DNA of 48,276 nucleotides from Anaerolineae bacterium (GTDB lineage: Bacteria > Chloroflexota > Anaerolineae > DTLA01): assembly GCA_029907165.1 (NCBI GenBank), contig JARYMK010000003.1, positions 1-48,276 on the forward strand, written 5' to 3'. Every line of letters begins with the position of its first letter. The stretch's first letter is position 1. Of this stretch, positions 1-48,276 are shown one piece after another. The translations under genes were made by a program, and so were the position numbers. Under the pieces are notes generated by a model. The model searched no databases and was not told the origin of the DNA. It saw only the letters and a program-made list of their open reading frames with translations.

Positions 1-74
1 ACCGGTTCCGGAGAGACGAGCGCCTCGCCGTGCACCGTGCCCGCCTTGATGACGCGCCCCCGCAATCTCAGCAC
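1..74 (-). CDS. Aconitase X small (swivel) subunit, DUF126; N-terminal part, runs off the window edge
   Basis: Manual translation from GTG at 74 gives MLRLRGRVIKAGTVHGEALVSPEP, the typical DUF126 start. A GGAGGAGG RBS lies upstream and the start overlaps the end of the large-subunit gene. Not in the ORF track. Confidence 0.8.
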   Translation of the reverse strand, partial: MLRLRGRVIKAGTVHGEALVSPEP

Positions 75-1312
75 GCCCCCCTCCTCCGCGGCGGCCAGCA
101 CCCTCGCACCGCCGCATCCAGGCACTCGCCCAGCGTCCCAAGCCGCACCTGGAGGCCCGAATGCGACGGCGCGTAGAAGGCAGCCTTCGCCGAGTTGGTC
201 GCCATCGTCTTGACGCCCAGCGCCTCCACCGGAGCCACCACCAGGCAGGTGTCGCTGACCACATGGCCGCCCGCGTGATCAATCGTTTGCACCCAGCCTG
301 CCGCTTCGGCCCGCCGCCGCGTCTCGCGGGACGTCGTGATCCATAGCAGGCTCCGCACCCGCTTGCCCGCCAGGAACCGCGCCGCATCCCGCAACTCCTC
401 CAGCGACGCATGGGGGCAGCCGATGCTCACGAAGTCAATGCGCTCCAACGGGCTGCTCAAGCGTGCGTACCCCTCGTCCAGCGAGTCAATGGTCAGTTCC
501 TGGGCGTCGGGCCGCACGATGTCATCCAGTTCCGATTCAGGCGTCATCCCCTGCACGTGGAACAGCGCCACCGCGCCCCCCGCGGCCATGGCCGCTGCCA
601 GCGCCCGCAGGTGAAGGGCCGCCGTGATGCCCTCGGCAGTCCAGGCCGCCCCGTCCGCGACGAAGTACGGGATGCCCTTGCCCACACGCCGCCCCACCTC
701 GTAGCCCAGCAGGCCGAAATCTACCTCGGTGCGCACCGGGCAGGCCACACGCACGATGTGGGTGGCGCGACGGTTCTCGGTCAGGTGCAGGCCGTAGCGG
801 GCCGTGCGCCCGCAGATGGCCGCTGCCAGCGCGCTCGGCCCTCCTTCGCGGTTCGTCCGCGCCCCCAGGACCGAATTGGCGAAGGCCACCGCCGACGATT
901 CGCTCCACGCCAGGTGCGACCCCAGGCCCGGCACCTTGCCGATGAGGTACGGCGTGCACGTGCAAGTCATCCCAATCCCCATCTGCGCGTAGGCTTCCAG
1001 CACCTCCATTTGGCGCCGGGCGAACTCCTCCGGCAGGCCCAGCGCCTGCCACTGCTCCAAGTCCACGCCTGCCGGGTTCAGCATGGTGGGCACGCGCACC
1101 CGCGCCCCATCCCGCGCCCATTCCTGAAGGAACAGCAGCCCCGCCTCGCCCAGGTTCTTGTAACTCACGCCCGCCACCTGGACGCTCTCCACCGGCACCA
1201 AATCCTCCGCGCCGTAGATTCTGCCCAGAGCGGTAACGATTTCCATCGCCTTTTGCACGGCCGGGCCTTCCTTGCCCGCCAGCATGTGCTTCTCTTGCCG
1301 CGTGAGGTACAT
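68..1312 (-). CDS. Aconitase X large (catalytic) subunit, DUF521; phosphomevalonate dehydratase large-subunit-like
   Basis: Starts MYLTRQE after an AGGAG RBS. Motifs GVSYKNLGEAG, TCTCTPY, WSESSA, ARTNREG, GCPHAS, DTC and TNSAKAAFY, with three candidate Fe-S cysteines. Confidence 0.9.
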   Translation of the reverse strand: MYLTRQEKHMLAGKEGPAVQKAMEIVTALGRIYGAEDLVPVESVQVAGVSYKNLGEAGLLFLQEWARDGARVRVPTMLNPAGVDLEQWQALGLPEEFARRQMEVLEAYAQMGIGMTCTCTPYLIGKVPGLGSHLAWSESSAVAFANSVLGARTNREGGPSALAAAICGRTARYGLHLTENRRATHIVRVACPVRTEVDFGLLGYEVGRRVGKGIPYFVADGAAWTAEGITAALHLRALAAAMAAGGAVALFHVQGMTPESELDDIVRPDAQELTIDSLDEGYARLSSPLERIDFVSIGCPHASLEELRDAARFLAGKRVRSLLWITTSRETRRRAEAAGWVQTIDHAGGHVVSDTCLVVAPVEALGVKTMATNSAKAAFYAPSHSGLQVRLGTLGECLDAAVRGCWPPRRRGAC

Positions 1313-1362
1313 GCCCACAGATACTCCTGTCCCGAATGGCGGCCCTGCGCCGCCGGGCCCCC

Positions 1363-1390
1363 ATAATATCACAGCGCCCCAGTTTCGCAA
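1363..1390 (-). promoter_or_regulatory. Putative sigma70 promoter for the acnX operon
   Basis: TTGCGA-16 bp-TATTAT with an extended -10 TG on the minus strand, about 50 bp upstream of the start. Confidence 0.45.
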
Positions 1391-1428
1391 CCGGCGGGCA
1401 GGCCCAATGACGCCGATTCAGCGGCCCC

Positions 1429-1448
1429 ATTCGCACGGATTCGCGGTT
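1429..1448. repeat. ATTCGC 10-bp-period repeat, family B
   Basis: attcgcacgg-attcgcggtt; the same pattern occurs at 24037-24066 and, degenerate, at 6286-6307. Confidence 0.55.
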
Positions 1449-1457
1449 GCTCTGCAT

Positions 1458-1526
1458 TGTCATGCTGAGCGAAGCGAATCTTCTCCGTTGACGAGATTCT
1501 TCGGCGCTTCGCGCCTCAGAAGGACA
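1458..1526. repeat. REP-like palindromic element (GTCATGCTGAGCGAAGCGAA...CTCAGAAGGACA)
   Basis: Imperfect terminal inverted repeat tgtcatgctgag / ctcagaaggaca around an inner gaatct...agattc stem. Intergenic. Confidence 0.6.
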
Positions 1527-1579
1527 GCCCACTGGGATTGCCTCCGTCGCCGCATGCCCTCGCAGGACGGTTGCCCGCT

Positions 1580-1608
1580 TTGACGCCGCCCGCCCACTGT
1601 GCTACACT
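1580..1608 (+). promoter_or_regulatory. Sigma70 promoter for the trpD-like gene
   Basis: TTGACG-17 bp-TACACT with an extended -10 TG. Confidence 0.6.
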
Positions 1609-1641
1609 CCACTCAGACCTGACGCACCCGCGAGGAAGACC

Positions 1642-2667
1642 ATGAACTTCAGCGAGATGATTGCGCGCCTCGTCCAGCGGCACGCCCTGGACGAACGAGA
1701 GGCTGAGCAAGCCCTCACCATGGTGCTGGAAGGGGACACCACCCCCGCCCAAACGGCGGCGTTCCTCGTCGCCCTGCGGATGAAGGGCGAGACCATCGCC
1801 GAGATGACCGGCTTCGCGCGGGCCATGCGCAGCAAGGTCATCCCCGTGCGCACGCGCCGCCGCGACCTGGTGGACATCAGCGGGACCGGCGGCGACTACG
1901 CCCGAACGTTCAACATCTCCACCACCGCCGCATTTGTGGCCGCGGGGGCCGGTGCAGCCGTCGCCAAGCATGTGGACCGCTCGGTGTCCAGCCGGTGCAG
2001 CAGCGCCGACCTGTTGGAGCGCCTCGGCATCTGCCTGGCGCTAGACCCCGAACAGATCGCCCGCTGCATTGAGGAGGTGGGCATCGGGTTCCTGTACGCG
2101 CCGCGCCTGCACCCGTCGCTCAAGTACGTGGCCGAAGCCCGCCGCGACCTGGGCATCCAGACGATCTTTGACATCCTGGCGCCGCTCACCAACCCCGCCG
2201 GAGCCGAGGCGCGCGTCCTGGGCGTCTATGCCGGCTCGCTCACCGAACTGCTGGCCGGCGTCCTGCGCGTGCTGGGCGCGGTCTCGGCCTACGTAGTCTA
2301 TGGTGCGGACGGCATGGACGAATTCTCCACGACGGGCGTGAACAAGGTCAGCCGCCTGGAAGGCGGAACCATCACCACGTATGCGCTGGACTCACTGGAA
2401 TTTGACCTGCCGCGGGCGTCGCTGCACGAACTGTCGGGCGGCAGCGTGGACGAGAACGTGGCCATCACGCAGGCCATTCTGTCGGGCGAGCGCGGCGCGC
2501 GGCGCGACATCGTCGTGCTGAACGCCGCCGTGGCGCTGGTGGCCGCCGGCGTCGCCATGGACCTGCGGGAGGGCATCCAGCAGGCCGAGGCCGCCATTGA
2601 CTCCCGAGCCGCCTGGCGCAAACTGCAAGAACTCGGCGCGCTGACGCAGAAACTGAAGGAAGACTGA
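1642..2667 (+). CDS. trpD: Anthranilate phosphoribosyltransferase-like protein with substituted active-site residues
   Basis: LRMKGET, GTGGD, TFNISTTAA, SADLLE, PLTNP and DGMDE motifs. KHGN is changed to KHVD, among other deviations. Confidence 0.8.
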   Translation: MNFSEMIARLVQRHALDEREAEQALTMVLEGDTTPAQTAAFLVALRMKGETIAEMTGFARAMRSKVIPVRTRRRDLVDISGTGGDYARTFNISTTAAFVAAGAGAAVAKHVDRSVSSRCSSADLLERLGICLALDPEQIARCIEEVGIGFLYAPRLHPSLKYVAEARRDLGIQTIFDILAPLTNPAGAEARVLGVYAGSLTELLAGVLRVLGAVSAYVVYGADGMDEFSTTGVNKVSRLEGGTITTYALDSLEFDLPRASLHELSGGSVDENVAITQAILSGERGARRDIVVLNAAVALVAAGVAMDLREGIQQAEAAIDSRAAWRKLQELGALTQKLKED

Positions 2668-2709
2668 CCCGCGCCTGCCGCTTACACCCCACTCGGAGGA
2701 GGGAACCCC

Positions 2710-3846
2710 ATGCGATACCGTCCGTTCGGCAACACCGGAGCCACCGTGAGCGCCCTGGGATTCGGCGCCATGCGCCTGCCCATGACCCCCGACGGCGAGC
2801 ACGTGGACGAGGACTGCGCCATTCCGGTCATCCAGCGCGCGCTGGAACTGGGCATCAACTACCTGGACACCGCCCCGTACTACTGCAAAGGCGAGAGCGA
2901 AATCGTGCTGGGCAAGGCCATCAAGGGCTGGCGCGACCGCGTGTACATCTCCACCAAGAACCCGCTGGACAACCCTGACCCGGGCGAGTTCCGCAGGTGG
3001 CTGGAGACGTCGCTGCGCAAACTGGACGTGGAATACATTGATTTCTACCACATGTGGGGCATGAACAAGGTCAAGTACGAGACGATGGTCGGCACGCCCG
3101 GCGGGCGGCTGGACGAGGCCCGCAAGGCCAAAGAGGAGGGCCTCATCCGCCACATCAGTTTCTCGTTCCACGACACGCCCGAAGTGCTGGAGTGGTTCAT
3201 TGATACCGGCTACTTTGAGAGCATGACGGTGCAGTACAACCTGCTGGACCGGGCCAACGAGGCCGCCATCGCCCACGCCGCAGCCCGTGGCATGGGCGTC
3301 GTCATCATGGGGCCCGTGGGCGGCGGACGCCTGGCCGAGACCTCGCCCGAAATCCGCAAACTCCTGCCCGCGGGCGTGTCGGGAAGCCCCGAACTGGCCC
3401 TGCGGTTCGTCCTGTCGCACCCGGGCGTGCACGTGGCCCTTTCGGGCATGGGCACCATCCAGATGGTGGAGGAGAACGCCGCCACCGCGTCGCGGGAGGA
3501 GCCGCTGAGCGCCGACGAGCGGGCCGCCATCGCCCGCGCCATGGACCAGATGGCCGCGCTGGCCCAATTGTATTGCACAGGCTGCGGCTACTGCATGCCG
3601 TGCCCCAACGACGTGAACATCCCGGAGAACTTCAAGTACATGAACTACTACCGCGTGTACGGCCTGGCCGAGTACGCGCGGCAAGCATATGCCTTTCTGG
3701 GCGACCCGCGCAACCTGTGGATCAAGGGCCTCAAGGCCGAGGCCTGCGTCCAGTGCGGGGAGTGCGAACCCAAGTGCCCGCAGCACATTCCCATCATGAA
3801 GCAACTGGAGGAGGTGGCCGAGGCCCTGGGCGGCAAGACTCGCTGA
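2710..3846 (+). CDS. Aldo/keto reductase with C-terminal 4Fe-4S dicluster domain
   Basis: LGFGAMRLP, GINYLDTAPYY and ISTK, plus CTGCGYCMPCP and CVQCGECEPKCP. GGAGG RBS. Confidence 0.9.
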   Translation: MRYRPFGNTGATVSALGFGAMRLPMTPDGEHVDEDCAIPVIQRALELGINYLDTAPYYCKGESEIVLGKAIKGWRDRVYISTKNPLDNPDPGEFRRWLETSLRKLDVEYIDFYHMWGMNKVKYETMVGTPGGRLDEARKAKEEGLIRHISFSFHDTPEVLEWFIDTGYFESMTVQYNLLDRANEAAIAHAAARGMGVVIMGPVGGGRLAETSPEIRKLLPAGVSGSPELALRFVLSHPGVHVALSGMGTIQMVEENAATASREEPLSADERAAIARAMDQMAALAQLYCTGCGYCMPCPNDVNIPENFKYMNYYRVYGLAEYARQAYAFLGDPRNLWIKGLKAEACVQCGECEPKCPQHIPIMKQLEEVAEALGGKTR

Positions 3847-3878
3847 CGCGCCAGAAACTTCAGCGATGGAAGGGCGCT

Positions 3879-3953
3879 TTCACCGCAGAGTGCACAGAGG
3901 CCGCAGAGACCTTCCAGAACCTTCTCTGCGTTCTCCGCGTTCTCGGCGGTGAA
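3879..3953. repeat. Palindromic repeat family A (CACCGCAGAG x3 arm), copy 1
   Basis: ttcaccgcagagtgcacagaggccgcagag ... ctctgcgttctccgcgttctcggcggtgaa. Confidence 0.8.
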
Positions 3954-4000
3954 GGGTGGTTTCCGAGGAAGTATCGCTTTCCCAACCCAGGAGTTGACCC

Positions 4001-4777
4001 ATGAACCGACGACTTTTCATCCGCGCCACCCTGCTCGCCGGCGCGGCCTCGCTGCTGCGGGCCTGCCTCGGCATCCGCGTGGAGGTAACGCCGCCCGCGA
4101 CCGCGACGCCGCCCGCGGGCACGTCTGTGCCCTCGCCAACGCCCGCGCCGCCCACTGCTACGCCCACCGCCGGCCCCAAACTGCTGGGCAACGAGAACCG
4201 ACCGGGTTTTTTCATCCGCTACTACCGCGCCTTCCCCGCCCCTGACCGCAACGCCTGGCGGCTGCGCGTGGAGGGGATGGTGGAGAATCCGGGCGAGTTT
4301 GACTACCAGGCGGTGCTGGGCTGGCCGCGCGTGGCCCAGGTCTCGCGCATGAAGTGCGTGGAGTGCTGGTCGGCCAAGGCCAAGTGGGAGGGGTTCACCT
4401 ACGACACGCTGGCCGCCATCGTGAAGCCGCTCCCAACGGCCACGCACGTGCGGTTTGACTGCGCCGACGAGTACTGGGAAGTGGTGTCCATAGAGGAACT
4501 GCGCGCGCCCCGGGTGCTGTTCGTCCTCAAAATGAACGACGAACTCCTGCCGGACGAGTACGGGGCACCCCTGCGCATGATTCTGCCGTCCAAGTACGGG
4601 TACAAGGGCGCGAAGGCAGTGCACACGCTGACGTTCCAGGACAAGGACGGACCGGGCTATTGGTCATTCGTCGGGCCGTACACCATCAGCGGGGACATTG
4701 AGCCGGGCATGGATCACCCACTGGATTTGGGCGGTGGCGCGCGGCCCATACCCGGCGGTGAGATCACCGAGTATTGA
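4001..4777 (+). CDS. Tat-exported molybdopterin-dependent oxidoreductase (sulfite oxidase / MsrP-YedY family)
   Basis: MNRRLFIR twin-arginine signal and a Pro/Thr linker. Motifs WRLRVEGMVE, CVECW (Mo-ligating Cys), YGAPLRMILPSKYGYKGAK and GYW. Confidence 0.85.
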   Translation: MNRRLFIRATLLAGAASLLRACLGIRVEVTPPATATPPAGTSVPSPTPAPPTATPTAGPKLLGNENRPGFFIRYYRAFPAPDRNAWRLRVEGMVENPGEFDYQAVLGWPRVAQVSRMKCVECWSAKAKWEGFTYDTLAAIVKPLPTATHVRFDCADEYWEVVSIEELRAPRVLFVLKMNDELLPDEYGAPLRMILPSKYGYKGAKAVHTLTFQDKDGPGYWSFVGPYTISGDIEPGMDHPLDLGGGARPIPGGEITEY

Positions 4778-4903
4778 CGTCGGTCCCCCAAGGGGAAACC
4801 CGGCGTCAGTTACAGGGGTCTGGGCTTATGGCCGCCATCTCTGAAGCGCTATTCCTCGCAGGATTCTTCAGAGGATGAGCCGGAGAGGATACGATAGACG
4901 CCC

Positions 4904-6259
4904 TCAAGGAGCGGCCATGCGCTGCACCTTTCGCACGTAAGCGTCCGCGTCAAACTTCCGCCGCAGGCCGTTGGCGTTTATGTAGCGCACGCTGCCGAAG
5001 ACGGGGCGGCTGGCCCAGGGACGGTCATGCTTGCCAAAGCACCAGGCCACGCCGGCGAACCCGTTGGGGTCTCGGCCATCCAACTCGTACTTGTTGTTCA
5101 GATAGAGCGCGATGCGGAAAGCCTCGGCGGCGGATGGCGTCCACTCCAGAATCTTCTTGCCCCAGTACATCCGCATGTAGCCGTGCATCTTGCCCGTAAC
5201 GATCATCTCGCGCTGGGCCGCGTTCCAGTAGGTGTCGTGCGTCTGCCCGCGCTCCAGTTCGTCCCGTGAGTACAGGTACTCTCGTGCATCCTCCTCGTGC
5301 TCCGCCAGCGTCTTCAGCGCCCACGAAGGCAGGCTATCGGGCGAATCGTAGTGCGGATTGTAGAACACGAAGTTCATGCTCAGTTCGCGGCGCACGATGA
5401 GTTCCTCCAGGTACGCCTCGGCACCCGAGCCGCCTTCCCGCTGAACCTCCAGTGCAATGTACAGGGGCGAAATCTGCCCAAAGTGAAGGTAGGGGCTCAT
5501 GTGGGACGCGGCGTCTTCGTTGGGATCGTTGCGCAGGTCGGCGTAGTGGCGCAGGTGGTTGCGCACGAACTTGGCCAGGCGATGCTTGGCCTCTGCGGTA
5601 CCGCCGCGGAATAGTGGCGAAGGGGGCACGCTGCGGTCAATGTTCAGGAGCGATAGAACAGCCGACTCGTCGGCGAGGGGCACGGAGTCCAGGTTCAACC
5701 CCAGCGAGTCCACGCGGGGCAGGCCCTCGCGGAGCGGCACGAGGAACTCGGCCAGCCGCCTGTGGATTTTGGGTCGCAGGGTGGCCGCCGAGTACTCCTC
5801 CTTCGCCGAAGCCGTCTCCACCGGCACGACCACGTCGCCCTCTACCTGGATCAGCGGGCAGGCCATCCGCTCGGCTGCGCTTGCCCGCCACCGACGCTGA
5901 ATGCGCAGGTAGCCTCGGTCGGTTACGGCGAGGGCGGCCGCGTGCGCAAGTTCTACGGCCACGTCGTCAGGCTGGCCCAGACGCACCGCCATCTGGATGC
6001 CGCGCTCGCGCAGGGCTGCCTGCGTCTCACGAAGACCCTCCAGCATGAAGCGATAATGTCGTAGATTGGCTTCGGGAAATGTGTCCGTCAGCCCGAAGCC
6101 CACCACCAGCGGCTTGTTCCGCTGGTTTGCCAGGTGCAGGGCGTACTCCAGCGCGTGATTGTACTCCGCGCGCTGCGACGCCTGCATCCAGTAGAGCACA
6201 TACTGGCCGGGGCGTTCGGGCTTGCGGTTGAGTATATGGACACGTTCGGGCTGGATCAT
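4904..6259 (-). CDS. phr: Class II CPD photolyase
   Basis: VLYWMQASQRAEYNHAL, SHMSPYLHFGQIS, EELIVRREL, WNAAQ, GKMHGYMRMYWGKKILEW and DGRDPNG (class II signatures). Start placed at MIQPERV. Confidence 0.92.
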   Translation of the reverse strand: MIQPERVHILNRKPERPGQYVLYWMQASQRAEYNHALEYALHLANQRNKPLVVGFGLTDTFPEANLRHYRFMLEGLRETQAALRERGIQMAVRLGQPDDVAVELAHAAALAVTDRGYLRIQRRWRASAAERMACPLIQVEGDVVVPVETASAKEEYSAATLRPKIHRRLAEFLVPLREGLPRVDSLGLNLDSVPLADESAVLSLLNIDRSVPPSPLFRGGTAEAKHRLAKFVRNHLRHYADLRNDPNEDAASHMSPYLHFGQISPLYIALEVQREGGSGAEAYLEELIVRRELSMNFVFYNPHYDSPDSLPSWALKTLAEHEEDAREYLYSRDELERGQTHDTYWNAAQREMIVTGKMHGYMRMYWGKKILEWTPSAAEAFRIALYLNNKYELDGRDPNGFAGVAWCFGKHDRPWASRPVFGSVRYINANGLRRKFDADAYVRKVQRMAAP

Positions 6260-6314
6260 CGCTGCTCGCCCTGCTAGCAATCCCAAATCCGCGTCTATTC
6301 GCGAGTTCCCGCCC

Positions 6315-8183
6315 CTATGGGACGGCAAACTCCCGATCCACCGTTAGGTCGGTCTGGAACTCGCGCAGCGCCCCGTCCGCGCCCCGGACGACGACCCGCA
6401 GCGGTATGCCCCACGTCCCCGGTTGCTTCTGCACATACAGGCGATAGGTCGCACCCCCCACGACAGACGCGGGCAGCCGGTAGCGGAAGGCCACCTCGTG
6501 CGTTTCGCCGGGCTTGAGCACCAGCAGGCCGTCCCACACCGCAAGGCCGGCCTCGGACTCGGCCAAGTCGCCGTCCTCCAGCCCTTCGCGGCTCATCAGT
6601 TCCGCCCCCGCCGGCACGAACACGCGCACGTAGTCCCAGTAGCAGCGGTCCATCATGTCCTGGTACGTATCGCCGTAGCGCGACTCGTGCACGCACACGT
6701 CCATGCGGGCCTGCGACCCGTGGGCGTAGCGAATCCGCAGCGTGGCGGTGGCGTCGTCCAGGTTCACCGTGTACGTGATGGCCTGCTGGATCATCGGGTT
6801 CACCTTGTTGAACCCCACGTTGCTGTCCACGACGAACAGGTAATCGCCCTGCGCCGGGATGATGCCGCCGTCCCACTTCTGGTCGCGTAGGGTGTCCTGC
6901 ACGGGCGGCAGGTACAGCAGCAGGTGGCGCTCGTCCAGCAGGCGCAGGGCTGTCTGCCCAACCTCGCCCATGTCCAGTTTGGCCGTATCCTTCAGCAGGC
7001 GCTGGACTACGGCCTTCGCCAGCACGCCCATGAAGTTCTTGCGGAGTTTCCACCACTTCGCCTCATCGCTGGTGATGGTCGGGCCGCCCACCGGCGACGC
7101 CCAGTAGTGCTGGATGCGCTCCATCAGGTTGTCGGCGGTGATGGTGTCGTCGTACTCGTCCAGGCGGATGGGGTCGGTCGCGGCGACCAGGAGTTGCAGC
7201 GCGGGCGTGTCCATCGCGATGACCCCATGCACCCGCTGGCCGGTGTCCTGCTCGTACAGTTCCCAGGCCTTGCGGGCCGAGGTGGGGAAGTCGGCCCACC
7301 AGTTGGCGTCGCGCAGCAGGAGAATCTGCGCCCACATGTGGGTCTCCAGCGCGATGGGCGGGATGGGGTGCGGCTTGGTCAAGTCCATGACTGAGTAACT
7401 GTCGGCGAAGGTGATGGACTTGATCTCGCCCCGTTCCACTTCCACAATCCCCACGCCGCTGATGAACCCCCCCGTGGCGCGGATTTCGTCGCTGTTCTGG
7501 GCCAGGATGAGGTAGCGGCGCGGGCCATTGCCCCCCAGCAGTTCGGGCGCGGCAGCCAGCACGTCCGGCGCGGCGGTCAGCACGGGCAGCGCCCTGTCCA
7601 GCAAGGGAGCGAACCGCGCCAGCCTAGGCGACAGGCGGCGCGTGTCCACTCGGCCCCACGCCTCCGCCGCACGCCGCAGGGCCTGCTCGGCGTCGCGCAG
7701 GGCTGCCGTGTCGCCCGATGTGCGCGTCGCCAGCGCGGCCAGCATCGTGCCCATGCCGTCGGGCAGCGCCGCTACCGCTGGCTTTGCCTCGGCATACAGG
7801 AGTGCGCCGCCGTCCAGCAGGTTCTGCGCCATGTCCACCAGATTCGGCAATGCGGCCAGGTCGCCCCCGATGCTGGGTACCCAGCCGAACCACGCGGCCG
7901 TCTGCGCCACGAACCCCCAATCGCGCCGCGCGGCTGCCATCAGACGGCGGGTCGCGTCCAGGTGCGCGCCGAGTTCGTCGGCGGCTCCGGTTCGGCTCAA
8001 CCCGCGAAAGCCTGCGCTTCGCACGGTACTCCAGTAGGCCGCCTCGGCCCGCGCTTGGCGCACCAGCCCCGGAAGACGCACAAGCCGCGGCCCGAAGCCT
8101 ACCAGAAGCCCGGCCAGAAGCCCAACGATGATCCAGAAGATGGCCGAATGGTAGAAGCGGCGAGGCGTGGCGTCCAGGCTCAT
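6315..8183 (-). CDS. DUF4012 domain membrane-anchored protein
   Basis: N-terminal TM segment, then RYLILAQNSDEIRATGGFI, LRDANWWADFPTSA, VVDSNVGFNK and YVQKQPG. Confidence 0.8.
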   Translation of the reverse strand: MSLDATPRRFYHSAIFWIIVGLLAGLLVGFGPRLVRLPGLVRQARAEAAYWSTVRSAGFRGLSRTGAADELGAHLDATRRLMAAARRDWGFVAQTAAWFGWVPSIGGDLAALPNLVDMAQNLLDGGALLYAEAKPAVAALPDGMGTMLAALATRTSGDTAALRDAEQALRRAAEAWGRVDTRRLSPRLARFAPLLDRALPVLTAAPDVLAAAPELLGGNGPRRYLILAQNSDEIRATGGFISGVGIVEVERGEIKSITFADSYSVMDLTKPHPIPPIALETHMWAQILLLRDANWWADFPTSARKAWELYEQDTGQRVHGVIAMDTPALQLLVAATDPIRLDEYDDTITADNLMERIQHYWASPVGGPTITSDEAKWWKLRKNFMGVLAKAVVQRLLKDTAKLDMGEVGQTALRLLDERHLLLYLPPVQDTLRDQKWDGGIIPAQGDYLFVVDSNVGFNKVNPMIQQAITYTVNLDDATATLRIRYAHGSQARMDVCVHESRYGDTYQDMMDRCYWDYVRVFVPAGAELMSREGLEDGDLAESEAGLAVWDGLLVLKPGETHEVAFRYRLPASVVGGATYRLYVQKQPGTWGIPLRVVVRGADGALREFQTDLTVDREFAVP

Positions 8184-9709
8184 CGGTGCACCCTCAACAA
8201 CGGCCCGGCGGGCTCCAGGGCGAACCCCGCAGGGGCCACATGTTCGCCCGTAACGAAAAACGGGCGGCGATCCAGATTCGCGCCGATAAGTCCGGCCAGG
8301 AACTCATCCTGCGGCAGGGCGGCATTGGGCCACGCGAGGTCGGGGTTGCGGCTCTGTACCTGCGCCCGGTACCAGTCAAACTGGAGCAGGCCGACGGAAA
8401 TCGGCTCGCCCCGGAACGCACCGTCCAGCCCCCAGCAGGCGTACCAGAGAGCGAAGGTCTCGCGGTCGCCGTCGGCCAGGACAATGGCATTGGCGGGGAG
8501 CGCCCCTAGCGCCGCGTCCACGTACTGCTGCGCCTCGCGGTCGCCGCGCAGGTCGCACGCCGCCCAGTCCATCGCCAGCGACAGCGCGGGCAGCGCCACC
8601 AGCGCCGCCGCGATGCCCGCCATCGCCGCGCGTGTCAGGGCCTTGCGCCGTGCCGCGATGCGTTCCGCGATGTCCGCCAGTCCCGCCGCAATCCAGGCCG
8701 CGAACACCGCCAACGCGGGCAGCAGGTACACGTAGGAATCGGTCGTGTTGTATCCGATGGCGTACAGCGTGATGACGGCGAACAGGCCCAGCAGCCCCCT
8801 CGACGCGGCCCTGTCCCGCTCGTGGAGCGCAATCGCGCCCCACAGGCCCAGAGCCACGCCCCAGACCTTGAACTGGCTCAACAGGAGCGCGGCCCACGCC
8901 CCCACGCGCGAAGGCCATTCGGCCAGCGGCAGGGCGAAGACATAATGACGGTACGGCGCAGCCGACACCACCCACCAGAACCCCGCTGGCGTGCGCGCAT
9001 CCCCCCAGTTGACCGGCGGAGAGGCCACCGCCCGCATGGGCAGGTACAGGTAGCAGCACAGTCCCAGCGCCACCAGCCCAGCCGCCTCGCCCCAGGCGCG
9101 CCTGTCCATGCGGCGGCGTTGCTCCCAGGCCCACACAACCGCAGGCACCAGGCACGCGGCGATGAGCAAGTGATGGGCCATGCCCAGCCCAAACAGCAGC
9201 CACGCGCCCCGCCACGCGGCCTTGTACCCCGTGTTGCGCCAGTGGAGCAGCGCCGCCACGAACCCCACGGCCAGCAACGCGCTCAAGGCGTACACCTCGG
9301 CGATGACCGCCTGCCCCCACGGGATCGGCGCGAAGGCCCACATGAGCGCCGCCGACAACGCCAGCGGCCACCGCGCCGGGCCGACCAGCGTTAGGCATAG
9401 CCGGTACAGCGCCCACGCTGCGCCCGCGCCCGCCACCGCCGACAGGAGCGCGACGCGATGCGCCGGCGTGCCCCAGCCCGCCAGCAGGAACAGCCGCGCC
9501 AGGAGCGTGTACAGCGGATACCCAGGCGGGTGCGGGATGCCCAGCGTGCGGGCTGCGGCGATCAGGTCGCCGCCGTCTGCGCCGTCGTGTGCCCATGTGA
9601 GGCCGGGCGGGAGCGTGGCGACGTACACGGCCAGCGGCACGGCGAACGCCGCAATCGCCGCCGCACGCGGGGCAGGGAGCGGGGAGCGGCCAGTCGCGCT
9701 GCGCGTCAT
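8180..9709 (-). CDS. DUF2723 / TMEM260-like GT-C membrane glycosyltransferase
   Basis: DGGDL...LGIPHPPGYPLY, QAVIAEVYAL, YLYLP and PPVNWG with multiple TM helices. Start MTRSA overlaps the upstream stop (ATGA). Confidence 0.85.
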   Translation of the reverse strand: MTRSATGRSPLPAPRAAAIAAFAVPLAVYVATLPPGLTWAHDGADGGDLIAAARTLGIPHPPGYPLYTLLARLFLLAGWGTPAHRVALLSAVAGAGAAWALYRLCLTLVGPARWPLALSAALMWAFAPIPWGQAVIAEVYALSALLAVGFVAALLHWRNTGYKAAWRGAWLLFGLGMAHHLLIAACLVPAVVWAWEQRRRMDRRAWGEAAGLVALGLCCYLYLPMRAVASPPVNWGDARTPAGFWWVVSAAPYRHYVFALPLAEWPSRVGAWAALLLSQFKVWGVALGLWGAIALHERDRAASRGLLGLFAVITLYAIGYNTTDSYVYLLPALAVFAAWIAAGLADIAERIAARRKALTRAAMAGIAAALVALPALSLAMDWAACDLRGDREAQQYVDAALGALPANAIVLADGDRETFALWYACWGLDGAFRGEPISVGLLQFDWYRAQVQSRNPDLAWPNAALPQDEFLAGLIGANLDRRPFFVTGEHVAPAGFALEPAGPLLRVHR

Positions 9710-10698
9710 CTCCGCCGCAGCCTCCGAGGCAGGAATCGGGCCATGCCCAGGGCGAAGCCCGCCCCCAGCGCCGCCGCCCGCACCCACAGGAGCAGCGGAG
9801 CGGCCACGCCTACCAGCGCATCCTTGCGGGCCGCCCGCACCGCGAAGGGCAGCGTTGTGGCCGTCAGTGCCAGCGCCGCCGCCACGGGCCACCAGAAGGA
9901 CGCCAAACCCGCTGCCGCGATGATGCACAGCAGGACGGTCAGGTAGAACAGCACCAACTGCACGCGCTGCGACAGGGGCGTGTGAGTGTCGCGGGCCAGT
10001 TTGTTGGGATGCGTGAGGACGATCTTCGCCTTCCAGAACCCGATGCGGAATTTCTTGGACGCATACGCGCGGAGCGACTCCGTGTGACGGTGGTACACGA
10101 TGGCGTCGGGCACGAACACCAGCCGATGACCCCGATTGGCCAGGCGGAAGGAGAAGTCCTGATCTTCGTCAAAGGGGAGCGAGGGGTCAAACCCGCCATT
10201 GGCAAGGAACACCTCGCGGCGGTAGGCGGCAGAGTACGTGTCCACGAAGTCAATGTCCTGTAGGGGCTTGAGGAGCCGGTACTTGTCCTCGTACTCTATC
10301 TGCACGAAGCGGGCGACGAGCGACCGCTGCCGCGTGCGATAGACGCCGCGCGCGCCGGCCACCGACGCATCGGCGAAAGGAGCCGCGAGGCGGGACACCC
10401 AGTCGGGATTGGGCACGCAGTCGGCGTCGGTGAACAGGAGCAGCGCGCCCCGTGCGGCCTCGGCGCCGCGATTGCGGGCCGCCGCGCGTCCGGCGTGGGC
10501 GATGCGCACGACCCGCGCCCCTGCCGCCTCGGCGACGGTAGCCGTGTCATCCGTAGAGCCATCGTCCACCACGATGACTTCAAACCTGGGCGGGCTTCCC
10601 GTTTGGCCGCGCAGCGCGTCCAGACAGGCCGGGAGCGTGGCCGCAGCGTTGCGGGCCGGGATGACGACGGAAACCGTTGGCGATGGGCCTTCGGGCAT
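9706..10698 (-). CDS. Glycosyltransferase family 2 with C-terminal TM helices
   Basis: VSVVIPARN, IVVDDGSTD, ARNRGA, FTDADC and EDQDF, followed by a hydrophobic C-terminus. Confidence 0.9.
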   Translation of the reverse strand: MPEGPSPTVSVVIPARNAAATLPACLDALRGQTGSPPRFEVIVVDDGSTDDTATVAEAAGARVVRIAHAGRAAARNRGAEAARGALLLFTDADCVPNPDWVSRLAAPFADASVAGARGVYRTRQRSLVARFVQIEYEDKYRLLKPLQDIDFVDTYSAAYRREVFLANGGFDPSLPFDEDQDFSFRLANRGHRLVFVPDAIVYHRHTESLRAYASKKFRIGFWKAKIVLTHPNKLARDTHTPLSQRVQLVLFYLTVLLCIIAAAGLASFWWPVAAALALTATTLPFAVRAARKDALVGVAAPLLLWVRAAALGAGFALGMARFLPRRLRRR

Positions 10699-10717
10699 GG
10701 GTTCCCCTCCGTCCCGT

Positions 10718-10746
10718 ATTATACCCGCGCGCGGCTAGATGCAAAA
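10718..10746 (-). promoter_or_regulatory. Putative sigma70 promoter for the GT2-DUF2723-DUF4012(-phr) operon
   Basis: Perfect TATAAT (10718-10723) with a TTTTGC/TTTGCA -35, followed by a GGAGG RBS. Confidence 0.5.
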
Positions 10747-10766
10747 CGGTGCGCTTGTGGGGTTTT

Positions 10767-10878
10767 TCCACCGCAGAGGCACGGAGAGCACAGAGGAGTG
10801 GGCTTTTTCACCACAGAGACGCTGAGTGCGCAGAGAGAATCCCAATTTTCCCTTTCCTCTGCGTCTCTGCAGTGAAAA
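10767..10878. repeat. Palindromic repeat family A, copy 2 (two direct arms plus one partial inverted arm)
   Basis: caccgcagaggcacggagagcacagag; ttcaccacagagacgctgagtgcgcagag; ctctgcgtctctgcagtgaaaa. Confidence 0.75.
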
Positions 10879-10902
10879 CCGTAAGCGCTATCGGCGAGTG
10901 GG

Positions 10903-11517
10903 TTACCCGGAGGGACGCTCGCCCTCGTCCGTGAACAGGTCGGGGTATAGCACCCGCGCGCAATCGGTGCAGATGCCGTGGCTGAAATCCAGGTTGGAGT
11001 GCTTGGAGACGTAAGCCTCTACGCTCTCCCAGTACTCCTCATCGGTGCGGACGCGCTTGCAGTTGGCGCAGATGGGCACGATGTGGCGCAACTCTTCCAG
11101 TTCGGTGATGTCCTCCAGCGTCGCCAGGACAAGCCGCTGGCCTTTGTACTCAAAGGGAGCCGTGCTGATGAGCAGGTGAAACTCCTGTGGCTGGCCCTGT
11201 CGCACCAGGAGCATCTGGGTCTTTCGGCGGATGACGCGGTCGCCCGCCATGGACTCTTTGACCGAGTTGCGCAGCGCGCAGTCGGAACAGAAGGGGCTTG
11301 TCCCGCACCTGCCCGGGCTTTGCAGGGCGTGCACGCATTGCAGGGCGTCGCCGCAGAGTTTGGGCAGGCTCTCCCTGCTTGGCGTGCCCAGCATCTCCAG
11401 CCCGGCCGCGTTGCAGTCCAGTATCTGCACGCGCCGGTCCACGACGAACACCGCCGCCGGAATCGCGTCCATGACGGTGCGAACGTAGTCTTTCACATGC
11501 GGTTGCGCCTGTTCCAC
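10903..11517 (-). CDS. Cys-rich PAS domain protein with C-terminal zinc-ribbon-like domain
   Basis: PAS start DAIPAAVFVVD..ILDCNAAG, then CGDALQC..CG....CSDC. C-terminus PICANCKRVR..YW..VEAY...FSHGICTDC. Start codon uncertain. Confidence 0.75.
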   Translation of the reverse strand: MEQAQPHVKDYVRTVMDAIPAAVFVVDRRVQILDCNAAGLEMLGTPSRESLPKLCGDALQCVHALQSPGRCGTSPFCSDCALRNSVKESMAGDRVIRRKTQMLLVRQGQPQEFHLLISTAPFEYKGQRLVLATLEDITELEELRHIVPICANCKRVRTDEEYWESVEAYVSKHSNLDFSHGICTDCARVLYPDLFTDEGERPSG

Positions 11518-11713
11518 AGTGCGTTTGGCTCCAGATTGAATTGAGATGCAGCCAGTATAATATCCCCTAATGAGTGCAAAGTCAAATCACCGAAGAGCCT
11601 GATGCAGACGCTGGAAGGCACGCCTGCGATTGATCGTCTGGGCATCATGTGGCCTTTTTAAGGGTGTGCCCCCACCGTGCTGTGCTGGCTGAGGAGATAG
11701 GAGGGGGCGGTCA

Positions 11714-14700
11714 CTACCGCACCACAATCTCCTCGCCCAGCACGCACCGATCCAGCGGAAGCCATGTCCCGTCCGGCAGGCGCGCGGACAGCCGAGGCGC
11801 ATCCCCAGGTCCGTACAGGCCCACCGCCAGTCGGTACGAGCCTGCGGGGACGCCAGCCAGGCTCAGCACAACCCCGTCCGAGACCACCTCGCCCGGCGCC
11901 CATTGGGACGTTGGGTACGCGCCTCCGCGCGGGGGCGAGTCCACCTGTGCGGCGATGCGCTCCGTGGCGGGGTCAAACAGGTGCACGAACACCGTGCGGT
12001 CGGCGGCGGGCCGCACCTGCGCCTGCCAGTGGAGCGTCAAGTGTAGCGCGGCGCCCTCCCGCCGCAGGTCGTATCCCAGCAGCGCGATCTCCTCGCCGAA
12101 GTTGACGTCCACGCGGCGGGCCATCGCGGGCACGGTGAAGGTCCGCTCGCGCTCGCGGATGGTGATGGCCTCGGGGTGGACATAGGCCCCGACCGCCTGC
12201 CCCGATGCGTCCTCCAGGACGAAAGCCAGGCTGTACGCCCCCCGGGCCAGGTGCAGCGGCACGTCCACCGCGTAGCGGCGTCCCACCAGCGCGTTGGCGG
12301 GGAGCGAGCCTTCGTTCAGCGGCGCGCGCGTCTCCCATACCCCTTGCCCGGCCGCATCGCGGAGTTGCACGCGCACCGTGTACGCCTGCGCCGGGGCGGA
12401 CAGCGCGGCCCACGTGGCGCGGACGGCGATCCGCTCACCCTGCCACGCCTCGGACTTCTCCATCCAGAACGCGCTCAGCGCCCACCCCGCGCCGACTTCG
12501 GCCACAATGGGGTACGTCTCGCGCACGTCCAGGAGCGACAAGCGCACGCCCGGCACAATCGCTGCGCCCAGCGCCGCCAACGTGTTGGCGTCGTACAGTA
12601 CAATCTGGAGCGCATACTCGTCGTCGGTGGAAAGGCCAGGCGGCAAATCCCAATAGTGGCGATCCAGCACCGGCTCGCCGGGCGCCCATAGCGCCGTCGG
12701 GCTGAAGCCGTAGTTGGGCTGGCTGTCATGCTGGACCAGCGTCGTTCCCGCCGAGTCCAGCAGGCGCACCGAGACGGCGTAGTTCTGCGGGAGTTGCCGC
12801 GAGGTTTCCCACGCGAGGGCGACGGCGAGGCGGCCCGGGCCCCTCTGCGTCGCCTGCGCATCGCGGAGAACGACGTCGGGGCCAAACGGCAGGTGCAGCG
12901 AAGCCGTCGCAGGCACTTGCGCCCCGCCCGACACGCGCACCGGCGCAAGGTACGTCTGGCCGATGCGGTTCCCGCGCTCGTCCAGGGGGGTCAACTCCGC
13001 GCCGCCCGCCAGCAGGCGCACGCGCAGCAGGTAGGCCCCAGGCGGCAGCGTGGGCGGAATCCGCATGGCGTGCTGGCTCTGCCCGTCGGCAATGGGCACG
13101 GTCGTCGTGGCCAGCACGTCGGGCACGCCGAACAGCGGCGCAGCCAAGCCTTCCAACGACACCTCAGCCTGCAGACCGTTGGCAGCCGCGTTCCACTCCA
13201 GGACAACGGTGAGGGCATCGCCCGGGGCCAGCCGCTCGGCTGATAGGTGGTAGCGAAGCAGGCGCACGCCGCCTTCATAGAGCACGCCGCCGGGGTTGTG
13301 GCTCAGGTACGGGCCAGCCGCCCAGTCCATCGTCAGGTCATCGGCGGCGTAGCGGGGCGATGCCGCCGTGGACGCCAGGCCGACCAGGGCCGTCAGGACC
13401 AGACCAGCGGCAACCCCCAACCCGACCCGCGCCCAGGCTCGGCGGCGCAATTTCCAGGCCGCAGCCCCCGCGCTCACCGCGAGCACGACAAGCGACACCA
13501 ACTCGGCCGCAAGCCGCCGCCCCGTGCGCCCGAACCGCAGGACAATCTCGTGGCTCCCTTGCGGCACGGACACCGCGATGGCCCCCCACCCGGGCTGCGG
13601 GCCGCATGGAACCTCGCGCCCGTCCACGAAGGCGCGCCAGCCCGGGTAGTACAGCGTCGGGAAGACAAGCCGCGCTTCGGGCGAGCGCACGCCCACGTGC
13701 CACCGCTGGACGACGGACTGCTTCTCGCCCGTCGGCACAACAGTGGCGTCGCCGTCCAGCACGCGCGGCAGGGGCATGCCGTCGCTCCACAGGGCCTCGC
13801 CCGCGTAGGGACGTGGGCTGGCGGCCTGGGGCAGGTACTCGGCGCGCACGGTGGAACCGACGTTGCCCGTGAACGCCTCATACAGGATGAGGCGCTGGGG
13901 CGTAACGTCGGCGTCGCTTATGTAAAGATACGTCGGCTGAATGCTCACCGCCGCGCTCACCGCCAACAGAAGCGCCGCCCCCTGGGCAATCCAGGCCCTC
14001 GTCGGGCGGACGTCGGCGAGGCGGCCGATGACCAGCGCCGCCGCCAGCGCCTGCACCGAGAGGAAGCGCCAGGGGAACTGGGCGAACGGCAGCAGCGGGA
14101 TGCGCGCCCACAGGGGCCGCGACAGGGGCGTGATGAACGCCGTGGCGATGAGGAGAAACGCCAACGCCCACAATCCCGCGCCGTCAACGCAGGGTCGGGG
14201 CGCGGCGTGTTGTTGCATGGACGCCGCGCGATGTCGCAGGGGCGCAGCATGCTGTGCTCCTACAAGAATCATCCACAAGGCCCCCGCAGCCGCCAGGATC
14301 GCCTGCACCAGCCCCATGGCGAAGGGCGTGCCCGCGGCATCCACGCGGTAGTCAAACAGCGGCGTGCGCTGCACCAGGTTGCCCGCGCGGAAATGCTCGC
14401 CGTAGAAGAAATATCCCGTCGTCTGGACTTCCAGATGCACCCAGTTGCGCTCAGCCAGTGCGGGGAACCAGAACCACGCGCTCACGGCGAGGCCCAGCGC
14501 CAGCGCCGCCACCACAACGGCGAATCGGCGCAGGCGATGCCCCCGCCCCGCAAGCCACAGGTACACGAGGAACAGCCCCACGAACGGCGAGAAGATGAGC
14601 GCCGACACGTTGTGCGTCATGACAAGCCCGCCGAACGCCAGCGCGGCGGCGGCCATGCGGCGCAGCGACGGCGCTCCCCACAAGTCCAGCACGGTCAGCA

Positions 14701-15214
14701 AGACGAAGGGGTAGAACGCGAAGGCCCAGAACTCCGACAGGGAATCGCCTCGCACGTACAGGTTGACCAGGTGGAATGGCGCGAAGGTGTAGGCGGCCGA
14801 AGCCAGTAGCGCGCCCCACGGGTTGGGCCACAGGCGCTTCGCCAGCAGGTACGCGCCCAGCCCCGCCACGACCAGCCCCAGCAGTTGCGTGCCCTTGATG
14901 GCGTTGACGTAGGTGAAGCCCAGGAACTTCAGCAGCGCGGCCAGGTAGTAGGGCAGCGAAGCGTAGAAGTTGAAGAAGGGGTAGCCGTAGCCATAGGCGG
15001 CATCGCCCATCCACCGCACAGGGAACACGCCCTCCTTCAGCGCCGCGGCCAACTGGTGGACGCGCACGAGAAGGAAGGGGCTATCGCCGCCTGCGCGCGT
15101 CTCCACCAGGCCCCACGACGCCAGCAGCGGCCATCCCGCCAGAACGCACAGGAGAAGCGCCACGACCAGAGGCCACTCGGTTCGGCTAGCGCTTCTCCTG
15201 CTGTTCGGCCACAT
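11714..15214 (-). CDS. Large GT-C membrane glycosyltransferase (PTPS-related / YfhO-like) with tandem extracellular Ig-like domains
   Basis: GVFPVRW..DAAYGYGYPFFNFY, APFHLVNLYVRG, QFPWRFL and YYPGWRAFVDG. About four C-terminal repeats of the L.W...V.V.L...Q.D..P...PT..W.PGE type. Confidence 0.8.
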   Translation of the reverse strand: MWPNSRRSASRTEWPLVVALLLCVLAGWPLLASWGLVETRAGGDSPFLLVRVHQLAAALKEGVFPVRWMGDAAYGYGYPFFNFYASLPYYLAALLKFLGFTYVNAIKGTQLLGLVVAGLGAYLLAKRLWPNPWGALLASAAYTFAPFHLVNLYVRGDSLSEFWAFAFYPFVLLTVLDLWGAPSLRRMAAAALAFGGLVMTHNVSALIFSPFVGLFLVYLWLAGRGHRLRRFAVVVAALALGLAVSAWFWFPALAERNWVHLEVQTTGYFFYGEHFRAGNLVQRTPLFDYRVDAAGTPFAMGLVQAILAAAGALWMILVGAQHAAPLRHRAASMQQHAAPRPCVDGAGLWALAFLLIATAFITPLSRPLWARIPLLPFAQFPWRFLSVQALAAALVIGRLADVRPTRAWIAQGAALLLAVSAAVSIQPTYLYISDADVTPQRLILYEAFTGNVGSTVRAEYLPQAASPRPYAGEALWSDGMPLPRVLDGDATVVPTGEKQSVVQRWHVGVRSPEARLVFPTLYYPGWRAFVDGREVPCGPQPGWGAIAVSVPQGSHEIVLRFGRTGRRLAAELVSLVVLAVSAGAAAWKLRRRAWARVGLGVAAGLVLTALVGLASTAASPRYAADDLTMDWAAGPYLSHNPGGVLYEGGVRLLRYHLSAERLAPGDALTVVLEWNAAANGLQAEVSLEGLAAPLFGVPDVLATTTVPIADGQSQHAMRIPPTLPPGAYLLRVRLLAGGAELTPLDERGNRIGQTYLAPVRVSGGAQVPATASLHLPFGPDVVLRDAQATQRGPGRLAVALAWETSRQLPQNYAVSVRLLDSAGTTLVQHDSQPNYGFSPTALWAPGEPVLDRHYWDLPPGLSTDDEYALQIVLYDANTLAALGAAIVPGVRLSLLDVRETYPIVAEVGAGWALSAFWMEKSEAWQGERIAVRATWAALSAPAQAYTVRVQLRDAAGQGVWETRAPLNEGSLPANALVGRRYAVDVPLHLARGAYSLAFVLEDASGQAVGAYVHPEAITIRERERTFTVPAMARRVDVNFGEEIALLGYDLRREGAALHLTLHWQAQVRPAADRTVFVHLFDPATERIAAQVDSPPRGGAYPTSQWAPGEVVSDGVVLSLAGVPAGSYRLAVGLYGPGDAPRLSARLPDGTWLPLDRCVLGEEIVVR
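14236..14263. repeat. GTAG-type REP palindrome inside a coding sequence
   Basis: gcaggggcgcagcatgctgtgctcctac (reverse: GTAGGAGCACAGCATGCTGCGCCCCTGC). It translates as VGAQHAAPL in the GT-C frame. Confidence 0.65.
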
Positions 15215-15274
15215 GGGATGCGTCCCCTCGCGGGACAGGTGCCAAGCCCGCCCGCGGACACTCCGAGATTCGGC

Positions 15275-16534
15275 TTACGATGGCTTGCGGCGGCGCAGGT
15301 ACAGTCCCACGCCCAGACCGATGGCCAGCGCCAGGGTCAGCAGGCCGCTGATTTCGTACAGCCCTTCGCCCAGGGATGCCACCGCCTTCTGCGGAACCGG
15401 CGTCGGCGTGGGCGTGCGCGTGGCGATGGGCGTGCGCGTGGCAGTGGGCGTCGGGGCGTAGCGAGCGCCGAACGTCAGGTCAAACGCTGCGCCCGGCCCC
15501 AGGCTGATGCCCCAGGCCGTCGGGCCGGTGGGTACGTAGGCCGCCGGGAACCTGCCCGTGATCACGTAGTTGGCGGGCGGCAGTTGGTCGTACACCTTCG
15601 GCTCGCTCTTGCCGTCAGTGGTGTAGGCATCCACCTTCGCGCCGTCCGCGGTCTGGAGCGTGAACTCCACGCCGGGCACAAGCACCTCGCCTTCATCGCA
15701 CTGGCCGTTGGCGTTGGCATCCTGGTAGGCCAACAGCGAGATGCGGCCCACGACGGGCGTCGGCGTCGGAGTATTGGTGGGCGTCTGCGTCGGCGTATTG
15801 GTAGCGGCGGGCGTGTTGGTCGGCTTGGGGGTGTTCGTCGCCTTTGGCGTCGGGCGGACGATGGTCAGGCAAGCGTCGTCCCAGTAGGAATCGTTGAACT
15901 TGACGCGGTACTCGTTGCGGCCGCGGAGAAACACCGTAATCGCGTCGGCCTGGGCCTTGGCCTGCACCTGGAGTTTGATCCAGGTGTTGTACTGCATTAC
16001 TTCCTCGGACCAGACGACCGTTCCCGCCGCGCCGTTGGTCCCGCCCGTGGGGTCAATGCCGATGGACACGCGGTAGTTCCCCGGCTCCACCACGGCATCC
16101 GGGCTTGGATCCTGGCTGCTCCAAACCTGCACCCAGACAGAGAAGGTGGCCACACTGCCGGCGGGCACGCTCACGCGCTGGAAAATGCCGCCGGTGTGGG
16201 TGGCGTAGGTGGTGAACCACTTCTGCGCGAACGTGCCCGAATGCACGCGGCGCCTTCCGAAGATGTTCGCGTTCTCGGGTTTGTACTCCGGACGGCGCAG
16301 GAAGCCTTGTTCGGTCTCGGCGGGGCTTCCGTTGATCCACCAGGGCTCCCAGCCATTGGCGACTTCCACCTCGCCCGCGCCGCGCGCGCTGAACCCCTGC
16401 TCAAACCCCGGATTGGCCAGCAGGTTGCCCGGGCAAGCGTCTTGCGATGGCGGAGCCGCCAGCGCGGGCAGCGGAACCAGCGCCAGGAGAAATGCCACGA
16501 CTAGCAGTGCATGGAGCGTTGTGCGACGAATCAT
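15275..16534 (-). CDS. Secreted, C-terminally membrane-anchored protein: carbohydrate-binding-like domain, Pro/Thr linkers, SdrD-B-like domain
   Basis: Signal peptide, NLLANPGFE, PTNTP repeats and YQDANANGQCDEGE..VPGVEFTL. Ends in a TM helix plus RRRK. Confidence 0.75.
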   Translation of the reverse strand: MIRRTTLHALLVVAFLLALVPLPALAAPPSQDACPGNLLANPGFEQGFSARGAGEVEVANGWEPWWINGSPAETEQGFLRRPEYKPENANIFGRRRVHSGTFAQKWFTTYATHTGGIFQRVSVPAGSVATFSVWVQVWSSQDPSPDAVVEPGNYRVSIGIDPTGGTNGAAGTVVWSEEVMQYNTWIKLQVQAKAQADAITVFLRGRNEYRVKFNDSYWDDACLTIVRPTPKATNTPKPTNTPAATNTPTQTPTNTPTPTPVVGRISLLAYQDANANGQCDEGEVLVPGVEFTLQTADGAKVDAYTTDGKSEPKVYDQLPPANYVITGRFPAAYVPTGPTAWGISLGPGAAFDLTFGARYAPTPTATRTPIATRTPTPTPVPQKAVASLGEGLYEISGLLTLALAIGLGVGLYLRRRKPS

Positions 16535-16557
16535 TCCCGTTGCCTCCCGAAAAATCT

Positions 16558-18531
16558 CTATGGATTCAGCGCGATGCTATCGCCCGACGGTGTGCCATCT
16601 CGGACTACAGACAGGCGCTGCAAAGTCTCCAGGTCGTACATGCCCACGATGACCTGATCCTGGGCTGGGTCAAAGGGCCGGGGCAATTGTACCACACGTT
16701 CGTCCACAATCCAATCTCCTGCCCTCCAGAAATGCGTCGGATAGTAGCCGCCGCACGCCGGGCCGTCGCCGGTGGTGAGCGGCTGGCCGGGCTGCACCAC
16801 GTGGACGAAGATCATGTAGTTGACGTCCGTCGTGTTGAGGGCCTGCCAGTGGAGCGTAACCGTGAGATCGTCGTCCGCAGGCACCAGGGCCGCGCCCGCC
16901 AGCCGGAACATTTCGCCGACCACCGCGCCCGGCATGATAGGCAGCGCCGCCAGTTCCGACGCAGGCCGCGCGTCAATCGTGATGCTCACCAGGCGCGGCT
17001 CGGCCTCCAAATCTCCCCGCTCCAGCGGGCCGCGCATCACCTGAATGGCGCTGCCGATGGGTAGCAAGCGCAGGCTATCTGCGTACGGCTCGTAGGGCCA
17101 GACCACCAGCCGCACGCGGTAAGTCGGCGGCGCAGGCTCCCCGCCGCCCAGGACGCGCACGGCGTCGGCGTCCGCCAGCAGGAACCGCAGGCTCGGCCAC
17201 GAGTCCCACAGCCGCCGCGCCAGGTACACCGTGCGGTCGCCTGCCCCCGCGCCCGATGTCGCCGTCCAGCCACCCTGCCAGCCCGCGCCCACGTAGGCGT
17301 TCGTCTCTGCGGCGAGTTGTGCGGGGCCTGCCTCAAAGGCGTAGGCCGTGGACGGGTCGCGCGCGTAGCGCATGAAGTAATCGCGCACGGTGAACGCCAA
17401 CCCGCCCACGAGAAGCCCAATAATCACGGCAGTGGCCAGGCGCCGAGAGGTGCGACGGGCCAGGGTCTCCCCCAGCCAGTGCAGGCCCAGCGCGGGGAAG
17501 ACGAACAGCACCGGCAAGATGCCTACGCCGCGTAGGAAGTGGGGCGCGTCCTCGGCCAGGAGCGTCGGCAGGAGCATGACGCCCACCCAGGCCAGCGCGA
17601 GGCGGTCGGCATCGCTGCGGCGGACGGCGGCCACGATGACGCCCAGCAGGAACACAGCCCCCAGCAGCGGGTCAAAGACGGGGCGCAGCGGCACGTTGTG
17701 GCGGGGGATGAAATCGCCGCGCACGTTGAACATGCCCGCGATGCCCACCGCATGGCGCGCCAGCGTGCCCCATAGGTCGCCGCCATTGATGGCAGGGTTG
17801 AACACCGAGACCTGCCCCGCCCGCGCCGAAAACGAGTCCCAGTGGGTGCCCACGTAGGCGGCCAGGGGCGCGAGCACGACGAGGGCCGCCACGGCGAAGA
17901 CCAGCAGGTGCCGCCAGCGGACGGGCGGGGACTGTCGGCTCCCGCGCAGGAGCAGCCACGCCACGAGCGCCACGGGCGTGAACCGCGCGGCCAGGTAGGT
18001 GTAGAAACTCGCGCCGTACAGCACGCCCGCCAGGGCAAAGCGCCACATCTTGCCCGAACGCACGGCGGCCCACAGTTGCCACAGCGCCAGCGCCGTGAAA
18101 AGGGGCAGCGCCACCGCGCGGAATCCGATGCGGCTGAGTTGGATGGGCCACACGGTGAGGGCCAGCGCCGCCGCCCCAACCAGCGCCACGCCGCGGCCGT
18201 ACATCGCGCGGAACAGGAGGTAGGCGGCGGGCAAGGTGAGCGTCCCCAGGATGGCCGCGACGATGCGGATGGCGACAGGCGTTCGCCCCAGGAGCGCCAC
18301 AGCCGCCGAGACGAGGTAGATGAACAGCGGCTCGCGGCCGTTGTTGGCCTCAAAGAACACGGGCGTCGTGCCGCGCAAGACCTGCACGGCGTCCAGGCCG
18401 TTGTACGCCTCGTCGCGGTAGAGGCCAGGGGGGATGTCGCCCAGCGCGACGAAGCGGAGGACGGCGGCAACGGCGACAACGAGAAACAACAAAATCCATT
18501 CCGAGGCATGCGCCCGCGACCTGTGGGTCAA
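16558..18531 (-). CDS. ArnT / PMT-like (GT39/GT83-type) GT-C glycosyltransferase
   Basis: LRF..L...PPGLYRDEAYNG, GREPLFIY, SRIGFR and FYTY..AR with many TM helices and one C-terminal Ig-like domain. Confidence 0.85.
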   Translation of the reverse strand: MTHRSRAHASEWILLFLVVAVAAVLRFVALGDIPPGLYRDEAYNGLDAVQVLRGTTPVFFEANNGREPLFIYLVSAAVALLGRTPVAIRIVAAILGTLTLPAAYLLFRAMYGRGVALVGAAALALTVWPIQLSRIGFRAVALPLFTALALWQLWAAVRSGKMWRFALAGVLYGASFYTYLAARFTPVALVAWLLLRGSRQSPPVRWRHLLVFAVAALVVLAPLAAYVGTHWDSFSARAGQVSVFNPAINGGDLWGTLARHAVGIAGMFNVRGDFIPRHNVPLRPVFDPLLGAVFLLGVIVAAVRRSDADRLALAWVGVMLLPTLLAEDAPHFLRGVGILPVLFVFPALGLHWLGETLARRTSRRLATAVIIGLLVGGLAFTVRDYFMRYARDPSTAYAFEAGPAQLAAETNAYVGAGWQGGWTATSGAGAGDRTVYLARRLWDSWPSLRFLLADADAVRVLGGGEPAPPTYRVRLVVWPYEPYADSLRLLPIGSAIQVMRGPLERGDLEAEPRLVSITIDARPASELAALPIMPGAVVGEMFRLAGAALVPADDDLTVTLHWQALNTTDVNYMIFVHVVQPGQPLTTGDGPACGGYYPTHFWRAGDWIVDERVVQLPRPFDPAQDQVIVGMYDLETLQRLSVVRDGTPSGDSIALNP

Positions 18532-18567
18532 CGCGGTGTGCCCTCCTCCACGCAGCGGCTTGGGGCC

Positions 18568-18595
18568 ATTATACGGGGTGGGGGGCGCGTGTCAA
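18568..18595 (-). promoter_or_regulatory. Consensus sigma70 promoter for the ArnT-like operon
   Basis: TTGACA-16 bp-TATAAT, followed by a GGAGGAGG RBS. Confidence 0.7.
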
Positions 18596-18618
18596 ACGCC
18601 GCGCAGGCAAACTCGTCT

Positions 18619-18685
18619 CACCGCAGAGGCGCAGAGGACGCAGAGAAAACAGGATTCCCTCTGCGCTCTCTGCGTCTCCGCGGTG
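18619..18685. repeat. Palindromic repeat family A, copy 3
   Basis: caccgcagaggcgcagaggacgcagag - 12 nt - ctctgcgctctctgcgtctccgcggtg, a near-perfect hairpin right after the SPFH stop. Confidence 0.85.
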
Positions 18686-18693
18686 TAATCCGC

Positions 18694-19617
18694 CTACGGC
18701 GCGGGCTGGGCGGGTGGCGTCGGCAGCGCAATCAGCGGGGTCAGCCCCTCGCTGGGCAGGATGCCCCAACTCACGCCCGTCAACTGCTTGATGAACTCCA
18801 GTTGCAGAATCTGCGGGTACTTGTCCAGCGCCTTGCCGCGCTCCTCAATGGCCTGCGCATCGCCGCGAGCGCGTTCAATCTCGGCCTGGGCGTCGCCCTT
18901 GGCCCGCTCAATCTCGGCCTGCGCCTCGCCTTTGGCCAGTTCCACGGTCTTCTCGGCCTGGTACACGGCGGCCTGGGCCTGGTAGCGGGCGGTCTCAATC
19001 TGCTCCTGGGCGATCTGCTGCTGCTCAATGGCGGCGATGTAATCGTCATCAAAGGCGATCTTGCGGAGGGCGAAACTGTCCAGCACCACGCCCTTCTCGG
19101 CGAACAGCGCCTGGAGCCGCCCGGCGATGTCCGACTCCACATTGAACACGTCGCCGCTGTAAAGTTGCTGCGCGGGGTAGCGCTGCATGGTCAGGCGCAC
19201 CACGCTGCGCGAGTGGAACTTTACCACGCGCTCGGTAACCATGTTCATGTTCTCGCCCACCTTGGCGTACACGTCGCGGATGTTCTCCTTGGGCACGTAG
19301 AAGCGCACGCTGAAGGTTACGGTGATGGGCTGCCCGTCGGAAGTCTGGGCGTCCACGAAGACATCGCGGAAATCGGCGTGGCTTTCGGTCGGCTCGCGCG
19401 AGGTCTCGTAGACCATGCCGCGGGTGCTGTAGCAGTTGTACTGCTGGGCGACGGGGATGCGCAGGTGGAAGCCGGGGCCGGCGATGGCGGTGATCTCGCC
19501 GAACGTGGTTACGGCGCACGCCTCGCCCGCGTCCACCACGCGCGCGAACCCTGTGGACGCCAGGACGATGACCACGACGAGCAGGATGATGGCCAGCGGG
19601 CCGAGTTTGCGGGACAT
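18694..19617 (-). CDS. SPFH / band 7 / prohibitin family membrane protein
   Basis: Start MSRKL after an AAGGAGG RBS. TM helix, PGFHLRIP and AQTSDGQ, then AIEQQQIA and repeated AKGEAQA coiled coil. Confidence 0.88.
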   Translation of the reverse strand: MSRKLGPLAIILLVVVIVLASTGFARVVDAGEACAVTTFGEITAIAGPGFHLRIPVAQQYNCYSTRGMVYETSREPTESHADFRDVFVDAQTSDGQPITVTFSVRFYVPKENIRDVYAKVGENMNMVTERVVKFHSRSVVRLTMQRYPAQQLYSGDVFNVESDIAGRLQALFAEKGVVLDSFALRKIAFDDDYIAAIEQQQIAQEQIETARYQAQAAVYQAEKTVELAKGEAQAEIERAKGDAQAEIERARGDAQAIEERGKALDKYPQILQLEFIKQLTGVSWGILPSEGLTPLIALPTPPAQPAP

Positions 19618-19847
19618 TTTGCCTCCTTCGGTGGGGACTTGGGTAACGAATCGGATGTTGGGTTTCTTTTGCATAGGCCGCCTCGCGATCTGGGATTCCG
19701 GTGGCGAATTGTAGCAGAGGCGGGGCCAGGGAGCAAGTGGGCGGAGAGACGGCGCTTGCCGCCAATAGATTGCCTCAATGCCGCGGTGGCAGCCAAAGGC
19801 AAGCAACCCCCTTGAAGGAGTACTGTCAAAGTCGGTACTTTCGTACC

Positions 19848-19877
19848 TTGTGCCGGGGTGGATTACCGTGGTATAAT
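19848..19877 (+). promoter_or_regulatory. Putative sigma70 promoter for the CHAP gene, with an upstream palindrome
   Basis: TTGTGC-18 bp-TATAAT with an extended -10 TG. The inverted repeat GGTAC-tttc-GTACC (19834-19847) lies directly upstream. Confidence 0.5.
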
Positions 19878-19963
19878 AGATTATCATTGGTGTTGTTGCC
19901 TCACTGCTTCCTCGTCGCCCGAAACACTTGGAAGGCTGCTTGTACCAACCGAGGAGGTGTAAG

Positions 19964-22900
19964 ATGCGGACGAAGGTTTCCATCGTGCTGCGGTTGTGGG
20001 TTCCGCTATTGTTGGCGTTTGGGGTCGTCGCGGTGGAGCCGAGTGTGTCTAGAAGGCCGCAGTCGGTAGTGCAAGCGGGGCCAGAGGAAGGGTGCGGTGA
20101 ACCTGGCGCACTTGGGAACTGCGATCCGAATGTTGGATGTTCGATCCCCGCGAGCAACCCGTATTCCTATCCCTGTCAATGCGTGTACAGGGCCTGGGAT
20201 CTTGCTGCAGCCGCGGGTCACAGGTTGCCCCGATTCGGTAATGCGTGCGCTTGGCGTCAAGGGGCCTTGAATTGTGGATATACGGTTGTAGATTCGCTCA
20301 GTAGTGCCTGCGTCAACTCAATAGCTGTATGGGGGCCACGGGTAGGCGGTGCATACGAATACGGCCATGTTGCATGGGTTACTGCAGTTGATGGCAATCG
20401 TTTCTACGTCAAGGAAAGGAACTGGGCGGTAAGTTGCGGCGATAGTGAGCGATGGGTAACTTGGGTAAGTGGCATCTCTTTCATTGTCTTTGGCAGTGGC
20501 AGTAACTGCTCTCTTACCAGCGTCCCTTCAGGCTACCACCAATGCGCCGACGAGGGCGGGCGGTGCAACTTCAGCGGCACGGCGAATGTGATCTATGGTG
20601 CGAACAACTGCTACACAGCGCCACGCTCTTTTGCGAATGGGGTAGACTGCAACAACGGAGTCTTCGGCGACCCGCTCCCTGGTGTGCACAAGTACTGCTA
20701 TACCAATGCCTCGGGGGGTGGCTGCAACAACCCAAGTCCCAACAGCGACCAAATCGGTTTGTATGAACATCCGGACTACTGCGGCGCATACAAAATCCTG
20801 GGCGTCGGTGAGTACCCCAACCCAGGTGCGATTGGACTCGCCAACGACAGCATCTCGTCTGTCAAGGTTGGGAGCAATGTAAAAGCCATTCTTTGTGAGC
20901 ACGACGGTTTTCAGGGCCGCTGCGAGGAGTTCCTCAACAACGACCCCAATTTGAGCGATAACTACGTCGGCAACGATAGCGTGTCTTCTGTGAAGGTGCA
21001 ATCACGTGTTACTACCTGCCCCGTGCCATCACCATCCAGTCCGAACGGGGCGCGGATACCCCAAACCCAGAGTGTGAACTTCACGTGGAGCGGGTCTTGC
21101 TCCCAGTATCGCGTCAAGTACTGGGGCGGCCCTTACTCGGGTGAGTTGTATTCGCCGTGGGTGGGCGGATCTTCGTGGACGCCGGGCACGCTGTGGTGCG
21201 GCAACTACTCCTGGCAAGTGCAGGGCAAGAGCAGCAGTGGGGCAGAGACAGGCTGGAGCGGGACACTGAACTTCACGGTCGCGCCCAACACTCCGACTGG
21301 TCTCACTGCTACTGCGGTTTCCCAGTCCCAGATCAACCTCTCGTGGAACGGGGTCCCCGGGCAGGTTGAAGGGTACAAAGTGTACCGCAACGGTTCGTAC
21401 ATTGGCAGTACCACAGGCACCTCATACCAGGCAACGGGGCTGAGTTGCAACACCGATTACTCGTTCCAAGTGAAGGCGTATGCGGTTGGCATTGATTCCA
21501 ACCCTAGCAACACCGCCAGCGCACGAACACATGCCTGTCCGCCGCAATTATGTCCCGCCCCAGGCAATTTGACAGCCACGACGTTGTCCCAAAGTTCTAT
21601 TCGCCTGGGCTGGCAGGACACCTGTGGCAACGAGGACTCCTTCAAGATCTACCGAAACGACACCCTGGTCAACACCGTGGGCGCGGGAACTACTACATGG
21701 ACTGACACTGGCCTCTCCTGCGGCACCACGTACTCCTACTATGTCAAGGCCCATAACGCCGCAGGGGACTCGCCCGCGAGCAACACCGTCAGTGCGCGCA
21801 CGCAGAACTGTCCTGATACTTGCCCTGGCGGCGACGCGGGCAATAGTTTTGACGGCGCGACGCTCGTCTATCCGCCTGTTGACAGGGCAGAGTACATCTG
21901 CCCTGTCAATGACGAAGACTGGTATCGGTTTTCGGCGAGCACTGGGCAGATGATACGAGTAACGTTGACCAGTTTGCCCGGTGATTACGATCTGTACCTT
22001 TACAGACCCAATGCGAGTCAGGCGAATGGCGCGTCAAGGTGGTTGGCTATGCAGGAGCATACAGTGCCACCGATTCGTACATACTGCACATTGGGATTGA
22101 ATCTCCGCAGACTGAGCAGAAAATCGGCCTAGAGGCGGAACAGGGATCGCTTACGTCTCCGATGACCACTGGGTCCGACGCACAGGCATCAAACTGCCGC
22201 TACGTTTACAGTCCACAGGGCAACCTGGGCTCGGTGGAACTACAGTTCTCAGTCGCCCAGGCCGGAAACTACTACTTCTGGGCGCGGGGCATGGGCCTCA
22301 CGGACTACAACGAGAACTCCTTTTGGGCCTCTGTGGACGGTGGGGCGCGCTACCATTATGAGATCCCTGCCCCGGGTGGACAATGGCACTGGAGCCGTCT
22401 CTTTGGCGTCGCCACGCCTATTTGGCTCACGGCTGGCTGGCATACCATACGCTTTGACGGGCGCGAGCAGGGAGCACGATTGGACAAAGTACTGATCGTG
22501 AACACCGTGAATTACCAGCCTGGTGGTCAGGATGTAACGCCTTGTGTCATGCCAACAACCACGCCAACACGAAGCCGCACACCACAACCAACCGCGACAC
22601 CGACTCGCACGCGAACGCCAACGGCGACACCATCCATACCCTGCGGTCCCAACCAATGGCGTGCGGAGTACTTCAACAACGAGACCCTCTCGGGGCCACC
22701 CGTCGTCGTCAAATGCTACGACCAAGTCAATTTTGAGTGGGCAACTGGCGCGCCGGAGCCCGGGGTGAATGCCGACCATTTCTCAGCGCGCTTCTCGCGG
22801 TCTGTGAACTTCGCCGCGGGACGCTACAGATTCACCGTCTTCCGCGACGATGGTGCTCGCCTGTACCTGGACGGTACGCGGATTTTGGACGAATGGCGAT

Positions 22901-23925
22901 GGGGGCGTGAAGAGCACACGGTTGAAAGGGATATTCCCGCCGGTGCGCACGATGTGGTGCTTGAGGTCTACGAGATAGATGGCTGGGCCGCGGCGAAACT
23001 CTCCTGGCAACTGCTGGGCAGCAATGCGCCCTCCATTGGGAGCATTCAACCCGCCTGCGGCCGCAGCGACGCCTACCAAACCGTCAACTTCCAGACTGTG
23101 GCATCCGACCCCGATGGATGGCAGGACATCAAAATCATCTACTTTGTGGTCAATACCGCACCATCTTTTGCTGGCGGGGCGGCAGTGGCGTACAACGCCG
23201 AAATCAACCGTATGGTGATGAGGAACGAGAGTGGCACATCGTGGCTCGTGGGCGGGGCGCCAGGCTCCTCGGGCACGCTTGAGACGTCGCGCGCTCGCCT
23301 GGACATCGGGGCAAGCAGCAGAACTGTGGCGGGGAATCAAATGACTCTCACTTGGAGTCTGCAATTCAAGGCGCCGATGACAGGGCCTCAGAATCTGTAT
23401 ATGCTCGTGGTGGATAGGGCGAACAGACACACTGGCTGGCAGGTGGTTGGTTCGTGGGGAGTCGGCACCAGCGGCTCGCCGCCGTGCGTGGGCGCGGTAA
23501 CGCCGTCCAGCGGGCAGAGTGCGGCAGGGGTGCAAGCGCTCGTGGATACCGAATTCGGCGACCCGGATGGCTGGGAGGATCTGAAGATCGGGTACTTCTT
23601 GATCGCGCCGATACCGAACGCCAATTCGGACTGTGTTTACCTGGCGTACAACCAGGATGTGAACAAGATACTCCTGCGCAACGACCAGAACAACGCATGG
23701 TTGGGCGGATTCGCTCCGGGGACAAACGCCACGATCCAGAACAGCAATGTGATCGTTGACGTAGCCGACTGCTCGGTGAGCCATACAGCGCAGGGCCTTA
23801 CCGTCCGCTGGGCATTGCGCTTCAAGAATGAGTTCCGCGAGACTTACACCATGTACGCGATGGCGTTGGACAACCGCAACTACGTGGCCACGTGGCAGAA
23901 GAAGGGTACCTGGACGATACAGTAA
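19964..23925 (+). pseudogene. Large secreted multidomain CHAP cell-wall hydrolase, split into two frames near 22020 (ORFs 19964-22132 and ~22018-23925)
   Basis: GAGGAGG RBS and signal peptide. CHAP motifs QC...GNA..W...GHVAWV...ERNW. Then a Cys-rich module, beta/gamma-crystallin (NDSISSVKV x2), FN3 repeats, a broken PPC domain, a CBM-like domain, a PT linker, PA14 (WRAEYFNN, FSARF, DDGARLYLDG) and two DPDGW.D repeats. Confidence 0.75.
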
Positions 23926-23949
23926 CATCGCTTGAATGCATTCGGCGCG

Positions 23950-23983
23950 AGAGCCGTGGGGACTTCCTCACGGCTCTTTGTTT
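23950..23983 (+). terminator. Rho-independent terminator
   Basis: agagccgtgggg-actt-cctcacggctct followed by ttgttt, 25 bp after the CHAP/PA14 stop. Confidence 0.7.
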
Positions 23984-24006
23984 CTGCACGCGATTCCGCA
24001 TCCTCT

Positions 24007-24035
24007 TTGCGCCCATCCACTTCCCATGCTACAAT
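24007..24035 (+). promoter_or_regulatory. Sigma70 promoter for the GlcD-like gene
   Basis: TTGCGC-17 bp-TACAAT with an extended -10 TG. Confidence 0.55.
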
Positions 24036-24036
24036 C

Positions 24037-24066
24037 ATTCGCAGCGATTCGCGTGCATTCGCGGTT
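24037..24066. repeat. ATTCGC x3, 10-bp-period repeat, family B
   Basis: attcgcagcg-attcgcgtgc-attcgcggtt. Confidence 0.65.
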
Positions 24067-24093
24067 ACAACCCATCCGCTCAGGAGGTCTGCC

Positions 24094-25467
24094 ATGTCCG
24101 ACGCCACGCTGGAATTTTTGCGCTCCGTCGTGGGCGACGAGAACGTGTCCGTAACCCTCGCCGACCGCGAGGCCCACTCGCTGGACGAGTCGCATCACCC
24201 GCCTCACCTGCCCGACTACGTCGTCTGGCCCGATAACGAGGAGCAGGTCAGCCGTATCCTCGCCTACGCCAACGAGCACCGCATCCCCGTAACCGCACGC
24301 TCCGGTGGCTCGTCGCTGGACGGCAACCCGATTCCCGTGTTCGGCGGCATCGTCCTGTGCTTCTACCGCTGGGACAAGATTTTGGAGGTGCGCCCCGAGG
24401 ACATGCTCTGCGTCGTCCAGCCCGGCATCGTGTACGACGAACTGAACCGCCAACTGGCCCGCTACGGCCTCATGTACCCGCCCGCGCCCGCCAGCCACGA
24501 CGTGGCCACCATCGGCGGGATGGTCAACAACGGCTCCGGCGGGATGCACGCCTTCCGCTACGGCGTAACCCGCGACTACGTCCTGCAACTGCGCGTCGTC
24601 CTGGCCGACGGGCGCATCCTGAAAGTCGGCTCGCAGGCGGCCAAGTCGGCCAGCGGGTACGACCTCGTGCGGCTGTTCGTGGGCAGCGAGGGGACGCTGG
24701 GCATCATCACCGAGGTTACGCTGAAACTGCGCGCCATCCCCGAGAAGTCGGCGGCGCTGGCGGTCTTCCCAACGGTGGAGGATGCGGCCCGAGCGGCGTC
24801 GCAGATCATCGCCGCGGGCATCATCCCGGGCGCCATGGAACTCATGGACGCCGAGACGGTCGCCTTTGCCAACCGCTACTGCAACCTGGACATGCCCGAA
24901 TCGCCCATGCTGGTCATGGAGTTCCACGGCACGCCGTCCAGCGTCCGCGAGGACGTGGAGGTGGTGAAGGAGATCGCCGCCGAGTGCGGGTGCACGCTGT
25001 ACCAGCCCGCCACCACCGCCGAGGAGCGGGAGAACGTCTGGCGGGCGCGCAGCCAGGCCCACCTGGCCGTGAAGGAACTCAACCGCGACTGCGTCGTTAC
25101 CATCGGCGACATCGTCGTGCCCATCTCCAAGTACCCCGACGCCGTGAAGAAGGCCCACGCCCTGGGCAAGAAGTACGGCATCCGCGTGTGCACCTTCGGC
25201 CACGCGGGCGACGGCAACGTCCACACCGACACCATCGCCCGCCGCGATGTGCCGGGCGAACCCGAGCGTGCCCACCAGGTCCATGCCGAACTCATCCGCT
25301 GGGCGGTGGAGGTGGGCGGGACGTGCACCGGCGAGCACGGCATCGGCCTGGGCAAGCGCGAGTTCCTGGAATTGGAGCACGGCCCAGCGGTGGCGGTCAT
25401 GCGGGAAATCAAGCGCCTGTTTGACCCCAACGGAATCCTGAACCCGGGGAAGATATTCCTGGCTTAA
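24094..25467 (+). CDS. FAD-linked oxidoreductase (GlcD / D-lactate dehydrogenase family)
   Basis: AGGAGG RBS. Motifs RSGGSSL, ATIGGMV, GYDLVRLFVGSEGTLGIITE, GHAGDGNVH, GEHGIG and DPNGILNPGK. Confidence 0.92.
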   Translation: MSDATLEFLRSVVGDENVSVTLADREAHSLDESHHPPHLPDYVVWPDNEEQVSRILAYANEHRIPVTARSGGSSLDGNPIPVFGGIVLCFYRWDKILEVRPEDMLCVVQPGIVYDELNRQLARYGLMYPPAPASHDVATIGGMVNNGSGGMHAFRYGVTRDYVLQLRVVLADGRILKVGSQAAKSASGYDLVRLFVGSEGTLGIITEVTLKLRAIPEKSAALAVFPTVEDAARAASQIIAAGIIPGAMELMDAETVAFANRYCNLDMPESPMLVMEFHGTPSSVREDVEVVKEIAAECGCTLYQPATTAEERENVWRARSQAHLAVKELNRDCVVTIGDIVVPISKYPDAVKKAHALGKKYGIRVCTFGHAGDGNVHTDTIARRDVPGEPERAHQVHAELIRWAVEVGGTCTGEHGIGLGKREFLELEHGPAVAVMREIKRLFDPNGILNPGKIFLA

Positions 25468-25515
25468 TCCATGGTGTCAGGTAGACCTCTCGGCCTGCGC
25501 AGAGGCGGCTCGCTG

Positions 25516-25544
25516 TTGACGCAATTCCGAACGGCGCGTACAAT
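25516..25544 (+). promoter_or_regulatory. Sigma70 promoter for the toxin-antitoxin operon
   Basis: TTGACG-17 bp-TACAAT followed by a GGAGG RBS. Confidence 0.6.
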
Positions 25545-25562
25545 GATGCCGGGAGGAACAAC

Positions 25563-25853
25563 ATGGTCGCCCTGCCTTTTGACGTCAATCGGCTGATAGA
25601 AATCTGCCGCCGCAACGATGTGGCGCGGCTAGCAATTTTCGGCTCTGTCGCGCGAGGCGAGTTCACGGACGAGAGCGATGTGGATCTCCTGGTGGAATTC
25701 TCCAAGCGCAAGAGTCTGCTTGCATTGGTCGCCCTGGAGCGCCAGTTGTCCGCGGCAATCGGGCGGAAGGTGGACCTGCTAACCGAGGCTGCCATCAGTC
25801 CCTACTTGCGCGACCGCATCAAGCGTGACCAAAGGGTGATCTATGAAGCGTGA
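25563..25853 (+). CDS. Minimal nucleotidyltransferase antitoxin (MntA-type)
   Basis: GSX10DXD motif FGSVARGEFTDESDVD and GRKVDL. 96 aa, overlapping the downstream HEPN gene. Confidence 0.9.
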   Translation: MVALPFDVNRLIEICRRNDVARLAIFGSVARGEFTDESDVDLLVEFSKRKSLLALVALERQLSAAIGRKVDLLTEAAISPYLRDRIKRDQRVIYEA

Positions 25854-26180
25854 TGACTCGGTGTACCTCCGTCACATGCGGGACGCCATAGCCAAGATTG
25901 AGGCGTACCTTGCGGATGTCAGCGAAACCGATTTCTACAAGCACAGTATGGTTCAAGATGCTGTAATCCGCCAACTTGAGATCATTGGCGAGGCCGTGCG
26001 ACACGTTTCGGAAGAACTACAGAATGCGTATCCAGAGATACCCTGGCAGGATATTGCGGGGATGCGCAACAAGCTCATCCATGACTATTTCGGTGTCGAC
26101 ATTGAAAAGTCTGGCTGACTGCCACGGAAGACATCGCGCTTCTCAAAGCAGAGGTGTTGAGAATCCTCCAGGAATCATAG
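25843..26180 (+). pseudogene. HepT / DUF86 HEPN RNase toxin with a -1 frameshift near the C-terminus
   Basis: DAVIRQLEIIGEA and IPWQDIAGMRNKLIHDY (RX4HXY). The frame stops at 26118; the canonical tail VWLTATEDIALLKAEVLRILQES* continues in the -1 frame to 26180. Confidence 0.8.
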
Positions 26181-26233
26181 AATGCCCTCTCATCCGACGC
26201 GCTTGCTCGCCAACCTGGCCGCCGGGGGACAGC

Positions 26234-26974
26234 ATGGTGGCGGCCAGCGGTAACACCCCGATACACCTACTGGCTACCCTTCTCCTCCGTCGCGGCGCGG
26301 GCCTTGTGGGGTTCGCCGACCTGGCCGAAATCCCTGCCCACATCCGCCAGGGTCTGCCCCGCGCCGTGTCCATCGCGGTCCCGCTCAACCCGCACGTCAT
26401 CGCCGGAATCCGCCATGGTCCCACCCGCGAGTACCTGGCCGAATACCACCGAGCCAACGCCCTGCTCGGCGAACTGGCGCAGGCCGCCGTCGATGCCCTG
26501 TGCAGGGGCGGGTTCCGGGTAGCGTACGGCACGGCCACGGTCGCAGGCGTGGAATTTGGCCAGTACGACACGCCCCTGCCCCACAAGACCGTGGCCACCC
26601 GCGCCGGCCTGGGCTGGATCGGCCGCTGCGCGCTGCTGGTAACCGAGCGGTACGGGTCGGCGGTGCGGCTGATGACGGTGCTCACCGACGCGCCACTGGA
26701 CACCGCCGCGCCCGTGAACGACAGTCGTTGCGGCGAGTGCGTGGCGTGCGTGCAGGCGTGTCCGGGGCAGGCCATCACGGGCGGGCTTTGGCGCGCGGGA
26801 CTCCCCCGCGAGGCGATGGTGGATGCCGACGCCTGCTACCGCACGACGCGGCAATTCGCCCCGGCCATCGGCGCGGAGCCAAGCATCGGCATCTGCGGCG
26901 CATGCATCGCCGCCTGCCCATGGACGCAGCGGTACATCCGCGCGGCGTCGGGCGGGATGCGGGACGAGACATGA
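26234..26974 (+). CDS. Epoxyqueuosine reductase (QueG)-like / reductive-dehalogenase-like 4Fe-4S protein
   Basis: GAGLVGFAD, HKTVATRAGLGWIG, YGSAVRL.TVLTD, CGECVACVQACP and CGACIAACP. Start uncertain. Confidence 0.8.
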   Translation: MVAASGNTPIHLLATLLLRRGAGLVGFADLAEIPAHIRQGLPRAVSIAVPLNPHVIAGIRHGPTREYLAEYHRANALLGELAQAAVDALCRGGFRVAYGTATVAGVEFGQYDTPLPHKTVATRAGLGWIGRCALLVTERYGSAVRLMTVLTDAPLDTAAPVNDSRCGECVACVQACPGQAITGGLWRAGLPREAMVDADACYRTTRQFAPAIGAEPSIGICGACIAACPWTQRYIRAASGGMRDET

Positions 26975-27000
26975 GGCCGGCGACGAAGCAGCGAACCATT

Positions 27001-27068
27001 TTCACCGCCGAGAACGCAGAGAGCGCAGAGAGACGGGGGTAAACCTCTCTCATCTCTGCGCTCTCTGC
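27001..27068. repeat. Palindromic repeat family A, copy 4 (right arm truncated)
   Basis: ttcaccgccgagaacgcagagagcgcagag ... tctctgcgctctctgc, between convergent genes. Confidence 0.75.
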
Positions 27069-27108
27069 CGAAGAGCCACACTGCCAGAATGCCGCGCCTT
27101 GGCTTATG

Positions 27109-28872
27109 CTACCAGATCGCCTTGCTCCGCACGTCCTCGGCGAGCATCGCCATGAACTCGTCCAGCGGCTTCGCCTTGAGGTCCTCGCCCGTGCGCTTGC
27201 GGACGGCCACGGCCCCCGCTTCCATCTCGCGGTCGCCGATGATGAGCATATACGGCACCTTGTCCAACTGCGCCTTGCGAATCTTGGCGTTCATGCGCTC
27301 GCTGGAGTCGTCCACGACCACGCGGTAGCCGGCATTCTTGAGTTTCTGCGCCACACTGTGCGCGTAGGCGTTGTGCCGGTCGGCGATGGGGATGAGCACG
27401 GCCTGCACCGGCGCGAGCCACACCGGAAACGCGCCGGCGTACTGTTCTACCAGGCCCGCGACAAACCGCTCCATGGAGCCCAGCACCGTGCGATGCACCA
27501 TGACCGGGCGGTGGGGCTGGCCGTCCTCGCCCACATACGTCAGGTCAAACCGCTCCGGGAAGTTGAAGTCCACCTGGATTGTGGGTCCCTGCCAGGCGCG
27601 GCCCAGCGCGTCCTTCATCTTTATGTCAATGGCTGGGCCGTAGAACTTGGCCTCGCCCTCCATGCGCGTGAACGACAGCCCCTCGCGCTCCAGCGCGCGC
27701 AGCAGCGCCTGCTCGGCCAGAATCCAATTCTCCCCCGAGCCGACGTACTTGGCCTTGTTCTGCGGGTCGCGCACCGACAGTTCAATCAGGTACTCGTCAT
27801 ACCCGAACGTCTTGAGCATGAACTGCGCCAGGTTGATGACGCCGACGATCTCGTCCTCCAGTTGGTCCGGGCGGCAGAAGATGTGGGCATCGTCCTGCGT
27901 GAACCCGCGCACGCGCAGCATCCCGTGGAGTACGCCCGACCGCTCGTAGCGGTACACTGTGCCCAGTTCGCCCCAGCGTAACGGCAGGTCCCGATAGGAG
28001 CGCGTCTGCGTTTTGTAGATGAGGACCGCGAACGGGCAGTTCATCGGCTTGAGCAGGTATTCCTGCCCCTCAATGTCCATGGGCGAGTACATGTTCTCGC
28101 GGTAGAAGTCCCAGTGGCCGCTGATCTTCCACAGGTCCACGCGCCCGATGTGGGGCGTGTACAGGATATCGTAGCCGCGGCGGAAGTGCTCCTCGCGCCA
28201 GAACTGCTCAATAATGTAGCGGATGCGCGCGCCCTTGGGATGCCAATAGGCCAGTCCCGCCCCGCCGATTTCGTGGAAACTGTACAGGTCCAGTTGCTTG
28301 CCCAGTTTCCGATGGTCGCGGCGTTCAATCTCGGCCAGTTTGGCCAGGTACGCGTCCAGCTCCGCCTTCGTCGGCCAGGCCGTGCCGTAGATGCGCTGGA
28401 GCATGGGGCGCTTCTCATCGCCGCGCCAGTAGGCCCCTGCCACACTCAGCAGTTTGATGCCCTCGGGGTTGATCTGCCCCGTGCTGGCTACGTGCGGCCC
28501 CGCGCACAGGTCCGTGAACCCGTCGTGCGAGTAAATGGAAATCTCCTCGCCCTCCGGAATCTCGCGGATGAGTTCCAGTTTGTACGGCTGGTCGGCGAAC
28601 AGGGCCTCGGCCTCGCTGCGGCTGACGACGCGCCGCACGAAGGGATGGTCGGCGCGGATGGCCTCGCGCATGCGGGCCTCAATCTGCTCCAGGTCCTCCG
28701 GAGTCAGCGGCCTGGGCAGGTCAAAATCGTAGTAGAACCCGTCCTCAATTGCGGGGCCGATGGCCAGTTTCGCGCCCGGAATCAGGTCCATCACGGCCTT
28801 GGCCATGACGTGCGACGCCGAGTGGCGCATGCGGTCCAGTTCGCTGTGCTCGTCCATGTGTTCGTGTTCCAT
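27109..28872 (-). CDS. thrS: Threonine--tRNA ligase
   Basis: RHSASH, GFYYDF, DLCAGPH, GAYWRGD, RDHRKLG, KPMNCP, RYERSG, RVRGFTQDDAH and GSMERF. Start MEHEH after GGAGGAG. Confidence 0.97.
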   Translation of the reverse strand: MEHEHMDEHSELDRMRHSASHVMAKAVMDLIPGAKLAIGPAIEDGFYYDFDLPRPLTPEDLEQIEARMREAIRADHPFVRRVVSRSEAEALFADQPYKLELIREIPEGEEISIYSHDGFTDLCAGPHVASTGQINPEGIKLLSVAGAYWRGDEKRPMLQRIYGTAWPTKAELDAYLAKLAEIERRDHRKLGKQLDLYSFHEIGGAGLAYWHPKGARIRYIIEQFWREEHFRRGYDILYTPHIGRVDLWKISGHWDFYRENMYSPMDIEGQEYLLKPMNCPFAVLIYKTQTRSYRDLPLRWGELGTVYRYERSGVLHGMLRVRGFTQDDAHIFCRPDQLEDEIVGVINLAQFMLKTFGYDEYLIELSVRDPQNKAKYVGSGENWILAEQALLRALEREGLSFTRMEGEAKFYGPAIDIKMKDALGRAWQGPTIQVDFNFPERFDLTYVGEDGQPHRPVMVHRTVLGSMERFVAGLVEQYAGAFPVWLAPVQAVLIPIADRHNAYAHSVAQKLKNAGYRVVVDDSSERMNAKIRKAQLDKVPYMLIIGDREMEAGAVAVRKRTGEDLKAKPLDEFMAMLAEDVRSKAIW

Positions 28873-28892
28873 CTCTCTCCTCCGACGTTTTG

Positions 28893-28969
28893 TTTCACCG
28901 CAGAGACCACTGAGAACGCGGAGAATATCGGGTTTCCCCTCTGCGGTCTCCGTGTGCTCCGCGGTGAAA
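28893..28969. repeat. Palindromic repeat family A, copy 5 (in the thrS leader)
   Basis: tttcaccgcagagaccactgagaacgcggag ... ctctgcggtctccgtgtgctccgcggtgaaa. Confidence 0.8.
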
Positions 28970-28973
28970 GAAT

Positions 28974-29220
28974 AGAAAAACCCCACGCCCAAGGGGCGAG
29001 GGGTCGTCTCGCGGTTCCACCCAAGGTTGAGAGCGTATGCGCTCCCATCTCGTTGCGCCGATAACGGGGGCGGCCCGGGCGGCCTTACTTGCGGCATCGC
29101 GTTCTGGCGCCGGCTCCCAGGGGGTTTTCCCACAGCCCGGTGCGAAGGGGGCTTCCAGTCAGCGACCCCCTCTCCCTGACGCCCGGCATCCGGGTACTCG
29201 TCCTGATCATCGCCTTTGCT
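28974..29220 (-). ncRNA. T-box riboswitch (Thr specifier ACC) with intrinsic terminator
   Basis: On the minus strand: GCGATGA..AGTA stem I start, GAGA and GCTGA-like loop motifs, specifier loop GAAA-ACC (29123-29125). Then the T-box GGGTGGAACCGCG and terminator CCCCTCGCCCCTTGGGCGTGGGG-TTTTT, upstream of thrS. Confidence 0.92.
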
Positions 29221-29236
29221 GTGTCCGGTTGCAAGA

Positions 29237-29265
29237 AGTGTACCACGAGTTGCGGCGGGTGTCAA
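29237..29265 (-). promoter_or_regulatory. Sigma70 promoter for the thrS leader
   Basis: TTGACA-17 bp-TACACT with an extended -10 TG. Confidence 0.75.
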
Positions 29266-30224
29266 AAATCGCCGCGACGCCCTCGCAGCAGCCGCTCCAC
29301 CTGCCGCGGCGTGGGCATGGCGGGAATCGCCCCGCGGCGAGTCGTCGCCAGCGCCCCCACCGCATTGGCATAGCGCAGAATCCCCCGCAGGCGCGCCTCG
29401 TCACCCCAGGCTTCAGGCGTCTCCAGCAGGCCCTTCAGCATCCCCGCGACGAATCCATCGCCCGCGCCGGTCGTGTCCACCGTGCGCACGGAGAAGCCGG
29501 GCACGTCGCCCGACAGGGCAGGCGTTACGTATGTGCACCCTGCCCGGCCGCGCGTAACCACCAGCAGGCGCAGGGCGTCGTGCCATAGCCGTCGCGCGGC
29601 CTCCGGCTCGTCGCCGCCCAGGAACGCCAGTTCCTCCTCGCTGACCTTGATGACATGCGCCAGTCGCCACCCCCGCAGGATACCCTCCCTCGCTGCCTGT
29701 GCGCTGGGCCACAGGGCCAGCCGCAGGTTGGGGTCGTAGGAAACCAGCAGCCCGGCGTCCCGGGCCGTCTCTGCCGCCAGGAGCGTGGCGCTGCGCGAAG
29801 GCTCTCCGATGAGGCTGATGGAGCCGAAGTGGAATACCTTGGCCCCGCAGATGTACGCGAGGTCCACGTCGTCGGGGCGGTACAGCATGTCGGCGCTGGG
29901 GTGGCGGTAGAACGCGAAGTCGCGCTCGCCGTCGGCGCGGAGCGACACAAACGCGAGGGCCGTCCGCGCCTCAGCCGACCAGCGCACGGCGGCCGTGTCC
30001 ACGCCGAGCGCGCGGAGCGTGTCCACGAGGAAGTGGCCGAAGGGGTCGTCGCCCACCTTGCCCATGAACCCAGCGGACACGCCAAGCCGGGCCAGCGCGG
30101 CCGCTACGTTCGCCGGGGCACCGCCGGGCGCTTTTTTGAAGGCGGGCGCATCGGCCAGAGACACCCCCGACACGGTCGCCACGAAATCCACGAGCACTTC
30201 GCCGAGGGTGATCACGTCGGGCAT
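29262..30224 (-). CDS. PfkB family carbohydrate kinase (fructokinase-like)
   Basis: GGAPANVA, GKVGDDPFG, YDPNLR and VDTTGAGDGF. Confidence 0.93.
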   Translation of the reverse strand: MPDVITLGEVLVDFVATVSGVSLADAPAFKKAPGGAPANVAAALARLGVSAGFMGKVGDDPFGHFLVDTLRALGVDTAAVRWSAEARTALAFVSLRADGERDFAFYRHPSADMLYRPDDVDLAYICGAKVFHFGSISLIGEPSRSATLLAAETARDAGLLVSYDPNLRLALWPSAQAAREGILRGWRLAHVIKVSEEELAFLGGDEPEAARRLWHDALRLLVVTRGRAGCTYVTPALSGDVPGFSVRTVDTTGAGDGFVAGMLKGLLETPEAWGDEARLRGILRYANAVGALATTRRGAIPAMPTPRQVERLLRGRRGDF

Positions 30225-30236
30225 GGACGGACTCTC

Positions 30237-30644
30237 TTACCCCAGCCACCGCCCGATGAGGAAGCCTACTGCCGAGACGGCAGCCGTCAGCACCGTGCCC
30301 CAGATCAGGTCAATGACCGTGATGAGCAGGGGCCACTCCTTGACCGTCGCCAGGTTCGTCAGGTCGTAAGTAGCGTAGGCGACCAGGCCGAGGAGCGCAC
30401 CCAGCAGCGCCGCCCGCCCCAGCGACCCCGCCTGCAGCCCGGGCAGCACGGCGAAGACGAGCACGCCTACCACATATAGCAGGTAGAACAGAATCGCCGC
30501 GGGCCACACGGTCTTCGGCGTCATCAGATAACCCAGGTACTTGCTGTACAGGTTGCGCGCGACCAGGCCGAGCCACACGCCGTCAATGGCAAGGAACGCA
30601 ACAAGTGTCAGGAAATAGAGTTTCGCGTAATAGCCGAATGTCAT
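30237..30644 (-). CDS. DUF2177 family membrane protein
   Basis: IDGVWL, AILFYLLY, YATYDLTNLAT and DLIWG; four TM helices. Confidence 0.85.
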   Translation of the reverse strand: MTFGYYAKLYFLTLVAFLAIDGVWLGLVARNLYSKYLGYLMTPKTVWPAAILFYLLYVVGVLVFAVLPGLQAGSLGRAALLGALLGLVAYATYDLTNLATVKEWPLLITVIDLIWGTVLTAAVSAVGFLIGRWLG

Positions 30645-30688
30645 TGCAACCTCCCTAGTTGGGCTTGGGCCCGTGCTGTCATCCCACC

Positions 30689-31228
30689 CTATTCCACCAG
30701 TAGAAACGCGTACCGGTTCATCGTCTGCGCATAATCCGACAATACCTCAATGGGATAGCCGAGTTTGCGAACCGTGGTAAAAACATCAACTGCCATCCCC
30801 TCCGGTGTGGGACGCGCAAGCTTCGGGTGCTTGCACTCGGCCCGCGCGGGGACGCAAGTGTCGCACAGGGAGCAAGGGGCCATCAGCAAAAGAAACGCCT
30901 TGAAGTGGCCTGACAGAAAGACATCTCGCTCCAGTTGCATAAGCCCACGATTGACTTCTCTGGTCCAGGGCAGCCGGTCTTCTGTCTCGTCTACTCTTCT
31001 TGCGAAGTGAAACACCGCCGCCACGGCATACTCGTGGAAGAACTGGCGACAATCCGCGACCGAGGGCAAATTCGGCGGGCAAGCCGCCTTTCGGCCGTAA
31101 CTGCTGCAACCGTAGGCACACTTCATTCGCACCCACTCGGCCACAGCGATCTCCGTCGGGTCAATCCAGCGGAGATCGCTGAACCCATGCTCGCCGAATA
31201 GAGATTCCAGTTGTTCGTGATGGGTCAT
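30689..31228 (-). CDS. DUF2284 family predicted metal-binding protein
   Basis: WVRMKC.YGC..YG....CPP, C..C..C and CKHP..ARP..EGM.VDV. Confidence 0.85.
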   Translation of the reverse strand: MTHHEQLESLFGEHGFSDLRWIDPTEIAVAEWVRMKCAYGCSSYGRKAACPPNLPSVADCRQFFHEYAVAAVFHFARRVDETEDRLPWTREVNRGLMQLERDVFLSGHFKAFLLLMAPCSLCDTCVPARAECKHPKLARPTPEGMAVDVFTTVRKLGYPIEVLSDYAQTMNRYAFLLVE

Positions 31229-31298
31229 CCGTCGCCCTCCGTGCAGAGTACCTCAGACGATCAGGGCTACTTGCCCAACCTTTCCGTTCGCTGAAGCC

Positions 31299-32666
31299 TC
31301 ACTCCCCCACCATCACCCGCGCGCGGTGAATCTGCGCCCGCACTGCCTCGGGCGACGTGCCACCCCGCGCCTGCCGCATCCCCGCCGACCGCCCGAAGTC
31401 AAACACGGCGTACAGGTCCTCGCCGAACGCGGGGTGAATCGCCCGGTACTCGGCCAGCGGCATCTGACCCAGGGGCACGCCCAGCGCCTCGGCCCGCTTG
31501 ACCGCCTGGCCCACCAGGTGGTGGCTCTCGCGGAAGGGCACGCCCTGCCGCACCAGGTAGTCGGCCAGGTCGGTGGCCAGCATCCCGTCGTCCAGGGCCG
31601 CCGCCATCCGCTCCGCATTGACCTTCAGCGTGCGGATGATGCCCGCCGCGATGGGTAATTCCAGCGCCAGCGTGTCCACCGCGTCAAACAGCGGCTCCTT
31701 GTCTTCCTGTAGGTCCTTGTCATATCCCGACGGGATTCCCTTCAGCGTGGCGAGGAATCCCGACAAGTGGCCGATGAGCCGCCCCGCCTTGCCGCGCATC
31801 AGTTCCAGCGGGTCGGGGTTCTTCTTCTGCGGCATCAGGCTGGAGCCGGTGGAGTAAGCGTCGTCCAGCGTTACGAAGCCGAACTCACGGCTGGCCCAGA
31901 TGATGAGGTCCTCGGCCAGCGTGCTCAGGTGCGTCTGCACCAGCGCGGCCCAGGCCAGGAACTCCGCGACGAAGTCCCGGTCGGCGACGGCGTCCACGCT
32001 GTTCTCGGCCACGGCGGCGAACCCCAGTTCGGCGGCCAGCGCCTCGCGGTCAATGGCGAAGGGCGTCCCGGCGATGGCCCCGCATCCCAGCGGCAGGACG
32101 GATGTCCGTCGCGCCACGTCAGCCAGCCGCTCACGGTCGCGCTGGAACCGCCAGAAGAAGGACATCAGGTAGTGGCTGAACAGCACCGGTTGCGCTTGCT
32201 GCATGTGGGTATAGCCGGGCATGAGGACGTCCAGGTGCGCCTCGGCCTTGTCCACGACAGCCCGCTGAAGGTCGGCAAGCGCCGCATCCAGTGCGCGCAT
32301 CTGCTCCAGCAGGTACAGGCGCAGGTCGGTGGCTACCTGGTCGTTGCGCGAGCGGCCGGTGTGGAGTTTGCCCGCCGTCGGCCCGATGAGTTCGCCCAGC
32401 CTGCGCTCCACGGCGGTGTGGATGTCCTCGTCGCCGGGCTGGATTTGGAACGTGCCCGCGTCAAACTCGGCGCGCACCTGCTCCAGGCCCGCCACGATTT
32501 GGTCGCGCTCGGCGTCGGTGAGCAGGCCCGCCCGCGCCAGCGCCCCCGCCCACGCGATGCTGCCGCGGATGTCCGCAGCGTACAGCCGCACGTCAAAGGC
32601 GATAGAGTCGCCAAAACGCCGCATGGCATCATCTGGCTTGCCGGAAAACCGCCCACCCCAGAGCAT
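31299..32666 (-). CDS. argH: Argininosuccinate lyase
   Basis: [45 protein letters not shown] and [10 protein letters not shown]. Confidence 0.97.
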
Positions 32667-32707
32667 GGCCCGTTCCTCGCTTGAAGGTCGTTCCCTCCGC
32701 ACGGGTT

Positions 32708-32740
32708 CTCCTTGCGCACTCCCGCCCTCTCGGCGGTGAA
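32708..32740. repeat. Repeat family A, single degenerate arm in the argH leader
   Basis: Reverse strand ttcaccgccgagagggcgggagtgcgcaaggag, located between the TATAAT at 32767-32772 and the argH start. Confidence 0.55.
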
Positions 32741-32805
32741 TGCCGCGTCATCCGTGCGGCTAGCTGATTATACCGTTTGGCCTGCGTCGCGCGCAAAACG
32801 GCCTT

Positions 32806-33732
32806 CTACTCCTCGCAGATGGGCGCAAATAGCCCGGCCCAGTAGCCCAGCACCTTCTGGGCGCGGCAGATGGCCAGTTCGGGGGGCTGGCCGGCCCGCC
32901 GTGCCGAGACCCACGCGGCCGGCTCACGCACGACAGCAAGCCCTGTCCGCGCTACGGCCATCCCCAGCGCGAAAGCCCAGCCTCGGTGGATGCGGTCCAG
33001 CAACGCTAACGTCTTCCCTTCCCACCAGGCGCGGCGGTGCAGGAAGGCTGGCGTGAGCCGCGACGCCGGGATGATGTGGTGGACGACGGCGCGGGGCGTG
33101 TAGGCCACCGTGCCCCCCGCGCGAAGCACGCGGCGGAACAGGTCTATCTCCTCGCCCGACAGGAGCGAGCCGGGTTGCCGTCCCAGGGCCGGGCGGAATA
33201 GGCCCACGCGGTCAAATACGAAGCGACGGATGGCCAGGTTCGCGCCGCATGGGAATATAGGCCCGCGCAGGGAGTGGATTTCATCGCCCAGGTCTATGAT
33301 GCTGAGCAAGTAGCGCAGTTGGGGATGCAGCCAGGCGGGCGCTTCGCCGGGCCAGCGGGGGAGCACGCGCCCGCCCAGGCACCACGCTCCCGCGCGCTCC
33401 AAGTCCTCAGCCATCGCCGCGATCCACCCCGGCGCGGCCACGGCGTCGTCGTCCAGGAACGCGAGGGCGTCGCCCTGGGCGTGGGCCACGGCGGCGTTGC
33501 GCGCCCGCGAGAGGCCGGGCGTCGGCTCGCGCACCACACGCACGCGCGCCACCAGACTGTCCGGGAGCGTAACCCGGGGCACGGGGTTGTTATCCACGCA
33601 GAGGATTTCCACGCGCGCGCCCGCGGGCGGTTCCTGGGCTGCCAGCGACGCCAGCACATCAGCCAGATGCGGGGCCTCGCCGTAGGTGCACACCGCCACG
33701 GTTATGGCGCGCACGGGCCTGCCATCGGTCAT
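32806..33732 (-). CDS. Glycosyltransferase family 2
   Basis: VAVCTY, VDNN, GLSRARN, FLDDDA, GANLA and GEEIDL. Confidence 0.9.
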   Translation of the reverse strand: MTDGRPVRAITVAVCTYGEAPHLADVLASLAAQEPPAGARVEILCVDNNPVPRVTLPDSLVARVRVVREPTPGLSRARNAAVAHAQGDALAFLDDDAVAAPGWIAAMAEDLERAGAWCLGGRVLPRWPGEAPAWLHPQLRYLLSIIDLGDEIHSLRGPIFPCGANLAIRRFVFDRVGLFRPALGRQPGSLLSGEEIDLFRRVLRAGGTVAYTPRAVVHHIIPASRLTPAFLHRRAWWEGKTLALLDRIHRGWAFALGMAVARTGLAVVREPAAWVSARRAGQPPELAICRAQKVLGYWAGLFAPICEE

Positions 33733-35210
33733 GGCTGCGTACCCGTTTTCGCGGCGAAAGCTTCAGGCAGCGCCATCAGAGGCCAGAAGACCCAGCCCAC
33801 CGTCGGGTTGTTCAGCAAGTCGGCGGAGAGGCTGTTGACCAGGTAGCCAGCGGCCATCGCAAGAAACGCCGCCGCAAGGAGCGACACGGGCAGGTCGGAC
33901 GCGCACCGCCAGAACCCGAATAGCCGCCGCGCCAGCGCGCCCCACAACCACACGAAAGCGCCAAGCCCCAACAACCCCATTTCTGCGCATACGCGCACGA
34001 AGTCGTTGTGCGGCGTTACTGCGGACCCTACCAACCTGGGGGACTGGACGGGAAAGCCGCCGAGGCCAAGGCCGACCAGGGGGCGTTCCATCGCCAGAGT
34101 AGCAGCGAACCGCCACAGGCTCAGCCGCCACGAGATGGAGTTCAGCGCGGGGGCGGGGCGGGGCGACGGCACCGTCGGGCCTGCCTGCGGCGTGCCGGCG
34201 AGGGGCGGCGTTGGAGTAGGACGAGGAGGCTTCACTTGCCCTGCGGGCACGGGTTCCACAGTGCGGTACAGGAACGGTGTGAGCAAGTCCTGAATGCGGC
34301 CGGCCAGCAGCACCACGACGAGGAAGACCACAGCCATCCCCACCAGCCCCGCGCGCACGCCGGCGGTCTCGCGCCGCGCTACGAGTGCCAGCACGATGAG
34401 TGAGCCGAACATGGCGAGCGCCGGGCCGCGTGAGTACGAGAAGAACAAGAGCGCCAGGCTGGCGATCACCCAGAACCCCAGCAGCGCCCTGGTCTTCCCG
34501 CGCTCGCTGATTCGGAAAAGGTAGATTGTGAGCGCAACAATGATGCCCAGATACACCCCGTAGGCGATGGGGTGCGAGAGTGTGCCCAGCATGCGGTTTT
34601 GCCCTGGCCCGGCGATGACATTGTGATAGCCCCTGTAGGTGAGTCCCTGGTAGATAGATACGATGGCTGGCCACACGCCGGACGCCACAAGGGCCCCCAC
34701 CCACACGCGGGCGCGGCTGGGCGCTTCGCGGAACAGGTCTGCGGCCACGACGTAGAGGCCGGCCAGCGGCAGCATCCGCGTCCAGTCGCGCAGGCCGGCG
34801 AACGGGCTGGATGAGAAGGGGATGCTGATAAGCCCTGCCGCTAGAAACGCGGCGAAGGGCAGGGTCAGCGGCGCCAGTCTGGGCCGGCGGCGGATGATGT
34901 ACAGCGCACTCAGCGCCGTGATGACCAGATTGGCGAGGCCGGCCTGGTTGATATTGTAGGGCTTGTCTTGGAACAGGACGAACGCCCGGCCCCAATCGGC
35001 GGCCATCACGTTGAGGAACACCAGACCCAGCGTGCCCGCGAAGGGGTTGACAACGAAGACCGCCGTGGCGATCCCCGCCCACGCGAGGAACATCCCGTAG
35101 GGGATGCCAACGACCCCCGCCACTGCGGCGCTCACCGCAAGCCACGCGATGGCAAGGGCAATCCATGTGCGCCTTGGAAGCGTCAGTTTGAAGAGAGGCT
35201 CGCTCGCCAT
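33729..35210 (-). CDS. O-antigen ligase / Wzy_C family membrane protein
   Basis: Many TM helices, RMLGTLSHP, SYSRG, WRLSLW...PLVGLGLGGF and PHNDFV...EMGLLG. Start MASEP after AGGAGA. Confidence 0.85.
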   Translation of the reverse strand: MASEPLFKLTLPRRTWIALAIAWLAVSAAVAGVVGIPYGMFLAWAGIATAVFVVNPFAGTLGLVFLNVMAADWGRAFVLFQDKPYNINQAGLANLVITALSALYIIRRRPRLAPLTLPFAAFLAAGLISIPFSSSPFAGLRDWTRMLPLAGLYVVAADLFREAPSRARVWVGALVASGVWPAIVSIYQGLTYRGYHNVIAGPGQNRMLGTLSHPIAYGVYLGIIVALTIYLFRISERGKTRALLGFWVIASLALLFFSYSRGPALAMFGSLIVLALVARRETAGVRAGLVGMAVVFLVVVLLAGRIQDLLTPFLYRTVEPVPAGQVKPPRPTPTPPLAGTPQAGPTVPSPRPAPALNSISWRLSLWRFAATLAMERPLVGLGLGGFPVQSPRLVGSAVTPHNDFVRVCAEMGLLGLGAFVWLWGALARRLFGFWRCASDLPVSLLAAAFLAMAAGYLVNSLSADLLNNPTVGWVFWPLMALPEAFAAKTGTQP

Positions 35211-35295
35211 AGATTCTCCTTTCTGTCCTGTGGCGTGGTCTTGTCCCTCACGGGCCCGAAGACCGGCAGACGATGACATCCGATGCCGGCGTTGC

Positions 35296-36279
35296 CTATG
35301 CGTCTCCGACGGCTAGCGCGTGAATTTCCCGCGCCACGCGCAGGGCAGCCTTCCCGTCCAGCGGCCCTGCGTAGGCCGGCAGGAACGCCTCGCGGGCGCG
35401 TGCCAGGCGCTGGCGTGCGTCTCCGTCTTGGAGCACTTCCCGGAGACGCCGGGTGAGTTCCTGGGCGCTCTGTGCCCGGAGCGCAGCGCCGGTTTCTGAG
35501 TACGGGATGGGTTCGGGCATGATGCCCAAGTCCAGCAGCACCACCGGCTTGCCGAGGGCGATGGCCTCCAGCGCCGTGGACGAGATGAGCGTAACCAGGA
35601 CATCCGCCCTCCACAGCAGGCTCATCACATCCGCATCGCGGGTCATCGTCCATTCGGGCGAGAAGTCGTCGCCCAGCCAGCGGCGCGTCTGTTGCAGGTC
35701 TTCGGCAGGGTGGAGTTTGGCGACCAGGTGATGCCCCGCGCCCAGGCCCCTCACGCCGTCGGCTACCGTGCGCCAGATGCTCCTGGCCTCCGCCTCGCCG
35801 CAAACATTGTAGCGCAGGTATGGCTGCGAACAAAATAGAACGATCCTCTCGCCTTCGGGAAGATTCGGGGCATCCGGCCCTTCGTCCGGCGCGGTAGCCT
35901 GCCGCATGGCGTGGAGGGCGTCGTAGCGGGGCTGCCCGGTAACAGTGATGCGCTCGGCCGGGACCCCCTGCCCGGCCAGCCAGGAGGCCACGGCATCGCC
36001 CATGACGGCGATGCGGTCCGCGCCGTTCTGGCCGTAGGGTTTGGGGTCGGGCAGGCGCAAGCCGAGCAGGGTCAGCGCAGCGCGGGCCACGCTCCGTGGG
36101 AGCGACACGGGCGGCGCGGGCATTGGCCGCAGGGCGATGACGCCGTCCTGCACGAGGAGCGACGGGATGCCCAGGCGACGCGCCTCGGCGATGAACAGCC
36201 GCTCCAGAATCCCCATGTCATTGCCCAGGATGACGACGCTGGGGCGCTCCGCACGCAGGAACGTTCGGACAGCCCGCCG
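35296..36279 (-). pseudogene. 5'-truncated GT-B fold polysaccharide biosynthesis protein (CDP-glycerol glycerophosphotransferase / UDP-GlcNAc 2-epimerase-like)
   Basis: Similarity begins abruptly at RRAVRTFLRAERPSVVILGND. Motifs GIPSLLVQDG, VTGQPRYD, KLHP.E, SSTALEA..LGKPV and DGKAA.R. No proper N-terminus. Confidence 0.7.
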
Positions 36280-36785
36280 CCCCTGTCCGGGTTGTAGGCC
36301 ATGCGGAACAGCGTCCTGTCGCCCCGCGTGAAGACGATGAAGTGCCAGTCCACGCGCTCCAGCAGTTGTTGCGCCAGGTCGGCGACTTCCGCGTCCTGGT
36401 CAAAATAGGCGGCGGCAGTGATGACCCCGTTCAGGCAGAGGGCGGTGTCTATCGTGGAATACTCGCACTTGCGGAACCGCTCGCCGTTCTCCATGTGCAG
36501 GAAGTGGGCGAAGAATCCGCGATGGTGCGCGGCGGCATTGCAGAGCGTGCGGAGCGTCCCGCGCACGATGGCGCGCGCCTCGGCTGCGGGCAGGAAGCCG
36601 CGCTCGCAGGCGATCACCCACGCGGTGAGCGCGAAGCCCACCGCCGCGATGGATGCGACGCTCGGCCGCTTGGTGGAATCCGCCGTCAGCCCGAAGCCGG
36701 GGCTGTCGGGGGTCAGATTGGTGTAGTCCAGGAAGAATTGGAGGGAGCCCCTCAATTCCCTGTCAAGAAGCATAGGGGCCTTCAT
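36276..36785 (-). pseudogene. 3'-truncated glucoamylase-family (GH144-like) glycoside hydrolase, ~170 aa N-terminal fragment
   Basis: SPGFGL, ASIAAVGFAL, GFFAHF, EYSTIDTA, VDW and MAYNPD match the N-terminal half of 37783-39171. The similarity then stops. Confidence 0.8.
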
Positions 36786-36786
36786 G

Positions 36787-37776
36787 TCATATCACCGGAT
36801 GCGACGCGAGATTTCGGCTGGAAGACTGGCGCTGAATGAACTCGGCGGGAATACGGCGGGTATCAAAGGCAGGCCCGTTTTCCAGGAAGTCAATCAGGCG
36901 CGCGGCGGCGGCCGATCCCCATCCGACGCGCGAGACGCGGACTGTGGACAGGGATGGCTGCATGTACCGGGCGAGGGGAATGTCATCAAAGCCAACGATG
37001 GCCACATCGTCGGGCACGCGAATGCGGTGCTCCTTCAACGCCTCAATGAACCCGATGGCCATCTGGTCGTTGGCGCAGAAGATGGCCTCTGGCAAGTTGC
37101 CGGACGCAATCGCCCCTTGCGCGGCCTCGTAGCCGGACGGCTGGGTGAAATTCCCCTCGTAGCAGACGACCGAGAGGCCGTTCCTCTCCGCCTCTTCCAG
37201 GAAGGTTGTCCGCCGCTCGGCGTTGTCAAACGAATCGGCAGCGCCGGACACGAAGGCGAGCCGCCGCGCTCCCTGCTCGTACAGGTGCCGGAACACCTCC
37301 CGCGTGCCGGTGGGGTTATCCACCAGCACCGGAAAGACAAAATCGGCTTCCATGTAGCGATCCAACGTAACGATGGGGAATCGCTTCCAGGCCAGCCGCG
37401 CGATGAGGTCGCTGGAAATCTTCGTATCAAACACGATGGCGCCATCCACCTGGCGGTAGGTCAGGATGCGGCGCGTGGTGCGCGTCTCGGGGCAGATGAG
37501 GAGTTCATAGTCGGTTTGCAGGATGGCGTTGTGGATGCCCTCCAGAACCTCCTCGTAGAACAGGCCGCCCAGTCGGGTGATGAAGACCCCGATGGTGCGC
37601 GTTCTGCGCTTCCTGAGGTGCCGCGCGAACGCATTCGGGTGGTAGTTGAGTTCTTCGGCTGCCGCCAGAACGCGCTGGCGGGTGGCCTCGCTGATGTTCC
37701 CCTTGCCATTCAGCGCGTAGGACGCGGTGGTGATGCTGACACCTGCCCTCTTGGCGACGTCTTTGATGGTGATCAT
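36787..37776 (-). CDS. LacI family transcriptional regulator
   Basis: TIKDVAKRAGVSITTAS, LNYHPN, AIFCANDQMA and VPDDVAIVGFDD. Confidence 0.95.
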   Translation of the reverse strand: MITIKDVAKRAGVSITTASYALNGKGNISEATRQRVLAAAEELNYHPNAFARHLRKRRTRTIGVFITRLGGLFYEEVLEGIHNAILQTDYELLICPETRTTRRILTYRQVDGAIVFDTKISSDLIARLAWKRFPIVTLDRYMEADFVFPVLVDNPTGTREVFRHLYEQGARRLAFVSGAADSFDNAERRTTFLEEAERNGLSVVCYEGNFTQPSGYEAAQGAIASGNLPEAIFCANDQMAIGFIEALKEHRIRVPDDVAIVGFDDIPLARYMQPSLSTVRVSRVGWGSAAAARLIDFLENGPAFDTRRIPAEFIQRQSSSRNLASHPVI

Positions 37777-37782
37777 CGGCGC

Positions 37783-39171
37783 TTACTCTGCTCGCTTCGT
37801 GAACTGAAGGCGCTCCAGGCCCTTCTGGATGTGCGCGTTCCGCATCGTGATGGTGTAGATGAAATCGCTCTGGTAGTTCGCCAGCATGAGCAGGGAGATG
37901 CCCTTATCTATGCCGATCACGTCGGTCGCGAACCAGCCTCTGCTCAAGTTGAACGCATCGCGGAACCCGTAGGGGCCTTTGAGCCGCTCAAACGAATAGT
38001 AGTGTACCATAGCCTGTTCGGCCTGTTTCGGCAAAAACACGATGGAGCCAATGGCGCCGGCCGGCGGCACCGTATCGTCCACGTAGTGCGACTTGTAGTC
38101 ATAGCCCGACGGCGGCGCGCCGTAGCGGCCCTCGTATCCATCGGGGCCGTCGCATGCCGTCAGCCCCCAGGCCAGCGGGCCGATGGTTTCGTACTTGTCA
38201 TCCACGGCCACGGCGAAATTGTAGTGCGCCAGCGAAGCCTCCACCGAGTTGTCAAACCAGTTGACCCCGTCCCGGTCGTAGTAGTTTCTGAAATCTATCC
38301 ACGCGTGGCTGAACTGGTAGGTGAAAATGGAGCCGAACCACGAGTGGATGAACGGCTTGCCGTCCCCGTACTTGGCGCGGTGTCTTGTGAACGAGTAGTA
38401 AACGGCGGGGTCAATGGGGTGAGTATCCGAACCGGCCGCGAGAATGTAGAGCATCAGTTGCTCGGCGTAGAAATCCCAGTATCCCTCAAACCCCTTTTCG
38501 GGCCTGTAGGCCATGTAGAACATCTTGCGCGACTTGTCCACGAACCACGGCCAGTTGACCTCATCGTAGATGCGCTGGGCCTTGGCCTCAATGTCGCCGC
38601 CGAAGTACTCGCCCACCGACAGGACGCCCATCAGGAGGATGGCCGTGTCAATGCTGGAGACCTCGCTGTTCCAGGCCCGCTTGCCGCTACGCATGTCCAG
38701 GTAGTGGTAGTAGAACCCGTTGACGCGCTCCAGCGAGAGCAGCGTGTCCAGCGTCCCGCTGACCCGCTCGTAAACCTCCTGCTGGGACACATACCCCTTC
38801 TGGATGCCGACAAGGTATGCGGTCAGCCCGAAGCCCACCGACGCAATGCTGGAAATCCCCGGCGAGCCCGGATACCGGTCGCGGATGAGTCCGTAGCCCG
38901 GGCTGCCCGCTTCGGTGTTGGCCTGCTCCCAGAAGAATCGGAATGCCCCCGACATCTCAAACTCAATCACGTCGCCCACGGGCACCGGCGTCGGCGTGGC
39001 CGTCGGCGCGGCCGTTGGCGTGGGCGTCGGCTCGGGTGTCGCCGACGGGGTCGCGGTGGCCGCCGGCGTGTCGGTCGCCGCGGGGACGACCGCGGTCGGC
39101 GTGGCCACGGGCGCAGCGCACCCGCTCACCAGCAGCAGCAAGACAAGCGTCAGGGCAAGGGTTTTATTCAC
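37783..39171 (-). CDS. Lipoprotein glycoside hydrolase, glucoamylase family (GH144-like endo-beta-1,2-glucanase)
   Basis: Lipobox LVSGC and PT linker. Motifs SIASVGFGL, EVSSIDTA, YAEQLMLY, FTYQFSHAWIDFR, WGLTACDGP, GPYGFRDAFN and IGIDKG. Confidence 0.85.
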   Translation of the reverse strand: MNKTLALTLVLLLLVSGCAAPVATPTAVVPAATDTPAATATPSATPEPTPTPTAAPTATPTPVPVGDVIEFEMSGAFRFFWEQANTEAGSPGYGLIRDRYPGSPGISSIASVGFGLTAYLVGIQKGYVSQQEVYERVSGTLDTLLSLERVNGFYYHYLDMRSGKRAWNSEVSSIDTAILLMGVLSVGEYFGGDIEAKAQRIYDEVNWPWFVDKSRKMFYMAYRPEKGFEGYWDFYAEQLMLYILAAGSDTHPIDPAVYYSFTRHRAKYGDGKPFIHSWFGSIFTYQFSHAWIDFRNYYDRDGVNWFDNSVEASLAHYNFAVAVDDKYETIGPLAWGLTACDGPDGYEGRYGAPPSGYDYKSHYVDDTVPPAGAIGSIVFLPKQAEQAMVHYYSFERLKGPYGFRDAFNLSRGWFATDVIGIDKGISLLMLANYQSDFIYTITMRNAHIQKGLERLQFTKRAE

Positions 39172-40171
39172 CGACGATCCCCGTCCTTTCAACGGATTCC
39201 ACGAACCACTTCTGCAGGATGAAGTACATGATGAGCAGCGGCAGGATGTTCAGGAACGTGCCGCTCAACTTGACCGCCTCGTTGATGCGGTCAAAGATGT
39301 TGACCATCCCCGGCGGGTACAGGTTCTCGTAGGCCTGGACGAACTTGGACAGTTGCATGGGCAAGGTCTGAATGCCACCCTCCAGGAAAACGACCGTCAG
39401 GTAGGTCTCGTTCCAGTACCAGACGACGGAAAAGATGAAGGACACGATGTATGCGGGGATGGCGCTTGGCACGGCGATCTTGAGGAAGACCTTGAGGTCG
39501 GAAGCGCCGTCCAGCCGCGCCGCCTCTTCCAGCACCTTGGGCAGCGACAGGAAGGTCTGGTAGAAGATCAGGATGAAGATCGCGCTCCGGAACCCCTGAC
39601 CCATGGACGCGGGCAGGATGAGGCACAGGATGTTGCCCAGAAGCCCCAACTGCCGGTATGTCAGCATCTGCGGGATGACCGTGTTCTGGGGCGGGATGAT
39701 GAACGTGGCCAGGATGAGCGCGAACAGCAGGCCCTTGCCCCAGAACCGGTAGCGCGCGAGGCCGTAGCCGATGACCGAGCACACCATGGTCTGGATCACC
39801 GACGGCACGACGCTCACGAGGATGGAAGCGAGCAGGGTTGACGGGTAGTTCAGGACGCGGAACGCCTTGACATAATTGCCTAAGTACCATTGGGTCGGCA
39901 CCCATTGCACCATCGGGTTCAGCAAGTCGGTGGGACTCTTGAAACTGGTGATGAGCATGAACAGGAGCGGGTACAGGTAAACGAACCCGATGGCCACCAG
40001 CACGGCGTAGAGCAGAACGGTAACGATGAGGCCGCGCCTGGATCGCGAGCCGAAGAGGAAGCCCCTCACGGTGTCCTGATGCTGCCGGGCCCACCGCGCG
40101 GCGTTCGCCACGTGCGTCGCCACCAGGCCGAGCCGAGCGTTGTCTCTCAGAGATCGCAGTCGGGATGTCAT
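39164..40171 (-). CDS. Carbohydrate ABC transporter permease (MalG-like)
   Basis: GYGLARYRFWGK, the EAA loop LEEAARLDGAS and WYWNE. ATGA overlap with the upstream permease. Confidence 0.92.
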   Translation of the reverse strand: MTSRLRSLRDNARLGLVATHVANAARWARQHQDTVRGFLFGSRSRRGLIVTVLLYAVLVAIGFVYLYPLLFMLITSFKSPTDLLNPMVQWVPTQWYLGNYVKAFRVLNYPSTLLASILVSVVPSVIQTMVCSVIGYGLARYRFWGKGLLFALILATFIIPPQNTVIPQMLTYRQLGLLGNILCLILPASMGQGFRSAIFILIFYQTFLSLPKVLEEAARLDGASDLKVFLKIAVPSAIPAYIVSFIFSVVWYWNETYLTVVFLEGGIQTLPMQLSKFVQAYENLYPPGMVNIFDRINEAVKLSGTFLNILPLLIMYFILQKWFVESVERTGIVGE

Positions 40172-41058
40172 GCGGACACCCTCCTGACGCGCGATGCCAA
40201 CAGAAGGTAGATGAGCAGCAGGATCAGCACAAGGGCCGCCAGGTACAGGAAGGACATGGCGCTGGCGTAGCCGATCCCGCCCCTGATGACATACGTCTGG
40301 CTGTAGATGTACTTGACGACCTTGTTCTCGGAGAAGTGCGACAGCGTGATGACAGTGTAAATCGCCACGACGATGTTGGTGGTGGACAGGGATGGCAGGG
40401 TAATCTTCCAGAACGCCTCCCACGCCGATGCGCCGTCAATCGCCGCCGCTTCGTAGATGCTCTTGTCTATCTTCTGCAGGCTGGCCAGATAGATGAGAAT
40501 CTGCACGCCGGAAAACCACAGGATGAGGATGAAAGAACTCAACAGGTACTGTACCGGATTCCGGATGGCGGTCGGGAGTTGCGCCAGAAAGTCCAGCAGC
40601 GCCGCCGACCGGGCAATCTGGGGCACGGAGGCCGCGCCCTGTGCCACGAGTTCCTTGATCACCGGGCCGCTGGTGATGACCACCGGCAGGAAGAAGATAA
40701 TCCTGAATGCTCCCCTGAGCCTGAACTTCAGATTCAGGAACATGGCGATGAGCATGGAGAAGATGAGCACAATCGGCACGGATACCAGGGTCTCAATACT
40801 GTATTCCACCAGCAGTTGCACGAAGGTAGGGTCGGTGAACAGGGCTCGCGTGTAGTTCTTCCACTCGGCGTACTGCATTCGGATTCCCGTGGCCTCCACG
40901 ACCACGTCGTGAAGGCTGTACCGGAACGTCTGCACCAGCGGCGTCAGCGTGAAAAGGGCGAACCCGATGATCCAGATGAGGACGAACAGGTATCCGTACG
41001 ACGCCTCGCGGAGTCGGTACCTGGTCTGAATCGGGCGGAAACCCCTGCGCACGTTCAT
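40168..41058 (-). CDS. Carbohydrate ABC transporter permease (MalF-like)
   Basis: FRIIFFLPV, YLASLQ and YEAAAIDGAS.W..FWKITLP. Confidence 0.93.
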   Translation of the reverse strand: MNVRRGFRPIQTRYRLREASYGYLFVLIWIIGFALFTLTPLVQTFRYSLHDVVVEATGIRMQYAEWKNYTRALFTDPTFVQLLVEYSIETLVSVPIVLIFSMLIAMFLNLKFRLRGAFRIIFFLPVVITSGPVIKELVAQGAASVPQIARSAALLDFLAQLPTAIRNPVQYLLSSFILILWFSGVQILIYLASLQKIDKSIYEAAAIDGASAWEAFWKITLPSLSTTNIVVAIYTVITLSHFSENKVVKYIYSQTYVIRGGIGYASAMSFLYLAALVLILLLIYLLLASRVRRVSA

Positions 41059-43247
41059 GGCACTGCCTCCCTGAGGAGCGCATCCCTGGCCGGGATGACA
41101 AGGCCGTCGGCGCGGAAGGGCTTGTCGTTGTAGTTGACGATGATCTGCTTCCCGTTGCTATACGTGGTCGCCACCACTCCTTCGGCCAGATTCTGCCTTG
41201 CCACGATACTGGCGCCCTTGACGGGGGCCAGCAAGCGATTCAACCATGCGTAACTCTCGCGGATTTCGTCCCCCAACTGGTGGAAGGCCGAGAGGTAAAT
41301 CCAACTGGAGCGGGTGTTGAGAATCCGCGCCGTCTCCTCGTAACTGACGAAGAACGACGGATACACGCCGAAATCGGCATGGCGCAGAAGGTCGCCCCGC
41401 ACGTCGGGGGAAAAGTTCAGCGCAGTGCCGAAGTAGGGGACGTAGCCCGACAGCGCGATTTGCAGGAACGGCACAGGCCCACTGGTGTACGTGTAGCCGC
41501 TGTCCGTCAGGGGCATGTCGTAGTACGCGGCTGCGTAGCCCAGCGCGTAATCGTTGGGCGTGTAGAATGCCAGGCTTCCGTCGGTCTGGGCCAGCAGTTC
41601 CCGATAGTGGCCGATGGCGTCCTCGCGGTTCACGACGCGGCCACCCCTGAAGTCGCTGTAGAGCGTGTCGCCAATCCCGTCCAGCGCCAGGCCGGCCTGG
41701 AGTTTGGCGCTGACGTCCCGCCGCAGGGAAGCGAGGCGATCCCGCAGGGCCGCAAGAGTGAAGTAATAGTTGGCTTTGTTGCGGTTGTAGCCCTCCATGT
41801 ACAGGCCCGTGATGGACATCGCCAGGTCGTAGCGCGAGGAGTAACCGCCTTCTCCCTTCAGCGCAGCCTGCGGGTCCAGGTAGAGGTAGAACGTGCCTCC
41901 CTTGGCGGCCACCTGCTCGGAGAACGCCCGCAACTCGGCGAGCGTGCCCAGTTTGGGGTCCAGCGCCAGGCGGGCGGGCGGCATGGCGGAAGCGCCCAGG
42001 GGTTGCCAGCCGTAGTAGATGACCTGCGGACTTCCCACGTCCAGCGCCGCGAACATGTCGCTCATCTGGCGGATCGTGGTCATGGGGATGGTGCGGTACC
42101 AGAACAGGACCCTTTCGCGTTCCGCGCCCAGGAACTCAAGCCTAATGCCGATCCTGTCGCCCACGTCGGCGCGCTTGTGCAACCGCCCGCTCTGGAGCAG
42201 GTACTGCTGGTAACTCCGCGCCATGCCCACGTAGTCCGCGTCCTTGCCCGCCAGGAACCGGTAGTGAACCTTCACGTCAAACGCATTGGTTCGGGGCTGC
42301 AAGACCGTAACCCCGTCGCCGGCGCGGCTGGTGGGCTGGAAGTAACTCTCGTTGTAGATGAAGGTATTGTAGATGAAATTGAAATTCGTGATGATGCCCG
42401 AGGGGTGCGCCCGGATTTCCCCGTAAGATGCGCCTTTCTCCAGGACGGCGATGTAGGCGTTCTGCCCCGGCCCGTGCACCATGCCGATGACCGGGATGGA
42501 CATGGAGTAGGGTCGCCGAACGGTGGGGTCATACGGCAGGCTGGTGAGCATCCCCAGGTCGGCGCCGTAGTATCGCCCGTAGAACATGTTCTGCGCTTTG
42601 GTCGTGGCGGCGAACTGGATGAGGGTGCCGCAGCCATCGGGGATGAACATGTAGCCCGGCACCTGGTCGCCCCGGGTCGCGCCCATGAACGGGTACAGGT
42701 GGAGCAGGCCGAGTTTGAACTCCCCACGTTCCGCGATGGAACTGAACGGCACTTCCACGCTCACGCCTGTATCCTCCAGGCGGAGCACAAGCCCCACCGA
42801 GATAGCCGGCTGGCTGAAGGTTACAAGCGCCTCAATGCCCTGGTCAATCGGCTTCACGTCCAGGGTATGTTCGGCGTTGGTGATGGACGCGCGTCGGCTG
42901 ACGGCCTTCTGGTCCAGGTAGTCAATGCTGAAGCCGCTCTGCGCGAACGCCTGCCACGTCCTGTTGAGGCGGTCGCCGGGCGCCAGTTCGTCCAGATTGG
43001 AGTGCCAGACGTATCCGTTCCGCTTGTCCACCACCTTGAACGCCAGCGTGGTCTTGTTCACGTAGAGTTGGAACATGGCGTTCTCGGCAACGCGGTCGTA
43101 GGACGCCGGTATCTCGCCGTCCAGCCGCCGGAACAGCGCCGAACCTGAGCCGGCGCCTGTGGCCGAGGCCGCCGCCACCTCGGGGCACAGCCCCAGAATC
43201 AGGCCGATCGCCATCAGAACCCGAGCCAGTCTCCACACCCTAGCCAC
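41055..43247 (-). CDS. DUF5696-like secreted protein
   Basis: Signal peptide, [45 protein letters not shown] and TTYSNG..IIVNY. Sits in its typical ABC-operon position. Confidence 0.75.
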
Positions 43248-45246
43248 GCAGTCTTACCTCTCGCGAAATCGTTACAACGAAGTCAAACAGTTGATTGAAC
43301 AGCACGTACAGGATGTACCCCGTGAGCAGCATGACCGCCATCGTGAACACCGTGTACAGGATGTTGCGGATGGTCTCCGACACGGAGTAGTTGTGAATCT
43401 CCTTCACCATCAGGAAGAGCATCAGCGCGACCCAGGCATCCACCAGCCGGATTGAGAAGGTGTAGATGAAGACCTCGTTGAGCGTCAACACGTTGGACAG
43501 CAGCGCGATGGGCAGGGTGAACAGGGCGTAGGGGAACAGGCTGTAGGCCGTGCCGATGATCACGTCTCGGACGCGGCCCTCGCCGTCGCTGATGGTGGAG
43601 ACGAGGTAGTTGGCGCTGTTCCACAGCACGATGAGCAGGGCCGAGTACAGAATCTCATTCTGCGGCCGGATGGCCGACGGGACAGGGTAGCGGTTGAAGA
43701 TGAACCCCGTCAGGTACAGCGCCAGCACCCTGCTCGCGATCACCCAGGCGTACAGCAGGAAGGCGAAGGTCAGGCTCCCGCGCAGTTTCTGCTTGATGTA
43801 GTAGAAACTATCCGCCGGCTGTTTGATGAAGCGGAACATGAACACGAAATCGTCCACAAGCCGCACCCGCGCCAGCGCCCTCACGCCGTTCCTGACGGGG
43901 GCAAACCACCCGTAGCGGCGGTCAACACGCGCCAGCGCGCTCTGCACCACGCCCAGGCCGATCATGGCCAGGATGGCGCTGCCCAGGTACCGCTGCAACA
44001 GGTTGTTGCGCAGTTCCCAGAAGGCTTCGGAGTAGCCGTTCCTGTCTTCCGCATACCGGTAGTTCACGAACGCCTGGGCGTAGTCGCCTTCTTTGAAGTA
44101 GGCGTCGGCGATGGCCTGATAGGCCATTCGGTACGCGCCGTTGTACTTCAGCACCTGCTCAAAATACGGCTTGGCTTCCCTGTAGAAGCCCTCGGTGTAC
44201 AGGCGAACACCCTCGTGAACCAGGGTGGCAAACCTGGTGGCCCGATAGATGACGATGGCGTTCTTGTCCTTGTCCAGCACGTAGAGGTCCTTGTCGTGGT
44301 ACGCGATGGCGGTGGGATTGCGCAGGGTTCCCAGGCGCTGTTCGCCCCTATCCTTGGCCCCGAAGACGAACAGCAGCATGCCCTTGACGTCGTACTCGTA
44401 GATCAGCCCGTCTGCGTCCACGGCGACCACCAAGCCGGTGTCGCTGACGTCAATATCGCGGAACGTGGTTGACCCGTAGGCGTCCGGGAAGATGTTGTCG
44501 CCCGCCACCGTGAAGCGGCGGATCGCCCGCGTTCGCGCCGTGCCGGCCGTTACGGTGAACACCATGGAATCCGGGTCAATGGCCACGTTGGACGGCGAGG
44601 CCGCCTCGCTCTTGATGAACTGGGCCAGTTGCTCCTTGGTCAGGAACATCCTTTGCAAAATCATCTTGAGCGACATGGTGGCCGGGTTCGCGCCGAAATA
44701 CCCGATGAAGTTGCCGTTGAGGTTCATCTTGACCAGGCCGTTCACCGAGCCTTCGCTGACCACGTAGAGATTCTGGCGGACATCCACGGCGATCTTGCGG
44801 GGCAGGAATTGCGTGTCCTTGCCGAAAAGCGGTTCGCTGGGCCGGCCAAACTGCTTCCGAACGTTCCCGTCGGAATCCAGAATCACGATGGCGTTGGCCT
44901 TGGCGTCGGCCACGTACAGCGTCCCCTCACCGTCCACGTAAATCCCCGTTGGGCCTTTCAGCGCGCCCTTGCCATACGAGGCGACCTCGGCGAAATCCCG
45001 CAGAACGAGAATGCGGGCGTTGCCGGTATCCGCGATGTAGATGGTGCCATCGCGGGCGATGAACATGTCTTCCGCGCCGGATATGGGGAGGTCCACCTCG
45101 GCGACGGGGATGTAGGCGTCCTGGGTCAGGTGCAGCCGCCCGCCCGGCCCCATGGCGCGGGTGGTGTAGGGGGCTTCGGCGCTTGCGCCCGCTGCCAACG
45201 CCACGTATGCGATTAGCACCGCGAGGATCAGCGCGATACGCTTCAT
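43240..45246 (-). CDS. NHL-repeat beta-propeller + TPR + Yip1 membrane domain protein
   Basis: Signal peptide, [11 protein letters not shown] and [14 protein letters not shown]-like [27 protein letters not shown]-terminal multi-TM domain with DGEG. Confidence 0.8.
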
Positions 45247-45959
45247 TTGATTCCCGAATGCGACATGGTGCTCATGACCTGGCTCTGCAGGAAGATGAAC
45301 ATGAGCAGGTTCGGCACGAACATGATGAGCGTGGCGGCTGCGGCAAGGCCCTGGCCGGCCACGATGTTGGCCCCCGAAGCGGTGGACGTCAGGGTGGTCA
45401 GGTAGAACGCAAAGGTCTTCAGCGTCTCGTTGTTGATGTACAGCGCCGACGTGTCCGCGTTGTTCCAGGTGGCCTGGAAGGTGAGGATGGCGATGGTGGC
45501 GATGGCTGGCTTGATCATCGGCAGGACAATCCGCCAGTAGATGTCCAGGTCGGATGCGCCGTCAATCTGGGCGGCCTCAATGACCTCGTCGGGGACGCCG
45601 TCGGTGAACTGCTTCATCAGGAAGACGCCCACCGGCATGACCAGGGCGGGGAGGATGTGCACCAGGAACGAGTCCATCAGGTGCAGCCGCACGATGACCA
45701 GAAAACGCGGAATCGTTACCGCGATGGGCACGAACATCAGGGCCACGGTGTTGATCGCGAACAGCGTCTTCTTGAGTTTGAACCGCTTCTTGGAGAGCGC
45801 GTAGGCCGCCGCCGTGGAGACCAGGATGGACGCAGCCACCGATGCCGCCGTGATGAGAACGCTGTTGAACAGGTAGCGGCTCACGGGCACGCCCGAAGTT
45901 GACATAAGACCGAACAGGTCCGTGAAGTTCTTGAGCGTGGGGTTGACGACGAAGAAGCC
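45243..45959 (-). pseudogene. 5'-truncated carbohydrate ABC transporter permease (MalG-like)
   Basis: [25 protein letters not shown] and [10 protein letters not shown]. The first TM helix is missing and an in-frame TAG lies at 45984-45986. Confidence 0.8.
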
Positions 45960-46057
45960 CGGCGTGCCGGGACCGAGCAGAACCTAGCCCCGCGAGGCCG
46001 CTACAGCACGTCCACCCCGGGCGAACGCGCACAGTCTCCGCTGCAGCAGAACTCCGC

Positions 46058-46669
46058 CTACTCCTTCGCCACGCCCCACAGGCGCACGGTGCCATCCATG
46101 GACCCCGATGCCAGGAGGGAGCCATCGGGCGAGAACGCCACGCTCTCCACCCGATGCGTGTGTCCCTCCAGGGAGCGCACGAGGGAGCCGTCGGCGACGC
46201 GCCAGACCCGGACGGTGTAGTCGGCCGACCCCGAGGCCAGGAGGGAGCCATCGGGCGAGAACGCCACGCTGTACACAGGGCTAGTCGTCTCCAGGAAGCG
46301 CGCTTCCTTCAGCGTTCCGGCATCGTACAGGTATATCCCAAGGGAACTTCCAGCAGCCAGGAGCCGCCCATCGGGGGAATATGCCACTTGCATTATCGCG
46401 CCCTTGCCCCAGCGCGCCAGTTGCGTCATCCGCTCGGCGTTGGACGGGGAGATGACGCCCGCCGGTACCGGCACCGGCGTACCGGCCAGTACAGGGAGTT
46501 GCGGCGTGGTCGTGGATGGTACTGGCGTATCGGTCGGGTGCGGCGTGGTGCTCGCTTTTGCCCGATACGGCGGCGGGGCCGTGGGCGTCGCCTTCGGCGC
46601 GCAGCCGATGAGCAGCGATGCGACGACGACCAGTGTCGCCAGAATGGTAACAATTTTCCTTGCAGACAT
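46058..46669 (-). CDS. WD40-repeat lipoprotein with only ~3 repeats
   Basis: AAGGAG RBS, lipobox LIGC and PT linker. VAYSPDG and VAFSPDGSLLASGS.D.TVR.W x2. Confidence 0.8.
   Translation of the reverse strand: MSARKIVTILATLVVVASLLIGCAPKATPTAPPPYRAKASTTPHPTDTPVPSTTTPQLPVLAGTPVPVPAGVISPSNAERMTQLARWGKGAIMQVAYSPDGRLLAAGSSLGIYLYDAGTLKEARFLETTSPVYSVAFSPDGSLLASGSADYTVRVWRVADGSLVRSLEGHTHRVESVAFSPDGSLLASGSMDGTVRLWGVAKE
46110..46270. repeat. 35-bp identical direct repeat at 126-bp spacing inside the WD40 gene
   Basis: gccaggagggagccatcgggcgagaacgccacgct at 46110-46144 and 46236-46270. Confidence 0.85.
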
Positions 46670-46784
46670 CTTTCATTCTCCTTTGTGCAACTCTATGTCT
46701 TGAAACATCCGGTGCGCTGGATCGGGTAAGTCGCGTAATCACTCTTCCTGCACATCTCCCCTTTCCAGACGGTCGGGGCTTCGG

Positions 46785-47900
46785 TTACACTTCCCAAGGC
46801 CCCCGCAGCAACTGAACGACATCCTCCACCGCGACCTGGAAATACTCACGCATCGTTTTCTCGTCGCGCTCGTACTCCCCGCCGCCGGTTCCGTCGCCAA
46901 GACGTTCCCGTATCTCACGCGGCGTCAGGCTGTGGTAGTCGGTCCAGTCCACATCGGGCTTGCGTCCCGCGGTGTCGGGCGTCATCACGGGCCTGCGCTT
47001 CTCGGCCTGGTGGACCTCCTGCTCTCGCCTTGCGCGCTCCTCTGCTTCCGCGCGGTGCTGGGCCTCTTGCTGCCGTCTATTCTCTGCCTCTTGCAGTCCC
47101 GTCTGCAGTGCCGCGGCCATTTCCGCCGCGGTCTCATACCGCTCCCAACGGTCCTCCTGGAGCGCCTTCGCCAGAATGTCCTCCAACCACGATGGCACTG
47201 CAGGGTTCAGCGAACTGGCCCGCATCCCCGGCCGAACCCTCTGGTACTTCTTCTCCGTAAGCATCTCAAACAGCACACACCCCACCGTGTACAGGTCGCT
47301 GGCGGGGGTCAAGTACCCCAGCGTCCGATCCTGCTCCGGCGACCTGTACCCCAATGTCCCTGGATGTGGCTGTCCCGTTCCCATGGATCTTCCGCTCTCC
47401 CCCGTCTGCGCCAGCCCGAAGCCGGCCAATTTGGCGTGACCATCCTCGGTGAACAGGATGTTGCTGGGTTTGATGTCTCGGTGCACGATATCCAGTTTCT
47501 CGTGCGCCACCTCCAGCGCAGCCAGGACCTCCAGCGTTACGCGCACCGCCTCGTCCACCGGCAGGGGGCCTTTCTTCAGCCTGTCGGCTAGGGTTCCACC
47601 GCCGCAGTATTCCATGACGAGCAGGGTCTGGCCCTCGTGCTCTTCCACCGTCAACACGCGCACGACATTGGGCACATCCGCCTTGAAGATGCGGCCGCTG
47701 AGGCGGAGTTCGCGCTGGAAACGCGTCTCCAGTTCCTCGCGCTCCATGGGCGACAGGACGGGCAGGGGTTCCTTGATGGCGACCTCCAGCCCGCGTTTCA
47801 CCTCTTGCGCCAGCCACACGCGGGATTGCCCGCCTTCACCGAGCAGGCGGATGATTTCATACTTGCCGTTGCAAATGGTCTGTCCTTCATCAATAGGCAT
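46785..47900 (-). CDS. Hanks-type Ser/Thr protein kinase, possible pseudokinase (DFG->GFG)
   Basis: LGEGGQSRV, VAIKE, LVMEY, HRDIKPSNIL, KLAGFGLA, GTLGYRSPEQ and SDLY. Coiled-coil tail; GGAGG RBS before MPIDEG. Confidence 0.88.
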   Translation of the reverse strand: MPIDEGQTICNGKYEIIRLLGEGGQSRVWLAQEVKRGLEVAIKEPLPVLSPMEREELETRFQRELRLSGRIFKADVPNVVRVLTVEEHEGQTLLVMEYCGGGTLADRLKKGPLPVDEAVRVTLEVLAALEVAHEKLDIVHRDIKPSNILFTEDGHAKLAGFGLAQTGESGRSMGTGQPHPGTLGYRSPEQDRTLGYLTPASDLYTVGCVLFEMLTEKKYQRVRPGMRASSLNPAVPSWLEDILAKALQEDRWERYETAAEMAAALQTGLQEAENRRQQEAQHRAEAEERARREQEVHQAEKRRPVMTPDTAGRKPDVDWTDYHSLTPREIRERLGDGTGGGEYERDEKTMREYFQVAVEDVVQLLRGPWEV

Positions 47901-48126
47901 GGCGGACCCTCCGAAGGAAAACAAGAGGAATGGAACAGGTGAGCAACGATCGCAGTCGCCTTTTTGCCAACGAGATGCAGGACTCGGAGCCGATGGCGCA
48001 GGGTGAGATGTCACGGCGGTTGCACATAGCGGTTAGCGACAAGCGAACAAGCGTTGTCATGAATGTCCCCCGGCGCGAACGTTCTAGCATCATTAATATC
48101 ACATTCGGCACCCTGGTGCAAGGGAT

Positions 48127-48276
48127 TGTACTCGTTCAGTACCTTAGTGACACATCCTCCTTTCCCAGGATTCCATTGTGCACGAGGTACTGGAGTGGTG
48201 TCAAGTATCCCAACGCCTGGTGCGGCCTAACCGTGTTGTAGATCTCCTCCCATTCGCTCTGAGCGGCCCGTATCCC
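48127..48276 (-). mobile_element. Right end of an IS481-family-like insertion sequence (transposase C-terminus 48136-48276)
   Basis: Manual translation GIRAAQSEWEEIYNTVRPHQALGYLTPLQYL...SLRY* carries the integrase-core YN..RPH.AL...TP motif. The stop lies within a terminal sequence reading 5'-TGTACTCGTTCAGTACCTTAGTGACAC; TGT ends are typical of IS481. Not in the ORF track. Confidence 0.8.

Follow-up and report, generated by a model that had tools for sequence, protein, structure and literature searches.

Does a run of permease, hydrolase, and regulator genes in an Anaerolineae bacterium encode an undescribed machine for the import of polymeric β-1,2-glucan, or does it belong to an arrangement that is already known? 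The question was raised by an initial annotation of the window (the whole stretch of 48,276 nucleotides that was analyzed), which had listed a permease, an NHL-TPR-Yip1 protein, a DUF5696 protein, two further permeases, a GH144-like lipoprotein, a LacI regulator, and a second GH144-like gene as one tightly overlapped operon. The locus occupies positions 36275-45964 of the minus strand, and ORFs together with Pfam and NCBIfam matches confirm every listed gene in the claimed order (Table 1). The genes are indeed tightly packed: some neighbors share 4-8 bases (ATGA type), others are separated by 1-6 bases, and the start of the GH144 lipoprotein overlaps the preceding permease by 29 bases. The six genes that lie wholly within 36275-45964 are intact. 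The picture of an intact locus, however, cannot be kept, as the genes at both ends are cut, which had been overlooked.

Table 1. Features of the locus in the window, in order of transcription
Feature	Coordinates	Strand	Evidence and remarks
MalG/UgpE-type CUT1 permease, 5'-truncated, second of upstream pair	45243..45964	-	ATG-started ORF 45905..45243; homology up to 45962-45964; PF00528 E 1.6e-15
NHL-TPR-Yip1 membrane protein, 668 aa	43240..45246	-	NHL E 5e-12; Yip1 26.6 bits; weak TPR
DUF5696 protein, 730 aa, predicted secreted	41055..43247	-	PF18952 E 3e-167
MalF/UgpA-type CUT1 permease, first of downstream pair	40168..41058	-	PF00528 E 2.5e-9; MalF, UgpA, GlcT matches
MalG/GlcU-type CUT1 permease, second of downstream pair	39164..40171	-	PF00528 E 3e-9; GlcU E 1.7e-25; start taken as the ATG overlapping the preceding stop codon (raw ORF extends to 40423)
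GH144-family lipoprotein, 469 aa	37783..39192	-	PF10091 E 2.9e-60, 204 bits vs cut-off 27
LacI-family repressor, 329 aa	36787..37776	-	PF00356 E 1.3e-21; PF13377 E 2e-36; RbsR-like match below equivalog cut-off
Second GH144 gene, N-terminal 170 codons, without signal peptide	36276..36785	-	78.8% identity to L009 ortholog

The first permease lacks its first ~66 residues, as shown by a match that starts at position 68 of UgpE (68-274 of 281, NCBIfam) and at residue 67 of a 305-aa ortholog in the locus of the nearest relative (L011), to whose residues 67-305 it is 98.7% identical. At the other end, the second GH144 gene corresponds to residues 1-170 of a 414-aa GH144 protein (locus L009). Its homology ends at 36275/36276, the frame continues as unrelated sequence to 36072, and the 237-aa ORF that holds the fragment has no Pfam match. 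Homology with the loci of relatives ends sharply at 36275 and 45964, and the likeness of public hot-spring contigs to the window breaks at the same two positions. The stretch is therefore an internal fragment of a larger cluster, and comparison with relatives' loci identifies it as the central ~9.7 kb, the middle 8 genes of a 14-gene cluster.

In relatives, the complete order is GH94, lipoprotein substrate-binding protein (SBP), giant SBP, permease pair, NHL-TPR-Yip1, DUF5696, permease pair, GH144, LacI, GH144, GH35, and GH3, a set present in three of the four other congeneric genomes and also in other families. Across 80 Chloroflexota-type loci, with denominators limited to loci where contigs allow, the lipoprotein SBP is present in 56/56, GH94 in 51/55, GH144 in 56/65, LacI in 55/62, the second GH144 in 39/58, and GH35 in 45/52; the two SBPs lie directly upstream in 56/56 and 58/58. 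The same 14 genes in the same order form the SGL cluster Chy400_4165-4178 of Chloroflexus aurantiacus Y-400-fl, drawn in Fig. S1 of PMC13731917 (FEBS J 2026), with which the relatives' loci also share the GH144 pair, one member with and one without a signal peptide. This agreement in gene order therefore supports the β-1,2-glucan reading of the initial annotation. The reading is further backed by the SBP ortholog of one relative (L023; the SBP gene lies outside the window), which matches the crystallized β-1,2-glucan binder Chy400_4166 (PDB 22hh) with an E value of 5e-212 over residues 33-479. The window locus is orthologous to the Chloroflexus cluster but belongs to a MAG of Anaerolineae type and retains 8 of the 14 genes, of which two are truncated. 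It is very probable that the locus represents the central part of a β-1,2-glucan utilization cluster whose core is a fixed cassette found beside other CAZymes too. It adds no new kind of locus but is a member of the known Chloroflexus type. The earlier suggestion of an undescribed system goes too far, as the gene order was already drawn in PMC13731917 and given in Table 3 of PMC8579813 (mSystems 2021).

The break in mid-gene at both ends stems from a chimera created during assembly or from a genuine rearrangement. Were the contig right, this organism could not run the system, as the window has no SBP gene and only a truncated first permease. The chances are about even that the truncation is an assembly artefact, that the organism possesses the whole 14-gene cluster, and that the contig (C237) is a chimera of an internal 9.7-kb piece and unrelated flanks. 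Each break falls within a gene, protein identity is 95-99% for the intact genes that the locus of the nearest relative (L011) also has, the tail of the cluster's GH3 gene opens another contig (C110), and the rest of the cluster is absent from a genome scored 98% complete. Moreover, hot-spring contigs of a ~95% identical population cover exactly 36275-45964 and then diverge from the window (a 23.3-kb contig of run X1 is one example, and X3 and X4 show loose ends at 36275), and in the nearest relative the adjacent parts of the left flank are spread over different contigs. On the other hand, a search of both junctions revealed no repeat and no shared word >24 bases, the GC content of the segment (0.621) falls inside the span of this genome's contigs (0.617-0.70), and the public hot-spring contigs belong to relatives rather than to this genome, with no single run containing more than 0.09 of the words sampled.

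The enzymes encoded in the cluster allow a degradation route to be outlined. The gene at 37783-39192 belongs to GH144 by sequence, as does the fragment at 36276-36785 through its PF10091-positive ortholog. The lipoprotein consists of a lipobox (LVSGC), a Pro/Thr-rich linker, and a catalytic domain that matches PDB entries 8xul (E 3.6e-66) and 5gzh, an endo-β-1,2-glucanase (E 3.2e-39), and activity has been reported for the Chloroflexus GH144 homolog Chy400_4174 (PMC13731917). Its sequence makes it a probable surface endo-β-1,2-glucanase. Judging from characterized homologs, the lipid-anchored GH144 enzyme would cut β-1,2-glucan at the cell surface, the permease pairs would draw on a MalK-type ATPase whose gene lies elsewhere in the genome, and a second GH144, a GH35 glucosyltransferase, a GH3 β-glucosidase, and a GH94 phosphorylase would finish the breakdown in the cytoplasm. 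The LacI repressor, a role assigned from its sequence, may control the operon. A comparable route for the same substrate class is known from Listeria innocua lin1839-1843 (GH94 SOGP, GH3, SO-BP, and two permeases), in which SBP-dependent import likewise precedes breakdown by GH3 and GH94 (PMC13731917), and the C-terminal half of the giant SBP resembles its binding protein Lin1841 (5ysb, E 5e-21). The Listeria system, however, has one permease pair, lacks GH144, NHL/Yip1, and DUF5696, and binds oligosaccharides instead of polymers or cyclic glucans.

The core of the cluster, consisting of the giant SBP, a permease pair (F, G), NHL-TPR-Yip1, DUF5696, and another permease pair (F, G), reaches far beyond β-1,2-glucan loci. 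Its order is kept in 54/54 Chloroflexota loci, is full in 40/40 metagenome loci, and recurs in both Bacillota plasmid hits (Paenibacillus and Butyrivibrio). As predicted by the initial annotation, NHL/Yip1 and DUF5696 always occur with double permease pairs where contigs allow. A survey of the linked CAZymes showed that the cassette is not specific to β-1,2-glucan: the core adjoins GH144, GH16, GH13, GH43/51, GH31, and GH30 genes, and copies with 25-33% identity in other Chloroflexota are found without GH144 and GH94. DUF5696 itself forms 4262 sequence clusters at E 1e-3. In the Caldicellulosiruptor bescii xylan locus xloEFG-X-GH129-axoFGE-..., the layout is the same (SBP, two permeases, "X", "GH129", two permeases, SBP), an equivalence that is based on gene labels and order and agrees with the inspected Butyrivibrio and Paenibacillus loci (PMC8579813). 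That operon is induced by xylan, not β-1,2-glucan, belongs to a Bacillota host, and is powered by MsmK, a shared ATPase of CUT1 systems (PMC8579813).

Three ORFs of the window match PF00528, are of the MalF/UgpA and MalG/UgpE/GlcU types that place them in the CUT1 family, and keep the EAA motif in their translations. The downstream pair is well conserved (the permease at 40168..41058 is 65-73% and that at 39164..40171 is 71-79% identical to orthologs). In the upstream pair, F1 is absent and G1 is the shortened permease, so that the window itself holds three permeases; the two pairs that had been suspected are borne out by the full loci of relatives. No SBP gene was found in the window by Pfam. 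The idea that import here needs more than a binding protein is not supported, as each permease pair usually has its own SBP nearby. The cassette is usually accompanied by a second, ordinary SBP, which lies upstream in Chloroflexota (56/56) and downstream in Butyrivibrio. A lipobox was found in 28/34 orthologs of the lipoprotein SBP and in 7/54 of the giant SBP; Chy400_4167, a homolog of the latter, showed no gel shift with the polysaccharides tested (PMC13731917). A MalK-like gene is missing from the window locus and from related loci (0/80 and 0/78), while elsewhere in the genome there are four MalK-type OB-domain matches, three of them over the family cut-off. An ATPase shared in trans is normal for CUT1 systems.

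Between the permease pairs lie the two accessory genes. The NHL-TPR-Yip1 protein carries a signal peptide, a predicted outside-facing propeller and TPR region, and then five membrane helices predicted from hydropathy (hydrophobic segments 416-650). Its TPR hits are weak, and its Yip1 match of 26.6 bits falls just under the Pfam cut-off of 28.6, with 38.7 bits for the homolog in locus L105; look-alike clusters in the Atlas carry both NHL and Yip1, the latter in 79-100% of members. By description, it can be likened to YknW of the Bacillus YknWXYZ system, a membrane accessory subunit of the Yip1 family that modulates ABC transporter assembly (PMC4887032), although YknWXYZ is of the MacB type and exports a peptide toxin, and YknW lacks an NHL/TPR ectodomain.

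For DUF5696, a search for a glycoside hydrolase fold had been suggested, and such a fold was found over the full length. The AlphaFold2 model (pLDDT 94.6, 143 sequences) consists of a β-sandwich, a (β/α)8 barrel, and another β-sandwich, the three-domain fold of the GH129 enzymes NagBb (5wzn) and ZgGH129 (5opq/8rzk). Foldseek retrieves 5opq with an E value of 5.5e-33, and the VIA comparison gives Z scores of 28.0 for 5wzn/5wzq, 27.8 for 5opq, and 27.3 for 8rzk, with 555-577 residues aligned at an rmsd of 4.0-4.3. The next family, GH13, reaches a Z score of 19.6 over the barrel only. The DUF5696 profile also matches GH129 entries of the PDB with E values of 2e-9 to 1e-7. Yet the identity to GH129 is 13-17%, and the genomic context differs.

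This fold raises the possibility that DUF5696 is catalytically active outside the cell, as a glycosidase of a new GH129-related family, with NHL-TPR-Yip1 as a mere anchor or unrelated protein and the accessory pair as an enzyme module outside the transporter, a reading that we regard as unlikely. The GH129 label given to the gene in Table 3 of PMC8579813 agrees with it. Within the β-1,2-glucan clade, D523 at the end of barrel strand 4 and D577 at the end of strand 6 are each kept in 66/69 sequences, at positions which we take to be the catalytic pair sites of clan GH-D enzymes; across the family, however, position 523 is acidic in 70/143 and position 577 is Asp in 83/143, and conserved Asn residues occupy the ends of strands 5 and 7. 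The catalytic Asp486 of ZgGH129 (mutated in 8rzk) aligns to column 527, placed by HMMER profile alignment instead of structural superposition, so that a shift of a few residues is possible; this column is Asp in only 8/143 family members (Ser 32, Asn 32) and is variable in the 69 orthologs (S32, F10, A7). Moreover, no Pfam GH family matches DUF5696 even at E 10, with PF18952 alone reported. An active enzyme might remove something common to all cassette substrates or be tuned to each substrate, which we hold to be similarly unlikely. DUF5696 sequences do group by adjoining CAZymes, as the GH144-linked and arabinan-linked rows each fall on one side of a branch with 100/100 support, but this grouping may reflect host kinship alone, and the same protein occurs beside CAZymes for α- and β-glycans of unrelated chemistry.

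The arrangement that we tentatively favor is that the Yip1 domain sits with the permeases and that the propeller/TPR region holds the secreted, GH129-fold DUF5696 at the surface, where it may bind or trim incoming glycan chains. The rarity of the lipobox in the giant SBP and the AxA-type signal peptides of the DUF5696 orthologs displayed fit the retention of both by protein partners. A bolder version, which we consider somewhat doubtful, is that the seven-gene cassette is an unrecognized type of importer in bacteria that have no outer membrane. Here, a Yip1-anchored propeller/TPR scaffold and a GH129-derived DUF5696 that lacks the canonical catalytic residue would couple two ABC translocators and a stalked giant SBP to import whole large glycans (in this case cyclic β-1,2-glucans of 17-20 units), as a functional counterpart of SusCD "selfish" uptake.

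It appears quite improbable that the cassette, rather than being a joint machine, is a pair of ordinary CUT1 importers that work independently through SBPs of their own and are co-inherited with two unrelated genes. The usual second SBP and the commonness of trans-shared ATPases, of which MsmK is a case (PMC8579813), would fit such a pair of importers, and PMC13731917 and PMC8579813 speak of "two sets" or "two CUT1-family ABC transporters". In the accessible part of the former, the membrane genes are read as a pair of ordinary ABC transporters and no role is assigned to the NHL-repeat or DUF5696 gene, nor do the accessory proteins receive one in the accessible part of the latter. Against independent importers, the core order is invariant down to 25-30% identity and across two phyla, the genes overlap, the copies in L103 and L106 have no second SBP within reach, and the copy in L105 retains only NHL/Yip1, DUF5696, and the downstream pair.

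With the SusCD systems of Bacteroidota, the locus shares only the proposed task, namely the surface capture of large glycans beside a surface endo-enzyme and a locus-specific regulator. Its energy would come from ATP through ABC permeases, and Pfam revealed neither a TonB-dependent barrel nor a SusD-like protein in the locus or in the loci of relatives. Both the analogy and the physical machine are inferred.

Transport is the least understood part of β-1,2-glucan metabolism (PMC13731917). The Chloroflexus-type cluster is widespread in Anaerolineae-type genomes, and the rigid cassette of which its membrane core is one version serves many glycans in hosts from both Chloroflexota and Bacillota, some of them gut and rumen organisms. 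The β-1,2-glucan version has a crystallized SBP with a defined large cyclic ligand and is thus a good system in which to study the roles of the accessory proteins. If these proteins are needed for polymer uptake, models of glycan foraging by Gram-positive-type bacteria would need a new component.

The window is an entire contig (C237, 48,276 bases); it stems from a 3.2-Mb genome bin of 303 contigs, scored 98% complete, and carries eight consecutive genes that agree with the initial annotation's gene list when ORFs, domain matches, and translations are compared. Between adjacent genes there is either an overlap of 4-8 bases or a gap of 1-6 bases, and the start of the GH144 lipoprotein gene overlaps the permease gene before it by 29 bases. 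The EAA motif for coupling to an ABC ATPase was read in the translations of all three permeases. Scans for promoter-like sites (0 against 2.6 expected) and terminator-like sites (5 against 8.0 expected) were uninformative at 62% GC.

Genes of the glucan segment in transcription order
Feature	Position	Strand
MalG/UgpE-type permease	1st of 8, within 36276-45964	-
NHL-TPR-Yip1 protein, 668 aa	2nd of 8, within 36276-45964	-
DUF5696 protein, 730 aa	3rd of 8, within 36276-45964	-
MalF-type permease	4th of 8, within 36276-45964	-
MalG-type permease	5th of 8, within 36276-45964	-
GH144-type lipoprotein	6th of 8, within 36276-45964	-
LacI repressor	7th of 8, within 36276-45964	-
Second GH144 gene, start only	8th of 8, ends at 36276	-

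DUF5696 is present in 7/41 genomes (this one included), the carriers comprising three of the four other genomes of the genus as well as genomes of other families. In these relatives the cluster starts with GH94, an ordinary solute-binding protein (SBP) of 450-485 aa, and a giant SBP of 950-1030 aa, followed by a first MalF-type and MalG-type permease pair, the NHL-TPR-Yip1 protein, and DUF5696; it continues with a second MalF-type and MalG-type pair, a GH144 with a signal peptide, LacI, a GH144 without a signal peptide, a GLMA-like GH35, and GH3. A species-level scan (one genome per species) delivered 279 confirmed relatives, of which the best 80 loci were examined, a gene being counted as scorable only where the contig extends far enough. 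Among these 80, the seven core genes (from the giant SBP to the second permease pair) occurred in order at 54/54 scorable loci and the ordinary SBP at 56/56, while GH94 was found at 51/55, the first GH144 at 56/65, LacI at 55/62, the second GH144 at 39/58, and GH35 at 45/52. The public records closest to the DUF5696 gene of the window are labelled Chloroflexota or Anaerolineae in 79 of 80 cases and Pleurocapsa in one.

A cluster of this type is already in print. The subject of PMC13731917 (FEBS J 2026) is the cluster Chy400_4165-4178 of Chloroflexus aurantiacus Y-400-fl, whose order, as drawn in supplementary Fig. S1 of that paper, is gene-for-gene that of the relatives' loci. According to the available text, Chy400_4174 is an endo-beta-1,2-glucanase, cytoplasmic breakdown is proposed to be performed by the signal-less GH144, GH35, GH3, and GH94, no gel shift was obtained with the full-length second SBP (Chy400_4167, the counterpart of the giant SBP), and the membrane genes are termed "two sets of putative type I ABC transporters"; neither 4170 nor 4171 appears as a locus tag in the main text. 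The ordinary SBP of a relative's locus (L023) matches the crystallised Chloroflexus protein (Chy400_4166) with an E value of 5e-212, and the GH144 of the window matches the solved GH144 enzymes 8xul (E 3.6e-66) and 5gzh (E 3.2e-39). Orthology thus supports well the beta-1,2-glucan reading of the locus, which the initial annotation had put forward. The suggestion that the system was undescribed went too far: the locus is a further instance of the published cluster type.

The copy in this contig is cut at both ends. The UgpE match of the first permease begins only at position 68, the protein corresponding to residues 67-305 of a 305-aa ortholog (98.7% identity), and the second GH144 corresponds to residues 1-170 of a 414-aa ortholog, after which the frame is lost. 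The six genes lying fully within the segment are intact, and where the locus of the nearest relative has a counterpart, protein identity is 95-99%. At the DNA level, homology with the loci of three relatives breaks off exactly at 36275 and 45964. Furthermore, a population of about 95% identity was found in public hot-spring metagenome runs, whose contigs cover exactly 36275-45964 and then continue into sequence unlike the window (for example, a 23.3-kb contig in run X1, with runs X3 and X4 showing loose ends at 36275); flank parts without cover in these contigs carry no evidential weight. Apart from the last 112 codons of GH3, with which contig C110 begins, none of the missing cluster genes was found elsewhere in the bin.

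Such a pattern could stem from a chimeric contig or from a real rearrangement, and we put the chance that the contig is chimeric at about even. Neither junction (36275 and 45964) showed a repeat or a shared word of more than 24 bases, and among the public sequencing runs screened for reads of this genome the share of sampled words recovered never exceeded 0.09. A foreign island, considered for the lower GC of the segment, was rejected since flanks and segment are similarly identical (87-95%) to the same relative.

In the left flank (31307-36238), neighbouring pieces match different contigs of the nearest relative's genome (G004), namely 31307-32671 contig C77 (95%) and both 32725-33735 (87%) and 35531-36238 (67%) contig C24; this is either patchy synteny or more than one doubtful join in the contig. 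On the right-hand side of the glucan segment, 46058-46669 (-) encodes a 203-aa protein that combines a lipoprotein-type signal (LLIGC) with a Pro/Thr-rich linker and WD40 repeats; its gene stops 94 bases short of the segment's right junction, and a Ser/Thr protein kinase gene is located just upstream of it (46785-48014, -). Envelope glycosylation genes form two groups, 6315-18531 (-) and 32806-36216 (-), one with DUF4012, TMEM260-like, PTPS-related, and PMT_2 membrane proteins and the other with GT2, a Wzy-type polymerase/ligase, and a GT1-like gene abutting the left junction. Moreover, GC drops to 0.58-0.60 in the stretch 19928-23925 (+), compared with 0.64-0.72 in its surroundings; the products encoded there are a CHAP - beta/gamma-crystallin - fn3 - PPC protein and a PA14-domain protein.

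The NHL-TPR-Yip1 protein carries a signal peptide and five hydrophobic helices, and its propeller and TPR part are predicted to face outside. Bacillota is the most frequent source of look-alike clusters that carry NHL and Yip1, and a literature search for YIP1, NHL, and permease annotations together returned nothing relevant by title or abstract start. A precedent for a Yip1-family protein in an ABC accessory role is YknW, which the available text of PMC4887032 describes as an accessory of a Bacillus ABC exporter.

The ordinary SBP, with a lipobox in 28/34 orthologs, and the surface GH144 (LVSGC in the window) are predicted lipoproteins. The giant SBP has a lipobox-like motif in just 7/54 cases and the DUF5696 orthologs inspected have AxA-type signal peptides, so both appear to be made without a lipid anchor. 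The SBP domain of the giant SBP is confined to its C-terminal half: profile matches to SBPs cover only about 547-860, giving no sign of the second SBP domain considered for the N-terminal half, and residues 413-500 gave coiled-coil-like matches; a hint of CBM35 was far under threshold (E 0.059). Anaerolineae are not known to have an outer membrane. In a cell lacking one, the giant SBP and DUF5696 would be lost unless partner proteins held them. The seemingly anchorless giant SBP and DUF5696, the invariant gene order, and the overlapping genes together suggest that the accessory proteins may be associated with the transporters. For Chloroflexus, the envelope type is left open in the available text of PMC13731917.

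The DUF5696 family counts 4262 clusters (50% identity) at E 1e-3 and 1851 at 1e-30, and the term was absent from the main texts in our literature search. An AlphaFold2 model built on 143 sequences (pLDDT 94.6) shows a beta-sandwich at either terminus and a (beta/alpha)8 barrel between them. Foldseek, with which the initial annotation had proposed to look for a glycoside hydrolase fold, points to a GH129-like one, as GH129 structures ranked on top (5opq, E 5.5e-33; NagBb 5wzn, E 7.6e-25), followed by GH101, GH36, and GH31. In VIA-align, GH129 structures reached Z scores of 27.3-28.0 with 555-577 residues aligned, whereas the best GH13 barrel reached 19.6, and the sequence profile matches GH129 chains with E 1.9e-9 to 1.3e-7. 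The column aligned to ZgGH129 D486 (D486N in 8rzk) holds Asp in 8/143 family members and is variable in 69 orthologs, and strands 5 and 7 have a conserved Asn at their ends. D204 and D625 are acidic in 142/143 and 141/143 family members, respectively, and D523 and D577 are kept in 66/69 of the beta-1,2-glucan clade; column 590 (window 41480-41482) is Asp/Glu in 124/143 members and 54/69 orthologs and Gly in the window protein. Catalytic positions appear non-canonical for GH129, and DUF5696 is not classed as GH129 here. In a tree of 39 DUF5696 sequences, the 18 GH144-linked and the 4 arabinan-linked rows are each set apart by a 100/100 branch, a grouping that host kinship could explain equally well as the linked CAZymes.

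Other Chloroflexota copies of only 25-33% identity (L013, L103, L106, and L107) retain, in this order, the giant SBP, a permease pair, NHL/Yip1, DUF5696, and another permease pair, with no GH144 or GH94 near these four cassettes. One complete Chloroflexota genome contains two DUF5696 genes: the one in L105:4724-12725 belongs to a shortened cassette, in which a weakly GHL10-like protein, NHL-TPR-Yip1, DUF5696, and MalF- and MalG-type permeases are present and the giant SBP and upstream permease pair absent, and the one in L104:8692-10920 lacks an accompanying NHL/Yip1 gene and has an IS110 transposase and a Trp-halogenase-like gene nearby. When 72,556 plasmids were searched with tblastn, two matched, both with the cassette. 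It is preceded by a UgpC ATPase gene in Paenibacillus cellulosilyticus and by a GH43 gene in Butyrivibrio fibrisolvens, where it is followed by two SBP genes and NHL and Yip1 are encoded separately.

Scanning metagenomes with 12 Bacillota-type DUF5696 queries brought up 367 confirmed relatives; 78 of the loci were retained and scored with profiles built from our own alignments. Among these 78, Yip1 was found upstream at 66/66 loci, the giant SBP at 47/47, and the F- and G-type permeases downstream at 58/59 and 51/51, respectively. All 40 loci with enough flank showed the full nine-domain order, so that, together with the 54 loci of the species scan, DUF5696, Yip1/NHL, and the double permeases, whose neighbourhoods the initial annotation had proposed to survey, co-occur in fixed order. 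One metagenome locus (L133:13092-19755) holds a GH144/GH35/LacI version of the cassette adjoining an EzrA gene. EzrA is typical of Bacillota, and judging from this neighbour the beta-1,2-glucan version may not be confined to Chloroflexota.

A MalK-like ATPase was within reach at none of the 80 species-scan and none of the 78 metagenome loci; elsewhere in this genome there are four MalK-type OB-domain matches, three of them above the family cut-off. The available text of PMC8579813 describes the Caldicellulosiruptor bescii operon 'xloEFG-X-GH129-axoFGE-...' as two xylan-induced CUT1 transporters dependent on the shared ATPase MsmK, and this operon, equated by gene labels and order, would be the same cassette. 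Gene deletion in C. bescii is also reported in that paper.

Pfam was run on 94/169 flanking ORFs of the longer loci, covering 26 loci with near-duplicates left out. GH144 (mostly with LacI and GH35) was found beside the cassette at 11 of the 26, GH51 and/or GH43 at four, GH13 at two, and GH16, GH31 with GH20, and GH30 with a CBM35 protein at one each, with no CAZyme among the scanned ORFs at six. This cassette, its two accessory proteins included, is genuine and widespread and, given the differing CAZymes alongside, is not tied to one glycan.
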